From Myxococcales bacterium (GTDB lineage Bacteria > Myxococcota > Myxococcia > Myxococcales > 40CM-4-68-19): a DNA stretch of 63,884 bases. The notes beneath the pieces were generated by a model, which saw nothing but the letters and a program-made list of their open reading frames with translations, ran no database searches and had not been told where the DNA came from. Made by a program: the position numbers and the translations under genes. Positions 1-63,884 of this stretch are shown piece by piece; position 1 is the first letter of the stretch; each line of letters begins with the position of its first letter. The stretch covers positions 1 through 63,884 of the forward strand of contig DASQBG010000223.1 in the NCBI GenBank assembly GCA_035635335.1. The letters are read 5' to 3'.

Positions 1-1019
1 AAGAGGAACGTCTTGCGCACCGCCTCGGTGTCGATGGCGTAGTTGAGCGCCTGGCGGACGCGGGCGTCGGCGAAGAACCCCCGCTCCTCGTTCCAGCCGA
101 TCCAGTTGTAGTTCGGGTTGAAGAACCGGATGCGGCGTACCCTGCCCTTCAGGCCCGTGGCCTCCAGATCGCGCAGCCATTGCTGCGGCTGCAGCCCGAG
201 GTAGAGGTCGAATTCCCCCTGCTTGAGCAACTGGAACCCGACCGCGGGATCGGCGACGACCCGGTACACGACGCGCTCGAGCCAGGCCTTGCGGCCCCAG
301 TAGCGCTCGTTGCGCACGAAGGAGATCCGGTCGCCGCTCTTCCACGCCTCGAATCGGAACGGCCCGGTGCCCACGGGCGCGCGGTGGACCTTTGCGTGCA
401 GCATGTCGCCGGCTTGCGCCAGGAGGTGCGCCGGATAGATGGGAAGCGTCGCCAGAGCGCGGAAGGCGAGGAAGTAGGGCTTGCGGTAGCGAGCGACAAC
501 GGTGAAGTCGTCGCCCGGCGCGGTTGCGATGTCGGCGAGATCGGCGAAGTTGTTGCGCAGGTGGAGCGAGCGGACGCCGGGGTCGAGGATCTTCTTGACC
601 GTGGCGACCACGTCCTTGCCGCTGAACGGCGCGCCGTCGTGCCAGACGACCCCGCGGCGCAGGTGGAAGGTGAAGCTGAGTTGGTCCGGGGAGATCTCCC
701 AACTGGTCGCCAGCGCTGGCTCGAGCGGGTAGTCGGGGTGCTTCTTCGCATCCAGCCGCGCCATCGACTCGACGACCTTGCGCTCCAGCATCCAGACGAT
801 GGCCAGCGCGGAGTCGGTGATCCCGTCAAGGCTGGGCGGCTCCTGGTCGATGCGCACCACCAGGGTCCCTCCCCTGGACGGTTCCCCCTGCGTGACGCTC
901 GCGGGCAGGAGGCCTTCGCGCCAGTCCGCCTCGGCGTCCGCAGACGCAGCGGCGGCGGCGCCGCGGGTGCAGGCAACCGCGAGCAGTACGATGGCGAGCC
1001 GGCACGCGGCGCGGGTCAA
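1..1019 (-). CDS. ABC transporter substrate-binding lipoprotein, family 5 (peptide/nickel type). The 3' end runs off the window.
   Basis: Not in the ORF track, because there is no stop inside the window. Manual minus-strand translation from TTG at 1019 gives LTRAACRLAIVLLAVAC (lipobox-like signal), then GTLVVRIDQEPPSLD, VVWHDGAPFSGKDVV, PVGTGPFRFEAWKSGDRISFVRNERYWG and ALNYAIDTEAVRKTFL. This is the usual SBP family 5 motif series. Track ORFs 149..976(-) and 180..1646(+) are off-frame R/P/A-rich artefacts. Confidence 0.8.
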   Translation of the reverse strand, partial: MTRAACRLAIVLLAVACTRGAAAAASADAEADWREGLLPASVTQGEPSRGGTLVVRIDQEPPSLDGITDSALAIVWMLERKVVESMARLDAKKHPDYPLEPALATSWEISPDQLSFTFHLRRGVVWHDGAPFSGKDVVATVKKILDPGVRSLHLRNNFADLADIATAPGDDFTVVARYRKPYFLAFRALATLPIYPAHLLAQAGDMLHAKVHRAPVGTGPFRFEAWKSGDRISFVRNERYWGRKAWLERVVYRVVADPAVGFQLLKQGEFDLYLGLQPQQWLRDLEATGLKGRVRRIRFFNPNYNWIGWNEERGFFADARVRQALNYAIDTEAVRKTFL

Positions 1020-1121
1020 CGGATCCTCCGGCGCAGGGACGCGCCGGGGCATGTTACAGGCGGATCCCGACCCGTCCGAATTTACGGCCCGCGGCTCACC
1101 GCAGGGCGGAGGAGGCGGGTA

Positions 1122-1197
1122 TGGAGGCACCGGCCGGATTCGAACCGGCGAATGCGGGATTTGCAGTCCCGTGCCTTACCAACTTGGCGACGGTGCC
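1122..1197 (-). tRNA. tRNA-Cys (anticodon GCA), CCA encoded
   Basis: The reverse complement reads GGCACCGTCGCCAAGTTGGTAAGGCACGGGACTGCAAATCCCGCATTCGCCGGTTCGAATCCGGCCGGTGCCTCCA. It has a 7-bp acceptor stem (GGCACCG/CGGTGCC), an anticodon stem CGGGA/TCCCG with loop CTGCAAA, a T-arm GCCGG-TTCGAAT-CCGGC, and a 3' TCCA. Confidence 0.95.
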
Positions 1198-1539
1198 GTG
1201 CCTGGAGGGCCCGCAGGTATCGCGGAGCCCGACCGGCGTCAAGGTCCGCCGGTCCGCCGGGCAACCAAACGCGCCACCCGGCCCTTCGGCCCGACCGCCC
1301 AGCCGGCCAGCCCCCACCAGGAAAGCGCGTTCATCGAGCCAGGTGCCCGCCCGTCCCGCTCGCCCAGGCGGTCTGCTCGTCGACGGCTACCACGGCGCGC
1401 AGATCGGCCGTCACACCGGAGCGTTGCTCGACCATCTCCGGCGCGGTGACCCGCTGGACCGGTCGCCATGAAGCACACCCGGGGACGAAGCGCAGGGCGA
1501 CGGCGGCGGCGCCGGCGATGCGCAGGGCAGCTCTGGCGT

Positions 1540-2628
1540 TCACGCGCGCGGCGCCGGCGGCCCGCGCTTGGGCACCACCAGCCCTCGCGAGAGCCGGCGC
1601 AGTACCCGGCGCAGCTGGCGCTTCTTGTACCGGGGGTGCGCGTTGATGCCGCTCTCGTTCGCGCGCGCGGTGTCGGCGTCCACGAGCTGCAGCTCCACCA
1701 TGCAGAAGGCGATGCGGCTGTCGGCGGTGTCCACCGCGCGCTCCGGGAGCCGGACCGGCAGGTCGACCACGAAGTTCAGCACCTGGTAGTTGTCGCCGCT
1801 GAACTCGTTCGCCGGCGGCGCGTTGCCCTCGCGCCGATCGAGATCCTCCAGTTGCAGGCCTGCCTGCAGCTCGGGGGCGAGCTTGCGCAGGCTGGGGGTC
1901 TCGCGCACCAGGCGCCGGAAGCTGAACAGCGTATTCTGCGTCTGCCCGGGCACCACGAAGTTGAAGGGCACCAGCACGTCGCACAGCCGCACCAGGATCG
2001 GGAGCACGTCGTCCCGGTGCGCGGCGACGACGCGGTAGCGCACCCGATCGTAGATCTGGGCCGCCAGCGTCTCCTTCTTCGCGAGGAGCTTGGTGATCAG
2101 GCTGTGGCGCGTCTTCACGCTGCCGGCCGCGGACAGGATCGGCATGCCCGCCCGCCGCAGCTGGGCAATGGCGTGATCGACGCGCCCGGTGACGAGCTGC
2201 GCCAGCTCGTCCTCGCTCACCCGCGCCCGGTGCAGCAGGCCGCGCGCCTCGACGTGGTGCACCACGTGCATCACCTTGAGCACCAGGCAGGCGATGCGGC
2301 GCAGGCGCTGCGGCTCTCGCGCCCCGGAGGCGAGGAGGAACAGGTCCTGCACCTCGCGCGGCCGCGCCACCTCCTCGGCCACGCGGTACCGGAAGCTGGT
2401 GCGCAGGTAGTCGACTGCCTCGTCCAGGATGCGCTGCACGCGCGCGCGGTCGAAGGGATCGTCCGGCTCGAACAGGCACAGCCGCAGGTAGTGGTCCACC
2501 TCCTCCTTGGTCTGGAAGTGGAGCCTGCGCCAGTCGATGACCGAGCCGCCGCGCAGGATGACCCGCATCCGTTCCAGGTCGCCCAGCGACCAGGACTCGG
2601 GGACGGGCAGCGGCGGACGGACGATCAC
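1540..2628 (-). CDS. RelA/SpoT-fold (RSH-like) nucleotidyltransferase-domain protein of an uncharacterised myxobacterial family. Last gene of the Glt/Nfs-like operon.
   Basis: 362-aa ORF lying 16 nt downstream of 2645..3136. Its motif series resembles the alarmone-synthetase fold. VKTRHSLITKLLAKK...IYDRVRYRVV matches R-x-K ... D-x-x-R. SGDNYQVLNFVVDLPVRL matches G-Y-x-S-x-H. MVELQLVD...NAHPRYKKRQ matches E-I-Q-I-R-T ... H-x-x-YK. Assignment is from motif memory only. Confidence 0.65.
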   Translation of the reverse strand: MIVRPPLPVPESWSLGDLERMRVILRGGSVIDWRRLHFQTKEEVDHYLRLCLFEPDDPFDRARVQRILDEAVDYLRTSFRYRVAEEVARPREVQDLFLLASGAREPQRLRRIACLVLKVMHVVHHVEARGLLHRARVSEDELAQLVTGRVDHAIAQLRRAGMPILSAAGSVKTRHSLITKLLAKKETLAAQIYDRVRYRVVAAHRDDVLPILVRLCDVLVPFNFVVPGQTQNTLFSFRRLVRETPSLRKLAPELQAGLQLEDLDRREGNAPPANEFSGDNYQVLNFVVDLPVRLPERAVDTADSRIAFCMVELQLVDADTARANESGINAHPRYKKRQLRRVLRRLSRGLVVPKRGPPAPRA

Positions 2629-2644
2629 CGCCGCCGAGACTACC

Positions 2645-3136
2645 TCAGAGCGCGCAGCGAAGGGACGGGAGCACGGCGAGCCCCATGCCGGAGCGCACCG
2701 CGACGGCGTCGACCTCGAGCCCGATCGCGAACCGCTTCACGAACGGCTGGAAGAGGAGCTGCGCGCCGGCGAATCCCGCCGGCCCGGAGCCGCTCCGCGT
2801 CGCGGCTGCCCAGCCCGCGCCGACGCGGCCCCACAACATCAGCTTGCCGTCCCCATCCAGCTGGAACAGCCGCGCGCGAGCGGCCAGCCCTGCGGCGACC
2901 CGCGACTGGTCGCCCGGGGATCGCAGCGGCGCCTGGTCCAGCGCTCCCGAGAGCCATGCCTCCGCCGCGAGGCGGTCGGTGAGACCGACACCCACCCCGA
3001 GCCGCACCTCCGGCCCGACGCCGGCGCCCAGGTTGCGGAAGAGCACCTGCGGCCCGGCTTGCATCTCCACCCACGGGCCGCCCTGCGAGACCGGCGACGG
3101 CGGCGCGGCCAGCAAGGCCGCGATCAGCGCGATCAT
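2645..3136 (-). CDS. Small outer-membrane beta-barrel-like protein (GltH/NfsH position)
   Basis: 163 aa with a hydrophobic N-terminal signal (MIALIAALLAAPPSP). It has alternating Gly/hydrophobic strands (RLGVGVGL, LMLWGRVGAGWAA, FAIGLEVDAVAV). The start lies 5 nt after the stop of 3141..5084. Confidence 0.6.
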   Translation of the reverse strand: MIALIAALLAAPPSPVSQGGPWVEMQAGPQVLFRNLGAGVGPEVRLGVGVGLTDRLAAEAWLSGALDQAPLRSPGDQSRVAAGLAARARLFQLDGDGKLMLWGRVGAGWAAATRSGSGPAGFAGAQLLFQPFVKRFAIGLEVDAVAVRSGMGLAVLPSLRCAL

Positions 3137-3140
3137 GCTC

Positions 3141-5084
3141 CTACCCTCCCGGCGTGAAGATGAAGGGGTAGGTGACGAAGACCTCGCCGCCTCCCTTCGG
3201 GATGGGGAACCGCCAGGTCTTGATCTTCGACGCCACGCACTGCTCGACCGTGTGGTCCCGCATCGTGCTCTCCTGCGTGTGCGCCTCGGTCACCGTGCCG
3301 CTCTGGTCGATGGTCCAAGCGCTCACCAGCTTCCCGGCGAGGTTCGGCTTGGTGTTCAGCTGCGTCTCGTAGCAGGTGCGGATCTGTGCGCGGTGCTCGT
3401 GCACGACCTTGCGGATCAGCTCGGGATCGATGGAGCCGGTCACCTGCGGCCGCCCGGGGCCCAGGCCGATGTCCGCGTCCGACTTGCCGCGCAGGCCGCC
3501 CTTGCCGTCGCCGTAGCTCGCCAGGCCTCCGCCGATGCCGTTGGTCCCGATGCGGGCGAGGCCCAGGCCGGAGCCGTCGCCGCCGCCACCTGTGCCGCCC
3601 AGCGACTTCAGGCCCATGCCGCCGCCATGCGCCTCGCCCACCTTTGGCCCGGTGAGGTGGCCCATGGCGTCGCGGGTGCCCTTCTCCAGGGCGACGCCGA
3701 ACACGTCGCTCGCGCCCTTCCCCATCCCGAGTGCCTTGAGCAAGCCGGTGTTGGCGACGATGGCGCGCTCGTCCCGGGCGCGCTCGGCGCGGCCGTCGCG
3801 GCGCGGCGCGCTCTTGCTGCCCGCCTCGCCCTCCTGGCCGCTATGCCGCGCGACCGCCTTGCCCGGGTCCTTGCGCCCCTGCGCCTTGGACGTCTGTTGC
3901 GGCAGCGCCATCGGATCCGGCTTCTTGGGCGAGGCGCGAACCACCAGCGGGCGGGGCCGGATCACCTCCGGGTCGCCGCTGACCTTCGAGGTGGGCACGC
4001 TGCCCGCGAGCACCTTCATGCCGAGGATGAGCAGCAGCGCGGCGATCGAGGCCCCCAGCATGCCTCGCCAGTCGGTCGGCTCCGCCGAGACGCGCGCGGC
4101 CGTCTGCACCCGGCGGACGCGCAGCGACAGGGTGCCGGAACCGAGCACCGCGACGCCCTTCTGCGGGAGCGGCAGGATGAGCCCGTGGGTGTCGGCCTGG
4201 CTGCGGCCCCGCACGAGCAGCTCAGGCCCGCCCAGGGAGCGGCCTTCCTCGACGAGCGTGAGCGAGAGCGGCCGCGGCGCGCAGACCGTCCACCCGCTCG
4301 CGTCGCAGCGCACCACCGGGGACCGGAGGATGCCTTCCAGCAGGGCGTCGCAGCCGGGCGCGGTACCGGCCACCAGCTCCTCGCCCGGAGCGAGCTGCCA
4401 GACGGACAGGCGGGTCCGGCCCCAGAACAGCTCGGCCTCGACGCACTCGCCGCCCTGAACGGCCTGCTCGGGGAGCAGCGGCAGCCCGCGCAGCGGAAGC
4501 ACCGGGGCGGGCGCCGGCTCCGGAGGTGGAACGGCGACCAGCGGCTGCACCGCGGCGGGCTGCGGCGCGGGCTCGGGCACGGGCTCCGGGAGGTCCAGGT
4601 CCGAGGCCGGCAGCTCCGGGATGGCGGCATGGATGCCGCGATCGCTGCGGGCCTCGGTCCCGCGCGGCAGCGGCTCGTCGCGCACCACCGCGAGGGCGGG
4701 CGGATGGGCGTGCGAGCTCTCCGGCTCCCAATCCGCTTCGCCCTCGATGAGCTGCAAGCGCGGACGCTTCTCGGGAACCGGCCCGGGAGCGGAGGCGCGC
4801 AGCTCGACCATGACACGCAGATCGCCGACCGAGATCAGGTCGCCGTGCCGGAGCGGGGCGGCGATGATCGGCTGCCCGTTCAGGTACAGCGGGGCCGGTC
4901 CAACCGCCCGAAGCACCCCCCCCGCCGCACCGCAATCGATGACCGCGTGGCTGGGGACGATCCCGCTGCCGGCCAGGACCAGGTCGCAAGAGCCGCTGCC
5001 GATGCGGATCTGCTCCGAGCGGAAGAGCCGGGACAGCTTCAGCTTGCCGCCCTCATAGACCTTCAGGTGGATCGAGATGGCCAT
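3141..5084 (-). CDS. FHA-domain / single-TM / TonB_C-like (AgmX-PglI type C-terminal domain) protein; GltG/NfsG-like
   Basis: 647 aa. The N-terminus is FHA-like (IRIGSGSCDLVL, HAVIDC, LYLNGQPI, LRHGDLISVGDLRVMV). There is one TM (MLGASIAALLLILGMKVLAG) and a long P/G/A-rich linker. The C-terminus reads GSIDPELIRKVVHEHRAQIRTCYE...GEVFVTYPFIFTPGG, which is TonB-C-like. Confidence 0.8.
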   Translation of the reverse strand: MAISIHLKVYEGGKLKLSRLFRSEQIRIGSGSCDLVLAGSGIVPSHAVIDCGAAGGVLRAVGPAPLYLNGQPIIAAPLRHGDLISVGDLRVMVELRASAPGPVPEKRPRLQLIEGEADWEPESSHAHPPALAVVRDEPLPRGTEARSDRGIHAAIPELPASDLDLPEPVPEPAPQPAAVQPLVAVPPPEPAPAPVLPLRGLPLLPEQAVQGGECVEAELFWGRTRLSVWQLAPGEELVAGTAPGCDALLEGILRSPVVRCDASGWTVCAPRPLSLTLVEEGRSLGGPELLVRGRSQADTHGLILPLPQKGVAVLGSGTLSLRVRRVQTAARVSAEPTDWRGMLGASIAALLLILGMKVLAGSVPTSKVSGDPEVIRPRPLVVRASPKKPDPMALPQQTSKAQGRKDPGKAVARHSGQEGEAGSKSAPRRDGRAERARDERAIVANTGLLKALGMGKGASDVFGVALEKGTRDAMGHLTGPKVGEAHGGGMGLKSLGGTGGGGDGSGLGLARIGTNGIGGGLASYGDGKGGLRGKSDADIGLGPGRPQVTGSIDPELIRKVVHEHRAQIRTCYETQLNTKPNLAGKLVSAWTIDQSGTVTEAHTQESTMRDHTVEQCVASKIKTWRFPIPKGGGEVFVTYPFIFTPGG

Positions 5085-5112
5085 GTCCCTGAGTCGCTCC
5101 GAGGAGTCGTCG

Positions 5113-5403
5113 CTACTCGCCGCGCGCCGCCCCCGACAGCGCGCGATCGATGAAGCTGCGCCGCATGCGCAGCAGGCTTCCCTCGGCGACCCGGCGCGGC
5201 GCCTGCACCAGCTCGCCGTCGGGCCGGGTGATGTCGCCGCGGATGTCGTCCTCTCCGAAATGGATGACGGTGCGGCGCGGCCGGGCGGCCGGCTGGTCGG
5301 TCCTCTGCTGCGCGGGCGCGGCCCTCACCGCCTCGTCCGCCGCCGCGGCGGAGGACACCGCGGCCGCGAGCACCACCCCCCAGAACTTCCGTGGCATCGC
5401 CAC
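5113..5403 (-). CDS. Small secreted/anchored protein (GltF/NfsF position)
   Basis: 96 aa with signal/anchor MAMPRKFWGVVLAAAVSSAAAA, followed by VIHFGEDDIRGDITRPDGELV. It sits 19 nt after the upstream gene and 28 nt before the next one. The assignment is positional only. Confidence 0.55.
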   Translation of the reverse strand: MAMPRKFWGVVLAAAVSSAAAADEAVRAAPAQQRTDQPAARPRRTVIHFGEDDIRGDITRPDGELVQAPRRVAEGSLLRMRRSFIDRALSGAARGE

Positions 5404-5422
5404 CCTCCCGCCCTCCCTTCCC

Positions 5423-6547
5423 CTACTGCACGACCGATGCCTGAGCGCGCGTTCTCAGTGTTTCCTCGCAGCGCTGCACCAAGGCGTGGATCGGATGCCC
5501 CGCCGGCGGCGCATTGACCGACAGCCGTAGGAAAACCTTTGCCTCGGCAAGCGCCGTCTTTGCATCGCCTTCGAGCTCCTTGACGCGCGCCAGCTCCAGG
5601 TGTGGCTCCGGCCAGCCCGGCGCCCGCTTCGCCGCCAGGAGCAGCTGTTCCTCGGCTTGCGCCTTCTGCCCTTGCGCGGCCAGGACCGCCCCGAGCGCGA
5701 GCCGGACCGCCGCCGCCTCCGGCTCCAGCTCGGCCGCCCGCGAGAGCTGCTCCAACGCCTCGGCGGCCAGCCCGCGCTCGGCCAGCGCGCGGCCGAGCGC
5801 GAGGGCGGCTCGGGCGGAGTCCTCGTCCGCGTCCACCGCCGCTCGCGCGGCAGCCAGCTCCGCGGCGGGATCGCCCGCGGCGCGCGCGATTTCGGCCTGC
5901 AGCAAGAGCGGCTCCGCGTCGTCCGGCTCGGCCTTGGCGGCTCGCGCGGCGAGCAGCTTCGCGACCCCCATGCTCCGTTGCGCGAGGTGCGCGCGCGCAA
6001 GCACGCAGAGCGCGCCCGCATCTTCCGGATCGCGCACCAGCGCCGATCGCGCGGCGGCCTGGGCAGCCACCGGATCCCGCAGCGCCAGCGCCACCTGCGC
6101 TTGCAGGACGAACGGGGCCGCGTCCTCCGGGAGCGCGGCGCGGGCCAGGGCGACCGAGGCCCGCGCGGCCTCGGCGTCGCCTCGATCGAGAGCGAGAGAG
6201 GCGGCTCGCGCGGCCGCGGTGAAGCGCAGCTCCGGGAAATCCGGCGCGGCGGCCGCGGCGAGGTACGCCGCTTCCGCGTGCTCGAGGCTCGCCGCGCGAT
6301 CGAGCGCGATCGCGTAGTCGAGCAGCGCGGGAGCGGAGCGCGGCGAGGCCTCCGCGGCCCGCTTGAACCGGGCCACCAGGTCCGGCGCGAGATCCAGCTT
6401 GCGCGCGCTGGCGGACGCGAGGATCGCGTCGTCGAGCGCCCGCCGGGCGTGCTCACCGTCTGCCGGCGGCGGCGGCGCGGGCGCCTGCGCCCGGGCGACT
6501 TGAGCCCAGCCGGCGAGCAGCGCCACCCCGATCGTCAGGCCCCTCAT
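5423..6547 (-). CDS. Secreted TPR-repeat protein (GltE/NfsE-like)
   Basis: Track ORF 5423..7603 is over-extended. The ATG at 6547 overlaps the upstream stop (ATGA) and gives signal peptide MRGLTIGVALLAGWAQVARAQ, followed by Ala/Leu-rich TPR-like repeats. Confidence 0.7.
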   Translation of the reverse strand: MRGLTIGVALLAGWAQVARAQAPAPPPPADGEHARRALDDAILASASARKLDLAPDLVARFKRAAEASPRSAPALLDYAIALDRAASLEHAEAAYLAAAAAPDFPELRFTAAARAASLALDRGDAEAARASVALARAALPEDAAPFVLQAQVALALRDPVAAQAAARSALVRDPEDAGALCVLARAHLAQRSMGVAKLLAARAAKAEPDDAEPLLLQAEIARAAGDPAAELAAARAAVDADEDSARAALALGRALAERGLAAEALEQLSRAAELEPEAAAVRLALGAVLAAQGQKAQAEEQLLLAAKRAPGWPEPHLELARVKELEGDAKTALAEAKVFLRLSVNAPPAGHPIHALVQRCEETLRTRAQASVVQ

Positions 6548-9500
6548 CGGTCCCTCCCGGACGTCCCGCCAATAATCTGTGCAGGCGAGACTGCCTTTGA
6601 CGTCCCGTCGGACTTCGACCCGGGCGCAATCCCGGACGGTGAGCTGCCGCGCTCGGGCCCGGCCGGCCGTCCGTCTGCCGTGACCAGCTCCGGGACCTGG
6701 CTGATCGGCATCCGCGCGACGGCCAGCTCCGCGCGGGGTTGGGGTTTTGTGCCCAGCTTTTCCAGGAGCGATCCGGCCCGCGCCACGCACGGGCCGGTGA
6801 CGCCCAGCTCGCGCGATCTGGCGTCGGCGCCGGCCAGCGTCTCCCGGGCTTCGGCGAGCAGGGGTCCGGCCTTTTCCTGCAGGGCGTCGCGGTAGAGCTT
6901 GCGCTCGTCCGCGGACAGCCCGCCCGGCGCCGGGCTGGTCGCGATCGCATGCGCGAGCAGCATCTGCGCCTCGCCGAGCTGCGCCAGCGCGCACACGGCA
7001 GGCCCGGCCTGCCGCATCGCGACCGTCTCCTCCGCCCGCTTCTTCATTTGCTGGAGCAAGGCGATCTTGCGGTTCAGCGTGCGCGCCAGCGGCGGGTGGA
7101 TCTGCTGCTTCTTGAAGTCCTCGAAAGTGGGAAGCCCCAGGGCGAAGTGCGCCTCGGCCGCGGCTGCGCTCGCCTCGGGCGGCAATGCCGCGCGTCCGTT
7201 CGCCGAGAGACCCCGCCAGACCGTTTCCAGCTGGCGCCACGCCCAACTCGCGTTCCCGGTCTCTCGCGCGGCGGTGAACAGCCGCGCCGACTCGCGCCAG
7301 CTGGACATCTGCAGCGCCGGGTTGCCGCGCGCGGATCGGGCCAGATCGGCCAGCTCCCGTGCGGCACGGGCCGGATCGCCCGCCCTGGCGCGGAGCAGGT
7401 TGAGCGCGAACACCTGCTCGTCGCGGTCCGCCGCCCTGGGCCACTGCTGGAGCGCGTCCTTGCGGTCCTGGAGCGCCTTGGCGAGCTCCCCGCGCGCCTC
7501 GCGCAGCACCGCCGCGTCGTGCAGGGCGGTCTGCGCCTTCGCCTCGTCGTACAACGGCTCCGGCTCGCGCCTGTGGGATTTGGAGGGATGGGCGCGGCGC
7601 CACCTGCGCGCTTCCTGCTCCCGTTTATAGCCGGCGAAATACCGCTCGAGCAGGGCCGCCGCGTCGGCGAGATCTCCCACCGCCGCGTGGTCCGCCGCCG
7701 AGGCGAGCAGCGCACGAGGCACCAGCGCCGAGCCGGGCAGCTCCTTCCACAGCCGCGCGCGCGCGGCGAGCGCTGCGTCCACCTGGCTGGCCCGGGACAG
7801 TGCCGCGGCGGCGCCGAAGATCGCTTTGTCCGTCTGGGCTCCCCGGGGGTGCTCGTCGACGAACGCCAGCAGCGCGCCGGCCTTGGGTGCATCGCCCTCG
7901 ACCCCGTCCGCCATCGCGTAGGCGCTCTGCTCCTCCACGCGCTTCAAATCGGCCTGCAGCGTCCCATGGGCGATGAGGCGCTTGTCGGCGAGAAAGCGAA
8001 GCGCCCAGTCATGCACCGCTGGGTAGTCCTTGCGGAGGTTGGCGATGTCGAGCACCAGGTTCGCCGCGAATTCGGCCAGCTCGTGCTCGGGATGGCCCAG
8101 CGCGATCCAGGAGAGGTGCTTCTGCGCATCGTCCAGCCTGCCCGAGACGTACTCCAAGCGGCCCAGCTTGAAGGCGACCTCCACCGCGCGCTGCCCGTCA
8201 GGCAATGCCTCCAGGAAGAGCCGGCAGGAGCTCGCGAGCAGCTCCTCGTCGGCGCTCAGCGGGTGCTGCGCATTGTGCGCGTCCTTCGGCTTCCCGTCGC
8301 CCGCGACTTCCGCCCGCGCCACCACCGCGCCCCAGGCCGCCCGCTGCAACCACCGCCCCGGCCTCCTTCCGGCCCTCCGCGCCGCGAGGTCCTGGCGCAC
8401 CACCTGTTCGTAGAGAGACGCGGCCCGCGCCTTCTCCCCCAGCCCGTAGAGCAGCTCGGCGTCGAAGAAGCGCAGCTCGTAGGCGTCAGGCGCGTCCGGG
8501 AACAGCGCCAGGTAATCTGCATAGAGCGCCTTGGTGGCGGCGTACGTGTCCTCGAGGCGAGTCTTCTTCGCCTCGTTGTGGAGCTGGACGGCGAGGTTGC
8601 GCAGCGTCTCCTCGGCGTGCTGCTCCGCTTCGTCGATTGCCTCGCGGCCGTCGGCCTCCGCGCCCGCGGCTTTCTTCACCCGCTGGAAGGTCTCCACCAG
8701 CGCCTGCGCCTCGCGTAGCAGGTCCTTCCGCTTCCCTCCGCGCGCGGCGATCATCAGCAAGCGCGTCTGATCGAGCGCGGCGCCCGGGCTCCCGCCGTGG
8801 ATCTCCAACAACTGGCGGTGGATCAGCTGTGCCTCGGGGTCGCGGCCCTGGTCGAAGAGCAGCTTGCCGTACTGCTCGAGCATCTTCTGGCCCGCCTGCG
8901 CGCCGAACTTCTCCCGGAACTCCTCTCGTGCGCTCGAAGGCGCAGAGGCCCGCGCGTAGACGAGCACGTAGTCCCGGCGCGCCTCGCGCGCGAGCTGCAC
9001 CTTGTTCGCCTCGCTCCCGGACGGGTGCGCGGCGTCGCCGCCGAGGCTGACCGCCACCACCTTGTGCAAGAGCTTCAACGCATCGGCGAACGCGTTCTGG
9101 TTGAAGCGGCACCAGGCGGCCTTGTAGAGGGCGTACGGATACACGTCGTCGGTCTGGATCTCGGCCGCCGCGCGGTACTCCGCGAGCGCCTCGGCGAGCT
9201 TCGCCTTTTCGAAGAGGTGCTCCCCGACGAACACGTGCGCGGCGGGCGCCCAGGCAGACCTGGGGAAGCGCCGCGTCAGCTCGCGCGCGGCAGCGACCGC
9301 CTCCTCGTCCTTGCCGGAGTCCTGCAGGGCGTCGGCGAGGAAGAAGAGCGCCTCGTCCAGCTTGGGGGCGCGGGGGAACTTGCGGAGGAGCTCGCGGTAC
9401 AGCGCGACTCCCTCGGACCGGGCCACCTGCGCCGCCGCCTTGTCGCGCTCCGCGGCGGCCGGATCCTGGTCGGCTTCCGCGGCCGCGCGGATGGTCAGCG

Positions 9501-9753
9501 CCAGCCCGCGGGCGCGCAGCAGATTGGCGAGCCGCGCGGTCACCTCGGCCTGCTCGGCTTCGCTCCCGCCCAGGGCGAGCAGGCTGCGCAGCGCACGCTC
9601 CTGCTCCTGCTCCTTCGCCTGCACGGCCTGGTCGGCGCCGCGGTGGAGGAGAGCGGAATCCCGCCCCGGCTGGGCGAGCGCCTGCGCGCCCTGCCTGGCC
9701 GCGGACGGGACCGCGGCGACGGCGGCGGCGAGGGCAATGGCGAGCACGGTCAT
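6544..9753 (-). CDS. Large TPR-repeat protein, about 1069 aa (GltD/AgmU/NfsD-like)
   Basis: Track ORF 6544..10794 is over-extended. The ATG at 9753 gives MTVLAIALAAAVAAVPSAARQ (signal), followed by many TPR-like units (YPYALYKAAWCRFNQNAFADALKLL and others). Confidence 0.75.
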   Translation of the reverse strand: MTVLAIALAAAVAAVPSAARQGAQALAQPGRDSALLHRGADQAVQAKEQEQERALRSLLALGGSEAEQAEVTARLANLLRARGLALTIRAAAEADQDPAAAERDKAAAQVARSEGVALYRELLRKFPRAPKLDEALFFLADALQDSGKDEEAVAAARELTRRFPRSAWAPAAHVFVGEHLFEKAKLAEALAEYRAAAEIQTDDVYPYALYKAAWCRFNQNAFADALKLLHKVVAVSLGGDAAHPSGSEANKVQLAREARRDYVLVYARASAPSSAREEFREKFGAQAGQKMLEQYGKLLFDQGRDPEAQLIHRQLLEIHGGSPGAALDQTRLLMIAARGGKRKDLLREAQALVETFQRVKKAAGAEADGREAIDEAEQHAEETLRNLAVQLHNEAKKTRLEDTYAATKALYADYLALFPDAPDAYELRFFDAELLYGLGEKARAASLYEQVVRQDLAARRAGRRPGRWLQRAAWGAVVARAEVAGDGKPKDAHNAQHPLSADEELLASSCRLFLEALPDGQRAVEVAFKLGRLEYVSGRLDDAQKHLSWIALGHPEHELAEFAANLVLDIANLRKDYPAVHDWALRFLADKRLIAHGTLQADLKRVEEQSAYAMADGVEGDAPKAGALLAFVDEHPRGAQTDKAIFGAAAALSRASQVDAALAARARLWKELPGSALVPRALLASAADHAAVGDLADAAALLERYFAGYKREQEARRWRRAHPSKSHRREPEPLYDEAKAQTALHDAAVLREARGELAKALQDRKDALQQWPRAADRDEQVFALNLLRARAGDPARAARELADLARSARGNPALQMSSWRESARLFTAARETGNASWAWRQLETVWRGLSANGRAALPPEASAAAAEAHFALGLPTFEDFKKQQIHPPLARTLNRKIALLQQMKKRAEETVAMRQAGPAVCALAQLGEAQMLLAHAIATSPAPGGLSADERKLYRDALQEKAGPLLAEARETLAGADARSRELGVTGPCVARAGSLLEKLGTKPQPRAELAVARMPISQVPELVTADGRPAGPERGSSPSGIAPGSKSDGTSKAVSPAQIIGGTSGRDR

Positions 9754-9938
9754 GGCGGGCGCACGACTCCTCTCCCGGTGCGGGCACGGTGCAACCTTCG
9801 GGCCTTTTTCGCGCGGCGCTCCCGCCTTCGGTGGCACGCGGCGCAGCCAGCGGATGGGCCGCTGTGACCGCGCGCACGGGGAAATTCGCTTCCCTGGGAA
9901 TCGGGGTGCCCAGACGGCGACGACGAATGGAATTCGCG

Positions 9939-11603
9939 TCAGCGACCGGCGGGCGAAGGCTCGGCGGAGGCGGCGGCGGCCGGAGCGGCAGGGACTTGCG
10001 CCTGCTGCACCGGAGCGGGCGTGGCGGGACGCACGCAGCGGTCGCCGAGGTGGAACCGGTAGCTGCCCAGCTCGTCGCGCCAGTACTCGCCCTGGAACGG
10101 CCACAGCTCCTCGTCGTCGTCCACCTGCGTGGGCGGGCGTCGTTGCGGGCCCGGCGACGCGGGGGACGGTGCCGCGGCCAGCTCTTTCTCGCGGCCGGCG
10201 ATCTCGAAGTCGAGGCGCAGCGCTTGGGCGAGCAGCTCGCGCAATTCGCCCCGCTCGTCCGCCAGGGCGCTCCGCGCGCGATCGCCGGTGCGCTGCAGCA
10301 GATCGACGCGCGCGCTGCGCACTTGCGGCATTACCGCCGAGGCGAGGGCCGAGCCGCGGAACGCGGGCCCGCGCCGATCCATCGAGTCCAGCTCGGCTTC
10401 CATCGCGGCCACCTGCCTGAGGGACAGCGACAGCTCCGGAGTGGAGAGGAGCCGCGCCACCTCGGGCCGGGCCGGCTCGGGCAGCCGGCCCAGCAGCGCC
10501 TGCGCCTGGGAAGCGAGCGCCTCCACGGCAGCCGGCGCGGTGGGCATGAGCTGCAGCGCCTGCGCGAGCCCGTCGTGCAGGGGACGATAGCGCGCCTCGA
10601 ATTCTTGCAGCGCGCGGCGCGCGTCGGGGTAGCGGCAGTTCTCGTACAGCACCAGCGCCTTGAGCACGTGCGATTCGGGGAAATAGCGGCCCTGGAAGAA
10701 CGGGGCGTGCAGCGTGAGGAGGTTCCCGAGCGCCTTCTCGTCCTCGCCGCGACGGAAATGCGACCAGCTCGACTCGAACAGCGCATCGAGCCACTGCGGC
10801 GCGCCCCTCGAGACCCGCGCGTAGAGGGTCTGCGCGCGCGCGTCGTCGCCGCGGGCGTAGGCGAGCCGCGCCAGCTGCAAGAGCGCATTCTCGCGCCGTT
10901 CCACCGCCGCGGCCCCCAGCGGCGTGACGCGCGCAACCGCCTCGAAGTCCTGCTCCGCCGCGGCGGTGTTCCCCGCGGCGAGCGCGGCCAGGGCGCCTAC
11001 CTCGCGCGCCTCGGCTTCGGCCGGGTCGCCAGGCTGGACCTGTCCCGCGATCTGCCGTGCGCGCTCCAACTCCGCCCGGGCGAGACGCTGGACCGCGGTC
11101 ACGCGCGGCGGCGCCGGCTCCTCGGGCAATGCGGCACGCACCGGCGCTCCCGCCGCCGCCGGCGTCAGCGCTGTTCCGGCGGCCGCCATGCCGGCGAACG
11201 CAGAGCCCTCGTCGAGCGGAGCCAGCACCAGCGCTTGCTCGAGATGCGCCCGGGCGACGCGCACCGCGAGCGCCGCCTCGAGCCGCGCGGGAGGCAGGCG
11301 CATTGCCAGGAAGAGGGCGAGGCCGCCTTGCGCGGCCCTCCGCTGCATCTCTCGCGAGGCCGCGCGCGCGGCCTCGCCCTCGCTCGCGCCGAGGACGGAG
11401 AGCGCGACCGTGCCCGTCTCGGGCAGGCCGGCCCGGTCCAGGGTCGCGACGAGCGCGCGGACCTGCGCCCCGGCGCCATCGGCGTCGAGCTTGCCTGCTT
11501 GCAGCGCGGCAAAGGCCCGCGCCGCCTCTTCCTCGGGCTCGGCCGAGCCGCGCGCGGCGAACGCCGCGAAGGCAGCCACCGTCACCACCAGCCCGGGCCT
11601 CAT
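9939..11603 (-). CDS. Periplasmic TPR protein (GltC/NfsC-like)
   Basis: The ATG at 11603 lies 4 nt after the stop of the upstream barrel gene and gives MRPGLVVTVAAFAAFAARGSA (signal). TPR-like repeats follow. The C-terminal motif is ELWPFQGEYWRDELGSYRFHLGDRC. Confidence 0.7.
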   Translation of the reverse strand: MRPGLVVTVAAFAAFAARGSAEPEEEAARAFAALQAGKLDADGAGAQVRALVATLDRAGLPETGTVALSVLGASEGEAARAASREMQRRAAQGGLALFLAMRLPPARLEAALAVRVARAHLEQALVLAPLDEGSAFAGMAAAGTALTPAAAGAPVRAALPEEPAPPRVTAVQRLARAELERARQIAGQVQPGDPAEAEAREVGALAALAAGNTAAAEQDFEAVARVTPLGAAAVERRENALLQLARLAYARGDDARAQTLYARVSRGAPQWLDALFESSWSHFRRGEDEKALGNLLTLHAPFFQGRYFPESHVLKALVLYENCRYPDARRALQEFEARYRPLHDGLAQALQLMPTAPAAVEALASQAQALLGRLPEPARPEVARLLSTPELSLSLRQVAAMEAELDSMDRRGPAFRGSALASAVMPQVRSARVDLLQRTGDRARSALADERGELRELLAQALRLDFEIAGREKELAAAPSPASPGPQRRPPTQVDDDEELWPFQGEYWRDELGSYRFHLGDRCVRPATPAPVQQAQVPAAPAAAASAEPSPAGR

Positions 11604-11607
11604 CGCC

Positions 11608-12444
11608 TCACCGCCCGCCGAACAGCCATGCCACGCCCATTTCCAAGGACAGCTTCCGCTCCCACTCGGCATGCCCGCGGACGCGCGTGCTGTACAGCAC
11701 CTGGCTGGCGCCCAGCCGCAGCAAGAAATTGTTGGAGAAGAAGACGCGCTCCCCGACGGCCACGCGGCCTCCCAGCGCCCAGCGCGAGGCGGTGCCGGAC
11801 ACCGCGTCGGGCGCGATGCGCTCGAGCAGGATTTCCGGCCCCGCCGAGACGTACGCATCGAAGTGGATCGTCTTCTCGCCCGCGAGCGACAGCTTGCCGT
11901 AGATGGGCGCCCAGCCCACCTCCACCCCGGTCATCATGCGGATGTCCCCAGGCGTAGACCGCAACCGTCCCGCCTCGGGGCTGGTGCAGGAGGAGTCGGT
12001 GCAGACGTCGATCGGCGCCGAGAGGAGGGATGCGCCCCCGAGAGCATGAGCGGAGAGCGACCAGCGCTCGTCGAGGTGCTGCTCGAGGCGGACGCCTAGC
12101 AGGACGCTGCGGAAGAACGGGTCGCCGATGGAGAACTGGAACATCGGCTGCGCCTCCAGGCGTCCTCCGATGCGGAACAGCTGCGCGGTCACCGGCGGCA
12201 GCGACGCCGGCGTTCCGCGCATCGCGATGCGCACGGCCGGATCGTTGGCGAGCGCGGGCAGCTCGTTCATCGCAACCGCTTCGGTCGGCGCCTGGCGGGT
12301 AGCCGCGGCCGGCTCGGACGCGGCGGTCGGGGTCGCGGTCGTGGTCGTGGTCGCGTTTGAGGTCGTGTTCGAGGTCGAGGTCGCGCTCGACGTCGTCGCC
12401 CCGGCGAGCAGCGCGAGCGCCGCGCAGATGGGCGCGGCGATCAT
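11608..12444 (-). CDS. Outer-membrane beta-barrel protein, GltA/GltB (NfsA/NfsB) family
   Basis: The ATG at 12444 overlaps the upstream stop (ATGA). The signal is MIAAPICAALALLAGA, followed by a T/S-rich tract. Shared family motifs are APIYGKLSLAGEKTIHFDAYVSAG and GGRVAVGERVFFSNNFLLRLG, with C-terminal LSLEMGVAWLFGGR. It is a paralogue of 12441..13091. Confidence 0.75.
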   Translation of the reverse strand: MIAAPICAALALLAGATTSSATSTSNTTSNATTTTTATPTAASEPAAATRQAPTEAVAMNELPALANDPAVRIAMRGTPASLPPVTAQLFRIGGRLEAQPMFQFSIGDPFFRSVLLGVRLEQHLDERWSLSAHALGGASLLSAPIDVCTDSSCTSPEAGRLRSTPGDIRMMTGVEVGWAPIYGKLSLAGEKTIHFDAYVSAGPEILLERIAPDAVSGTASRWALGGRVAVGERVFFSNNFLLRLGASQVLYSTRVRGHAEWERKLSLEMGVAWLFGGR

Positions 12445-13091
12445 CGGTCGCCCCTGATTCCCGGCAGGTACCAGGAGAGCCCCAGCTGCACCGTCCAGAA
12501 GCCCATCGCGTGGGTCTGCCGCTGACCGTCGACAAGCACGTGCTCGGCGTAGACCTCGCCGCCCACCCGCGCGGTGAGCGCGAGGTTCTCGCCCAGGAAG
12601 AGCCGCTGGCCGATCCCGCCGGTGAGCATGGGCCGGACGCCCCTGCCCGCCTCCGTCTCGGTGAGGACGCCGCCCAGGCCGGCGTCCAGGAAAGTCTCGA
12701 AGTGCACCAGCGCGTCGCCGGGCAGCGCCACCTTTCCGTAGATGGGCGCGATCGACGCCATGCCCGCGAGCGATGCGCGCTGGTGCGACTCGATGATGCG
12801 CGCGTGCAGCTCGCGCTTGGCGATGACCAGCTCCTGCGTCGCCGAGGTGCCCAACCCGCCGGCGTCCAGGCCCACGGAGAGGCCCTCTCGCAGGTGGTAC
12901 ATGCCGCGCAGGCCGCCTCCCCACCGCTGCAGGTACGGATCGGCGATGCTGATCGCGCCGTAGGCCCACAGCTCGACCCGCTTCGCCTGCCGCAAGGGCC
13001 GCTTCTGGACGGCGCTGATCTCGTCCGACTCGCCGGCGCGGGCGGAGGTAGCCAGCAGGCAGGCGGCGAGGAACAGCGGCAACAGGCGCAT
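12441..13091 (-). CDS. Outer-membrane beta-barrel protein, GltA/GltB (NfsA/NfsB) family
   Basis: The ATG at 13091 gives MRLLPLFLAACLLATSARA (signal). Motifs parallel the neighbouring gene: APIYGKVALPGDALVHFETFLDAG, GGIGQRLFLGENLALTARVG and C-terminal WTVQLGLSWYLPG. The track start at 13265 adds an R/P-rich extension and looks spurious. Confidence 0.75.
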   Translation of the reverse strand: MRLLPLFLAACLLATSARAGESDEISAVQKRPLRQAKRVELWAYGAISIADPYLQRWGGGLRGMYHLREGLSVGLDAGGLGTSATQELVIAKRELHARIIESHQRASLAGMASIAPIYGKVALPGDALVHFETFLDAGLGGVLTETEAGRGVRPMLTGGIGQRLFLGENLALTARVGGEVYAEHVLVDGQRQTHAMGFWTVQLGLSWYLPGIRGDR

Positions 13092-13170
13092 GGCGCGGAC
13101 AACATGGGAGCCGGAGGACGGCCGGGCAACCCCTTGCGGCCGTGCCCGAGGGAACCAATTTTCCGCCCGC

Positions 13171-13578
13171 ATGCACCCACTGCGTCCAGCCGGAGCTGTC
13201 CTGCGGAGCACATTCCCGGCCGCGCTCGCCGCGCTGGCGCTGGCCGGAGCCGGCTGCGCGCGCACCGACCTCGGCGCGCCCTGTCACCTGCAGGACGTGA
13301 ACGGGGCGGAGCTCCGGCCGCAGCCTGGCCGCGAGTACCTCTATCTCGGCTCCAGCGAGTGCGAGAGCTTCGCCTGCCTCGCGACGCCCGGGACTGCGGG
13401 GGCATACTGCTCGCAAGCGTGCTCGGGCGAGGGCGGATCGTGCCCCGCCGGCCTTTCTTGTGGTCAACTCAACCTGAACCAGGGTTACCTGGACGCGATG
13501 AAGCAACGCCTTCCCGCCGGCAGGTACCAGCAGCTCTTCGGGCAGTTGGGTGGCACCTATTACTGCCTGAAGAGGTAG
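13171..13578 (+). CDS. Cys-rich lipoprotein, divergent from the Glt/Nfs-like operon. A GltK-type role is only a positional guess.
   Basis: The ATG at 13171 gives MHPLRPAGAVLRSTFPAALAALALAGAGC, a lipobox (LAGAGC). The mature part carries 8 further Cys (CHLQD, ECESFAC, YCSQAC, GSCPAGLSC, YYC). Confidence 0.6.
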   Translation: MHPLRPAGAVLRSTFPAALAALALAGAGCARTDLGAPCHLQDVNGAELRPQPGREYLYLGSSECESFACLATPGTAGAYCSQACSGEGGSCPAGLSCGQLNLNQGYLDAMKQRLPAGRYQQLFGQLGGTYYCLKR

Positions 13579-13614
13579 CCACCTCCGCGCGCCGATGGTG
13601 TACGGTCGCCGCCC

Positions 13615-14076
13615 ATGCGCCGCGGACCGCTCTTCATCGCGCTGCTCCTGGCCGGCTCGTGCCGCGGCGGGGCCTCGCCGGTCCAGGGGAAGGACATGCC
13701 GCAGCCGGCCGTCCGGTTCGAGACATCGCGCGGTCCGTGGGTCGTTCAGGTCGAGGTGGCGCGCACCGACGAGCAGCGGGCGCGCGGCCTGATGTTCCGC
13801 CGCGATCTGCCGCGCGACCACGGGATGCTGTTCCTCTTCGACGAGACGTCCGAGCATCCGTTCTGGATGCGCAACACGCTCATCGCGCTGGACATGATCT
13901 TCCTGGGCGACGACCGGCGGGTGGTGGGAGTGGTGAGCAACGCCGAGCCGCTCACCGAAACGCCGCGCACGGTGGGCAAACCGTCGCGCTACGTGGTCGA
14001 GGTCTCCGGCGGCGAGGCGGCGGCCCATGCCGTCGTTCCCGGCACGCCCGCCGCGTTCCTCGGCATCGAGGAATGA
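13615..14076 (+). CDS. DUF192-family secreted protein
   Basis: 153 aa with signal/lipobox MRRGPLFIALLLAGSC. DUF192 hallmarks are present: ARTDEQRARGLMFR, MLFLFD, FWMRNTLIALDMIFL and YVVEV. Confidence 0.85.
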   Translation: MRRGPLFIALLLAGSCRGGASPVQGKDMPQPAVRFETSRGPWVVQVEVARTDEQRARGLMFRRDLPRDHGMLFLFDETSEHPFWMRNTLIALDMIFLGDDRRVVGVVSNAEPLTETPRTVGKPSRYVVEVSGGEAAAHAVVPGTPAAFLGIEE

Positions 14077-14087
14077 AGCGGCCCGAG

Positions 14088-14477
14088 CTACGTCCTCTGC
14101 AGCAGGCCCTGCATCACGTACCGGCCGAGGCTCTCCTCCATCATGCGCTCGACCAGCGACTCGAACTCGCTGCGCTGCTCGTCGGAGGCGAACACGAAGC
14201 GGATGCCCATCCCGGGCTCCGCGCCCGCGCCGGGCTGCTCGGCCTCGAGGATCCAGGTGACCTCGCCGTCGAGCGTGACGGGTTCCGAGAGCGCCGGCAC
14301 CGCGAGCGCGAAGAGGAAGCGCGTCCCCACCGGCAGCGGGCGCGACGTCTTGATGAAGGTCCCGCCTTTGGAGATGTTCTTCGTGTAGTCCGCGAAGAAC
14401 GCGTTCATGCGCTCGTAATCGACCCGCAGCCGGATCGGCCCGCGAGGCGCGGCGCGGCGGTCGGAGGGCGAGGTCAT
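14088..14477 (-). CDS. PilZ-domain protein (putative c-di-GMP receptor)
   Basis: It carries RRAAPRGPIRLRV (RxxxR) and DYTKNISKGGTFI (D-x-S-x-x-G). This is the stand-alone PilZ type common in myxobacteria. The start is taken at ATG 14477; an alternative GTG lies at 14507. Confidence 0.8.
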   Translation of the reverse strand: MTSPSDRRAAPRGPIRLRVDYERMNAFFADYTKNISKGGTFIKTSRPLPVGTRFLFALAVPALSEPVTLDGEVTWILEAEQPGAGAEPGMGIRFVFASDEQRSEFESLVERMMEESLGRYVMQGLLQRT

Positions 14478-14559
14478 CTCCGGGCAGCATGACAAAACGC
14501 CCGGCACGGCCGCAAGCCGGTGGCGCGAGCTATGGCGCCGTCGGGGGACGTGGTCGTAC

Positions 14560-16710
14560 GTGGCCCTCCTGGCGGCCGTGTCGGTGGTGTGCGCTTTCCT
14601 GCCCCTGGCGGACCACCTGGGCTACGAGCTGGCCGAGGTAGTCGCGCTGTGCGCGGGCCTGTTCGGCGCCGCGCCCGGCGTCGCCGCCGCCCGCGCGGAG
14701 GCTTCTCGCCCTGACGCCGATGCGGCGCGCGCGACCGCGATCGCCGTTCTCCTGGGAACGTCGGCGCTGGTGGTGCCGGTCGCGCTCATCCTGCTGAACG
14801 CGCTGCGCCGGCCGGCGTGCGACCCGGCCGCGGGGCTCGTGCTGTACCTCGCCGTCGCGGTCCCCTCGGGCGTGCTCGCCGCGACGCTGGGCGCCGCCTG
14901 CGGATTCGCAGCGCCGCGGCGCGCCGGATGGATGGTTGCGGCGGTGTTCACGGCGACGCTGCTGGTGTCGCTCTGGCCCGTCGCGCGCGGCCCGCAGATC
15001 TTCGCCTTCCACCACCTGGGAGGATGGTTTCCCGGGCCCATCTACGACGAGGGCATCCGCCCGCCCCGGGCGCTGTGGATCTTCCGCGCCGCGACGATCC
15101 TCTACGCCGGAGCCTCCGCGGGGCTTGCGCTGTTGTCAGGCCCGGGTCGCCGGAGCGCGGCCGGCCTCGCGCTGGTCGCCGCCTGCGGTTTGCCCGCCGC
15201 CTGGCTCTCGCTCCACGCGGAGCGGTTCCACTGGAAGGCCAGCGGCGCCGGCCTCGACGCGGAGCTGGGCGGTTCGCTGCAGACCGAGCACGTGGTGCTG
15301 CACTTCCCGCGGGAGAAGCGCGACGACGAGAGCCGGCTGCTCGCGCGCGACGCCGAGGTCTCCTGGCGCGCGGTCCGGGAGTTCGCGGGACTGCCCCTGG
15401 CCGCGGAGCCGGTGCACGTCTTCCTCTACCGGACTCCCGAGGAGAAGCGGCGCCTGATCGGGGCGGCGGAGACGAGCTTCACCAAGCCTTGGCTGCGCCA
15501 GATCCACACCAACGACGCGCCCGCGCCGCACCCCATCCTGCGGCACGAGCTGGCGCATGCCGCGTTCGCCGGGATCGCGCCGGGACCGTTCGGCGTGCCG
15601 GGCGGGCCCTTCCCGGAGATGGCGCTCGTCGAAGGAGCAGCGGTGGCCGCGGACTGGCCGCCAGGCGAGTTCACGGTGCACGAGCAGGCGCGCGCGCTGC
15701 GCGACCTGAAGCTCCTCCCGGATCTGCCGAGCCTGTTCGCGACAGGGCGCTTCTATGGCGAATCGGGAGCGCGCGCCTATACCGCCGCCGGCTCGGCGAT
15801 CCGGTTCCTCTGGCAGTCGCGCGGGCCCGCTGCCTTCCGCGAGGCTTACGCGCACGGGATTGCGGACCTCGACGGGCTCGCCAGCACGTACGGGGCTTTC
15901 CTCGACACCGTGCCCTCGCACCCGCGCGCCGTCGCCCTGGCGCAGCAGCGGTTCGCTGCTCCGGGGATCGTCCACCGTCCGTGTCCTCACGAGGCTGCCG
16001 AGCTGGAGCGCGAAGCGCAGCGGGCGACGGATCCGAGCCTCGCGGTCCGGCTCTGGTCCCGCTGCGTGCACCTGGAGCCCGACGATCCGCGCCTGCTCCT
16101 GCAGCTCTGGCGCGCGCAGCTGCGCGCCGCCGACCTGGCCGGCGCCTCGGAAACCGGGCGCCGCGCCCTGGCGCACCCCAAGCTGTCGCAACCGCTGCGC
16201 GCGGCGCTCCTCACCGAGTCCGGGGACGCGGCGTGGCGCACCGGCGACGCGGGCGCGGCGCGCGCCCGCTACGAGGAGGCGCGCGCGCTCGTGCAGCCGG
16301 AGCCGCAGGAGCGGGCGCTGGTCGCCCGGCTGTGGGCCCTGGACGATGCCGGTCGCTGGCCCGCGCTGCGCCGGCTGCTGGCGGACGGGGACACCGGGCC
16401 GGAAACGATGCGCCTGCTGCGGGACCTCGATTCGCGCGAGAGGGGGGAAGGTCTCCCTCCCTACCTCGTCGCCAAGCAGCAGCAGAACCGCGCCGAGTGG
16501 GCGGAGTGCGCCCGCTCCGCGCGCGAGGCCCTCTCCCGCAAGCTGCCCGCCGCTCTGTTCCGGCACGAGGCCCTCCGGATGCTCGGCCTCGCCTCCTGGC
16601 ACCTCGGGGACACCGCCTCCGCGCGCGACGCCTTTTCCCTCCTCGGCCAGGACGCCCCTCCCGGCCGCTCCCTCGAATCCTCCCGCTGGCTCCAACTCCT
16701 CACGCCTTGA
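14560..16710 (+). CDS. Polytopic membrane protein with an HExxH (gluzincin-like) domain and a TPR-like C-terminus
   Basis: 716 aa from a GTG start. The N-terminal ~230 aa form about 6 hydrophobic helices. The central part has ILRHELAHAAF ... ALVEGAAVAADW (HExxH plus a downstream E). The C-terminal ~230 aa are Ala/Leu/Arg-rich helical repeats. Confidence 0.7.
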   Translation: MALLAAVSVVCAFLPLADHLGYELAEVVALCAGLFGAAPGVAAARAEASRPDADAARATAIAVLLGTSALVVPVALILLNALRRPACDPAAGLVLYLAVAVPSGVLAATLGAACGFAAPRRAGWMVAAVFTATLLVSLWPVARGPQIFAFHHLGGWFPGPIYDEGIRPPRALWIFRAATILYAGASAGLALLSGPGRRSAAGLALVAACGLPAAWLSLHAERFHWKASGAGLDAELGGSLQTEHVVLHFPREKRDDESRLLARDAEVSWRAVREFAGLPLAAEPVHVFLYRTPEEKRRLIGAAETSFTKPWLRQIHTNDAPAPHPILRHELAHAAFAGIAPGPFGVPGGPFPEMALVEGAAVAADWPPGEFTVHEQARALRDLKLLPDLPSLFATGRFYGESGARAYTAAGSAIRFLWQSRGPAAFREAYAHGIADLDGLASTYGAFLDTVPSHPRAVALAQQRFAAPGIVHRPCPHEAAELEREAQRATDPSLAVRLWSRCVHLEPDDPRLLLQLWRAQLRAADLAGASETGRRALAHPKLSQPLRAALLTESGDAAWRTGDAGAARARYEEARALVQPEPQERALVARLWALDDAGRWPALRRLLADGDTGPETMRLLRDLDSRERGEGLPPYLVAKQQQNRAEWAECARSAREALSRKLPAALFRHEALRMLGLASWHLGDTASARDAFSLLGQDAPPGRSLESSRWLQLLTP

Positions 16711-16726
16711 TTCGGGCAAAACAAAG

Positions 16727-16846
16727 CTCACGCAGAGCTCGCAGAGCACGCAGAGGAGCTTTTGGTCTTGATGCACGATCGGGCACGGGTGCCCGGTTCG
16801 AGGAGAACCAGAATTCCTCTGCGGTCTCTGCGAGCTCTGCGTGAAC
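16727..16846. repeat. Palindromic intergenic element, family A copy 1. Its arms are 3 x 9-nt tandem units.
   Basis: The left arm is CACGCAGAG-CTCGCAGAG-CACGCAGAG (16729..16755). The right arm is CTCTGCGGT-CTCTGCGAG-CTCTGCGTG (16817..16843), which is its reverse complement with 2 mismatches. The 61-nt core contains an inner hairpin CGGGCA-cggg-TGCCCG (16780..16795). The element lies between convergent genes. Confidence 0.9.
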
Positions 16847-16869
16847 CGCAGTTCGACCGGGACGAATTC

Positions 16870-17349
16870 TCAGACGACTTCGAGTTCGTGGGGTTTGCCG
16901 GCGAAGATCTCCTCCGAGCCGGCGTGGCGGACGGTGCGGATGGTCACCTCGAAGTAGAGCCGCTCGCCGGCGAGAGGATGGTTCAAGTCCACCAGCACGG
17001 TGTCCTCTCGGACCTCCCGGACGGTGATCGGGTAGCTCTGCCCGCCCGAGGCGCGCGCGTAGAGGCACAGGCCGGGCTTCAGATCGACGTCGCCGGGGAA
17101 CAGCCCGCGCGGCAGCGTGATGACGTTGTCGTCCTTGCGGGCGCCGTAGGCGTCCTCGCAGGGGATGCTGAACGCTGCCTGCTCGCCTTCGCGCAGCCCC
17201 TCCAGGGCGCGCTCCAGCGCGGGGAGGATCTGGCCGCCGCCGTGAAGGTACTCGATGGGGTCCTTGCCCACGCTCGTCTCGACCATCTGGCCATCCCCGA
17301 GCCGAACCAGGTACTCCAGCGAGACCACGCGACCCAACTCTACGCGCAT
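16870..17349 (-). CDS. slyD: FKBP-type peptidyl-prolyl cis-trans isomerase (SlyD-like)
   Basis: 159 aa with VSLEYLVRLGDGQMVE, YLHGGGQILPALERALEGLREGE and VLVDLNHPLAGERLYFEVTI. This is the typical SlyD FKBP plus IF-domain pattern. Confidence 0.85.
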   Translation of the reverse strand: MRVELGRVVSLEYLVRLGDGQMVETSVGKDPIEYLHGGGQILPALERALEGLREGEQAAFSIPCEDAYGARKDDNVITLPRGLFPGDVDLKPGLCLYARASGGQSYPITVREVREDTVLVDLNHPLAGERLYFEVTIRTVRHAGSEEIFAGKPHELEVV

Positions 17350-17413
17350 GTCACCTCCACCAGACGAAGCTGGGCACGCGGCGGAAGGCGGGGAACCCGT
17401 CGTGGCAGGCAGA

Positions 17414-18616
17414 TCAGGCGGGCTGCGCAGCGCCGGGCCGGGCGAGGAGAAGGACCGCGGCGGCGGCCGCCAGCGCGGCGCCCAGCCCGAGCGCCGCTCC
17501 GGGCGAGACGTGGTCCCACAGCTCGCCTGCCAGCACCGACGCGACGAGCAGGCCGAAGCCAGACACGAGATTGTAAAGTCCGAGCGCGCGACCGCGCCGG
17601 TCCTGCGGCACCGACGAGGCGACGAGCGCGCGCTCGGTGCCCTCGGTCAGGCCGGCGACCAACCCGTAGGCGGCGAACAACGCCCAGGCCTGCCACGGAT
17701 CGGCGGCGACCGCGAACCCCAGGTAGCAGACCGCGTACAGCCCCCATCCTGCGGCCAGGGAGGCGCGGCGCCCCAGCCGATCCGCCAGGCGCCCCAGCGG
17801 CCACGAAGTCGCGGCGCGCACGACGTGGAGCTCGGTCCAGAGCACGGGCAGCAGAGCGGTCGGGACTCCGAGCCCTTGTGCCCGCAGCAGCAGCAGAGCG
17901 TCGGTCGAGTTGCCCAGGGTGAAGAGGAAGATCGAAGCGAGGAGCCCCGCCGGAGGGCGCCGGGCGAGGGTGTCGTTGGAGGTGGAGGTGGAGGTGGAGG
18001 TGGAGGTGGATGTCGAGGTCGAGGTCGGGATGGGGGTCGCGGCCGGCGCCTCCCGTACCGCGAACAGCAATGCGACGGCCAGCGCTCCGGGGATCGCCGC
18101 GAGGGCGAACACCAGGCGCAGTCGGCCGGGCCACACGAGCAGGAGCGCGGTGGCGACCAAGGGACCGACCGCCGCCCCGAGGTGGTCCATCCCGCGGTGG
18201 AACGAGAAAGCCTCCGCCAGCCGCTCGGGCTCGGCGCTGGCCGCGAGGAGCTTGTCCCGTGGCGAGGTGCGGATCCCCTTCCCCACCCGGTCCACGCACC
18301 GCACCGCGAACACGTGCCAGGGCGATTGCGCCAGCGCGAGCAGCGGCCGGACGGCGGCGGCCAGTGCGTAGCCGCCGACCGCCATCGGAAGCAGCCGGCG
18401 CACCCGGTCCGCCCAGCGGCCCGAGAGGTACTTGAAGAAGCTGGCGGTGGCCTCGGCGGCGCCTTCGATGACGCCCAGCGCCTCGGCCCCGCCGCCCAGC
18501 GCGACCAGGAACGCGGGCAGGAGCGGCACCACCATCTCGCTCGAGACGTCGCCGAGAAGCGAGACCAGCCCGAGGAGGAAGACGTTGCGCGAGACGCCCC
18601 TGCGGCCAGAGAGCAT
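17414..18616 (-). CDS. MFS transporter
   Basis: 400 aa with 12 hydrophobic segments. It has an MFS loop motif GRWADRVRRLLPM and a second-half motif GRLADRLGRR. The central loop carries a (Thr-Ser)n tract. Confidence 0.85.
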   Translation of the reverse strand: MLSGRRGVSRNVFLLGLVSLLGDVSSEMVVPLLPAFLVALGGGAEALGVIEGAAEATASFFKYLSGRWADRVRRLLPMAVGGYALAAAVRPLLALAQSPWHVFAVRCVDRVGKGIRTSPRDKLLAASAEPERLAEAFSFHRGMDHLGAAVGPLVATALLLVWPGRLRLVFALAAIPGALAVALLFAVREAPAATPIPTSTSTSTSTSTSTSTSNDTLARRPPAGLLASIFLFTLGNSTDALLLLRAQGLGVPTALLPVLWTELHVVRAATSWPLGRLADRLGRRASLAAGWGLYAVCYLGFAVAADPWQAWALFAAYGLVAGLTEGTERALVASSVPQDRRGRALGLYNLVSGFGLLVASVLAGELWDHVSPGAALGLGAALAAAAAVLLLARPGAAQPA

Positions 18617-18635
18617 CGCAGGGCCCGCGGCTGGC

Positions 18636-21065
18636 CTACTTGCCGGCTGCGCGCGCCGGCGCGGCCTCGAGGACGCGCAACGACGGCCGGGCGTCGGGAG
18701 GCGCTTCGGGCCGGGCCGAGTAGATCCCGTGCAGCGTCTCGGCGAAGCTGCGCGCGACGGCGTCGAGATCGCGCAGCGTCAGATCGCACTCGACGAGCTG
18801 GCCGTCGGCGGCGATCTGCTGGATGGCCTTGTCGACCAGCTGCCGCAGCGTGCCTGCGTCGGCCTCGTTCACGTTGCGCGAGGTGGCCACCACCATGTCG
18901 CCGATCATCACCAGCGCCGCTTCACGCGATTGCGGGCGCGGCCCGCCGTAACGGAACTCGGCCTCGGACGGGGGAGGCTCGCCCTTGCGCTCGGCTTCCT
19001 CCTTCGCGCGGTGGAAGAAGTAGCCGATCAGCCGGGTGCCGTGGTGCTGCTCGATGAAATCGATCGCCGCCTGGGGCAGCTTCGCCTTCCGGGCCAGCTC
19101 CACGCCGTCGGTCACATGGCGGTGGATCAGCTTGGCGCTCATCTGCGGCTGCAGGGCGTCGTGCCGGTTCTCGCCCTTCTGGTTCTCGCCGAAAAAGAGC
19201 GGGTTCTTGCCCTTGCCGATGTCGTGGTAGTAGGCGCCCACCCGCGCGAGCAGCGGGTTCGCGCCAATCTGCTGCGCGGCCGCCTCGACCATCGCGCCGA
19301 TCACGATGCCGTGGTGGTAGGTGCCGGGCGCTTGGACGATCAGGTCCTTGAGCAGCGGGTGGTTGAAGTTCGCCAGCTCGCGCAGCTGGATGTCGGTCAC
19401 GTACCCGAACATCCATTCGAACACCGGCGCGGCGAAGAGCACGAGGAGCGGTACCAGGAGCGCCCCTCCCAGGCCGGCGCCCGACAGCGCCGCGGCCGTC
19501 TCCATCGTCCAGAAGCGGCCCTGGAAAAGCGCGAACGAGGCCAAGACGCAGACCGATGCCGCGCCGGTCCACAGGCCCGCCTGGAACACGGCGCCGCGGG
19601 TACGGGCGTGCGCCACGCGGTCCGCGGCGACCACGCCGGAGACCAGCGCGAGCACCGCCGGCTGCAGGCCGCTGCCCACCATCACCCCGCAGAGGGGGGC
19701 GAACCCCGCCGTCCACACCAGCGCCGCCTCGCTGGTCAAGAGGAACCTGACCAGCATGGAGCCGGCCGCGTACGGGACCGCGGCGAGCAGCGCCTCCCCC
19801 GCCCAGGTCCACCAGACGCCCTGCAGCCTCTCTCGCAGCAGGTCATGCAGCGTCTCGGCGCCGAGCAGGCTTCCGCGCACCGCCAGGAGCTGCAGCACCA
19901 GGACGGCGGCGAGCATCACCACGTCCCGGGTGCGCAACCGGAACCGCCGGACGTTGCGGCGGGCGAAGACGTACAGGGCGAAGCAGATCAGCGCCGCGAA
20001 GAGGGCGCCGCCCCAGCGCACCTGCTCGTCGCTCGCAGCCCGGCCGGCGGCGCGCATCGCCTGGAAGATGAGGAGGTGCGTCTTGGTGATCGGCTCGCCC
20101 GCCTCGATGATCCGCTCGCCGCGGCGGATCTGCAGCACCGCTTCCTTCACCGCCGCGCGCTTCTCGTCCTGCCGGCGGCGCGTCTCGGCGTCGTCGTAGG
20201 CCAGGTTGGGCCGGGTGGCGCGGCGGACTGCCTGCGCGACGGCGTGGCGCAACTGCGGCGAGAGCTGCGAGAGCTTCTCTTGCGCGGCGCGGTCGATGTC
20301 GGCGCGCACCTGGGCGAGATCGCGGACGCGATCGATCTCGTCTCGCCCCATCTGCCGCTCGGGCGGGACCATCCCATACGGGCCCGCGGCGCCCACCGCC
20401 AGCGCCCGCGGATCGCCCGGCAGCGAACGGACCACGATGCCGCGCTCGCGGTCGGCGGCGAGCAGCTCGCGCTCGGCGACCGCGTAGCCGCGGTTCGCGG
20501 CCTCGACCAGCGGATCGGCCGCGCGCTCCACGGAGGGATCGAAGCCGGCGCGGGCGAGCTCGAGGTAGTCCTCCTCGTCGATCACCGCCTGCAGCGCTTT
20601 CCAGAATTCGTCCCGCTGGGTGAGCAGACCCCGGACCAGCTCGTCCTGCTCGGGAGAGCGCCGCTTGCCGCGATCGGCGAGGCGCGCCGCTTTTTCCGGG
20701 TTCTGGCGCTTCCACTGCTCGATCGCGGCGCGGCCCTGCGCGAAGGCGGAGGCGATCCGCTGCCGCAGGACATCGCCGGCGCTCAGGTCGAAGTCGTAGA
20801 CCGCCCACACCGAGCGCGCCGCCTCCTCGCGCTTCTGCGCAGTCGCCTCGCGGTCGCGCACGTCGAAGTCGCGCGGCGCCCGGATGGTCGCGGCGGCGAT
20901 CTGCCCGAGTGAATCGTCGCCCGGGATGGACGGCGTCAGCCGGGAAGGAGTGAGCAGGAAAGTGGCGCTCGCGGCCACGGCGCCCAGCACGGCGAGCTGC
21001 AGCAGCGCGCGGAAACGCCGCCGGCGCATCAAACGGCGCCAGACGCCGTCGGTGGAGGTGGTCAC
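18636..21065 (-). CDS. 7TM-receptor / HD-GYP-type HDIG phosphohydrolase (PgpH/YqfF family)
   Basis: 809 aa. It has a large N-terminal extracytoplasmic domain, a 7-helix block, and a C-terminal HD domain (HHGIVIGAMVE ... AYYHDIGKGKNPLFF ... IEQHHGT). Confidence 0.88.
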   Translation of the reverse strand: MTTSTDGVWRRLMRRRRFRALLQLAVLGAVAASATFLLTPSRLTPSIPGDDSLGQIAAATIRAPRDFDVRDREATAQKREEAARSVWAVYDFDLSAGDVLRQRIASAFAQGRAAIEQWKRQNPEKAARLADRGKRRSPEQDELVRGLLTQRDEFWKALQAVIDEEDYLELARAGFDPSVERAADPLVEAANRGYAVAERELLAADRERGIVVRSLPGDPRALAVGAAGPYGMVPPERQMGRDEIDRVRDLAQVRADIDRAAQEKLSQLSPQLRHAVAQAVRRATRPNLAYDDAETRRRQDEKRAAVKEAVLQIRRGERIIEAGEPITKTHLLIFQAMRAAGRAASDEQVRWGGALFAALICFALYVFARRNVRRFRLRTRDVVMLAAVLVLQLLAVRGSLLGAETLHDLLRERLQGVWWTWAGEALLAAVPYAAGSMLVRFLLTSEAALVWTAGFAPLCGVMVGSGLQPAVLALVSGVVAADRVAHARTRGAVFQAGLWTGAASVCVLASFALFQGRFWTMETAAALSGAGLGGALLVPLLVLFAAPVFEWMFGYVTDIQLRELANFNHPLLKDLIVQAPGTYHHGIVIGAMVEAAAQQIGANPLLARVGAYYHDIGKGKNPLFFGENQKGENRHDALQPQMSAKLIHRHVTDGVELARKAKLPQAAIDFIEQHHGTRLIGYFFHRAKEEAERKGEPPPSEAEFRYGGPRPQSREAALVMIGDMVVATSRNVNEADAGTLRQLVDKAIQQIAADGQLVECDLTLRDLDAVARSFAETLHGIYSARPEAPPDARPSLRVLEAAPARAAGK

Positions 21066-21086
21066 GGACTGGCGATATTAGCAGGT

Positions 21087-22394
21087 TCAGCGCTTTTGCG
21101 CCTCGGCCAGCTTCTTCCGCAATTGCGCTTCCAGGTCCGGGCTACGCTGGGTCCGGGGCAGCTCACGGACGACCTCGAGCTGCTCCTGCACCACCGCCGC
21201 GGTGGGCTTCCCCTCCTTGTCCAAGATGCGCGCCTTGAGGCCCAGCACTCCGATCCGCCGCTGGCCGCGGGTCATCTTCGAAAGCGCGCGATCCACCGCC
21301 GCCTCGGCTTCGGGCAGCTTCCCTTGCTCGAGCAGCACGCGCGCGAGGCGGGCCGGCGGGTTGTAGTCCTCCGGCATCTGCTTCTCGCGCCCGGCGAGGA
21401 GCTGCTCGGCCTTCCCGGGCTCCTTCAAGTACAGGTACGTGTCCGTCCGGTGGGCGTCGAAGGTGGACGCCATCGTCGCGTCGGGCGCGCTCGCGGCCGC
21501 TTCCTCGAGCAACCTGGCGCGCGCCTGCGCCACCTGCACCGCCTGCTCGTGCCGGCGCGACACGTCGAGCAGCTCCATGAGATTGGCCTGCGCGTCGCTG
21601 CGGTCGTCGACCGAGAGCGGCGCGTCCGCGCGGGCGATCAGCCGCTCGAGCCGGGCGACGCTCTTCTCGCGCAGCGCCGCCGCCTGGACGTCGGCCGCGG
21701 GCAGCCGGCCCGCGCACGCGTCGGTCGCGCTCAAGAAGTCGGTCGCGATGGAGGTGTCGCCGGTGTGGTCCATCTCCCGCGCTCCCAGCTGCACGCATTC
21801 GCGCGCCGACTCGGGGGACTTCGAGCGCGCGAGCGCCATCGAGAGCAGGACGAGCCGCTCGGGCCGGGCCGGGTCGTCCTTCCTGGTCAGCTCCAGGGCC
21901 TTGCGGTAGGCGGCCGCGGCCGCCGCGAAGTCGCCCTTGGCGCGGGCCTCGTACCCCTTGTGCAGCTCGGCCGTGGCCGCATCGGGCTTCTCCTTGCCCG
22001 CCGCGGCTCGCGCGCCCTCCTGCACGAAGGCGCGGAAGTCGTTGACGCTGGCGGCGCCGATCCAGCGGCCCACCACGCGCTCTCCGCGGGGCTCGATCAC
22101 CAGGAAGGTCGGCCAGGCATCCAGCGGAAAGCGATCGAGGAAGGAGTTGTTCTTCGGGTTCTCGCTGTCGATGGCGAGCCACACCACTGCGTCCTTCACC
22201 GGCCGCAGCCCCGCATCCGGGAACACGAACCGCTTCATCGACAGGCAGGTGTGGCACCACAGCGCCCAGGTATCGACCAGGACCGGCTTCCGCTCCTTGC
22301 GCGCCTGCGCGAGCGCCTTGGGATAGTCGTCCTCGATGAACTCGATCCCCGACGCGTTCGCCGCCAGCGCGGCCGCCACGATCATCGCGAGCAT
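21087..22394 (-). CDS. Secreted thioredoxin-fold protein with a TPR-like C-terminal domain
   Basis: The start is taken at ATG 22394 (MLAMIVAAALAANASG, signal). It has a Trx motif VLVDTWALWCHTCLSM (CxxC), followed by a helical-repeat region. Confidence 0.75.
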   Translation of the reverse strand: MLAMIVAAALAANASGIEFIEDDYPKALAQARKERKPVLVDTWALWCHTCLSMKRFVFPDAGLRPVKDAVVWLAIDSENPKNNSFLDRFPLDAWPTFLVIEPRGERVVGRWIGAASVNDFRAFVQEGARAAAGKEKPDAATAELHKGYEARAKGDFAAAAAAYRKALELTRKDDPARPERLVLLSMALARSKSPESARECVQLGAREMDHTGDTSIATDFLSATDACAGRLPAADVQAAALREKSVARLERLIARADAPLSVDDRSDAQANLMELLDVSRRHEQAVQVAQARARLLEEAAASAPDATMASTFDAHRTDTYLYLKEPGKAEQLLAGREKQMPEDYNPPARLARVLLEQGKLPEAEAAVDRALSKMTRGQRRIGVLGLKARILDKEGKPTAAVVQEQLEVVRELPRTQRSPDLEAQLRKKLAEAQKR

Positions 22395-22443
22395 GTTCTC
22401 TTCTCCAGAGGTCGCGTCAACCGCCAGCCGCAATCCGCCAGCC

Positions 22444-23403
22444 CTATTTCTTCGCCGCCGCTTCGTAGGCGCGCACCACTTCCTGCACCAGCGGGTGCCG
22501 CACCACGTCGCGGTCGCTGAACTCGACGAACCGGATGCCTTCCACGTCGCGCAGGATCTCGCGCGCCTCGTTCATCCCCGAAGGCTTGCCGGCGGGCAGA
22601 TCGACCTGGGTGGCGTCGCCGGTGACCACGGCCTTCGATCCAAAGCCCAGCCGGGTGAGGAACATCTTCATCTGCTCGGTGGTGGTGTTCTGCGCCTCGT
22701 CGAGGATGACGAAGGAGTCGTTGAGCGTCCGCCCCCGCATGAAGGCCAGCGGAGCGACCTCGACCGTGCCGCGCTCGAGCAGGTCCTGCGCGCGGTCCAT
22801 GTCCATCAAGTCGTGCAGTGCGTCGTAGAGGGGACGCAGGTACGGGCTCACCTTCTCCGCCAGATCGCCCGGGAGGAAGCCGAGCTTCTCGCCCGCCTCG
22901 ACCGCCGGCCGGCACAGGACGATCCGCTTCACCCGCCGCTCCACCAGGGCGGCCACGGCCATGGCCATCGCCAGGTACGTCTTCCCGGTGCCCGCCGGAC
23001 CGATGCCGAAGACGATGTCGTATCTGCGGATGGCGTCGATGTAAGCCTTCTGGGCAAAGCCCTTCGGCGTGACCGGCCGGTTGCGGCTGGTGATGTAGAC
23101 GGTGTCGAGGAAGATCTCCCGCAGGTCCGCGCCCGGGTCGCTCAGCAGCACCTTGCACGCCTGCTCCACGTCCTCGAGGCCCAGCGGGTACTTCTTCTCG
23201 ATCAGCGCGTTGAGCTGCGCGAGCAGGCGCTCGGCGAGCTGCACCCGGTCGGGCTCGCCCGAGATGAGGAACACGTTGCCGCGCTGTCCGATGTGGACCC
23301 CGAGGCGCTTCTCCACCAGCCTCAGGTTCTCACTGCGGCCCCCCGCGAGGGCCCTTGCTCCGTCGTTGTCGATCAGCTCCAGGCGAGCGGAAGGTTCTGC
23401 CAT
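22444..23403 (-). CDS. phoH: PhoH-family ATPase
   Basis: The ATG at 23403 gives [10 protein letters not shown]. Walker A is [33 protein letters not shown] and [11 protein letters not shown] (Walker B) follow. Track ORF 22444..23628 is over-extended. Confidence 0.95.
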
Positions 23404-23413
23404 CAGCGTCTTA

Positions 23414-24532
23414 TTAATCGAGCGGAGGGAGCAAGACAAACCCGTGCGGCGTCCTCCGGTAATGATAAGGCTGGCGGAACGGGTAGCGCAGGTCCTCCTC
23501 GGCCACCACCCGCGCCTCGACCAGCTGGCGCAGCTCGCGGGGGTACTCGCCGTGCTCCAGCCGGTACAGCTCCAGCGCGCTCTCCAGCCGGAGCAGCTGG
23601 CCGCGCGAGAGCAGCCGCGCCACCGCACCGCGGCGGGCGGGATTTTCCGTCCGGGTCGCCCCCAGGGCGGGAGCCATCAGGTGCACGAGGAACAAGGTCG
23701 CGGCGAAGAAGGCGGCGGAGAACGCCAGCCGGAGGAGCGCCCCGCTCCTCGCCAGGCGCCGCCCGCCCTCGGCGAGCCCCTTCACCGCCGCCCGCGTGCC
23801 GCGCTCGGGCGGCAGCACCTTGACGTAGCCCCATTCCTGTAGCTCGACCAGCGCCTTGAGCGCCTCGAACTCCCCCAGGAGCGACACGTCCGCGACCTTT
23901 TCGGCCGTGCGGCCCTCCACGGCCAGGCGATACGCCAACCGGTGGCTCTCGGTCGGCGTGCCGCCGCCGCCGTCGCCGTCCGGTGGGCTGTCGATGCCCT
24001 TCACCCGCTCGAAGGTGGCGTCATTCCACGGGATCTTCTTGCGGACCGCCGGCCACTCGTCCATGCGCCGGAAGCCTTCCAGGAGGATCGCCTCCGCCCG
24101 GATGGGCTCGAACCCGCTCTTGCCGGCGTCGACGTCCTCCTGGGTGAACTCGTACGTGCCGGTCTTCCAGCGGAACAGGCGGTAGAGCGTCTCGGTGGTC
24201 TGCAGGCGCATCACCTGGGAGAGCGTCGCCGCGTCGACGAAGCTCTGCTGCACCAGGACGTCGCCGAGGCGCTTGAGGCTCCGCTGCTGCTCGGTGAGCG
24301 CCTCCTGCAGCTTCTCCTCGGTGATCAGCTCCGCCCGCTGGAGCAGCGCGCCCAACAGGTCCGCCTTGTTGCGCGCCTTCTGGGTGGCGAACACCACCGT
24401 GCCGTCGACGAAGAGGACGTCCACTTCGTCGTTGCCGCTCTTGAGCACCAGCGTGCCCGTCTTCGTCTGGTGCCCGATGAGCTGGAGGATGTCGGCGATG
24501 CCGAAGTCCTTGAGCGTGCCGGAGAGCGCCAT
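23414..24532 (-). CDS. DUF4388-domain protein with a C-terminal TM segment
   Basis: 372 aa. The N-terminus MALSGTLKDFGIADILQLIGHQTKTGTLVL is the DUF4388 signature. A hydrophobic helix (LLRLAFSAAFFAATLFLVHLM) lies near residue 270. Confidence 0.8.
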   Translation of the reverse strand: MALSGTLKDFGIADILQLIGHQTKTGTLVLKSGNDEVDVLFVDGTVVFATQKARNKADLLGALLQRAELITEEKLQEALTEQQRSLKRLGDVLVQQSFVDAATLSQVMRLQTTETLYRLFRWKTGTYEFTQEDVDAGKSGFEPIRAEAILLEGFRRMDEWPAVRKKIPWNDATFERVKGIDSPPDGDGGGGTPTESHRLAYRLAVEGRTAEKVADVSLLGEFEALKALVELQEWGYVKVLPPERGTRAAVKGLAEGGRRLARSGALLRLAFSAAFFAATLFLVHLMAPALGATRTENPARRGAVARLLSRGQLLRLESALELYRLEHGEYPRELRQLVEARVVAEEDLRYPFRQPYHYRRTPHGFVLLPPLD

Positions 24533-26509
24533 CTATGCGCCCTCCGCCCGCTGCTTGGCCATGAGATTCCGCAGGCAGATCGCCCAGACGAGGAGGAAAC
24601 AGGCGATCGTAGCGCCGACGCGCAGCAGCGAGATGCTGGATCGCACCGCCACTGGATCGCGCGCCAACCCGTGCCAGAACAGGACGCTGGAGGCGAGCAG
24701 GCCGGTGAGCAGCAGGAAGACGACGCCCGAGACGGGATAGCCGAGCAGGACGTGCCCGGCGCCGGAGAGCAGGTTGAAGGCGCGGGCGAGGAGCGTGCGG
24801 CGCCGCTGGTAGGCGTGGACGGCGACCTCCTTGCGGATGCGCTCGGTCGGGTCGACGCCGGTGCGCCGCACGAAGACGTTCACGCACTGCGCGCAGAGCG
24901 CCTCGGAGGGGCGGGCGTCGCCGTCGCAGCGCTTGCACACTTCGCGCCCGCAGCGCTCGCACCGCCCGCTCGGACGGATGCGGTGCCGCAGCGCATGCAG
25001 CGCCACCAATCCCACCGCCGCCAGCAGCGGCAGCGCGGTCGCGGCGCCCGCCGGCAGCGGACCGGCGAGGATCGCGCGCACCTCGTCGTCCACGGGCGCG
25101 GCCACCCGCGCCTCCGCGTCCAGGAGCGGCCCGAGCATCGACTCGTCGAGCGGGACGTCGAGCAGGAACTTGTTCGATCGGCGGTTCACCCCCAGCTGAC
25201 CGCCGGTGAAGGCGTCGATGCCGGCGCGGTCCAGGTCCAGCGCGCGGGCCTGCTCGGCCTGCACCTTCTCCAGGGAGTCCACTCCACCCAGGGCGTACGC
25301 CCGGCTCAGGTTGAAGTGCGGGGCGGCCAGGTTGTCCTGCAGGTCCATCGCCTTCTGGTACTCGGGCACCGCGCGCTGCGCGTCGTTCAAGAGCAGGTAG
25401 ACGGTGCCGAGGTTGTTGTGCGCGGCAGCCAGGGCCCGATAGGAACCGCCCTGCCCTGCATCCAGCGCCTTTCGGTAGAGCTGCTCCGCCTGCGCCAGGT
25501 CGCCTTCCCGTTTGGCCTTGTGCGCCAGGGCGAAGGCCACCGCCATCTCCGGCTTGCCCGAGCGCAGCCTCTCTTGCAGCCGCCGGAGCTCGCGGGGGGT
25601 GCCCTCTCCGTGCTCCAGCGCCCACACGTCCGCGGCCGGCCCCCCGAACGCGGCCACCCGCGCCAGCCCGTCGGACGCGAACGGAAGCGACGCGAGCAGG
25701 ACCAGGGCGAGGCAGCCCAGCGCCACCTCGGCGGCGCTGGCGTACAGCGCCACGGCAAAGAGGAGCGTGAAGAGGAGCGGGACGAACCCGGCCTGGAGGA
25801 GGAGCGGCGAGAGGATCAGCGCCGCAGCGAGGAGGTTCGTCTGCCAGCGCCGGGCCCCGGCGGGGAACAGGTGGCGCACGTCGTGGACGTAGAGTTGCGC
25901 ATAGCGCAAGAAGAGCAGCAGCACGAAGGCGAAGGCCGCCCCCAGGACGCCCGTGAGCGCGACCCCTCCGGCGTTGACCGCCAGGGCCCGACCCATGCGG
26001 GGGTCGGCCAGCGCCGCCCGGAGAGCGGCCAGGGCGGATGCCCCCGCTGCCGAGAGCGCGCTCGGGTCCTCGGCCAGCGTGGCGCGCGCGAGGCAGATAT
26101 GAGCGGCGGGGAGGGCTGGAGCCAGCTCGACGGCCAGCTTGCACGCCTTGCGCGCCAGGGCCGGCGACTCGGCGGCGAGCGTCTCGTGGCTCTCGCGCAC
26201 CAGCGCGGCGGCCACGCCGAACACGTTCTCCAGCGCCAGCTCGTCCTTGAGCTGGCGGACGCGCTGCTCCTCGTCCTCGGCCCGGCGCTGGTCGCGTTCG
26301 CGCAGGTATTCGCGGCGCTGGGCCCAGTGCGCCATCAGATCGGCGCTCTTCTCCGCGGGCAGGATCGAGACCTGGCCGGGTGGAGGCGGCGCCGGGGGAG
26401 CGACGACCGGAGGCGGCGCCTCGACGTCTTCCGCGCGCACGCCGTACGCCGCGGCGCAGGCGAACAGCGCCGCAATCGCGACCGCGCGCCGCGTCGTCGA
26501 GGAAACCAC
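24533..26509 (-). CDS. Membrane TPR protein with an internal zinc-ribbon (CxxC...CxxC)
   Basis: 658 aa with a signal/anchor and several TM helices. It has TPR units (AEQLYRKALDAG, NNLGTVYLLLNDAQRAVPEYQKAM) and a zinc ribbon CERCGREVCKRCDGDARPSEALCAQC, followed by further TM helices. Its stop abuts the start of 23414..24532. Confidence 0.75.
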   Translation of the reverse strand: MVSSTTRRAVAIAALFACAAAYGVRAEDVEAPPPVVAPPAPPPPGQVSILPAEKSADLMAHWAQRREYLRERDQRRAEDEEQRVRQLKDELALENVFGVAAALVRESHETLAAESPALARKACKLAVELAPALPAAHICLARATLAEDPSALSAAGASALAALRAALADPRMGRALAVNAGGVALTGVLGAAFAFVLLLFLRYAQLYVHDVRHLFPAGARRWQTNLLAAALILSPLLLQAGFVPLLFTLLFAVALYASAAEVALGCLALVLLASLPFASDGLARVAAFGGPAADVWALEHGEGTPRELRRLQERLRSGKPEMAVAFALAHKAKREGDLAQAEQLYRKALDAGQGGSYRALAAAHNNLGTVYLLLNDAQRAVPEYQKAMDLQDNLAAPHFNLSRAYALGGVDSLEKVQAEQARALDLDRAGIDAFTGGQLGVNRRSNKFLLDVPLDESMLGPLLDAEARVAAPVDDEVRAILAGPLPAGAATALPLLAAVGLVALHALRHRIRPSGRCERCGREVCKRCDGDARPSEALCAQCVNVFVRRTGVDPTERIRKEVAVHAYQRRRTLLARAFNLLSGAGHVLLGYPVSGVVFLLLTGLLASSVLFWHGLARDPVAVRSSISLLRVGATIACFLLVWAICLRNLMAKQRAEGA

Positions 26510-26589
26510 GCGTTCATCCTACCGGCCGCCTCGAAAGCCCAGCAAGGAATCGGCTCTGACGGAGGGGCGCATGTGGTAGACCGCCCGCC

Positions 26590-27438
26590 ATGGAGAATCC
26601 CACCTCGGCACAGGCCGCGTTAGGCCGCCTGCTGCGCATCATGGACAAGCTGCGCGACCCGGGCGGCTGCCCCTGGGATCGCGAGCAGAGCCTGCGCACG
26701 CTGACGCCCTACCTCCTGGAGGAGGCGCACGAGGTCATCGAGGCGATCGAGGCGGGCGACGCGCAGCACCACAAGGAAGAGCTGGGCGATCTGCTCTTCC
26801 AGGTCGTGTTCCAGGCGCGCATCGCGCGCGAGGAGGGCAAGTTCGACTTCGCCCAGGTGTGCGACAGTATCTCCGAAAAACTTACCCGGAGGCATCCGCA
26901 CGTGTTCGGCGAGGTGAGCGTCTCCGGGTCCCGCGAGGTGGTGAAGAACTGGGAGCGGATCAAGGCCGACGAGCGCAAGGCGAAAGGCGACGCGCCGCGC
27001 AGCGCGATCGGCGGCGTGCCGGTGGGCCTGCCGGCGCTGGTCCGGGCGGAGCGGATCACCGAGAAGGCGGCGGCGGTGGGCTTCGACTGGCCGGAAATCG
27101 AAGGCGTTCTGGCGAAGGTGCGCGAGGAGCTCGGGGAGCTGGAAGGGGCGATCGCCGAGCGCGGTGGGACCTCGTCCGAGTCCGCCGCCGCGCACAAAAT
27201 GCACGGCCGGGTGGAGCAGGAGCTGGGCGATCTGCTCTTCGCGCTCGCCAACCTGGGCCGGGTCCTCGAGGCGCATCCCGAGGAGGCGCTGCGCGGCGCG
27301 GTGCGCCGCTTCGAGTCGCGCTTCCACCACATCGAGGAGCGGTTGCGCGAGCAGGGCCGCACGCCGCCCGACGCCACGCTCGCGGAGATGGACCGGCTCT
27401 GGGACGAGGCCAAGCGGCTCGAAAAAAGCCCTGCGTGA
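26590..27438 (+). CDS. mazG: Nucleoside triphosphate pyrophosphohydrolase MazG
   Basis: 282 aa with two MazG repeats: CPWDREQSLRTLTPYLLEEAHEVIEAI ... ELGDLLFQV, and a second EELGELEGAI ... ELGDLLFALANL. Confidence 0.93.
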   Translation: MENPTSAQAALGRLLRIMDKLRDPGGCPWDREQSLRTLTPYLLEEAHEVIEAIEAGDAQHHKEELGDLLFQVVFQARIAREEGKFDFAQVCDSISEKLTRRHPHVFGEVSVSGSREVVKNWERIKADERKAKGDAPRSAIGGVPVGLPALVRAERITEKAAAVGFDWPEIEGVLAKVREELGELEGAIAERGGTSSESAAAHKMHGRVEQELGDLLFALANLGRVLEAHPEEALRGAVRRFESRFHHIEERLREQGRTPPDATLAEMDRLWDEAKRLEKSPA

Positions 27439-27713
27439 CGCACATCGACGCCTTTTTTCACAGTCGCAGCGCCGCCTGTGGACCGGCTGTGGATTGCGAT
27501 GATCTGTAAATTTTCACGGACCGCGAGAGCGGCGAGCGTTCCCTCGGAAAGCGGGCCGCCCGGGCCCGAGAACGGGCGCAGTTCCGGGCGCTTGCCCGGG
27601 ACGTCCGCGGGAGCCCGGCCCGGGCCCGGGATTGCGGAGATGCCCAGGAATCGCGGATTTCCGGGGCGTGGACAAGGTGTGGACGGCTTCGCCCGGCGTT
27701 CTGCCCGGCGCGA

Positions 27714-27743
27714 TTGACACCCGGACGGCCGCGGTGCTATCGC
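27714..27743 (+). promoter_or_regulatory. Possible sigma70-type promoter of rpsT
   Basis: TTGACA at 27714..27719, an 18-nt spacer, then TATCGC at 27738..27743. This lies about 40 nt upstream of the rpsT GTG. Identified by pattern only. Confidence 0.3.
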
Positions 27744-27779
27744 ACCGCCTCCTTTTCGAGCAGATCGGAGCCCTGGAAC

Positions 27780-28046
27780 GTGGCGAACACCAAGTCCGCA
27801 GAGAAGCAGAACCGCCAGGCGATCCGGCACCGCGCGCGCAACCAGGCCATCACTTCGGCGCTGCGGACGCAGGTGCGGAAGTTCCGCGAGGCGCTCACGG
27901 CCGGCGACGCCACGCGGACCAAGGCGGAGCTGACCGCGGCGGTGCGCGCGATCTCCAAGGCGGCGTCCAAGGGCGTGATCCACAAGGCGCAGGCCTCGCG
28001 GCGCATCGCGCGCCTCAGCAAGGCCGCCTCGCACCCCGCGAAATAG
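27780..28046 (+). CDS. rpsT: 30S ribosomal protein S20
   Basis: A GTG start at 27780 gives (M)ANTKSAEKQNRQAIRHRARNQA...KGVIHKAQASRRIARLSKA, 88 aa, a typical S20. The track start at 27714 adds 22 unlikely residues. Confidence 0.93.
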   Translation: MANTKSAEKQNRQAIRHRARNQAITSALRTQVRKFREALTAGDATRTKAELTAAVRAISKAASKGVIHKAQASRRIARLSKAASHPAK

Positions 28047-28048
28047 AG

Positions 28049-28112
28049 GTGGGGACACCATGGGGGTGGGGACACCATGGGGGGTGGGGACACCATGGGA
28101 ATGGTGTCCCCC
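28049..28112. repeat. Three tandem GGTGGGGACACCATGG(G) units ending in the hairpin GGGGACACCAT-ggga-ATGGTGTCCCC (family C copy 1)
   Basis: The units lie at 28049..28064, 28065..28082 and 28083..28100. The inverted partner is at 28101..28111. The element sits between convergent rpsT and lptE. Track ORF 28060..28338 (MGVGTPWGVGTPW...) is an artefact of these repeats. Confidence 0.9.
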
Positions 28113-28135
28113 TCATGCGCAGTTAGCCGGAGAGG

Positions 28136-28663
28136 TCAGAACCTCGCGGCCACGCTCATGCGCTGGAGCAGCTCGCGGGACAGGTTCCGCGCCAGGCGGC
28201 GGAGCGCGGCCCGCCGGTTCGCCTCGGTGCCCAGCACGTCCACTCCGGCCAGGTAGTCCTCGCCCAGCCCGGCCTGGTCCTCGTAGACGACGGCCGACGC
28301 GTCCCGCAGCCGGACCCGGACCGTGGCGGAGAGGCTGAAGGCAAACGCGCCTTGCGCCCCGAGCGCGCTGGGGGTGCTCGCCAGGGAGATCAGCTCGCCA
28401 GTCAGCTCCGGCCCGGAGGCGCCCTCCGGAGCGAGTCTGCCCCGCGCCGCCAGCTCTTCCCGGATCGCCGCGGCGAAGACTCCTCCCGCCTCGACCTGCG
28501 CCGTGTAGTTCTGGAACGCCGCCACCCGGATGTCCTGCCCCTTCGGCACATCCCCCGGCCTCGCCACCCGATACCCACACCCCCCGAGCGCAATGAGGGG
28601 GACTAAAAGAATCGCACCACGGAGGGCACAGAGATCACGGAGAACTATTCTTTGAAACAACAA
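28136..28663 (-). CDS. lptE: LPS-assembly lipoprotein LptE
   Basis: 175 aa with lipobox LIALGGC. It is directly downstream of leuS, which is the classical leuS-lptE synteny. Only TTG starts (28663 or 28660) are available, and they lie inside the repeat 28614..28695. Confidence 0.75.
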   Translation of the reverse strand: MLFQRIVLRDLCALRGAILLVPLIALGGCGYRVARPGDVPKGQDIRVAAFQNYTAQVEAGGVFAAAIREELAARGRLAPEGASGPELTGELISLASTPSALGAQGAFAFSLSATVRVRLRDASAVVYEDQAGLGEDYLAGVDVLGTEANRRAALRRLARNLSRELLQRMSVAARF

Positions 28664-28695
28664 ATCTCCGTGCCCTCCGTGTGCTCAGTGGTGCA
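28614..28695. repeat. Palindromic intergenic element, variant family B (3 x 9-nt CAC[G/A]GAG units per arm)
   Basis: The left arm is CACGGAGGG-CACAGAGAT-CACGGAGAA (28618..28644). The right arm is ATCTCCGTG-CCCTCCGTG-TGCTCAGTG (28664..28690). The AT-rich centre ctattctttgaaacaacaa resembles the centre of family A copy 3. Confidence 0.8.
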
Positions 28696-28704
28696 ATCGC
28701 TTTG

Positions 28705-31218
28705 TCAGGCGACGACGAAGTTGACGAGGCGTCTGGGGATGACGACGACCTTTTTGACGGTCTTGCCGTCGATCCAGTTGCGGATCTTCGGGTCCAGGGC
28801 GGCGGCGGCGCGGATCTCGTCCTCGGCGGCGGCGGCGGGGACGAGCACCTCGCCGCGCAGCTTGCCATTGACCTGGACGGCGATGTGGACCGTCTCCTCG
28901 GCGATGAGCTGCAGGTCCGCCACCGGCCAGGGGCGCAGCGACAGCTCCTCGTCCCGCTGTTTCGCCGTGTGCCCCAGCGCGGCCCACAGCTCCTCGGCCA
29001 TGTGAGGCGCGAACGGCGAGAGCAGCTGCGCGAGCGTCTCGAGCGCCTCCGCGAGAGCCGCTTCGCCGCCCGCGTCCTGCGGCTCGAACGCGCTGGCCGC
29101 GTTGGACAGCTCCATCAGGCTGGAGATCGCCGTGTTGAACTGCAGCCGCTCGAGCTGCTGCGTGGCCCGGGCGATGGTCCGGTGCGTCTTGCGCCGCAGC
29201 TCCAGCGCGTCGCCCTGCGCCTGCGAGGCGTGCACGGTCTTTCCGGCCACGCGCGGCGCCTGCGCGGCGAACAGGCGGTGCAGCCGGCCCAGGAAGCGGA
29301 ACTGGCCCTCGATCTGCTCGTCGGACCAGTCCATGTCCTTCTCGGTCGGGGCGGCGAAGAGGATGAACAGCCGCGCCGTGTCCGCACCGTAGTTCGCGAT
29401 GATGTCGCGCGGCGAGACCACGTTGCCCCGCGCCTTGGACATCTTCTCGCCGTCACGCCCCTTCACGATCCCCTGCGTGACCAGCTTGTGGGCGGGCTCG
29501 GTATTCGCGCAGAGCCCCATCTCCTGCATGACCTTGGTCCAGAACCGGAAATAGAGCAGGTGCAGCACCGCGTGCTCGGGGCCGCCGACGTACAGGTCCA
29601 CCGGGAGCCAACGGTCCGCGTCGTGGCGCAGGAACGGCGCGCGGCTCTCGTGCGGCGAGAGGTACCGCTGCATGTACCAGCTCGAGTCGACGAAGGTGTC
29701 CATCGTGTCCACCTCGCGCCTCGCCTTGCCGCCGCAGCGCGGGCATTTCGTGTTCACGAAGGAAGGCACCTTCGCCAGGGGCGGCTCGCCCTTGCCGGTC
29801 AGGACCTCCTTGACGTCGATGTCCGGCAGCAGGACGGGGAGGTCCTCGTCGGGGACCGGGATGCCCTTCCCTTCCGGATCGCAGCGCTTGCAATAGACGA
29901 TCGGGATCGGCGTGCCCCAATACCGCTGCCGCGAGATCCCCCAGTCGCGCAAGTGGTAGTTCACCGTCGGCCGGCCGATGCCTCGCCGCTGCGCCTCGGC
30001 GGCGATGGCGAGCCGGGCCTGCTCCGAGGGAAGGCCGGTGAAGTCGCCCGAGTCGACCAGAGCGCCGTACTCCGTGAACGCCTTGTCGACCGAGGGCATC
30101 TCGGGCTTCTGAGGCTCGTCGGGCTGGACCACCCAGCGGATCGGCAGGCCATACTTCTTGGCGAACTCGAAGTCGCGCTGGTCGTGCGCGGGCACGCTCA
30201 TGACCGCGCCGGTGCCGTACCCGGCCAGCACGAAGTTCGCGACCCAGACCGGAACGTGCTCGCCGGTGAAGGGGTTCCGGGCGCGCAGGCCGGTGTCGAT
30301 GCCTTCTTTCTCCGCGGCCGCCGCGCCTTCCCCCACCTGGCGCGCCGCCGCCCGGACGCGCTCGGCGAACGCGTCGATCTCCTTGCGCTTGGCGCCCTTG
30401 ACCAGCTTCCGCACCAGCGGGTGGTCGGGCGCGGCCGCCACGTAGGTTGCTCCGAAGATGGTGTCCGCGCGCGTGGTGAAGACGCGGAAGGCGTCTTCCT
30501 CCCCCGCGCCGACCACCGGGAACTCGATCTCCAGGCCGTCGGAGCGCCCGATCCAGTTCCGCTGCATGGTGGTGACCCGCTCCGGCCAGTCCAGGCCGTC
30601 CAGGCCTTCCAGCAGCCGATCGGCGTAGTGCGTGATGCGCAACGCCCACTCCGGGATCTCTCGCTCCTGCACCACGCTGCCGCACCGCCAGCAGAGGCCG
30701 TCCTCGACCTGCTCGTTGGCCAGGACCGTGTTGCAGCTCGGGCAGAAGTTCACGCGCGAGCGGCGCCGGTAGACCAGGCCCCGCTCCATCATCCGGAGGA
30801 AGAACCACTGGTTCCACTTGTAGTACTCAGGGTCGCTGGTGGAGAGCTCGCGCGACCAGTCGATCGAGATGCCCAGCGCATTCACGTCGTCCTTGAACGA
30901 GGCGATGTTGTTCGGCGTGCGCACCGCCGGGTGCAGGCCCTCCTTGATGGCGGCGTTCTCGGCGGGCAGCCCGAAGGAGTCCCAGCCCAGCGGGTGCAGC
31001 ACGTCGAACCCGCGCTTGCGCGCGTAGCGCGCCAGCACGTCGGTGATGCAGTACACGCGGACGTGGCCCATGTGCATCTCCCCGGACGGATAGGGGAGCA
31101 TGGCCAGCACATACCGCTTGGGCGCGCCCGAGCGGACGCCGGCGCGGAACAGGTCCTTCCCTGCCCACTCCTTCTGCCAGCGCGGTTCGAGCGACTTCGG
31201 GTCGTACCGGTCCTGCAC
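28705..31218 (-). CDS. leuS: Leucine--tRNA ligase
   Basis: 837 aa with [15 protein letters not shown] (HIGH), the KMSKARGN (KMSKS) motif, and a CP1 editing domain. Confidence 0.98.
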
Positions 31219-31322
31219 GTTGCCTCCGCTGTGCCCATTCTAACGCTTCGCGGCGCGGGGAAGCCGGGTCAGGTAGCAGAACCCTCCCGACTTGGGCAAG
31301 TCGGTCTGCTATAGAGCGCCCG

Positions 31323-32624
<1,302 letters not shown>

Positions 32625-32679
32625 ACCGACGACTTGCTCGAGTCGACGGCTGTACCTTCGATGGCACGCTCTTCGATCC

Positions 32680-32721
32680 GGCGCCTTCGGCGCCTCTACA
32701 AGGGGGGAGCTCGCTCCCCCC
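32680..32721. terminator. Two GC-rich hairpins between convergent asnS and 32778..33134
   Basis: GGCGCC-ttc-GGCGCC lies at 32680..32694 and GGGGGGA-gctcgc-TCCCCCC at 32702..32721. Neither has a clear U-tract. Confidence 0.4.
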
Positions 32722-32777
32722 TCGACCCCCCAACTGATCGCGGTCGACCAAATCGAGCGGCGGAGTAGAGAACGGCG

Positions 32778-33134
32778 TTACTGGTCGGCCTTCTCGCCGA
32801 TCGGCTTCGGCTGCCGCGGGGCCTTGCCCTTCCCGCCCTGGCGCTCGATCTGCCCGTCCTGGTGCTCCGCGCTCGGCGGCGTGGACGGCTCAGGCAACGG
32901 CTTCGCCCGGCTCGCCCGGGCCTTCCCGCGCTTCGTCTTCTTCGCGGGCTGCTCTCCCTGCAGGTCGGTGTGGTGATCGGAAGGCAGCGACTCGGCCTTG
33001 TCCGTGGTGTTGCTCGAGGTGGACCTGTCCGGCCGCGCGTCGTTGGGGCTCGGCTGCGATACGCCGGGCTGATCGTGGGTGGTCGGCTGGCCCCCTTGCT
33101 GAGCGAGGGCGAGCAACAGAGCGAGCAAGGTCAT
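32778..33134 (-). CDS. Hypothetical small secreted, low-complexity (P/K/Q/S-rich) protein
   Basis: 118 aa with a short hydrophobic N-terminus (MTLLALLLALAQQ), then disordered basic sequence. No recognisable domain. Confidence 0.45.
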   Translation of the reverse strand: MTLLALLLALAQQGGQPTTHDQPGVSQPSPNDARPDRSTSSNTTDKAESLPSDHHTDLQGEQPAKKTKRGKARASRAKPLPEPSTPPSAEHQDGQIERQGGKGKAPRQPKPIGEKADQ

Positions 33135-33268
33135 TGCGCCTCCTCCGGCGGACGTCCGCCCGGAGGAAGCTGGTGGCTCGACGGGCAGCCGACAAGCACC
33201 AGCCGCTCGCTAATCGCCGCCGAACAGGGGCGGCTACGCTTTCATGGCGCGGCGTCGTGGGGACGCGT

Positions 33269-33979
33269 CTAGCGCCGCTTCTTGGGGCCCGGATCTTTCG
33301 GAGGAGGAGGGACGTAGCGCTGCGGCTTGGGCGGTGGAGTGCGTGGTGCCGGGGGCGTGTCCGTGGGCTCCGAAGCGGGCGGCGCCGCGGACGAGCGTGG
33401 CGGTACGGCGGTCGACCCGGCAGGCGGAGTGGGCCTGTGCTTCACGCGCGGCGCGGGCGAGGCCTTTGGAGGAGACGGCACCTTCACCACTCGGCGTTCC
33501 ACCTGCGACGCTCCGGACGATTGCGAGAGCGAGGTGACCAGCTTGCCGGGCTCGAGCGTGAACACGAGCGCCCGCGCGAGGGTGCCGTCGCCGTCCTTGA
33601 GGGTCCGCACGCCGAGCTCGGGAGCGAGGCGCGCCGGCAGCTGCAGCGCGGCATCTTTCACGCCCGCCTGGGCGAGCCGGCGCAGCGCATCGGCGAGCCG
33701 CCCCGCCAGCTCTTCGTCGGCGCGCGCGGTGCCGAGGCCGAAGAGGAACAGCTTCTTGAAGGCGAGCCGCATCCCCGGAGGGGTGAGCAGCGCCTCCCCA
33801 GCCGCTCCGATCACCAGGCCGGCGCGGATCATCCGCGACAGGCGGCCGGACAGTCGCCAGTCCACCAGCCCGGCGAGCCCGGTCAGCGGGCGCTCGTCCT
33901 CCGAGACGAACAGGCAGAGCGCTTCCGCATCGGCCTGGTCGAGAGCCTCCATGGTGAGCGGGTAATAGGACAGCTCCAT
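33269..33979 (-). CDS. Hypothetical protein coupled to nusB, with a Pro-rich basic C-terminal tail
   Basis: The ATG at 33979 overlaps the nusB stop and gives MELSYYPLTMEALDQADAEALCLFVSEDERPLTGLAGLVDWRLSGRLSRMI. The last ~90 aa are P/A/S/K-rich (PPKPQRYVPPPPKDPGPKKRR). Track ORF 33269..34873 is over-extended. Confidence 0.65.
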   Translation of the reverse strand: MELSYYPLTMEALDQADAEALCLFVSEDERPLTGLAGLVDWRLSGRLSRMIRAGLVIGAAGEALLTPPGMRLAFKKLFLFGLGTARADEELAGRLADALRRLAQAGVKDAALQLPARLAPELGVRTLKDGDGTLARALVFTLEPGKLVTSLSQSSGASQVERRVVKVPSPPKASPAPRVKHRPTPPAGSTAVPPRSSAAPPASEPTDTPPAPRTPPPKPQRYVPPPPKDPGPKKRR

Positions 33980-34416
33980 CAGCGCTCCTGCTTGGGGACC
34001 TGGCCGGGCAGGCTGGACGAGTTGGCGATGCGATCGAGGATGCCGTTGACGAACGCCGACGAGTCCTCCGACCCGTACTTCTTCGACAGCTCGATGGCCT
34101 CGTTGAGCGTCACCTTCACGGGCACGTCGGCACGCTTGAGGATCTCGTAGACGGCGAGCCGCAGGATGTTGCGGTCCACCCTTGCCATCCGCTCCAGCTT
34201 CCAGTTCGTCGAGGTGCGCTGGATGAGCTGGTCGATGGCCGTCTGCTCGCGCTGCGCGCCACGCACCAGCGCCTCGGCGAACGTCTTGGTGTCCTCGTCG
34301 ACCGGTTCGAAGTGCGCCCACAGGCCGGCCAGCACGTCGGCGGGCGTGCCGCCGCTGGTGTCGAGCTGGTAGAGCGCCTGCAGAGCGCACTCGCGCGCCT
34401 TGGTGCGGGAACCCAT
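33979..34416 (-). CDS. nusB: Transcription antitermination factor NusB
   Basis: 145 aa with SRTKARECALQALYQLD and VDRNILRLAVYEI. It lies downstream of ribH, as in many bacteria. Confidence 0.95.
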   Translation of the reverse strand: MGSRTKARECALQALYQLDTSGGTPADVLAGLWAHFEPVDEDTKTFAEALVRGAQREQTAIDQLIQRTSTNWKLERMARVDRNILRLAVYEILKRADVPVKVTLNEAIELSKKYGSEDSSAFVNGILDRIANSSSLPGQVPKQER

Positions 34417-34935
34417 CTACCGACCTCCCCGCCGCCCGGCAGGCAGGGGCGACTCGGCCCCGCGCAGGGCGTGGACCTGCTCGAGGCAAGCCAGGGCGGC
34501 CTCTCCGCCCTTGTCCATCCCGCGTGGATCGGCGCGCTCCATCGCCTGGACCATGCTCTCGCAGGTCAGCACGCCGAAGGCGACCGCCAGCGCGCGCGGA
34601 GAGGTGGCGGCCTCCATCGCCAGCGTTCCGAGCGCGCGGGTCACCTCGGACGCGAGCACCGTGTAGTGATCGGTCGCCCCCCGGACCAGGCAGCCCAGCG
34701 CGACGATGCCGTCCACTTCGCCAGCCCGGGCCACCCGCGCGGCGAGCGGCCCCAGCTCGAAGACGCCGGCGCAGCGGAGGACGCGGACCTCCTCCGGCCC
34801 GCGCTCCTCGAGCGCCGCTCGCGCTCCGGCCAGGAGTTGCTCGACCACCTCCGGGTTCCAGCGGGTCGCGCACAGGGCGAAGCGCATCCCTTTCGCGCTG
34901 AGGGCGGCTTCCGGTCTGGGCGCGTGGGTCGACAT
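34417..34935 (-). CDS. ribH: 6,7-dimethyl-8-ribityllumazine synthase
   Basis: The ATG at 34935 gives MSTHAPRPEAALSAKGMRFALCATRWNPEVV. VDGIVALGCLVRGATDHYTVLASEV and AFGVLTCE follow. Track ORF 34417..35415 is over-extended. Confidence 0.92.
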   Translation of the reverse strand: MSTHAPRPEAALSAKGMRFALCATRWNPEVVEQLLAGARAALEERGPEEVRVLRCAGVFELGPLAARVARAGEVDGIVALGCLVRGATDHYTVLASEVTRALGTLAMEAATSPRALAVAFGVLTCESMVQAMERADPRGMDKGGEAALACLEQVHALRGAESPLPAGRRGGR

Positions 34936-34961
34936 GCGTTTTGCGCGGGCGTGCGGCCGGG

Positions 34962-36188
34962 CTACTTCTTCGGCTCGCCGACGAGCGAGAGGAGGTGCCC
35001 CATCTTGTCGCGCTTCGACTGCAGATAGTCCGCGTTGTGCTCCGAGTGGCCCACCTCGATGGGCACCCGCTCCACCACCTCGAGGTCGTAGAGCTGCTTG
35101 AGGCCGTCGATTTTTTTCGGGTTGTTGGTCATCAGGCGCATCTTGCGCACGCCGCAGTCCCAGAGGATCTGCGCGCCGATCCCGTAGTCGCGCAAGTCGG
35201 CCTTGAAGCCGAGCTTGTGGTTGGCTTCCACGGTGTCGTGCCCGTCGTCCTGCAGGTTGTACGCGCGCAGCTTGTTGACCAGCCCGATCCCGCGCCCCTC
35301 CTGATCGAGGTACACCAGCACGCCCTTCCCTGCCTGGTCGATCATCTGCAGCGCCCGGTGGAGCTGGGGGCCGCAGTCGCAGCGGCGGGACCCGAACACG
35401 TCCCCGGTCAGGCACTTGGAGTGGACGCGCACCAGCACCGGCTCGTCGGGCTCCCAGGCGCCCTTCACGAAGGCGACGTGGTTCAGCTGGTCGACGTCGT
35501 TCTCGTATGCGATGCAGCGCATCTCGCCGCCGAACTCGGTGGGGACCCGGGCCTCGACCGCGCGGCGCACCAGGCGCTCGCGCTGCATGCGGTAGTGGAT
35601 GACGTCGCCGACGCTCAAGATGGACAGCCCATGCTTCGCCGCGAACTTCTCCAGATCGGGCATGCGCGCCATGGTGCCGTCGTCGTTCATCACCTCGCAG
35701 ATGACGCCCGCGGGGTTGAGGCCGGCGAGGCGCGCCAGATCCACCGAACCTTCCGTCTGCCCGGCGCGGACCAGCACTCCTCCCTTGCGCGCCTTGAGCG
35801 GGAAGACGTGCCCGGGGCGCACCACGTCGCTCGGCTTCGCCTCCGGGTCGATGGCCGCCTTGATCGTGGTCGCGCGGTCGGCCGCGCTGATTCCCGTGGT
35901 CACGCCGCTTGCGGCCTCGATGCTCACCGTGAAGGCGGTCGCGTAGGTGCTCTCGTTCTCCTGCACCATCATGGGCAGGCCGAGCCGCTTCACCTGGTCG
36001 TCGGTGAGGCTCAGGCAGATGAGGCCGCGGGCGTTCTTGGCCATGAAGTTGATCGCTTCCGGCGTGACGTGTTGCGCGGCCAGGACCAGGTCGCCTTCGT
36101 TCTCCCGGTCCGCGTCGTCGACCAGGATCACCATCCGCCCTTGCCGGATCTCGCTCAGGGCGTGCTCCACCCTCTCGATCTCGGTCAC
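34962..36188 (-). CDS. ribBA: Bifunctional 3,4-dihydroxy-2-butanone-4-phosphate synthase / GTP cyclohydrolase II
   Basis: 408 aa with [17 protein letters not shown] (DHBP synthase) and [24 protein letters not shown] (GCH II zinc site). Confidence 0.97.
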
Positions 36189-36793
36189 GTTCGGCTCCCT
36201 CGGGCCTGGATCAGGCGCGCCACGTGCTTGGCGAGGATGTCCGCCTCGACGTTGACGCGATCGCCCGCGCGCTTCGTTCCCCAGGTGGTCGCGCGCAACG
36301 TCTCCGGGATGAGCATCAGCGAGATGGAATCCGCTCCGACCAGCTCGTTCACGGTGAGGCTGATCCCATCCAGCGCGACCGAGCCCTTCTCCACCACCAG
36401 CGGCAGGAGGTCGGCCGGGACTTCCACCACCACCCGGACGGCCTCGCCGGCCTGCTCGCGGCTGCGGATGCGGCCGACACCGTCGACGTGGCCGAGCACC
36501 AGGTGACCGCCCAGGCGCTCACCCAGGGCGAGCGGGGACTCCAAATTTACCGCGTCCCCCGGCCGCCGGTCGCCGAGCGTGGTGCGCCGCAGCGTCTCCA
36601 GGGAAACGTCGGCGGAGAAGGTGGCGTCTTTCCGGTCCACCACGGTCAAGCAGGCGCCGTCCACCGCCACGCTGGCGCCGTGCGCGAGGTCGTCTTCGGG
36701 CAGGCGGGTACGCACCGCGATCCGCGCGCCGCCGCCAGGGACGGGCGCGACCTCGGCGATCGTTCCGACGTCCTCGACCAGCCCGGTGAACAC
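36185..36793 (-). CDS. ribE: Riboflavin synthase (alpha chain)
   Basis: 202 aa starting [12 protein letters not shown], with duplicated lumazine-binding repeats ([13 protein letters not shown] and [12 protein letters not shown]). Confidence 0.95.
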
Positions 36794-36802
36794 CCCCTGG
36801 TT

Positions 36803-37909
36803 CTATCCCAGGGGACGGGCGGTGACGAGCAGATCGTCTCCCACCCGGCTGCTGTCCACGATGCGCGCGCCGGGGGCCTGGTCCATGTGGCGGGGCCCTT
36901 CGAATCCGGCCCAGGAGAGCCCCCCCTCGCCCGCCACCCTGGGTGCGATGAAGAGGTACAGCTCGTCCCACAGCTTTCGGGAGAGGAAGCTCCCGTGGAT
37001 GCGCGCGCCGCCTTCGACCAGCACCGAGGTAATCCCCCGTCCGGCGAGGCGCCGGAGCAGGTCTTTCAGGTCCACCCGGCCGGCGCGGTCGGCGCGGCAC
37101 CGGACGATCTCCGCGCCCGCGCGCTGCAGCGCCTTCACCCGCGCGGGAGGAGCGCGGAGCGTGCAAGCGACCAGCGTGGGAGCGCCGGAGCGCTGCCGGA
37201 ACAGGCGCGCCGTCGCTGGCAGGCGTGCAGTGGAGTCCACCACGACCCGCACCGGATCGCGCGGCGGCACTCCGCGGGTGACCGAACGGCCCCGGGTGCT
37301 GGGGAGCCGGGAGGTGAGCCTGGGATCGTCGGCCAGCGCGGTGCCGACGCCGATCAGGACGGCGTCCATCTCGTCCCGGAGCACGTGGACCAGCATCCGC
37401 GATTCGCGGCCGCTCACCCAGCGCGCGTCCCCCGCTCGCGTGGCCATCTTGCCGTCGAGCGTGACCGCCGCCTTGAGCATCACCCACGGCAGCTTGCGGG
37501 TGATGTACTTGAACCACATCTCGTTGGTCGCGTCGCACGCGTCGCGCAGCACCCCGACCTCGACCGGCAGTCCGGCCGCGCGCAGCCGGCGGATGCCGCG
37601 GCCGTGGACCAGGGGGTTCGGGTCGACGCTGCCCACCACCACGCGGCGCACGCCGGAGGCGAGGATGGCCTCCGTGCACGGCGGCGTCCGGCCGTGGTGG
37701 TTGCAGGGCTCGAGCGTCACGTACAGGTCGGCGCCGCGCGCCCGCTCTCCGGCCTTGCGCAGCGCCACGACTTCCGCGTGGGGTCCGCCGGCCTTCTCGT
37801 GGTGCCCCGCGGCGATCACCTTGCCGCGCGAGACCACCAGCGCGCCCACGATCGGGTTGGGATGGGTGCGGCCGCGCCCCAGCTCGGCTTCGGCGAGCGC
37901 GTGGCGCAT
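36803..37909 (-). CDS. ribD: Bifunctional diaminohydroxyphosphoribosylaminopyrimidine deaminase / 5-amino-6-(5-phosphoribosylamino)uracil reductase
   Basis: 368 aa with THPNPIVGALVV, the deaminase zinc motifs HAEVVAL and TLEPCNHHGRTPPC, and a C-terminal reductase domain. Confidence 0.95.
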   Translation of the reverse strand: MRHALAEAELGRGRTHPNPIVGALVVSRGKVIAAGHHEKAGGPHAEVVALRKAGERARGADLYVTLEPCNHHGRTPPCTEAILASGVRRVVVGSVDPNPLVHGRGIRRLRAAGLPVEVGVLRDACDATNEMWFKYITRKLPWVMLKAAVTLDGKMATRAGDARWVSGRESRMLVHVLRDEMDAVLIGVGTALADDPRLTSRLPSTRGRSVTRGVPPRDPVRVVVDSTARLPATARLFRQRSGAPTLVACTLRAPPARVKALQRAGAEIVRCRADRAGRVDLKDLLRRLAGRGITSVLVEGGARIHGSFLSRKLWDELYLFIAPRVAGEGGLSWAGFEGPRHMDQAPGARIVDSSRVGDDLLVTARPLG

Positions 37910-37949
37910 GAGCCGCTCGTCGCGCGAGGGGGCCCTCCCGCCGGGCGGC

Positions 37950-38420
37950 CTACTTCTGCTTGCCCTTGCGCTCGTGGATCAGCTCCTTCAGCTCGCTCAT
38001 GAACTCGCCCAGGTCCTTGAACGAGCGGTACACCGAGGCGAAGCGCACGTAGGCCACCTCGTCGAGGCGCGACAGCTCGCGCATCACCGACTCGCCGATG
38101 AAGCTGCTCGGCACCTCCTTCTCGCCCAGCTCTTGCAGCCGCCGCTCGATTCCGTCGACGATGGCCTCGACCTGCTCGGAGGAGACCGGCCGCTTCTGGC
38201 AGGCGAGCTGGATACCGGCCACGACTTTGTGCCGGTCGAAGCTCTCCCGGCGGCCGTCCTTCTTCACCACCATCGGGAGGATCTCCTCGACCCGCTCGTA
38301 GGTGGTGAAGCGCCGCTCGCAGCCCAGGCATTCGCGCCGCCGCCGGATCACCGCGCCCTGGTTGGAGAGGCGCGAGTCGATGACCTTGTTCTCCAGCTCG
38401 GCGCAGAACGGGCACTTCAT
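37950..38420 (-). CDS. nrdR: Transcriptional repressor NrdR
   Basis: The ATG at 38420 overlaps the glyA stop (ATGA). [19 protein letters not shown]...[15 protein letters not shown] is the zinc ribbon, followed by an ATP-cone. Track ORF 37950..39716 is over-extended. Confidence 0.95.
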
Positions 38421-39685
38421 GCGCGCTGTCCGAGCCTCTTCGCGTAGAGAGGAAAGTGGCGGCAGAGCTCGCGCACCTCGCCGCGCACGCGCTCGTGCAC
38501 CCCGGCGTCCTCGGGCGCGTCGAGGACGCGCACGATCAGCTTCGCCACCGTCCGCATCTCCGCGGGGCCCATGCCCCGGGTGGTGAGCGCGGGAGTGCCG
38601 AGGCGAAGGCCGCTGGTGACGAAGGGTTTCTCCGGATCGCCGGGGATCATGTTCTTGTTGGTGGTGATCCCCGCCTTGCCCAGGGCCGTCTCGGCGATCT
38701 TGCCGGTCAGCTTCTTCGGGCGCAGGTCGCACAACATCAGATGCGTATCGGTCCCGCCCGCGACCAGGCGGAGCCCGCCCTCGATCAGGCCCTGCGCCAG
38801 CGCTTGCGCGTTGTCGAGGATGCGCTGCTGGTACTCCTTGAACTCCGGCCGCAGCGCCTCGCCGAAGGCGACCGCCTTGGCGGCGATGATGTGCTCGAGC
38901 GGTCCGCCCTGGATTCCCGGGAAGACGTTCGAGTCCACCGCCTTGGCGTGCTGCTGCTTGCAGAGGATCAGCCCGGAGCGCGGCCCGCGCAGCGTCTTGT
39001 GGGTGGTGGTGGTGACCGCGTCGGCGAGCGGCACCGGGCTGGGGTGGAGCCCGACCGCGACCAGGCCGGCGATGTGCGCGATGTCGCAGATCATCATCGC
39101 GCCCACCTCCTCGGAGATCTCGCGGAACCGCACGAAGTCGAGCGTGCGCGGGTAGGCCGAGGCGCCGCAGAGGACGGCGCGGGGACGGATCTCCTGGGCC
39201 AGCTTGCGCGTGGCGGAGAAGTCGATGGTCTCGGTCCTGGGATCGAGCCCGTAGTGGTGGATCTCGAAGAGCTTGCCGGAGAAGTTCACCGGAGAGCCGT
39301 GCGTGAGATGGCCGCCCTGCGCGAGCGAGAGCGAGAGGATGCGGTCGCCGGGCCGGAGCAAGGCGAAGTAGGTGGCCATGTTCGCCTGCGACCCGGCGTG
39401 CGGCTGGACGTTGGCGTGCTCGGCGCCGAAGAGCGTCTTGGCGCGGTCGATGGCAAGCTGCTCGACCTTGTCGACCACCTCGCACCCGCCGTAGTACCGC
39501 TTCCCGGGGAGGCCTTCGGCGTACTTGTTGGTCAAAGGCGATCCGGCCGCCTCCAGCACCGCCTCGGAAACGAAGTTCTCGCTTGCGATCAGCTCGAGCC
39601 CATCGGCCTGCCGCGCCGTCTCCTCCCGGATCAGCTTCGCCACTTCCGGGTCGACAGCGGCCAGCGGCTTCTCGAACGAATCCAT
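38417..39685 (-). CDS. glyA: Serine hydroxymethyltransferase
   Basis: 422 aa with [23 protein letters not shown] and [14 protein letters not shown] (PLP lysine motif). Confidence 0.98.
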
Positions 39686-39740
39686 CTCGTCTCCCTAGGG
39701 GGAAGTCCCGCGTCATACCACAACGGATGGGGCCAAAATC

Positions 39741-39864
39741 GTTTCACGCAGAGCGCGCAGAGGACGCAGAGGATTCTTTTCGGCTCCGCTTCGATCGCGC
39801 GCGCCGGCTCGAGCGGAGATCAAATCGATCCACCTCTGCGACCTCTGCGAGCTCTGCGTGAAAC
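39741..39864. repeat. Palindromic intergenic element, family A copy 2
   Basis: The left arm is CACGCAGAG-CGCGCAGAG-GACGCAGAG (39745..39771). The right arm is CTCTGCGAC-CTCTGCGAG-CTCTGCGTG (39834..39860). It is flanked by GTTTC/GAAAC. The core holds an inner inverted repeat CTCCGCT...AGCGGAG. It lies between glyA and fabF. Confidence 0.9.
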
Positions 39865-39889
39865 GTTTCTAGTCCCTGAGCGCGGGGGG

Positions 39890-41137
39890 TCAGTCGCGGA
39901 AGCGCTGGAAGGCGAGGACGGCGTTGGTCCCGCCGAAGCCGAAGGAGTTGGAGAGGGCCGACTCGATGCGGACCTCGCGCGCGTGTTTGGGCACGTAGTC
40001 GAGATCGCACTCCGGATCGGGATCGTCGAGGTTGATGGTGGGCGGGACGATGCCGTGGTAGAGCGCCAGCGCGGTGAACGCGGCCTCGACGCCGCCGGCC
40101 GCGCCGAGCAGGTGCCCGGTCATGCTCTTCGTCGAGCTGACCATCAGCCCCTTCTTCGCCCAGTCTCCGAACACCGTCTTCATGGCCTTGGTCTCGGCGA
40201 TGTCGCCGACCGGCGTGGAGGTCCCGTGTGCGTTGACGTACTGCACCTGGTCCGGGCGCAGGCCGGCGTCGTCGAGGCAGAGGCGCATCGCGCGCTCGGC
40301 GCCGACGCCGGAGGGCTGGGTGATGTGGAACGCGTCCGCGGTCGCCGAATAGCCGGTCAGCTCGCAGTAGATGCGCGCGCCCCGCTTGCGCGCGTGCTCG
40401 AGCTCCTCGACGATCAGGATGCCGGCGCCCTCCCCGGCCACGAATCCGTCGCGGTCCTTGTCGAACGGCCGCGAGGCCTTCTCGGGCGCGTCGTTGCGCT
40501 CGCTGAGCGCGCGCGCCGCGGTGAAGCCGGAGATGCCCAGCAGGGTGATGGTCGCTTCCGCGCCCCCGCTGATCACCAGGTCGACGTCGCCGTGCTGGAT
40601 GTGCCGCATCGACTCGCCGATGGCGTGGTTCCCGGTGGCGCACGCCGAGACGGGCGCGTAGTTCACCCCGGCCGCGCCGTACCGGATGGAGATCTGGCCG
40701 CCGACCAGGTTGACGATGATCGACGGGATGAAGAACGGGTTCACGCGGCGGTGGCCCTTGTTCACCGCCGTCAGATGCGTGTCCTCCAGGGTGGCGAGGC
40801 CGCCCATCCCGCTGCCCACGATCACTCCGCAGCGGTCGCCGAGCGGCTTGTCGGTGGGGAGCCCCGAGTCCTCCAGCGCCAGCTGGGTGGCCGCCAGCCC
40901 GAACTGGATGAAGAGGTCGTTGCGGCGCGCCTCCTTCTTGTCCATGAAGGCGGCCGGATCGAACCCCTTGACCTCGCCCGCGAAGCGGCAGGGCAGGTCC
41001 TTGGCGTCGAAGCGGGTGATCGGCCCCACGCCGCTCTTGCCGGCGATCGCCGCCTCCCACGTCTGCTGGGTGCCGATCCCCAGCGGCGTGACGAGCCCGA
41101 TTCCGGTGACGACGACTCTGCGCTCAACGCGTGGCAT
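39890..41137 (-). CDS. fabF: Beta-ketoacyl-ACP synthase II
   Basis: 415 aa with VVVTGIGLVTPLG, active-site SACATG, and HGTSTPVGD ... GHLLGAAG. Confidence 0.97.
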   Translation of the reverse strand: MPRVERRVVVTGIGLVTPLGIGTQQTWEAAIAGKSGVGPITRFDAKDLPCRFAGEVKGFDPAAFMDKKEARRNDLFIQFGLAATQLALEDSGLPTDKPLGDRCGVIVGSGMGGLATLEDTHLTAVNKGHRRVNPFFIPSIIVNLVGGQISIRYGAAGVNYAPVSACATGNHAIGESMRHIQHGDVDLVISGGAEATITLLGISGFTAARALSERNDAPEKASRPFDKDRDGFVAGEGAGILIVEELEHARKRGARIYCELTGYSATADAFHITQPSGVGAERAMRLCLDDAGLRPDQVQYVNAHGTSTPVGDIAETKAMKTVFGDWAKKGLMVSSTKSMTGHLLGAAGGVEAAFTALALYHGIVPPTINLDDPDPECDLDYVPKHAREVRIESALSNSFGFGGTNAVLAFQRFRD

Positions 41138-41197
41138 GCGTCCCTGAGGGTAGCTGCGACCTGCCCGACCCGCCAGCTTCAGCCGCCGGCCGCCCGC

Positions 41198-41431
41198 CTA
41201 CTTCTTGTGCTCGTTGATGAAGTTGACCGCGTCCTGGACGGTCTTGATGTGCTCGGCCTCCTCGTCCGGGATCTCCACCTCGAACTCCTCCTCCATGGCC
41301 ATCACCAGCTCGACGATGTCGAGGGAGTCGGCGCCGAGGTCCTCGATGAAGGCGGACTCGGGCTTGATCTCGTCCTCGCCGACGCCGAGCTGCTCCGCGA
41401 TGATGCTCTTGACCTTCGCCTCGACGGACAT
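41198..41431 (-). CDS. acpP: Acyl carrier protein
   Basis: The ATG at 41431 gives [17 protein letters not shown]...[23 protein letters not shown] (DSL phosphopantetheine site), 77 aa. Confidence 0.97.
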
Positions 41432-41519
41432 TGCTCTTCCTTTCGCTTGTGGCCGAGCCAGGCTGGCGCGGCCTTGTAACACAGGCGGACCGACTGGCAA
41501 GGGGCTGGGTGAATCACCT

Positions 41520-42083
41520 CTATTGGCAGATGCCGTTGATGCAGCGGAACCCGGCGTGGCAGTCCAGATCCGATTGGCAGCGCACGCCTTCGGTGCGGGT
41601 CACGCACTGGCCGTAGTAGCAGGTCTCCGGCCAGGGGCAATCGCGGTTGTCGAAGCACTGCGCGAGCTGGCCTCCCGACTGCCGCTGGCAGATGCCGATC
41701 TTGCAGGTCTCCCCCTCGCGGCAGTCCTTGTTGCCAGCGCACATCACCGTACACTTTCCCTCGCGGCACTTGTAGCCAGCCAGACATTGCTGCCCGCCCT
41801 GGGCGGCCGTGGGCGTCGTGCCCCCGTCGGCCGACTCGGAGACGTCGCAATCGCCGAACGATTTCCACTGGCAGGTCCGCGCCTTGCCGCGTCCCGCATC
41901 CTCGCCCGCCGCGGCCATCGGCGCGCCGGATTCGTCGACGCACTCCAGACCGTACGCGCAGTCCAGGTTGCGCGTGCACGCGTCCTTGATCCCCTTCCGG
42001 TTGTTCCCGGCTCCGGCGCAGGCGAGGCCCACGGCCAGGCCGGCGGCGGCGGAGATCATCACTGCGGCGAGCGATCGACTCAC
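41520..42083 (-). CDS. Cysteine-repeat secreted lipoprotein, sitting where fabG is normally found
   Basis: The GTG at 42083 overlaps the fabD stop (GTGA), with an alternative ATG at 42059. The signal is (M)[21 protein letters not shown]. Five C-x(3-5)-(D)C-x(4-5)-C-x(3-4)-C units follow ([54 protein letters not shown] and others). Track ORF 41520..42590 is over-extended. Confidence 0.7.
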
Positions 42084-43033
42084 TTGAACACCTCGTTCAG
42101 GACCACCCGCAGGCTCTCCGGGTCCTCGACGTTGAACGCGCGAAGCTTCTTGTCGATGCGCCGCGAGAGCCCCGTCAGCACCTTGCCGGGCCCCAGCTCG
42201 ATCAGCGTGTCCACCCCGGACATCGCCATGCGCTGCACCGACTCCACCCAGCGCACCGGCGCGGTGACCTGGCTGAGCAACAGCTCGAGGATCCGCGCCG
42301 GGTCCGTGCTCGGCTCGGCGGTCACGTTGGCGACGATGGGCGCGGAGGGCTGCTTGAGCGGAATGGTCCCCAGCACCTCGGCGAGGCGGGGCTGCACCGG
42401 CGCCATCAGCGAGCAGTGGAAAGGAGCGGAGACGGGCAGCGGCAACGCGCGCTTGGCGCCGCGCTCCTTGCATTTCGAGATGGCCCGGTCGACGGCGGGC
42501 GCATGGCCGGCGATCACCGTCTGCTCTGGCGAGTTGTAGTTCGCCGGCTCCACTACCCGGCCGGGCTCTTCCGCCTGGGCGTCCTTGCACGCCTGGGCGA
42601 CCTGGTGCGGCTCGAGGCCCAGGATGGCCGCCATCGCGCCTTCTCCGGCGGGCACCGCATCCTGCATGAACGTGCCGCGGGCGCGCAGGGCCCGGATGGC
42701 GTCCTGGAGCTGCATGGAGCCGGCCGCCACCAGGGCCGAGTACTCGCCCAGCGAATGACCGGCGTAGAACAGCGGCAGCTGCAGCCGCCCGCCCGCCTCC
42801 TTCACCAGCACGCGGTGGGCGGCGATGGAGACGGCGAGGATCGCCGGCTGCGTGTTGGCGGTCTTGCGCAGCTCCTCATCCGGGCCCTCGAACAGGAGCC
42901 GCAAGAGGCCCCCGCCCAGGGCCGCGTCGGCCTCGTCGAGGACGGCGCGCGCCTCGGGATAGGCCTGCGCCAGGGCCTGGCCCATCGCCACCGCCTGCGA
43001 ACCCTGCCCAGGAAAGACGAACGCGACCGGCAT
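42080..43033 (-). CDS. fabD: Malonyl-CoA:ACP transacylase
   Basis: 317 aa with FVFPGQGSQ, the active-site GHSLGEYSAL, and VSAPFHCSLM. Confidence 0.97.
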   Translation of the reverse strand: MPVAFVFPGQGSQAVAMGQALAQAYPEARAVLDEADAALGGGLLRLLFEGPDEELRKTANTQPAILAVSIAAHRVLVKEAGGRLQLPLFYAGHSLGEYSALVAAGSMQLQDAIRALRARGTFMQDAVPAGEGAMAAILGLEPHQVAQACKDAQAEEPGRVVEPANYNSPEQTVIAGHAPAVDRAISKCKERGAKRALPLPVSAPFHCSLMAPVQPRLAEVLGTIPLKQPSAPIVANVTAEPSTDPARILELLLSQVTAPVRWVESVQRMAMSGVDTLIELGPGKVLTGLSRRIDKKLRAFNVEDPESLRVVLNEVFK

Positions 43034-43046
43034 GTCCCCTCCGGCG

Positions 43047-44036
43047 CTACCACTTGACCAATGCGCTGCCCCAGGCCATGCCGCCGCCGATGGCCATCAT
43101 CAGCACCAGGTCGCCGTCCTTGAGCCTTCCGGCCCTGTTCGCCTGATCGAGCGTGAGCGGGACGGAGGCCGAGGAGGTATTTCCCACCTGCTCGATGTTC
43201 TGCTCGCACTTCTCCAGCGGGATCTCCAGCTTCTTCATCACGTGCTCGAGGATGCGCAGGTTGGCCTGATGGGCGATCACCCGATCGACGTCCTGCGGCC
43301 GGTAGCCGTTGCGCTCGAGCGCCTCGCGCGAGCATCCCTCCAGCGCGCGCACCGCCGTCTTGTAGACCTCGCGCCCGTTCATCTTGATGAACTGGTCGCG
43401 GCGGTCGAGGACGTCCTGGTTCATCGGTTTGAGCGAGCCGCCCCCGGGGATGTTGAGGATGCCGGCTTGCGTGCCGTCCGTGTGGAGATGGGTGGACAGG
43501 AGCCCGCGGTCGGTCCGCGTCTCGGGGACCAGCACCATCGCGCCCGCCGCGTCGCCGAAGAGCACGCAGGTGGAGCGGTCCGACCAGTCGGTCACGCGCG
43601 TGAGCAGCTCGGCGCCGAGCACCAGCACCTTCCGGGCCATGCCGCCGCGGATGTATTGGTCCGCGATGGAGAGGGCGAAGAGCGATCCGGCGCACGCCGC
43701 CGACACGTCGAAGGCAGCGGCCTTGGTGGCGCCGATCTTCGACTGGACGAAGCAAGCCGCCGCGGGAAAGGGCATGTCCGCGGTGACGGTGCCGCAGATG
43801 ATCAGGTCCAGCTCCTCGGGCCGGACGCCTGCCATCTCCAGCGCCTTCTTGGAGGCGGCAGTGGCCATGTCGCTGGTCGCCTCGTTCGGCGCGGCGATGC
43901 GGCGGGCGCCGATTCCGGTCCGCTCCCGGATCCAGGAGTCGCTGGTCTCGATTCCCATCTTCTGCGAGAGGTCGTCGTTCGTGACCACCCGCTCGGGCAG
44001 GTAGGTGCCGGTGCCGACGATCCGGGAACGCTGCAT
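43047..44036 (-). CDS. fabH: Beta-ketoacyl-ACP synthase III
   Basis: The start is taken at ATG 44036 (MQRSRIVGTGTYLPERVV). Motifs are SAACAGSLFAL (active Cys), HQANLRIL and GNTSSASVPL. Confidence 0.95.
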   Translation of the reverse strand: MQRSRIVGTGTYLPERVVTNDDLSQKMGIETSDSWIRERTGIGARRIAAPNEATSDMATAASKKALEMAGVRPEELDLIICGTVTADMPFPAAACFVQSKIGATKAAAFDVSAACAGSLFALSIADQYIRGGMARKVLVLGAELLTRVTDWSDRSTCVLFGDAAGAMVLVPETRTDRGLLSTHLHTDGTQAGILNIPGGGSLKPMNQDVLDRRDQFIKMNGREVYKTAVRALEGCSREALERNGYRPQDVDRVIAHQANLRILEHVMKKLEIPLEKCEQNIEQVGNTSSASVPLTLDQANRAGRLKDGDLVLMMAIGGGMAWGSALVKW

Positions 44037-44084
44037 CGTTTTGCTCCGCGAAAGCTTGCACAAAGCCCTTAGACAACCGCCGCG

Positions 44085-45083
44085 TCAAGTCTTGAAGAGC
44101 GCAACTCCCCGCAGCGCGGCCGCGGTGAGGTCGTCCTCGAGCCGTTGCGCGGCGAAGGCATCGGCCCCGGAGAGCGCGTTCAGGATGGCCCGCGGGCTCG
44201 AACGTCCGTGCGCGATGACGCCGACGCCGTGGATGCCGAGCAGAGGAGCACCTCCCACTTCTTCGTAATCGACGCGCTTCTTCACCTGATCGAGCTGGCC
44301 GCGCAGCAGCAGCGCGCCCGCGCTCGCCACCGCGCTGGCCTGGATCTGGCGCTTGAGGAGCTGGCCGAAGGCCCACACCGCGCCCTCGGCGGTCTTGAGG
44401 AGGACGTTGCCGGTGAAGCCGTCGGTCGCGATCACGTCGAAGTCGCCGGCGAACACGTCCTTGCCCTCGACGTAGCCGCGGAAGGTGACGCCGCTCGCGG
44501 GGTTGCGCAGCGCCGCGGCCGCCGCGCGGGTCAGGTCGGTTCCCTTCCCTTCTTCTTCCCCGTTGGCGACGATGCCCACCCGCGGCTGCGGGATGCCCAG
44601 AACCTTGCGCGCGTAGACTTCCCCGAGCAGCGCGAACTGCACCAGCTGGAGCGGGGTGACCTCCACGTTGGCGCCCATGTCGACCAGCACCGAGCGGCCC
44701 ACCGCGCCCAGCGAGGGAAGGAAGCCGCCGATGCATGGGCGGTCGACGTGATCCAGCCGCCCCAGGACGAAGAGGCCGCCGGCCAGCACGGCGCCGGAGT
44801 TCCCTGCCGAGACCATCGCGCTCGCCTGGCCCGCCTTGCAGAGATCGAAGGCCACCCGGATCGAGCTGTCCTTCTTCTTGCGCAGCGCCTGCCCCGGGTG
44901 CTCGTCCATGTCCACCACCTGCGAGGCGTGGTGTACCCGGAGCTCCTGCGCGCCTGCTCCGTGGCGGCGCAGCTCTTCCCGCACGCGCGGTTCGTCGCCG
45001 ACCAGCACGACCTCGAGCCCCCGCTCCCGGTGCGCGCGCAGGGCGCCCCCGACCGTCGCCGCCGGAGCGAGGTCACCGCCCAT
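44085..45083 (-). CDS. plsX: Phosphate acyltransferase PlsX. The true start is probably a few codons upstream, see findings.
   Basis: It has the MGGD... N-terminus, plus SAGNSGA and GFTGNVLLKT. The in-frame upstream codons read T-I-A-L-D-A before the ATG, completing the conserved IA(V/L)DAMGGD motif. Confidence 0.93.
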   Translation of the reverse strand: MGGDLAPAATVGGALRAHRERGLEVVLVGDEPRVREELRRHGAGAQELRVHHASQVVDMDEHPGQALRKKKDSSIRVAFDLCKAGQASAMVSAGNSGAVLAGGLFVLGRLDHVDRPCIGGFLPSLGAVGRSVLVDMGANVEVTPLQLVQFALLGEVYARKVLGIPQPRVGIVANGEEEGKGTDLTRAAAAALRNPASGVTFRGYVEGKDVFAGDFDVIATDGFTGNVLLKTAEGAVWAFGQLLKRQIQASAVASAGALLLRGQLDQVKKRVDYEEVGGAPLLGIHGVGVIAHGRSSPRAILNALSGADAFAAQRLEDDLTAAALRGVALFKT

Positions 45084-45102
45084 TGCGTCGAGAGCGATCG
45101 TA

Positions 45103-45285
45103 TCAGTCTTCCTTGCCCTTCATGACCACCCGCCCCTGGTACTCGCCGCACTTGGGGCACGCGCGGTGGGACAGCACGGGCTCGCCGCACTTCGGGCACG
45201 CGCCCACGTTCGGCGCGGTCAACTTCCAGTGCGCCCGGCGCTGGTCGCGCTTCTGCCGGCTGGTGCGCTTCTTCGGGACTCCCAT
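45103..45285 (-). CDS. rpmF: 50S ribosomal protein L32
   Basis: 60 aa with MGVPKKRTSRQKRDQRRAH and the zinc knuckle CPKCGE...CPKCG. Confidence 0.96.
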   Translation of the reverse strand: MGVPKKRTSRQKRDQRRAHWKLTAPNVGACPKCGEPVLSHRACPKCGEYQGRVVMKGKED

Positions 45286-45286
45286 C

Positions 45287-45880
45287 TCACTTCTCCTTCT
45301 TCTCGAGCTGGATGGACTTGAGCGCCGCCCAGCGTGGGTCGATCGTCGTCTTCTCGCAGCCGCAGTCGCCGGCGTTCAGGTCCTTGCCGCAAGTCGGGCA
45401 CAGGCCCTTGCACGCCTCGTCGCACACCGGAGACGGAGGGACCGCCAGGAGGATCTGCTCGCGCAGCGCGGGAGCCAGGTCGATGGTCTTCCCGCTGTAG
45501 AGCTCCTCGTCGACCGTCTCCGGGTCGAAGGAGGCGGCCTGCTCGGGCTCGCCGCGATCGCGGGCGGGGCGGCGGGGCTGCTCGGGCGCTGGGCCCTCGC
45601 GCGGCACGTAGGTGAGCGTCAGGTCGATCGGCTCGTCGAGGCGCACCTTCTTCAGGCACCGCTTGCACTGTCCCTCCAGGGGCACCGTGAAATGCGACTG
45701 GAGGAGGACGCTGCGCCCCAGCTTGGTCAAACGGCCGCGTACGTGCGCGGCGCCCGCCGCGTGGTACTCCGTCGGAGGCTCGCCGCGCAGGACGGCGTCG
45801 ATGAACTCGCGGGGCAAGTCGGCCTGCCATTCCTGACCCGACTCGGCGATCCCGTCGACGTCGATGGTGAGCGATTCCAA
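45287..45880 (-). CDS. yceD: YceD/DUF177 family protein (large-subunit rRNA accumulation factor)
   Basis: 197 aa immediately upstream of rpmF, with CKRCLKKV ... CDEACKGLCPTCGKDLNAGDCGC Cys clusters typical of DUF177. Confidence 0.88.
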   Translation of the reverse strand: MESLTIDVDGIAESGQEWQADLPREFIDAVLRGEPPTEYHAAGAAHVRGRLTKLGRSVLLQSHFTVPLEGQCKRCLKKVRLDEPIDLTLTYVPREGPAPEQPRRPARDRGEPEQAASFDPETVDEELYSGKTIDLAPALREQILLAVPPSPVCDEACKGLCPTCGKDLNAGDCGCEKTTIDPRWAALKSIQLEKKEK

Positions 45881-46039
45881 GGTCCTAGCCTGCCTGCGGA
45901 AAGCGGCGCACCATAGGGGCGGCCCGGGTGGAAGTCAAGGCGGTGCGCTTCGCCGCCCGCCCGCTCGCCGGCACGCGGTGCGCGACGGTCGGCGCCGGCG
46001 GCGGTTGACCGTCGGGCTGCCGCCCTCTAGGTTGCGGCT

Positions 46040-46336
46040 GTGGCACGGATCCTCGGCTGGATGTGCGCCGGAGCGCTGGTGGCGGTCATCCTCACCACCT
46101 GGCTCGCGCCCTCGGTGTTCGTGTGGTGGTTCACGCCGCCCGCCGGCCTCACCATGACCTTCGACGCGCCCAAGGCCATCCAGTGGGGGATGAACCGCCT
46201 GGTGCACGCCCAGATGATCTCGATCGTCGTCGGCGCGATCCTGGGGCTCGTCGCCGGGATGCTGTTCCGGCGCAGGAGCGCATCCCCTCCGCCGCGCGAG
46301 CACGTAGCGCCAACCCCGCAGAAAACTACGACTTAA
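46040..46336 (+). CDS. Hypothetical small membrane protein (2 TM)
   Basis: 98 aa from a GTG start, with an alternative ATG at 46061. The two hydrophobic helices are GALVAVILTTWLAPSVFVWWF and MISIVVGAILGLVAGMLF. No family recognised. Confidence 0.45.
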   Translation: MARILGWMCAGALVAVILTTWLAPSVFVWWFTPPAGLTMTFDAPKAIQWGMNRLVHAQMISIVVGAILGLVAGMLFRRRSASPPPREHVAPTPQKTTT

Positions 46337-46542
46337 GTCCTGGTCGGGTGCTGGACGACACGTAACCAACAGTGAAAGGATGCGTTCGCCGCGCCTCGGG
46401 GGGAGCGGGCGGGCGGCGGAGAGATCGCGCAGCTTGCGCCATCCCTTCGCCGCCCTTGTCGCTTCGGGGCCGGAAAGAGGGCCTCGGCAGGTGCATGGCT
46501 TGTAGCACCGCTTGTGACAGCCGCTCAGGCATCAAGGCGCAA

Positions 46543-46577
46543 GTGGGGGACACCATAAAAACATGGTGTCCCCTCCA

Positions 46578-46578
<1 letters not shown>
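46543..46578. repeat. Hairpin GGGGACACCAT-aaaaac-ATGGTGTCCCC (family C copy 2), abutting the rpsA stop codon
   Basis: The stems lie at 46546..46556 and 46563..46573. The outer GTGG/CCAC extends the pairing. The 11-nt stem sequence is identical to that at 28086..28111. Confidence 0.9.
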
Positions 46579-48326
<1,748 letters not shown>

Positions 48327-48571
48327 GAACGTGTTTTGACCTGCGATTCTGGAACTTCGCCCCCTCGAAATGGAAAATCGCCGCGCGCCCCGGGGATCGA
48401 GGGCAAGCGGCGGTGTCTCCTTCGCTACTCCGCCGTCGAAGCGGGCGGACCCTACAGGCGGGTCTGCATGGTGTCAAGGTAGCGGAGGGACACGGTTTGG
48501 ATGCGTTCCTGCGACGGTGGATTCAGTGCGGATCCGGGTCCGGCAGAGCGCGTGTGGTACGTTTCCCGAGC

Positions 48572-48979
48572 ATGCGCCGCGCGGCCGGGAGATCGATGAC
48601 GGTGCCGCGCGCGCTGCTGCTCGCTTGCCTGGCGCTGGGCGCGGCGCTGGCCTGCGCACCCGGATCCTCCTGCCCGGACTCGAACGCGCTCGACTGTGGC
48701 AACGGCGCCTGCTGCGACGCGAGCCACCCCTTCCAGTGCGGCTCCAGGTGCTGGGTGGCCGCATCGGTGGCCACCGACAACGGATGCAACCAGTCCGTGG
48801 TCTGCAAGAGCACGGACGCGACGGTCTGCTATGCCGATTGGAGCTGCGGGAGCGACGCCCAGTGCGCCACCGACATGCGCAGCACCCGCGGAGTGGCCGG
48901 AACCTTCGGGAGCTCGGCGGCGTGCGAATCGTGGCGCACCCAGCACGCCGCCCCGACCTCGCAGTGCTACTGCCGCTAG
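48572..48979 (+). CDS. Cys-rich lipoprotein, hypothetical
   Basis: The ATG at 48572 gives MRRAAGRSMTVPRALLLACLALGAALAC (lipobox). The mature ~107 aa carry about 16 Cys (CPDSNALDCGNGACCDASHPFQCGSRC ... QCYC). It lies antisense between cmk and rpsA. Confidence 0.6.
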   Translation: MRRAAGRSMTVPRALLLACLALGAALACAPGSSCPDSNALDCGNGACCDASHPFQCGSRCWVAASVATDNGCNQSVVCKSTDATVCYADWSCGSDAQCATDMRSTRGVAGTFGSSAACESWRTQHAAPTSQCYCR

Positions 48980-48986
48980 CCGGCCG

Positions 48987-49718
48987 CTATACGGTTTCCG
49001 CAAGCCGCTCCCGGGCGACGCGGTAGCATCGCTCCACCACCTCGCCCAGGTCCATGCCGGTGGTATCGACCACCATCGCGTCGGGGGCCGGCTTGAGCGG
49101 CGCGATGGCGCGCTCGGAATCGTCCTTGTCGCGCCGCCGCTGGTCGGCCAGCACCTCCCCCAGGGGTACGGGCAGGCCCCTGTCGAGAAGCTCGGCGTGC
49201 CGGCGGCCGGCGCGCGCCTCGTCGTTGGCAGTGAGGAAGAACTTCACGTCCGCCTCGGGAAAGACCACCGTGCCGATGTCCCTCCCCTCCAGGACGGCGC
49301 CTCGTGGAGCGCCGAGCCCCAGCTGCCGCTGCAGGCCGAGGAGCTTCTGCCGGACGACCGGGCGGGCCGAGACCACGCTTGCCCCACGGCTGATCTCCGG
49401 CGCCCGGATCGCCTCGGTGACGTCCTCGCCGTGCAGCAGGACGCGCTGGCCGTCGCCAGCCGGCGCGAAGGAGATCCCCAGCCCCGCGTCGAGCAGGCGC
49501 GAAAGCCCCGAGTCGTCCTCCCAGCCGATCCCGGCGCGGCGCGCGGCCAGGGCCACCGCCCGGTAGATTGCGCCGGTATCGACGATGGTGAACCCCAGCC
49601 GGCGGGCCAGCTCGCGGGCGACCGTGCTCTTCCCTGCCCCGGCGGGACCGTCGATGGCGATGATGGGCGGCACGGGCGGGTCAGTAGCGCAAGGCTCGCG
49701 CAGCAGCAAGGACGCCAT
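48987..49718 (-). CDS. cmk: Cytidylate kinase
   Basis: The start is taken at ATG 49718. Motifs are IIAIDGPAGAGKSTVAR (P-loop), VDTGAIYRA and EGRDIGTVVFP. Confidence 0.93.
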   Translation of the reverse strand: MASLLLREPCATDPPVPPIIAIDGPAGAGKSTVARELARRLGFTIVDTGAIYRAVALAARRAGIGWEDDSGLSRLLDAGLGISFAPAGDGQRVLLHGEDVTEAIRAPEISRGASVVSARPVVRQKLLGLQRQLGLGAPRGAVLEGRDIGTVVFPEADVKFFLTANDEARAGRRHAELLDRGLPVPLGEVLADQRRRDKDDSERAIAPLKPAPDAMVVDTTGMDLGEVVERCYRVARERLAETV

Positions 49719-49796
49719 TCGCCGCCGTCTCCGGCGGCGCTGCGCGCTTCGAGGCGGGCGGCATGGAACGTATTCCGGGCCCGCGGCCAACTCGCT

Positions 49797-50060
49797 TCAG
49801 CGGTGCAGCGCGACGAAAAGGCCGAGCCGGACGGCCGCGGTGAGCGCCACTGTGCAGGTCAGGGCCTGCAGGCCGCGGCGCGGGGCGCGGTCGGTCTCGG
49901 GAAGCTGCTCGTCCTCGCCGCCGTCGGCCGGGACACGCGGTCCTTCGCCGTCCAGGGCGGCGACGGGGGCGGCCAGCCAGAGCCACCCGGACCAGCGGAG
50001 CACGGCGACGAGCAACGCGGCGAGCGCGAGCACCCAGGCGATCTCCACGGCGGGATGCAT
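49797..50060 (-). CDS. Hypothetical small membrane protein
   Basis: 87 aa with hydrophobic helices at both ends (IAWVLALAALLVAVL and LTCTVALTAAVRLGLFVAL). No family recognised. It could be spurious. Confidence 0.3.
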   Translation of the reverse strand: MHPAVEIAWVLALAALLVAVLRWSGWLWLAAPVAALDGEGPRVPADGGEDEQLPETDRAPRRGLQALTCTVALTAAVRLGLFVALHR

Positions 50061-50169
50061 GATGGGCGCAAGCTGTGGACGTCGGGGTGGAAACGGCTAG
50101 TGCCGGAGAGCGGACGGACAAGCAGGCGCCCGGTGCGCTATGGTGCGCGACCTTTCGAGGAGGACCGCA

Positions 50170-51093
50170 ATGAAGCGTCTGTGGGTCGCAGCAGTGCTCG
50201 CGTCGTCCCCTGCTTTCGCGCAGTGGCAGGACCTCAGCAAGGTGGAGATCAAGGCCACGAAGGTGGCCGGCTCCGTCTGGATGCTGGAAGGCTCCGGAGG
50301 GAACATCGGAGTCAGCGCCGGCGAAGACGGCATCGTGATGGTGGACGACCAGTTCGCCCCGCTGGTTCCCAAGATCAAGGCTGCTCTGGCGAAGATCTCC
50401 CAGAAGCCCGTTCGCTTCCTCGTCAATACGCACTGGCACTTCGACCACGTCGGCGGGAACGCCGGCATGGCGGACACCGCGGCGATCCTCGCCCACGAGA
50501 ACGTGCGCAAGCGGATGCAGGCGGGCGCGGAGGTGCCCGCTTTCAACCTCAAGATCGAGCCTGCCGAGTCGCGCGCCCTGCCTGTCCTCACCTACCAGCG
50601 CGACGTCACCATCTGGCTGAACGGCGAGCCCGTCCGCGCGCTGCACGTCCTGCCGGGGCACACCGACGGCGATACGGTGGTGTTCTTCACCAAGAGCAAC
50701 GTCGTGCACATGGGCGACGACTTCGTCACCTATGGCTTCCCTTTCGTCGATCTGGACAGCGGCGGCAGCGTGCGCGGGATGATCGCCGCGATCGACGAGC
50801 TGCTGCCGCAGATCCCTACCGACGCGAAGATCATCCCGGGCCACGGCCCGGTCTCGACTGTCGCGGACCTCAAGAAGTTCCGCAACCGGCTGGACGAGAT
50901 CGTCGCGCTGGTTGCCCGGGGCCTCAAGAGCGGCAAGACCGTCGAGCAGATGCAGAAGGAGAAGCTGCTCGCCCCCTACGCCGACTGGGAGGGCGGATTC
51001 TTCAAGGCCGACCAGTTCATCGCCGTCGTCGCCCGGGACTTGCAGCAGGCCCCGACGCCAGCCGCGCCGAGCGGGAGCGCCGCGAAGAAGTGA
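50170..51093 (+). CDS. Secreted MBL-fold metallo-hydrolase
   Basis: The ATG at 50170 gives MKRLWVAAVLASSPAFAQ (signal). Motifs are NTHWHFDHVGGN (HxHxDH), HTDGD and PGHGP. Confidence 0.88.
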   Translation: MKRLWVAAVLASSPAFAQWQDLSKVEIKATKVAGSVWMLEGSGGNIGVSAGEDGIVMVDDQFAPLVPKIKAALAKISQKPVRFLVNTHWHFDHVGGNAGMADTAAILAHENVRKRMQAGAEVPAFNLKIEPAESRALPVLTYQRDVTIWLNGEPVRALHVLPGHTDGDTVVFFTKSNVVHMGDDFVTYGFPFVDLDSGGSVRGMIAAIDELLPQIPTDAKIIPGHGPVSTVADLKKFRNRLDEIVALVARGLKSGKTVEQMQKEKLLAPYADWEGGFFKADQFIAVVARDLQQAPTPAAPSGSAAKK

Positions 51094-51105
51094 GCGCCGG
51101 GGCGC

Positions 51106-52098
51106 TCATCCGAGCGTCGGGGGGGTCGGCTCGGTGATGGGGCCGAGCTTGCGGAACTTGCGGTAGCGATCCTCGACGATCTGGTCGGGGCCCATCTCCC
51201 GCAATTCGCGCAGGTGGCGGCGGAGGGCGTCGCGCAGCCTCGCCGCGGTGAGGTCCGGATCGCGGTGCGCGCCGCCGGCGGACTCCTCGACCAGCTCCTC
51301 GACGATGCCCAGCTCGTACGCATCGCGCGCGGTCAGCTTCAGCGCCTCGGCCGCCTTCTGGCCCTTGCTCGAATCGCGGTAGAGGATGGCCGCGCAGGAC
51401 TCGGGCGAGATCACCGAGTACCAGCTGTACTGCAGCATGAGCAGGCGGTTGCACACGCCGATGGCCAGCGCGCCGCCCGAGCCGCCCTCCCCGATGACCA
51501 CCGAGATGACCGGTACTTGTAGCGCGGCCATCTGCTCCAGGCAGACGGCGATCGCCTCCGCCTGCCCTCGCTCCTCGGCGTCGATCCCCGGGTAGGCGCC
51601 GGGGGTGTCGATGAAGGCGATCACCGGCCGATCGAACCGCTCCGCCAGCTTCATCAGGCGCAGAGCCTTGCGATAGCCCTCCGGGCGCGGCATCCCGAAG
51701 CTGCGCAGGAGGTTCTCCTTGGTGGATCTGCCCTTCTGCTGCCCGAGGAGCAGCACCGGCTCGCCGTCGAACCGCGCCAGCCCGCCCACCAGCGCCTGGT
51801 CGTCCCCGAAGGACCGGTCGCCGTGCAGCTCGACCCAATCGGTGAACAGCCGCTGGACGTAGTCCAGCATGTAAGGCCGGCTCGGATGCCGCGAGAGCTG
51901 CACCACCTGCCAGCGGGTCAGCTCGGCGAAGATCTCCTGCTGCAGCTTGGTGCAGCGCTTCTCCAGCCGGCGGATCTCGCCGTCCAGCGCATCGGCGTCG
52001 CCCGAGGCGGTGCCCGTGGCCGCGTGCCGCTTCAGCTCGGCGAGCTTCTGCTCCAGCTCCAGGAGGGGCTTTTCGAACTCCAGCGCGAAGGTGCTCAT
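51106..52098 (-). CDS. accA: Acetyl-CoA carboxylase carboxyltransferase subunit alpha
   Basis: The ATG at 52098 overlaps the miaA stop (ATGA). Motifs are MSTFALEFEKPLLELEQKL, RHPSRPYMLDY, FIDTPGAYPG and GEGGSGGALA. Confidence 0.96.
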   Translation of the reverse strand: MSTFALEFEKPLLELEQKLAELKRHAATGTASGDADALDGEIRRLEKRCTKLQQEIFAELTRWQVVQLSRHPSRPYMLDYVQRLFTDWVELHGDRSFGDDQALVGGLARFDGEPVLLLGQQKGRSTKENLLRSFGMPRPEGYRKALRLMKLAERFDRPVIAFIDTPGAYPGIDAEERGQAEAIAVCLEQMAALQVPVISVVIGEGGSGGALAIGVCNRLLMLQYSWYSVISPESCAAILYRDSSKGQKAAEALKLTARDAYELGIVEELVEESAGGAHRDPDLTAARLRDALRRHLRELREMGPDQIVEDRYRKFRKLGPITEPTPPTLG

Positions 52099-53036
52099 CG
52101 TCTCGAGGCGCCCTCGTACCATTGCGCCGCCTGGGCGCAAAGCCGCGCCGCGTCGGGGGGCCACGCGGGGGCGGGCGCGCCGTACTCCTTGGTGAACCAA
52201 GTCCTTTGGCGTTTCGCGTACTGGCGCGTGCGGGCGGCCACGCGCTCTTCGGCCTCCTCCCGGGTGCACCGATCAGCGAGCGCGTCCGCCATCTCGCCGT
52301 ACCCGATGATCTTGAGGGCCTTGCGGGCGCCCGGGACACGCTCGCAGCGGTCGATCAGCCACCGCGTTTCCCGCTCCAGCGCGCCCGACTCGAACAGCGC
52401 GCGCGTCCGCCGGGCGATGTTTTGCTGTAGCACCTCGCGCGGCGGCGCGAGATGCACGACGAGCGCCGGATAGCGCTCCTCCGCGAAGGCGTGCTCGCGC
52501 TGCAGCTCGGACAAGCGGCGCCCTACGAGCGCGTGCACCTCCAGCGCGCGCTCGATGCGAACGCGGTCGTTCGGGCGGATCGCGCGGGCAGCGTCCGGAT
52601 CGACCAGCGCGAGGCGCGCGTGCAGGGCGGGGAGCCCCTCCTCCTCCAGCTCGCGGCGGAACTGGTCGCGGAACCCGGTCGAGGCGCCGGGCGCGTCGAG
52701 CAGCCCGCGCAAGAGCGCCCGGACCCACAAGCCCGTCCCGCCGGCAACGATCACGCGCTTGCCGCGCCGATCCACCTCCGCGATGGCCGCGTCGGCCAGC
52801 TGCACGAAGCGGGCGGCGTCGAGCTGCTCCTCGGGCTCGGCCACGTCCAGCAGGTGATGAGGCGCCGCCGATCGCTCCTCGGGGCTCGGCTTGGCGGTGC
52901 CGGCGTCGAGCCCGCGGTAGCACTGCTGCGAATCGGCCGAGACGATCTCGGCGCCCAGCTCCCGCGCCAGGGCGCAGGCCAGCGACGTCTTGCCGGACGC
53001 GGTCGGTCCGACCACGACGAGGAGGGGCGAGGTCAT
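52095..53036 (-). CDS. miaA: tRNA dimethylallyltransferase
   Basis: The ATG at 53036 overlaps the upstream stop (ATGA). Motifs are LLVVVGPTASGKTSLA (P-loop), SADSQQCYRGLDAGTAKP, GGTGLW and YAKRQRTWF. Confidence 0.95.
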   Translation of the reverse strand: MTSPLLVVVGPTASGKTSLACALARELGAEIVSADSQQCYRGLDAGTAKPSPEERSAAPHHLLDVAEPEEQLDAARFVQLADAAIAEVDRRGKRVIVAGGTGLWVRALLRGLLDAPGASTGFRDQFRRELEEEGLPALHARLALVDPDAARAIRPNDRVRIERALEVHALVGRRLSELQREHAFAEERYPALVVHLAPPREVLQQNIARRTRALFESGALERETRWLIDRCERVPGARKALKIIGYGEMADALADRCTREEAEERVAARTRQYAKRQRTWFTKEYGAPAPAWPPDAARLCAQAAQWYEGASRR

Positions 53037-54178
53037 CGCTGGTCCGGGACGTCCCCGCCCGCCGACCATCCCGGACTGCCGTCCAGCCGATCGACGCGGC
53101 GCACCTGGCTTTGCGGTCCGATGCGCAGACCGTCGCCCTTGGAGACCACTCCGCCGAGCAGCACGAGATCTCCGCGCCCGAGCCGATCGAAGTCCGCATT
53201 GCCGGGCGCCTCGTCGCGGTCGAGGCGCCCCACCGGCATCCTCCCCTGGTCGCTGCAGACGAACAGCCGCTTCTTCCCCTTTTCCGGCTGCGGCACGCCG
53301 ACCACGCGCCACACGTCGCGCGGAGGCGGCGCCACGCCGCGGGTCAACACCAGCGGGGCGTAGGCCAGCTCCTCGTCGGCGCGCAGGCCGAGCTCGGCGG
53401 CGAGCTGCGCCAGGTGCGGCGGCGGCTCCCATGCGTGCTGCGCGGTGCACCAGTCGCGCGGGTGCGCGAGCGCCGGGCACGGCCGCTGCGTCAGGCACGG
53501 GGCCGCGGCCATCCACCCTCCTCTGCGCAGCAGCCCGTCCCGCACCTCGAGCAGAGCGCGTCCCGTCTCCCGCAAGGCCGGCTCGACCAGCAGCACCGCG
53601 CCTGCAGGGGCGACGGGAAGCGCTTCGATCAGCGGAACCCGGGACGCGCCGGGCAGCTCCGAGAGCGCATTCGCAACCACGGCCACGTCGAAGACGCCCT
53701 CCAGGCGAGGCAAGCCATGCTGGAGATCCGCTTCTTGCGTCCGGACGAGATCCTCCGAGAGCGCTCGCGCCTCAAAGAGCGCCGCGGTGCTCGCGTCGAG
53801 AGCCAGCGCGGTCCCGCCCAGCGCATCGAGCAGCGCGAGCGCGGCGGGCGCGGGGCCAGCCGCCACGTCGAGGATGCGCGGCCGCCCGGGCAAGGCTCGC
53901 AACGCCCCAGCCGACCGCGCCAGCGCGAGCATCGCCTGGACCTTCGCGTAGGTCTGCGGCCACCACCAGAGGAGGTACGCGCCGAGGTGCGCGGGCTCAT
54001 CGTACGTGCCCGCGCGCGCCAGCTCGCGCCCGCCCACCAGGCCCTGGTGCAGCGCCTCGACCACCCGGGCAGCGTGGCGCAGCTCGGCCGGAGCGAGCCG
54101 ATCGGCCGGCCCGGGCGGAAGACCGAGCAGCGCGCGGGCGCGGCGGAGCAGAGCAGGGACGCGCCGGGACAGGGTCAC
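53033..54178 (-). CDS. SAM-dependent methyltransferase, Rsm22-like
   Basis: 381 aa with ILDVAAGPAPAALAL (motif I-like), VVANALSEL, and a Cys cluster CLTQRPCPALAHPRDWC as in the Rsm22 family. Confidence 0.65.
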   Translation of the reverse strand: MTLSRRVPALLRRARALLGLPPGPADRLAPAELRHAARVVEALHQGLVGGRELARAGTYDEPAHLGAYLLWWWPQTYAKVQAMLALARSAGALRALPGRPRILDVAAGPAPAALALLDALGGTALALDASTAALFEARALSEDLVRTQEADLQHGLPRLEGVFDVAVVANALSELPGASRVPLIEALPVAPAGAVLLVEPALRETGRALLEVRDGLLRRGGWMAAAPCLTQRPCPALAHPRDWCTAQHAWEPPPHLAQLAAELGLRADEELAYAPLVLTRGVAPPPRDVWRVVGVPQPEKGKKRLFVCSDQGRMPVGRLDRDEAPGNADFDRLGRGDLVLLGGVVSKGDGLRIGPQSQVRRVDRLDGSPGWSAGGDVPDQR

Positions 54179-54206
54179 GGCGGCGGAGCATAACCCCGGA
54201 GGCTCT

Positions 54207-55178
54207 TCAGCCGGGGCGCGGCGATTCGATGCCGAGCTCGCGCAGCGCCGCGCGGAATTCCGGCGGGAGCGGCGCCTCGCAGCGCACGGCCACGCCCGTG
54301 CGGGGATGGGTGAAGCCCAGCACCGCCGCGTGCAGCGCCTGCCTGCCGATCGCCGCGGATGCCCGCCGGGCAGGAGCGTCCGGCCGCAGCCGCGCTTCGC
54401 GCTTGCGCCCGCCGTACAGCGCGTCGCCCAGCAGGGGATGGCCGGCGTCGGCGAAGTGGGCGCGGATCTGGTGGGTGCGCCCGGTGAGCAGCTCCACCTC
54501 GACCAGCGCGGCGCCGGAAGCCCGCCCCAGCACGCGCCACCGCGTCACGGCGCGCCGCCCCTCGCGCACGCGCGAGCTGAACCGCTTGCGATCCACCGGG
54601 TGCCGGCCGTGCAGCGTGTCGAGCTCTCCCGAGTCCGACGGCACGCCGTGCACGATGGCCAGGTAGCGTTTCTCCACCCGCCGCGACTTGAACTCCGCCT
54701 GCAGACCGCGCAGCGCGGGCTCGGTCTTCGCCACCACCAGGCACCCGGAGGTCTCCTTGTCGAGGCGGTGCACGATCCCGGGACGCAGCTCGCCTCCGAT
54801 CCCGGCCAGCCCGCGGACCTGGTGCAAGAGGCCGTGGACCACGGTACCGGAGGAGATGCCCGCGCCCGGGTGGACGGCCATTCCGGCGGGCTTGTCGATC
54901 ACGAGGAGGTCCTCGTCCTGGTAGAGGACCGGGAGCCGCAGGTCCTCGGGCAAGAGCGCGACAGGGCGGGGCTCGGGGACGCGCACTTCGATCTCCGCGC
55001 CGGCCCGGGGCCGCAGGGACGGCTTGGCCACGGCGCCTCCCACGCGCACCGCGCCTTGCGCGATGAGCTGCTGCAGCCGCGCGCGCGACAGCTCGGGCAG
55101 GCGCGCGGCGAGGAGCTGGTCGAGGCGCTTTCCGGCCTCGCCCGCCTCGACCCGCAACTGGACTACGGCGGATTCCAT
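54207..55178 (-). CDS. rluD: 23S rRNA pseudouridine synthase, RluA family (RluD-like)
   Basis: The start is taken at ATG 55178 (MESAVVQLRV). It has an S4 domain (RLDQLLAARLP...SRARLQQLI), LLVIDKPAGMAVHPG, the catalytic HRLDKETSG, and GRTHQIRAH. Confidence 0.92.
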   Translation of the reverse strand: MESAVVQLRVEAGEAGKRLDQLLAARLPELSRARLQQLIAQGAVRVGGAVAKPSLRPRAGAEIEVRVPEPRPVALLPEDLRLPVLYQDEDLLVIDKPAGMAVHPGAGISSGTVVHGLLHQVRGLAGIGGELRPGIVHRLDKETSGCLVVAKTEPALRGLQAEFKSRRVEKRYLAIVHGVPSDSGELDTLHGRHPVDRKRFSSRVREGRRAVTRWRVLGRASGAALVEVELLTGRTHQIRAHFADAGHPLLGDALYGGRKREARLRPDAPARRASAAIGRQALHAAVLGFTHPRTGVAVRCEAPLPPEFRAALRELGIESPRPG

Positions 55179-55228
55179 GACAGCCGCGCCGTGAGCTCGA
55201 GCGCCGCCCGAGACGGCGGCGACCGGGC

Positions 55229-55498
55229 TCACCAGATCTTCGACTTGATGTTGCCCTTGCGCGCCAGGATGACGTCGACCAGGGCCCGCTCGAAGAAGTT
55301 CGTGCTCGCGTAGAGCCTGGGGTCCACGCGGCCCTCGTAGTGCGCGCGGCCCTCCTCGATCTCGTCGGCCAGCACGGTGAAGAAGGTATCGTTCTCGATC
55401 CCTTCCTTGATCTTCGCCTCGTTGTAGAGCGAGAGGTCGGAGGCGATGGCGCGCGCCAGCCGGTTGGCCGCCTCGGGCGTGTCGATCACCGTCGCCAT
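55229..55498 (-). CDS. Hypothetical small cytoplasmic protein (89 aa)
   Basis: It reads as a clean, non-low-complexity sequence: MATVIDTPEAANRLARAIASDLSLYNEAKIKEGIENDTFFTVLADEIEEGRAHYEGRV... It lies inside the selA-to-accA gene string. No family recognised. Confidence 0.6.
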   Translation of the reverse strand: MATVIDTPEAANRLARAIASDLSLYNEAKIKEGIENDTFFTVLADEIEEGRAHYEGRVDPRLYASTNFFERALVDVILARKGNIKSKIW

Positions 55499-55571
55499 GG
55501 GCGGAATCTACCGCACGGCCCCGCCAGGGTCACGAAACGGTCGGCGCACGCCTCCGCACGCGCACCTTGCC

Positions 55572-56174
55572 CTACTCGGGGGCCAGCTCGACGTTCCAGT
55601 AGGCCAGGTCGGCCGTGTTCAGGAAGGGCAGCCACTGCGTGTAGAAGCGCCCGGTCCTGGGCGGGCCGCGGAAGAAGGGGGTCCATCTCGGCCGCACCGC
55701 AGCGCGCAGGAGCTTCATGTGCGCCTCGTCCGGCGTCCGGCCTCCCTTCCTCAGATTACAAGGCACGCAACTGCAGACGACGTTTTCCCAGGTCGTCAGG
55801 CCGCCCCGGCTGCGCGGCACGATGTGATCGAGGTTCAGCTCGGCGCGCGCGGGCGTGCGCCCGCAGTACTGGCAGGTGTTCCGGTCGCGGGCGTAGATGT
55901 TCAAGCGCGAGAAGCGCACCTTGGCGCGCGGCAGGTGATCGTAGGCCTGCAGCAGGATGACCCGCGGGACGCGCAGGCGCCGCGACGAGGTCCCGATCGA
56001 CTCCTCGTGGATGGCGACCGCCAGCTCGGCCCAGGACTCGAAATCGAACGTCTGGTACTGCTCGTCGACCGCCTTGGCAGCGCCGCGGTAGAGCAGGATG
56101 ATGGCTCGGCGCACGCTGGTCACGTGCACCGGCTGGTAGAGGCGGTTCAGGACCAGCACGCTCGTCGAGAGCAC
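55572..56174 (-). CDS. HNH endonuclease-family protein
   Basis: 200 aa. The HNH core reads CQYCGRTPARAELNLDHIVPRSRGGLTTWENVVCSCVPCNLRKG. The start is directly adjacent to the selA stop, with no spacer. Confidence 0.85.
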   Translation of the reverse strand: MLSTSVLVLNRLYQPVHVTSVRRAIILLYRGAAKAVDEQYQTFDFESWAELAVAIHEESIGTSSRRLRVPRVILLQAYDHLPRAKVRFSRLNIYARDRNTCQYCGRTPARAELNLDHIVPRSRGGLTTWENVVCSCVPCNLRKGGRTPDEAHMKLLRAAVRPRWTPFFRGPPRTGRFYTQWLPFLNTADLAYWNVELAPE

Positions 56175-57611
56175 TTACACCTCCGTTCCGTCCGGCGCCT
56201 CGACGCCCCCGGAGTGAAGACCTAGTGTACCGCGTGCCAAGGGTTGCTCGCTTGCCCGCGCGCACGCCCTGGCGACCGCGGCCGCCAGGTCTCCTACATC
56301 CGCGGTGCACCGGACGTCGAGCACCACACGGTCGTCCCGCAGCAGCCCGATCACCGGCGGCTCGCCGCGGCGCAGCTCCTCGAGCAGGTCCGCGCCGCGT
56401 TCGACCGCCACGCCGAAGCCCGGCAGCCGCGCGAGCGGCATCGAGCCGCCGCCCACCCTTCCCTCGCTCTCCACCACGGCGCAAGCGATTCCGCGCTCGG
56501 TCAGGTCCAGCGCCAGGCGCGTGGCCCGCTGCGAGAGCTGGTCGGCGCTAACGCCGAGCGCTTCGTTGACCGGCAGCTCGGCGGCGCGGCCCGCCCGATA
56601 CAGCTTCAGGGTGGCTTCCAGGGCAGCGATCAGCATCCGGTCCGCGCGCAGCGCCCGCGCCAGCGGGTGCTTGCGGCAAGCGTCGACCAGGTCGCGCCGC
56701 CCCAGCAGGATGCCCGCCTGCGGACCGCCGAGCAGCTTGTCGCCGCTGACCAGGACCAGGTCGGCGCCGTCCGCCAGCGATCGGGAAGCGGTGGTCTCGG
56801 AAAGGCCTTCGGGCAGCTCCAGCGCGCCGCTGCCCAGGTCGTGCAGGAGCGGGACGCCCCGCTGCCGGGCCAGCGCCGCGAGCTCCGCGACGGTCGCCTC
56901 CTGCGTGAAACCGACCAGCGCGAAGTTGGAGCGGTGCACGCGCAAGAGCAGCGCGCGCGGGAGCCCGTCCAGGGCCGCGGCGTAGTCGGAGAGCCGGGTC
57001 CGGTTGGTGGTTCCCACCTCGACGAGGCGGCACCCGGACTGGGCGAGGATCTCGGGGACGCGGAAGCCGCCGCCGATCTCCACCAGCTCGCCTCGCGAGA
57101 CGACCGCCGCGCCACCGCTGCCGAGCGCGGCCAGGGCCAGGAGCGTCGCGCCGGCGCAGTTGTTCACGGCGTGCGCGGCCTCGGCGCCGAACAGCTCGCA
57201 CAGGAGAGGCTCCACGGCCGCGCTGCGGTGCCCGCGGCGGCCGGTGTCCAGGTCGAGCTCCAGGTTGGAGTAGCCGGAGGCGACCTCGGCGACGCGCGCG
57301 ATCGCGTCCGGATGCAGGGGGGCGCGGCCGAGGTTGGTGTGCAGCACCACTCCGGTCGCGTTGATCACCCGCCGCAGGCGCGGAGCTGCCTCGCGCTGCG
57401 CCCGGGTGAGCACCTCCTGGTCGGGCACCAGCTCGCCCTGGCCATTGGCCCCGCCGGAGAGGATCCGCTCGCGCGCGGCGGCGATCGCCTGCCGGACGGC
57501 GGCCTTGACCGCGGCGCGCCCCACCCGGGCTTCGAGCGCGCGCACCGCCGGGCGCGAGAGCACCTCGTCCACGCTGGGCAGATCGCGCAGGCGGCCTCTG
57601 GCGTCCTCCAT
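56175..57611 (-). CDS. selA: L-seryl-tRNA(Sec) selenium transferase
   Basis: 478 aa with LPSVDEVL at the N-terminus, VINATGVVLHTNLGRAPL, and the PLP site SGDKLLGGPQAG. Confidence 0.93.
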   Translation of the reverse strand: MEDARGRLRDLPSVDEVLSRPAVRALEARVGRAAVKAAVRQAIAAARERILSGGANGQGELVPDQEVLTRAQREAAPRLRRVINATGVVLHTNLGRAPLHPDAIARVAEVASGYSNLELDLDTGRRGHRSAAVEPLLCELFGAEAAHAVNNCAGATLLALAALGSGGAAVVSRGELVEIGGGFRVPEILAQSGCRLVEVGTTNRTRLSDYAAALDGLPRALLLRVHRSNFALVGFTQEATVAELAALARQRGVPLLHDLGSGALELPEGLSETTASRSLADGADLVLVSGDKLLGGPQAGILLGRRDLVDACRKHPLARALRADRMLIAALEATLKLYRAGRAAELPVNEALGVSADQLSQRATRLALDLTERGIACAVVESEGRVGGGSMPLARLPGFGVAVERGADLLEELRRGEPPVIGLLRDDRVVLDVRCTADVGDLAAAVARACARASEQPLARGTLGLHSGGVEAPDGTEV

Positions 57612-57666
57612 GGCAAAAACCTAACCCGGCCTGCGCCGCTCCGCCAACCTGCGGTACGCTGAATCG

Positions 57667-58815
57667 ATGCGGGTCGCGCTCGCCCTGCTCCTCTGCTGCG
57701 CCTGCAGGACGCCGGCCAGACCGCCCCCGCCCAGCGAAGACGAGCTCGATTTCCACCGCCGTTCCCTGGTGGTCGATACGCACTCCGACGTGACCGAGGC
57801 GGTCCGCTACGAGCAATACGACCTGGGCGTCCTGCACCAGGATCACCACCAGGACATCCCGCGCATGCGCCACGGCGGACTTTCGGCAGAGTTCCTGTCC
57901 ATCTTCGTGCAGCCGGGCAGGTTCCGCGCCGAGCAGTTCTTCGACGAGGCGCAGACGCAGATCGACGCGGTACGAAAAGCCGTGGCGGCCCACCCGGCGG
58001 AGCTGGCGCTGGCGCGCACGGCCCGGGAGGTCCGGGAAAACGCGGGCCGGGGCCTGATCAGCGTCCTGCTCGGAGTCGAGGGAGCGCACATGCTCCTCCC
58101 CGGGACCGAGGACGAGCAGCTGGACCACCTGCGCGTGTTCGCCTTCCAGGGCGTGCGCTACCTCACCTTGACCTGGGCGAGCTCGAACCCGGTCGGCGGA
58201 TCGTCCGGCGACGACGGCGAGACGCAGGGGCTGACGGGCCTGGGTCGCCGGGTGATCGGGGAGATGGAGAAGCTCGGGGTGATGGTCGATCTGGCCCACG
58301 CCTCGGACCCGCTCTTCTGGGACGCGCTGCGGGCGGTGACCAGGCCGGTGCTGGTCTCGCACTCCTCGTCGCGCGCCCTCGCGAACCATCCGCGCAACCT
58401 CACCGACGCGCAGCTCAAGGCGGTGGCGCGCAACGGGGGCGCGACGTGCGTGAACTTCTCCCGCGGGTTTTTGGACGACGCGTTCCGCAAGGCGGCGATC
58501 CCGGTGGCGAACCAGACCAGGGACCTGCGCACGTCCGACCGCCGCAAGGCGTTCCAGGCCGCCAACCTGCCCGACGTGCCGGTCTCGCGCCTCATCGATC
58601 ACATCGAGCACATGGTGGCGGTGGCCGGCGCGGACCACGTTTGCCTCGGCTCGGACTTCGACGGCGTGCCGATGGTCCCCTCGGGCCTGGAGGACGTGAG
58701 CAAGCTGCCCGTCATCACCTCCGAGCTCCTCCGCCGCGGCATGCCCCGCCCCGACATCTCGAAAATCCTCGGCCTCAACGTCCTCCGAGTCCTCGAGGCG
58801 AACGAACGCCGCTGA
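57667..58815 (+). CDS. Membrane (renal-type) dipeptidase, peptidase M19, lipoprotein
   Basis: 382 aa with signal MRVALALLLCCAC. Motifs are VVDTHSD, LGVEGAH, MVDLAHAS, VSHSSSRAL and LGSDFDG. Confidence 0.9.
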   Translation: MRVALALLLCCACRTPARPPPPSEDELDFHRRSLVVDTHSDVTEAVRYEQYDLGVLHQDHHQDIPRMRHGGLSAEFLSIFVQPGRFRAEQFFDEAQTQIDAVRKAVAAHPAELALARTAREVRENAGRGLISVLLGVEGAHMLLPGTEDEQLDHLRVFAFQGVRYLTLTWASSNPVGGSSGDDGETQGLTGLGRRVIGEMEKLGVMVDLAHASDPLFWDALRAVTRPVLVSHSSSRALANHPRNLTDAQLKAVARNGGATCVNFSRGFLDDAFRKAAIPVANQTRDLRTSDRRKAFQAANLPDVPVSRLIDHIEHMVAVAGADHVCLGSDFDGVPMVPSGLEDVSKLPVITSELLRRGMPRPDISKILGLNVLRVLEANERR

Positions 58816-58834
58816 TCTGGGACTAGAAGCGTTG

Positions 58835-58910
58835 CACGCAGAGCACGCGGAGCGCGCAGAGATTTTCTTTTTCAAAAAACCAACTCTGCGCGCTCTGCGT
58901 GCTCTGCGTG
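58835..58910. repeat. Palindromic intergenic element, family A copy 3 (short form)
   Basis: The left arm is CACGCAGAG-CACGCGGAG-CGCGCAGAG (58835..58861). The right arm is CTCTGCGCG-CTCTGCGTG-CTCTGCGTG (58884..58910). There is only a 22-nt AT-rich loop (attttctttttcaaaaaaccaa). It lies between convergent genes. Confidence 0.9.
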
Positions 58911-58920
58911 AACCAGCAGT

Positions 58921-61596
58921 TCAGGCACCGCGGCGTGGATCGCGGATGTCGCGGCTGCCCTGTTGGGGCTTCTGGGGGGTGGCGAGCTCCTGGCCGAGTT
59001 GGGGGGCGCGGGAGGTGCCGGAGCCGTAGAGGTACTGGTAGGCGGCGAAGCTGCGCAGGCATCGCTTCACGTAGGCTCGCGTCTCGTCGAGGGGGATCTC
59101 CTCGACGAAGGCGTCGAGCGGCAGTGCGCCGCGCGCCTTCATCCACCCCGCCACCGCGCCCGGGCCGGCGTTGTACGAGGCGAGCGCCAGCGCCGGATGG
59201 TGGAAGCGCCGGTACATCTGTCCCAGGTACGCGGCGCCGATGCGGATGTTCACCTCGGGGTCGACCAGTCGCTCCGTGGTGTAGCCGCGCAGCTTCAGGC
59301 GCTGCGCGATCTCTCGTGCAGTCGACGGCATGAGCTGCGTCAGGCCCAGAGCGCCCGCCGAGGACAGCGCGGCCGGATCGAGCGCGCTCTCCTCCCGCAT
59401 CAGCGCCTGCAGCAGATCGGCGGGGATCGAGGCGTGGTGCGCCGCCTTCGCGATCTGGTCGCGGAAGGCGAGCGGGTACGCCAGTCCCGCGGCGCGCAGG
59501 GCGAGCGGCTCGGAGGTCCGCCGGAGCAGCCCCCGCAGCTCGGTGCGGATGAGCGCGTGCGCGTTGCGCAGGTCACCGGCGCGCGCGGAGAGGTCCGCCA
59601 GCAGCACCAGCCCCTCCTCGCCTTCCAGTCCCAGAGCCCGGGCGGGGGCGCGGTCGACGGCGAGCAGCTCGCGCGCGGCCTCCGGCCTCATCCCGAGCCG
59701 CAGCAACTCGACCGCGGCGAGCAAGTGTGGGTCGCGCGCCAGGGCGCCGGCGCGCAGCGGCGCGCGCGAGCGCAGCATCGCCGCGATGCGCGGAGTCTCC
59801 TCTTCCTCGAGCGCCCGGAGCCGCTCCGGGTCGAGCTGCGCCAGGCGCCCCCGCGCCAGCAGCCCGTGATAGGTGAGCGGGCGCAGCTCGACCAGCCAGA
59901 TCAGATCGGCCCGGGCGGCCTCGCGCGACGCGGCGCGCGCGGCGTCGCTCTCCGCGCCGTCCGGCTCGAGCAGCGCGCGGGCGCGCCAGTACCGGGCGCG
60001 CTCCTCCTCGGCGCCGTCCAGGTCGGGATGCGCGGCCAGCTCGTCGAGGAAGATCACGCCCTGCCGCGGATGTCCCTCGGCGAAGTGCGACCAGAAGAGG
60101 CGGAACTGCGCCTCGGTGCGCAGGTCGCTGCCGGGGTGGTGCTCGACGATGTCGTGCAAGAACGCGCGCTCGCCGGCATGGTCGCCCGCTCGCCGGCGCG
60201 CCAGCGCCTGCGCGAAGATCGCGTCGTCCGAGAGAGTGGACCCCGGGAAGTTCCGGTGCAGCGCCTCCCAGAGCGAGGCGACCTGCGCGTCCTGGGCCAT
60301 GGTCTGCAGTTGCGCGAGCAGGTAGAGGGCCCGCGCGCGCAGATCGGGATCGGCGCAGCGCAGCACCACCGGCGCCAGCGCCGCGCGGGCCTTGCCGTAG
60401 TCGCGCTCCTTGCGCAGGGCACGTCCCCGGTCGAGCCCGGCGCGGCAGGCCAGCGGGTCCGCCGGCTCCTGCGGGACCCGCGAGACGTCTTCGGCCGTCG
60501 GCTGGTGCTCGACCGGCAGGCCGCCCGGGGCGAGGAGCGAAAGCGCCGCCTTGAGCAGCGCCGCGGGCGTCCGGTCGCCGGGGCACCCGCCCAGGCAGAG
60601 CGAGGGGAGCTTGAGGCGCGAGAGCTGGTCGAGCGCCTCGCGGTTGCGGTGCGCGTCGAGCAGCGTCTCGGCGCGGCGGACCAGCTTCACGGGCGGGATG
60701 GGCTCGCCCGGGCCCAGCTGCCGCTCTCTCGCGCGCGCCGAGTCGGCGGCCGGCGAGAGCGGGTGATCCAGCCAGGCGGCGCGCCAGTGCGCCCGCGCTT
60801 TCTCCTTGGCGCCCGCGGCGAGCTGCGCGTCGCCGGCGAGGAGATGGGCGGTCGCGACGTCGGCCCGCACCTTGCCGCTGAAGATCGGCTCCAGCACCTC
60901 TTCGACCTGCGCCGCCAGGCGCGGGCCGGCGACATGCGCCTTCTGGAGCTGGCGAGCGCGCTCCAGCACCGCCTGGTCCGCATCGACGTACCGGGCCGGG
61001 ACCTGCGCGAGCAGCCGATCGGCGGCGGCCACCTCTCCGCCGTCGATGGCGCACAAGGCGGCGAGGTGCAGCGCGCGGTCGGCGAGCGGTCCGCCGCCCG
61101 CCGCCAGCTCTTCGAAGGCCGCGCGCGCCGCCCGCGGCCGGTCCGCCGCGCGCAAGGCGAGCGCCCGTAACCAGCGCGCCGGGAAATCCTCCAGCCGCCG
61201 GGGGAGGAGCTTCAGCGCCTGGGCGGCGCGGCCCGCCTGCAACGCCTCCGCGGCCCGCCTCAGCGGCCCCGCGGCGAACCACGAGGCCAGCTCGGCCTCG
61301 CCGTACCCGGCGGCGGACGCGGTCTTTGTCTCCGGTTGCGCGACCTTTGTCGCTGGCTCCTGCGCGGCCTTAGTCTCGGGCTCCTGCGCGGCCTTTGTCT
61401 CGGGCTCCTGCGCGGCCTTTGTCGCGGGCGGGGCGGCGTTTCCCTCGGGCTGGGTGGCGTTTCCCTCGGGCTGGGCGGCATCGCCCTCCGGCTGCGCGAC
61501 CTTTCCCTCGGGCTGCGCGGCAGCATCTTCCGCGCGCAGCCGAGCCGTGCCGAGCGACACGAGGGCAAGCAGGAGGACCGTTCTGGAGACGGGCAT
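58921..61596 (-). CDS. Soluble lytic murein transglycosylase (Slt70-like) with a repeat-rich N-terminus
   Basis: The ATG at 61596 gives MPVSRTVLLLALVSLGTARLRA (signal). A long superhelical Ala/Leu/Arg-rich region follows. The C-terminal SLT domain reads LLQALMREESALDP...GALGLTQLMPSTA...SYNAGPGAV. Track ORF 58921..61683 is slightly over-extended. Confidence 0.88.
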   Translation of the reverse strand: MPVSRTVLLLALVSLGTARLRAEDAAAQPEGKVAQPEGDAAQPEGNATQPEGNAAPPATKAAQEPETKAAQEPETKAAQEPATKVAQPETKTASAAGYGEAELASWFAAGPLRRAAEALQAGRAAQALKLLPRRLEDFPARWLRALALRAADRPRAARAAFEELAAGGGPLADRALHLAALCAIDGGEVAAADRLLAQVPARYVDADQAVLERARQLQKAHVAGPRLAAQVEEVLEPIFSGKVRADVATAHLLAGDAQLAAGAKEKARAHWRAAWLDHPLSPAADSARARERQLGPGEPIPPVKLVRRAETLLDAHRNREALDQLSRLKLPSLCLGGCPGDRTPAALLKAALSLLAPGGLPVEHQPTAEDVSRVPQEPADPLACRAGLDRGRALRKERDYGKARAALAPVVLRCADPDLRARALYLLAQLQTMAQDAQVASLWEALHRNFPGSTLSDDAIFAQALARRRAGDHAGERAFLHDIVEHHPGSDLRTEAQFRLFWSHFAEGHPRQGVIFLDELAAHPDLDGAEEERARYWRARALLEPDGAESDAARAASREAARADLIWLVELRPLTYHGLLARGRLAQLDPERLRALEEEETPRIAAMLRSRAPLRAGALARDPHLLAAVELLRLGMRPEAARELLAVDRAPARALGLEGEEGLVLLADLSARAGDLRNAHALIRTELRGLLRRTSEPLALRAAGLAYPLAFRDQIAKAAHHASIPADLLQALMREESALDPAALSSAGALGLTQLMPSTAREIAQRLKLRGYTTERLVDPEVNIRIGAAYLGQMYRRFHHPALALASYNAGPGAVAGWMKARGALPLDAFVEEIPLDETRAYVKRCLRSFAAYQYLYGSGTSRAPQLGQELATPQKPQQGSRDIRDPRRGA

Positions 61597-61722
61597 GGCG
61601 CGTTCAGGAAGGTAAGGAACTGTGGCACCCGCCCAGGGCGGAGTCCAGTTCGGGAACCACGCGCGCAACGCCCTGCATTCCACGACTGAACGCGACCCAC
61701 CCGCGTGTTACCCTCGGAAAGC

Positions 61723-63884
61723 GTGGACGCACGGACACAGAGCGCGTTGCTCGCCGCCATCGTCACCCTGGCGCTGGCGGTGGCGATGCTGCTGCGCAAG
61801 GGCCGCACGCGCCTGTGGACGGCGTTTGCGCTCCTGAACGTCGCGCTGCTCGTCTACGAATTGGGCGATTTCCTCGCCGGCGTCCTGCACCTCGCCTGGC
61901 CGCTGCGGCTCACGCTGGTGGCGGCGGGATTCGTGCCCAGCGCCGTCCTCGGCTTCCTGGTCGAGTTCCAGGGAGACGCGGGACGCGGGCTGGGACTGCG
62001 GCGGCTGGGCACCGCGTCCGGCCTGGTGACCCTGGCCCTGGCGCTTTCGCCCATCGCGCTGCATCCCTGGGTGCGCATCACCGTCGCCAGCGCGGTCTTC
62101 CTCCAGCTCACCGCGGCCGTCTCGCTCCTCTACGCGCGCATGCGCCGCGCCGCCAGCCGCACGGAACGCGCCCGACTCTTCTACCTGTGGGTCGGCGCCG
62201 CGCTGTGCGTCGGCCTCACCTTCGGCGAGCTGCTCATCCGGCTCGCCGGGTGGCCGCCGCCGCCGTTCGCCAACGTGGCGCTGACCATCTACCTCTACTT
62301 CCTCTCGCAGACGATCCAGCGCCACCGGCTGCTCGATCTGAACGAGCTGCTCGGGAAGATCGTCGTGCTCGCCAGCGTCGGGCTGGTGCTGGCCGCCATC
62401 TACGGGCTCCTGGTGCGGTGGACCGGCGGGGGGAGCACGGGGCTCTTCCTCTTCAACACACTGGTCGCCTCGTTCGTGATCCTCATCCTCTTCGAGCCGC
62501 TCAAGGCGAAGGTCGAAGAGCGCGTGCTGGCCCTCTTCTTCGCCGAGCGGTTCCAGCTGGTGCAGGCGCTGCAGACGCTGCGCACCCGGATGGCGAGCGT
62601 GGTCGACGTCCGGCGGCTCGGCCAGGTGATGCTGGACGGGATCTACGAGACGAGGCGCGTGACGCACGCGTCCTTGTACCTGCTCAGCGACGACGGGCTC
62701 GGCTACCGGCGGCTCGACCACCGCGGACCCGTGCCCGCCCCGTACATCGACGCGGCCACCGCTCGCGTGCTGGTGCAGAGCGCGCAGGCCGGCCAGAAGG
62801 CGCAGCTGGTCGAGCTGGTGGAACGGAGGCTCGCCGAGCTGCGGCAGCTCCTCCCCGACGAGGAGGAGGGGCGCACGCCGGCAGAGCGCGACCCGCGCGC
62901 GGAAGCTCTCGCCGAGGAGCGTTCGCGCCTGTCGGAGCTGGGCGCGGCGATGGCGGCGATGCGCGCGGGAGTGACCATCCCGCTCGTGGCCGGGCAGCGA
63001 GTGGTCGGGTTCCTCTGCCTGCTCGACGACCGCGTGCCGGAGGCGTTCGCCTCCGACGAGCTGGCCGCCATGCTGCAGGTGGGCGAGCAGGCCGCGATCA
63101 CCATCGAGAACAGCCGCCTCTACGAGCGCATGAAGGAGCGCGACCGCCTCGCCGCCCTGGGCGAGATGGCGGCCGGGCTGGCGCACGAGATCCGCAACCC
63201 GCTGGGCGCCATCAAGGGCGCCGCGCAGTACCTCGACCCGGCGTCGCTGCGCGAGGGGGACGCGGAGATCCTGCAGATCATCGTCGAGGAGGTGAACCGC
63301 CTCGACGGCGTGGTGGCCCAGTTCCTCGATTACTCGCGCCCGATGAGCCCCGGGGCGACCGAGAAGCTGACGCCGACCGACTTGAACGACGTCCTCTCGC
63401 GCACGGTGAAGCTCATCGAGGGGTCGCTGCCGCCCAACGTGCGCCTGGAGCTGTCGCTGGAGCCCGAGGTGCCGCGCATCCTGGGCGACGCGGAGCAGCT
63501 CAAGCAGGTGTTCATCAACCTGGCGCTCAATGCGGTGCAGGCGATGCCCGACGGCGGGCGCCTTGCCGTGCGCACCCGCAGGCCCCGGCAGCCGCTCGAG
63601 CTGGGCCTTTCCGACGCGTCCCCGCGCTACGCCGCCGACCAGGTCGAGGTCCGGTTCGCGGACACCGGCGCCGGGATCCCGGAAGAGGCGAAGGACCGCA
63701 TCTTCATCCCGTTCTATACGACCAAGTCCAAAGGCACCGGCCTGGGCCTGGCCATCTCGCAGCGGATCGTGAAGGCGCACGGCGGCAGCATCGAGGTGCA
63801 GAGCCGCCTCGGCGAGGGCAGCGAGTTCATCCTCCGCTTCCCGTCCGCCACCGCGGTCGACGTGGCCGGCCGCCTGGGCCTCAC
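61723..63884 (+). CDS. Membrane-bound GAF sensor histidine kinase. The 3' end runs off the window.
   Basis: Not in the ORF track, because there is no stop in the window. Manual translation from GTG 61723 (alternative GTG 61705) gives about 6 TM helices, a GAF-like region (GVTIPLVAGQRVVGFLCLLD), the H-box EMAAGLAHEIRNPLGAIKG, the N-box QVFINLALNAVQAM, and the G-boxes DTGAGIP and GTGLGLAISQRIVKAHGG. The antisense ORF 61708..63780(-) is spurious. Confidence 0.88.
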   Translation, partial: MDARTQSALLAAIVTLALAVAMLLRKGRTRLWTAFALLNVALLVYELGDFLAGVLHLAWPLRLTLVAAGFVPSAVLGFLVEFQGDAGRGLGLRRLGTASGLVTLALALSPIALHPWVRITVASAVFLQLTAAVSLLYARMRRAASRTERARLFYLWVGAALCVGLTFGELLIRLAGWPPPPFANVALTIYLYFLSQTIQRHRLLDLNELLGKIVVLASVGLVLAAIYGLLVRWTGGGSTGLFLFNTLVASFVILILFEPLKAKVEERVLALFFAERFQLVQALQTLRTRMASVVDVRRLGQVMLDGIYETRRVTHASLYLLSDDGLGYRRLDHRGPVPAPYIDAATARVLVQSAQAGQKAQLVELVERRLAELRQLLPDEEEGRTPAERDPRAEALAEERSRLSELGAAMAAMRAGVTIPLVAGQRVVGFLCLLDDRVPEAFASDELAAMLQVGEQAAITIENSRLYERMKERDRLAALGEMAAGLAHEIRNPLGAIKGAAQYLDPASLREGDAEILQIIVEEVNRLDGVVAQFLDYSRPMSPGATEKLTPTDLNDVLSRTVKLIEGSLPPNVRLELSLEPEVPRILGDAEQLKQVFINLALNAVQAMPDGGRLAVRTRRPRQPLELGLSDASPRYAADQVEVRFADTGAGIPEEAKDRIFIPFYTTKSKGTGLGLAISQRIVKAHGGSIEVQSRLGEGSEFILRFPSATAVDVAGRLGL

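Follow-up and report, generated by a model that had tools for sequence, protein, structure and literature searches.

The locus described here likely specifies a pared-down Glt-type "gliding transducer" from an uncultured soil myxobacterium of a lineage that branches deep within Myxococcia, together with an accessory enzyme, the product of gene 9. It lies in a window of 63,884 nucleotides, the whole stretch of DNA that we analyzed (contig DASQBG010000223.1). The machine itself is of an already-known kind. The new lead is the conserved linkage of an alarmone-synthetase-like enzyme to glt genes.

Gene content and organization of the locus

The initial annotation had reported a run of nine minus-strand genes, and we verified all nine ORFs (Table 1). 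They contained zero internal stops, and their GC3 was 0.87-0.96 (0.875-0.956) against a GC2 of 0.42-0.58. A separate codon-usage gene caller returned the same nine coordinates, and these genes are also the ones called publicly on soil-metagenome contigs that are nearly identical. The spacing was also as first described, that is, ATGA overlaps or gaps of at most 30 nt with one exception: 4-nt ATGA overlaps occur at A1/A2 and D/E, the remaining gaps are 4, 19, 28, 4, and 16 nt, and the exception is the 185-nt C-D region. The proposed end of the locus at 13091 had to be moved, as a tenth gene was found beyond it, divergent from the first barrel gene.

Table 1. Features of the locus, with positions in the window
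Feature	Position	Strand	Description
GltK/CglC-type outer-membrane lipoprotein	13171..13578	+	135 aa, lipobox-like LAGAGC; NF033754 match
GltA/GltB (NfsA/B)-type outer-membrane beta-barrel, copy 1 (A1)	12441..13091	-	216 aa, signal peptide; TIGR04565; GC3 0.945
GltA/GltB-type outer-membrane beta-barrel, copy 2 (A2)	11608..12444	-	278 aa, Thr/Ser-rich N-terminal linker; TIGR04565
GltC/NfsC-type periplasmic connector (C)	9939..11603	-	554 aa, signal peptide; gliding_GltC
C-D intergenic region	9754..9938	-	185 nt, sigma54-like -24/-12 element and palindrome
Large secreted TPR protein, GltD/NfsD position (D)	6544..9753	-	1069 aa; assigned by position, size, clade conservation
GltE/NfsE-type TPR protein (E)	5423..6547	-	374 aa, signal peptide, no lipobox Cys; gliding_GltE
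GltF/CglF-type small periplasmic protein (F)	5113..5403	-	96 aa; gliding_CglF
GltG/NfsG-type inner-membrane transducer (G)	3141..5084	-	FHA, one TM, Pro/Gly-rich periplasmic linker, AgmX/PglI C-terminal domain
GltH/CglE-type small outer-membrane barrel (H)	2645..3136	-	163 aa; gliding_CglE; clade-conserved position
Gene 9, predicted cytoplasmic TIGR04552-family protein	1540..2628	-	362 aa; predicted divergent RelA/SpoT-synthetase (small alarmone synthetase-like) fold

The order A1-A2-C-D-E-F-G-H-gene 9 was intact in clade loci of sufficient length (including L007, L010, L011, L013, L015, L018, and L022, and also L014 and L023, which carry an insert described below), with gene-9 identities of 72-97%. 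Clade loci too short for the full order preserved it in the portions they cover.

Within the window, we found no GltI, GltJ, or AglRQS motor gene, and no MotA_ExbB or ExbD domain among the non-obvious ORFs, in line with the absence of motor genes noted earlier. Both GltI and GltJ are essential for gliding in M. xanthus. The other ORFs of the window are read as housekeeping genes.

Profile matches of the envelope proteins

The proposal of a Glt/Nfs-type envelope machine held via profiles for seven of the first eight genes, and for D by position only. In NCBIfam searches, C, E, F, G, H, and the barrels matched Glt-family or OMP_myx_plus profiles best. The two barrels are indeed paralogous (27% identity, E 2e-10), and both exceeded the cut-off of 60 for TIGR04565 OMP_myx_plus, with 60.2 bits for copy 1 and 84.1 bits for copy 2. 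The product of the tenth gene matched NF033754 gliding_CglC over model positions 6-153 of 155 (61.6 bits, cut-off 60, E 9.2e-17), and the gene was also called on metagenome contigs L001-L004. In the nomenclature used here, GltK is CglC, GltH is CglE, and GltF is CglF. GltK was the only Glt profile for which the score reached the NCBIfam equivalog cut-off.

Protein C matched gliding_GltC with an E of 2e-79 and 268 bits (cut-off 450), its residues 175-524 aligning to model positions 254-620. It had been read as a secreted TPR protein ending in WPFQGEYWRDELGSYRF: the signal peptide stands, while Pfam detected no TPR in C and the WPFQGEYWRDELGSYRF motif lies ~34 residues ahead of the C-terminus. 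Protein D had no Glt-specific profile match and was recognized solely by generic TPR and Tol-Pal YbgF/CpoB-type models (69.5 bits); its assignment as the GltD/NfsD counterpart is by position only, together with size and clade conservation. Residues 29-372 of E aligned to gliding_GltE (E 7.5e-15, 54.8 bits, cut-off 225), and Pfam TPR_17 and TPR_14 were found in it. F matched gliding_CglF (E 5.1e-17, 61.7 bits, cut-off 90) and H matched gliding_CglE (E 1.2e-6, 28.5 bits, cut-off 70). The match of G to gliding_GltG was nearly end to end, residues 1-647 on model positions 1-649 of 650 (E 2.5e-97, 327 bits). The FHA-TM-TonB_C architecture ascribed to G was right in its first two parts, with an FHA domain (Pfam, 25.9 bits, cut-off 20.7) and a single hydrophobic segment at 342-360 by hydropathy. 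Pfam TonB_C itself was undetected in G, and the C-terminus is instead an AgmX/PglI domain, which is TonB-CTD-like (myxo_SS_tail, 117 bits).

Gene 9 is predicted to encode an alarmone synthetase-like enzyme

Gene 9 scored 342.6 bits against TIGR04552 (cut-off 125). The RelA/SpoT fold assigned to it at the outset was corroborated by an AF2 model (pLDDT 92, pTM 0.89), by Foldseek, in which the best 40 matches were all RelP, RelQ, or Rel synthetases with a probability of 1.0 nearly throughout, and by a profile search of PDB sequences, in which GTP pyrophosphokinases were the sole matches. Against small alarmone synthetases, the core gave a Foldseek E of about 2e-5 and a TM of about 0.5-0.58. Profile-to-PDB alignments mapped K172/S176/K180, D194/R199, Y281, E312/Q314, and H331/Y334/K335 to the synthetase motifs K..S...K, D....R, aromatic Tyr, E.Q, and H..YK, and the catalytic positions were 92-100% conserved among 50 diverse TIGR04552 members. 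In contrast to RelP/RelQ and the Rel/RelA synthetase domain, gene 9 falls under the Pfam RelA_SpoT threshold (19.6 vs 27 bits), carries at its N-terminus an additional helical domain (~135 residues), contains an insertion at ~220-283, and has other residues in place of the Arg in "RxK" and the "RT" in "ExQxRT". Residues K118, N232, P291, N324, and D317 are invariant and specific to TIGR04552. We predict from the model that the gene-9 product acts in the cytoplasm and that its RelA/SpoT-synthetase fold retains the nucleotide, Mg2+, and catalytic-Glu motifs. It would be a so far unstudied enzyme similar to RelP and RelQ, which are alarmone synthetases.

Gene 9 is linked to glt genes across Myxococcia

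Of the 77 informative loci from the closest relatives, 74 carried the gene-9 orthologue a short way downstream of glt genes; among them are the loci of M. xanthus (MXAN_4858), Anaeromyxobacteraceae, and Vulgatibacter. This linkage spans lineages whose gene-9 proteins are 50-60% identical. Gene 9 is not an odd add-on to a known gene set; its orthologues are glt-linked across Myxococcia.

Alternatively, the enzyme might serve in general housekeeping or signaling, with gene 9 being a chance neighbor of glt genes in one class and functionally unconnected to the machine. As a matter of fact, TIGR04552 proteins of 33-40% identity (from Nannocystineae, among others, and including Nannocystaceae, Paraliomyxa, and one further lineage) stand alone in unrelated contexts with no glt link, and L029 and L053, whose gene-9 identity is 55-57%, have none either. 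Moreover, the 17-protein structural model of Agl-Glt needs no gene 9, and an earlier insertion in MXAN_4858 reportedly gave no overt motility defect, as noted in a 2026 Tn-seq preprint. The same preprint, however, reports glt-like fitness behavior for MXAN_4858. Furthermore, the linkage persists although the upstream neighbor varies, being H here (with a 16-nt gap), GltJ in Anaeromyxobacteraceae, and, in Myxococcaceae, GltJ with two spacer genes; the TIGR04552 gene of M. xanthus has a bona fide GltJ (921 bits) two genes upstream. The orientation of gene 9 relative to the glt genes is also constant. We thus regard a chance association as unlikely, though it is the strongest of the alternatives, and favor an accessory role of gene 9 beside the Glt machine.

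The locus is better described as Glt-type or pre-duplication than as Nfs-type

The first eight genes had been matched, gene for gene, to the nfs operon of M. xanthus. The A/B-C-D-E-F-G-H order stands, but the emphasis on nfs does not, as the Glt order is identical and GltK/CglC is present. If the cluster were an Nfs orthologue, it would encode a sporulation-specific machine that wraps secreted spore-coat polysaccharide round the cell, as M. xanthus nfsA-H does. Like nfs, it is a single-locus A-H set without GltI or GltJ, its motor is presumably encoded elsewhere, and its C-D gap resembles the 214-bp nfsC-nfsD gap of M. xanthus. The Glt equivalog scores of C to H, all below cut-off, are what one would expect of a paralogue; yet clearly syntenic GltJ orthologues of Anaeromyxobacteraceae score below cut-off as well (397 vs 450).

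Several observations speak against that assignment. Nfs lacks paralogues of GltI, GltJ, and GltK (Wartel 2013), and here the GltK/CglC gene is above cut-off, which argues that the locus is Glt-type or pre-duplication and not Nfs-type. In addition, descriptions of nfs comprise just eight co-regulated genes, and in Myxococcaceae the gene-9 orthologue shows linkage to the gltD-J locus. In L023 and L014, two sister lineages, the cluster also contains a mini-GltJ between H and gene 9, with one TM and a zinc ribbon and/or a GYF domain. Finally, the glt/nfs duplication is reported to be recent and on a terminal branch, and our lineage lies outside Anaeromyxobacteraceae plus Myxococcaceae in a neighbor-joining tree of gene 9 (no support values), which again points to a Glt-type or pre-duplication locus. 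Judged by gene content, profiles, and the gene-9 tree, the system thus appears better described as Glt-type or pre-duplication, and we hold the Nfs assignment to be quite improbable.

The closest parallel is the Agl-Glt system of M. xanthus (gltKBAC plus gltD-J), which shares with our locus homologues of K, A/B, C, E, F, G, and H and a TPR protein at the D position in matching order, an identical FHA-TM-TonB-CTD-like architecture of G, and a gltD-type block whose 3' end carries a TIGR04552 gene. Unlike M. xanthus, our lineage has one locus with gltK divergent and the TIGR04552 gene directly after H. It has no GltI/GltJ there, and sister lineages keep only the mini-GltJ, devoid of a TonB-like domain; lipobox cysteines are missing from both D and E, only K scores at equivalog level, and the CglB adhesin, like the motor, was not seen in the window. 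In Anaeromyxobacter, both glt gene groups also occur at a single locus (Luciano 2011), and in the metagenome-derived loci of this type (L024, L057, and L083) the TIGR04552 gene is again terminal. In contrast to our locus, genes for a giant GltI-like protein and a full GltJ-like one are retained directly ahead of this gene in Anaeromyxobacteraceae, and a conserved 61-65-aa CxxC mini-protein has been added downstream.

That mini-protein, together with a 70-aa ORF that overlaps the 3' end of gene 9 by 4 nt in our locus and with the small alarmone synthetase-like fold, could evoke a toxSAS-type toxin or defense enzyme with a small downstream antitoxin, but this is very improbable indeed, given that a PADLOC search gave no match, that the 70-aa ORF has a weak coding signal and is unconserved even at 97% gene-9 identity, that gene-9 sequence conservation is very high (75-93% across >100 clusters), and that a gene-9 neighbor-joining tree mirroring taxonomy (no support values) and stable synteny suggest vertical inheritance, unlike mobile toxin-antitoxin modules.

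A putative internal promoter in the C-D gap

The 185-nt gap coincides with the gltBAC | gltD boundary, that is, the point of the two-locus split in M. xanthus. By pattern match, it contains a sigma54-like -24/-12 element at 9790-9805, and a palindrome (TTCCC-A-GGGAA / GGGAA-N6-TTCCC) lies at about 9879-9900. Across 6 clade loci, the GG and TTGCA of the element are invariant, whereas the whole C-D region is 51% identical; across the window, the pattern is not enriched (5 matches vs 8.9 expected). The gap is thus a probable internal promoter for D-E-F-G-H-gene 9, going by sequence pattern and conservation. Because of the conserved element, there are probably three transcription units, which would be the divergent gltK, barrel-barrel-C, and D-E-F-G-H-gene 9, the last transcribed from the sigma54-type promoter.

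A model for the machine

If the machine is built like the homologous Agl-Glt system of M. xanthus, GltK may aid the outer-membrane insertion of the two paralogous barrels, with which it would form, along with the small GltH barrel, an outer-membrane platform. GltC would hook this platform to a periplasmic TPR pillar made of D and E, and GltF would act as a bridge. Spanning the inner membrane, GltG would be driven by a TolQR-like AglRQS motor, powered by the proton motive force and encoded at another place in the genome, and would relay the work of this motor to D via its own TonB-CTD-like domain. We infer that the gene-9 enzyme makes or transfers a pyrophosphorylated nucleotide signal, tuning or reporting on the machine, and that it would be an accessory partner rather than a structural subunit. 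The most likely output would be gliding over surfaces or the directional movement of a surface polymer.

The design recalls Tol-Pal and TonB-ExbBD, with a TonB-CTD-like inner-membrane G, a YbgF/CpoB-like TPR protein D, outer-membrane partners, and the logic of a TolQR/ExbBD-class motor. It differs from them in that the locus lacks motor genes, the cytoplasmic part of G contains an FHA domain, and the outer-membrane module is specific to myxobacteria.

Gene structure of the locus

The initial annotation had described a compact minus-strand cluster of nine genes, and we found all nine ORFs to be free of internal stops, with GC3 values of 0.875-0.956 vs GC2 values of 0.42-0.58 in a window of ~72% G+C. 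Training a codon-usage gene caller on the window gave the identical nine coordinates, and public gene calls on near-identical soil-metagenome contigs (JGI 3300012918 and others, ENA ERZ27253147) gave the same nine genes. Reading frames, codon usage, and independent gene calls all agreed with the cluster as annotated. The tight packing also held: ATGA overlaps were present at A1/A2 and D/E, the remaining junctions measured 4, 19, 28, 4, and 16 nt, and the one exception was the 185-nt gap between C and D.

Features of the Glt-type locus and its surroundings, with family matches
Feature	Position	Strand	Family match	E value	Bits (cut-off)	Remark
tRNA-Cys(GCA)	1122-1197	-	Rfam			directly 3' of gene 9
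70-aa ORF	1331-1543	-				overlaps gene 9 stop by 4 nt
Gene 9	1540-2628	-	TIGR04552		342.6 (125)	362 aa
H	2645-3136	-	CglE = GltH	1.2e-6	28.5 (70)
G, full length	3141-5084	-	GltG	2.5e-97	327 (650)
G, C-terminal domain		-	AgmX/PglI (myxo_SS_tail)	2.8e-34	117 (40)
F	5113-5403	-	CglF = GltF	5.1e-17	61.7 (90)
E	5423-6547	-	GltE	7.5e-15	54.8 (225)
D	6544-9753	-				1069 aa
Sigma54-like element	9790-9805	-				~40 nt upstream of D start
Palindrome	~9879-9900	-				~80 nt upstream of sigma54-like element
C	9939-11603	-	GltC	2e-79	268 (450)
A2 (barrel 2)	11608-12444	-	TIGR04565	1e-23	84.1 (60)
A1 (barrel 1)	12441-13091	-	TIGR04565	2.3e-16	60.2 (60)
gltK/cglC	13171-13578	+	NF033754	9.2e-17	61.6 (60)	135 aa, lipobox-like sequence
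DUF192 protein	13615-14076	+				beside gltK
PilZ-domain protein	14088-14477	-	TIGR02266		92	near gltK
716-aa protein	14560-16710	+
MFS transporter	17414-18616	-				(TS)n repeat
372-aa DUF4388 protein	23414-24532	-	MshE-related c-di-GMP-binding motif		49

The tRNA-Cys gene was a conserved anchor 3' of the cluster, lying 0.1-2.9 kb from gene 9 in all loci of the window's clade, that is, those in which gene 9 is 72-97% identical. The 70-aa ORF next to the gene 9 stop was also called on the metagenome contigs. We considered it as a tenth gene or an antitoxin and rejected it; its coding signal was weak (GC3 0.82), it was not conserved even in the locus with a 97% identical gene 9 (L007), and it is probably not a gene. 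The remaining ORFs of the window read as housekeeping genes, including leuS, the rib and fab operons, and rpsA.

Family assignments

Profile searches with NCBIfam models, scored against their curated cut-offs, gave Glt-family matches for A1, A2, C, E, F, G, and H, in line with the machine of Glt/Nfs type that had been proposed. The two barrels were mutual paralogues (27% identity, E 2e-10) of the paired OmpA-like outer-membrane kind (GltA/GltB or NfsA/NfsB type), and both passed the TIGR04565 cut-off. GltC, the periplasmic connector (NfsC in the Nfs set), was the best NCBIfam match of C, a homology at family level and below the equivalog cut-off. For E, F, and H, the GltE, CglF, and CglE models were best or near-best, with the order D-E-F-G-H as expected. 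C, E, F, G, and H all scored below the equivalog cut-offs of their Glt models, which is expected since the lineage is distant: clearly syntenic GltJ orthologues of Anaeromyxobacteraceae likewise fell below theirs (397 vs 450 bits). D gave just generic TPR and YbgF/CpoB matches, even at E values up to 10, and its provisional placement as the large TPR pillar (GltD/NfsD) therefore follows from its position, its size, and its conservation throughout the clade.

G combined a Pfam FHA domain above cut-off, a single TM segment (residues 342-360), and the AgmX/PglI C-terminal domain, thereby matching the published layout of M. xanthus GltG (cytoplasmic FHA-TM-TonB-CTD-like). The "TonB-like" label of the latter domain comes from the GltG literature; searched with the G domain itself, PDB sequences gave zero matches, and Pfam TonB_C was not detected. 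In a homology search with G, the best 120 matches listed were all close MAG relatives of at least 60% identity. Similarity between H and the A/B barrels was undetectable. Incidentally, A2 bears a Thr/Ser-rich low-complexity stretch (residues ~17-45) behind its signal peptide, and a (TS)n repeat was noticed in an MFS transporter elsewhere in the window.

Components of the machine and its lineage

Beyond the coordinates first considered, the divergent neighbour of the first barrel gene was gltK, which passed its family cut-off and is the tenth gene of the locus. The M. xanthus gltK neighbours gltB-gltA-gltC, and its product assists in placing the barrels in the outer membrane. The Nfs machine has been described without paralogues of GltI, J, and K (Wartel 2013). 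Because GltK is present here and Nfs has none, the locus is Glt-like in content, not Nfs-like. The cytoplasmic and inner-membrane adaptors GltI and GltJ were absent from the window in tblastn searches with GltJ of M. xanthus, Anaeromyxobacteraceae, and Vulgatibacter and with a GltI-like protein of Anaeromyxobacteraceae, the sole match being the C-terminal domain of G. The locus departs from the eight-gene A-H pattern of Nfs, which is without I, J, and K: it likewise has no I or J, yet it includes K and a ninth gene. The initial reading was right on the type of machine; its emphasis on nfs was not upheld, and it had missed gltK. The minimal set, comprising K, two barrels, and C-H without GltI and GltJ, fits within 12 kb and is a compact variant of a machine of known kind. 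The lack of TolQR-like/AglRQS motor genes in the window was borne out by domain search, with no MotA_ExbB or ExbD domain among the non-obvious ORFs of its 63.9 kb.

If the parts work as their M. xanthus homologues do in the published model, an outer-membrane platform would consist of GltK, the two barrels, and GltH; GltC and GltF would link it to the D/E pillar, and GltG would couple this pillar to a TolQR-type motor encoded elsewhere. The output of the machine could be gliding or the directional movement of a surface polymer.

The lineage was placed by a neighbour-joining tree of gene 9, rooted on an unlinked distant member (P0324/L088). In this tree, which carries no support values, the window's clade was monophyletic and fell outside Anaeromyxobacteraceae, Vulgatibacter, and Myxococcaceae. 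The glt/nfs duplication has been placed in a terminal branch (Wartel 2013), and grouped glt genes have been reported in Anaeromyxobacter (Luciano 2011). Given these three points, the locus is best read as a putative arrangement of Glt type that predates the duplication. Phylogenetic grouping with NfsA-H is indirectly disfavoured by the GltK gene, the linkage of gene 9, and the clade's position outside the duplication branch.

Among members of the clade, the earliest to branch (L023:8358-10001) encoded between H and gene 9 a 547-aa mini-GltJ with a zinc ribbon and a GYF-like domain as well as a Pro-rich linker and one TM segment. A second locus (L014:9336-9998) encoded a 220-aa version with the GYF-like domain and one TM segment, and both proteins were without the TonB-like C-terminal domain. 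The window has lost even the mini-GltJ. In one sub-branch (L011, L013, L016, and L022), the D and E homologues were in frame with no stop between them, giving a single ORF of 1346-1359 aa (e.g., L013:3164-7207), an apparent GltD-GltE fusion.

Agl-Glt/Nfs machines serve as the model of focal-adhesion gliding in bacteria and of directional transport at the surface; to our knowledge, only a single organism has been used to dissect them. The present locus offers a natural minimal version from a lineage that branches before the glt/nfs duplication in the gene-9 tree, and it could thereby help to reconstruct the ancestral machine and to tell its indispensable parts from the rest.

The 185-nt gap between C and D

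The gap lies where the M. xanthus genes are split into two loci, gltKBAC and gltD-J, and nfs has a 214-bp nfsC-nfsD gap at the same boundary. It contained a sequence, AGGCCCGAAGGTTGCA, that fits the sigma54 -24/-12 consensus. This pattern was not enriched across the window (5 matches vs 8.9 expected). The GG and TTGCA of the element were invariant in six clade loci, with intergenic regions otherwise only 51% identical, and this phylogenetic footprint is the only support for the site. Upstream of it, a TTCCC-A-GGGAA / GGGAA-N6-TTCCC palindrome could be an enhancer-binding-protein site. No known RNA was found in the gap, the tRNA being the only Rfam match of the window, and a simple scan for sigma70 promoters and terminators gave nothing informative on the minus strand. 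We infer that gltK, the barrel-barrel-C group, and the genes from D to gene 9 are three separate transcription units.

Gene 9 has a RelA/SpoT-type synthetase fold

Residues 17-348 of gene 9 aligned with positions 4-352 of the 352-position TIGR04552 model. Pfam RelA_SpoT (PF04607) was matched below threshold (19.6 bits vs 27) and over residues 171-212 only. Neither a signal peptide nor a membrane segment is present in the protein. The family comprises ~730 representative clusters at 50% identity and is highly conserved in soil MAGs (75-93% identity).

An AlphaFold model built on a 50-sequence alignment reached pLDDT 92 and pTM 0.89; a shallow input restricted to sequences of 74% identity or more had yielded a useless AF2 model (pLDDT 45). 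The top 40 Foldseek matches of the good model in the PDB were all RelP, RelQ, or Rel synthetase domains, with E values down to 1.9e-5. Against PDB sequences, the family profile matched only GTP pyrophosphokinases, and the single gene 9 sequence gave only spurious designed-repeat matches. Model, structural matches, and family profile were consistent with the RelA/SpoT fold first ascribed to the ninth gene.

The roles of residues in the synthetase motifs are well established for Rel and SAS enzymes. Profile alignments to YwaC, S. aureus Rel, and E. coli RelA mapped these motifs onto K172/S176/K180 (K..S...K), D194/R199 (D....R, with the metal-binding Asp), Y281 (the acceptor-stacking Tyr), E312/Q314 (E.Q), and H331/Y334/K335 (H..YK). 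Across 50 diverse TIGR04552 members, the mapped positions were 92-100% conserved. Conservation in the family does not extend to the first Arg of RxK or to the "RT" that follows ExQ, and the family has invariant residues of its own (K118, N232, P291, and N324). Gene 9 most likely encodes an accessory cytoplasmic enzyme that makes or transfers a pyrophosphorylated nucleotide, a chemistry that we infer. A literature search on TIGR04552 returned nothing beyond one 2026 preprint, and myxobacteria go unmentioned in a 2011 RSH survey.

Linkage of gene 9 to glt genes

The neighbourhood of gene 9 was scanned in one genome per GTDB species with a 7-sequence alignment as query, which gave 591 relatives, the best 80 loci being analysed. 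A Glt gene lay upstream on the same strand in 74 of the 77 loci having at least 1.5 kb of upstream sequence. In the window's clade, the order A1-A2-C-D-E-F-G-H-gene 9 was whole in the loci long enough to show it. MAGs of the clade include DASWGQ01 (SMAG_U2820, with a 97% identical gene 9), CAWBVQ01 (374-kb contig), and VBLC01. The M. xanthus TIGR04552 gene, MXAN_4858, has a bona fide GltJ (921 bits) two genes upstream; Myxococcaceae loci extended only as far as GltI and GltJ. In Anaeromyxobacteraceae, a GltJ-like protein and a giant GltI-like protein directly adjoin the TIGR04552 gene, and Vulgatibacter is similar. The linkage was not family-wide: members of 33-40% identity (Nannocystaceae, Paraliomyxa, and another lineage) have unrelated neighbours, and in two loci (L029 and L053) the gene was unlinked to glt. 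A divergent RelA/SpoT-fold enzyme is associated with Glt clusters throughout the class, and this offers a new, testable lead.

Our tentative reading is that TIGR04552 might be an unrecognised branch of RelA/SpoT-type pyrophosphokinases that serves as a dedicated cytoplasmic Glt partner in Myxococcia, either by producing a nucleotide signal locally or by modifying a component of the machine. If true, the protein would tie the activity of motor or adhesion to the physiology of the cell. Some of the regulation that GltI and GltJ exert in the M. xanthus cytoplasm may fall to gene 9 in the minimal lineage. That gene 9 sits beside glt genes by coincidence alone, as its homologues sit beside unrelated genes in the more distant lineages, seems possible but less likely. 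A toxin-antitoxin or defence enzyme is unlikely: a PADLOC match was absent, the downstream 70-aa ORF is not conserved, and gene 9 appears vertically inherited in its tree. Current 17-protein models of the machine leave this enzyme out, and the genetically tractable MXAN_4858 is a testable candidate for nucleotide-based control of gliding.

Because agmV (MXAN_4864/65) follows gltH, we also weighed it as the gene 9 equivalent in M. xanthus and discarded it: its product has been described as a hypothetical protein of 1151 aa without similarity to others, and agmV is probably no genuine gene. Two conserved genes of 249 and 160 aa lie between gltJ and the TIGR04552 gene in Myxococcaceae (MXAN_4858 region; L075:8493-9242 and 9388-9870), in Corallococcus, Pyxidicoccus, and Myxococcus loci. 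Directly 3' of the TIGR04552 gene, Anaeromyxobacteraceae carry a conserved 61-65-aa protein with two CxxC pairs (GRCQ[IV]CG...FCxxCAIEYG) and an acidic tail (L083:11107-11304, L057:11100-11285, L024:11064-11258, and others).

Neighbouring genes

Further observations concerned the other side of the locus. The 716-aa protein, which had no Pfam or NCBIfam match, combined a multi-pass membrane N-terminal part, a HELAH-type motif, and a TPR-like C-terminal part. The 372-aa protein with DUF4388 and a c-di-GMP-binding motif adjoins a 658-aa TPR membrane protein and phoH. Near gltK, next to the DUF192 protein, the locus encodes a PilZ protein of a myxobacterial family; such proteins are c-di-GMP binders and often regulators of motility.
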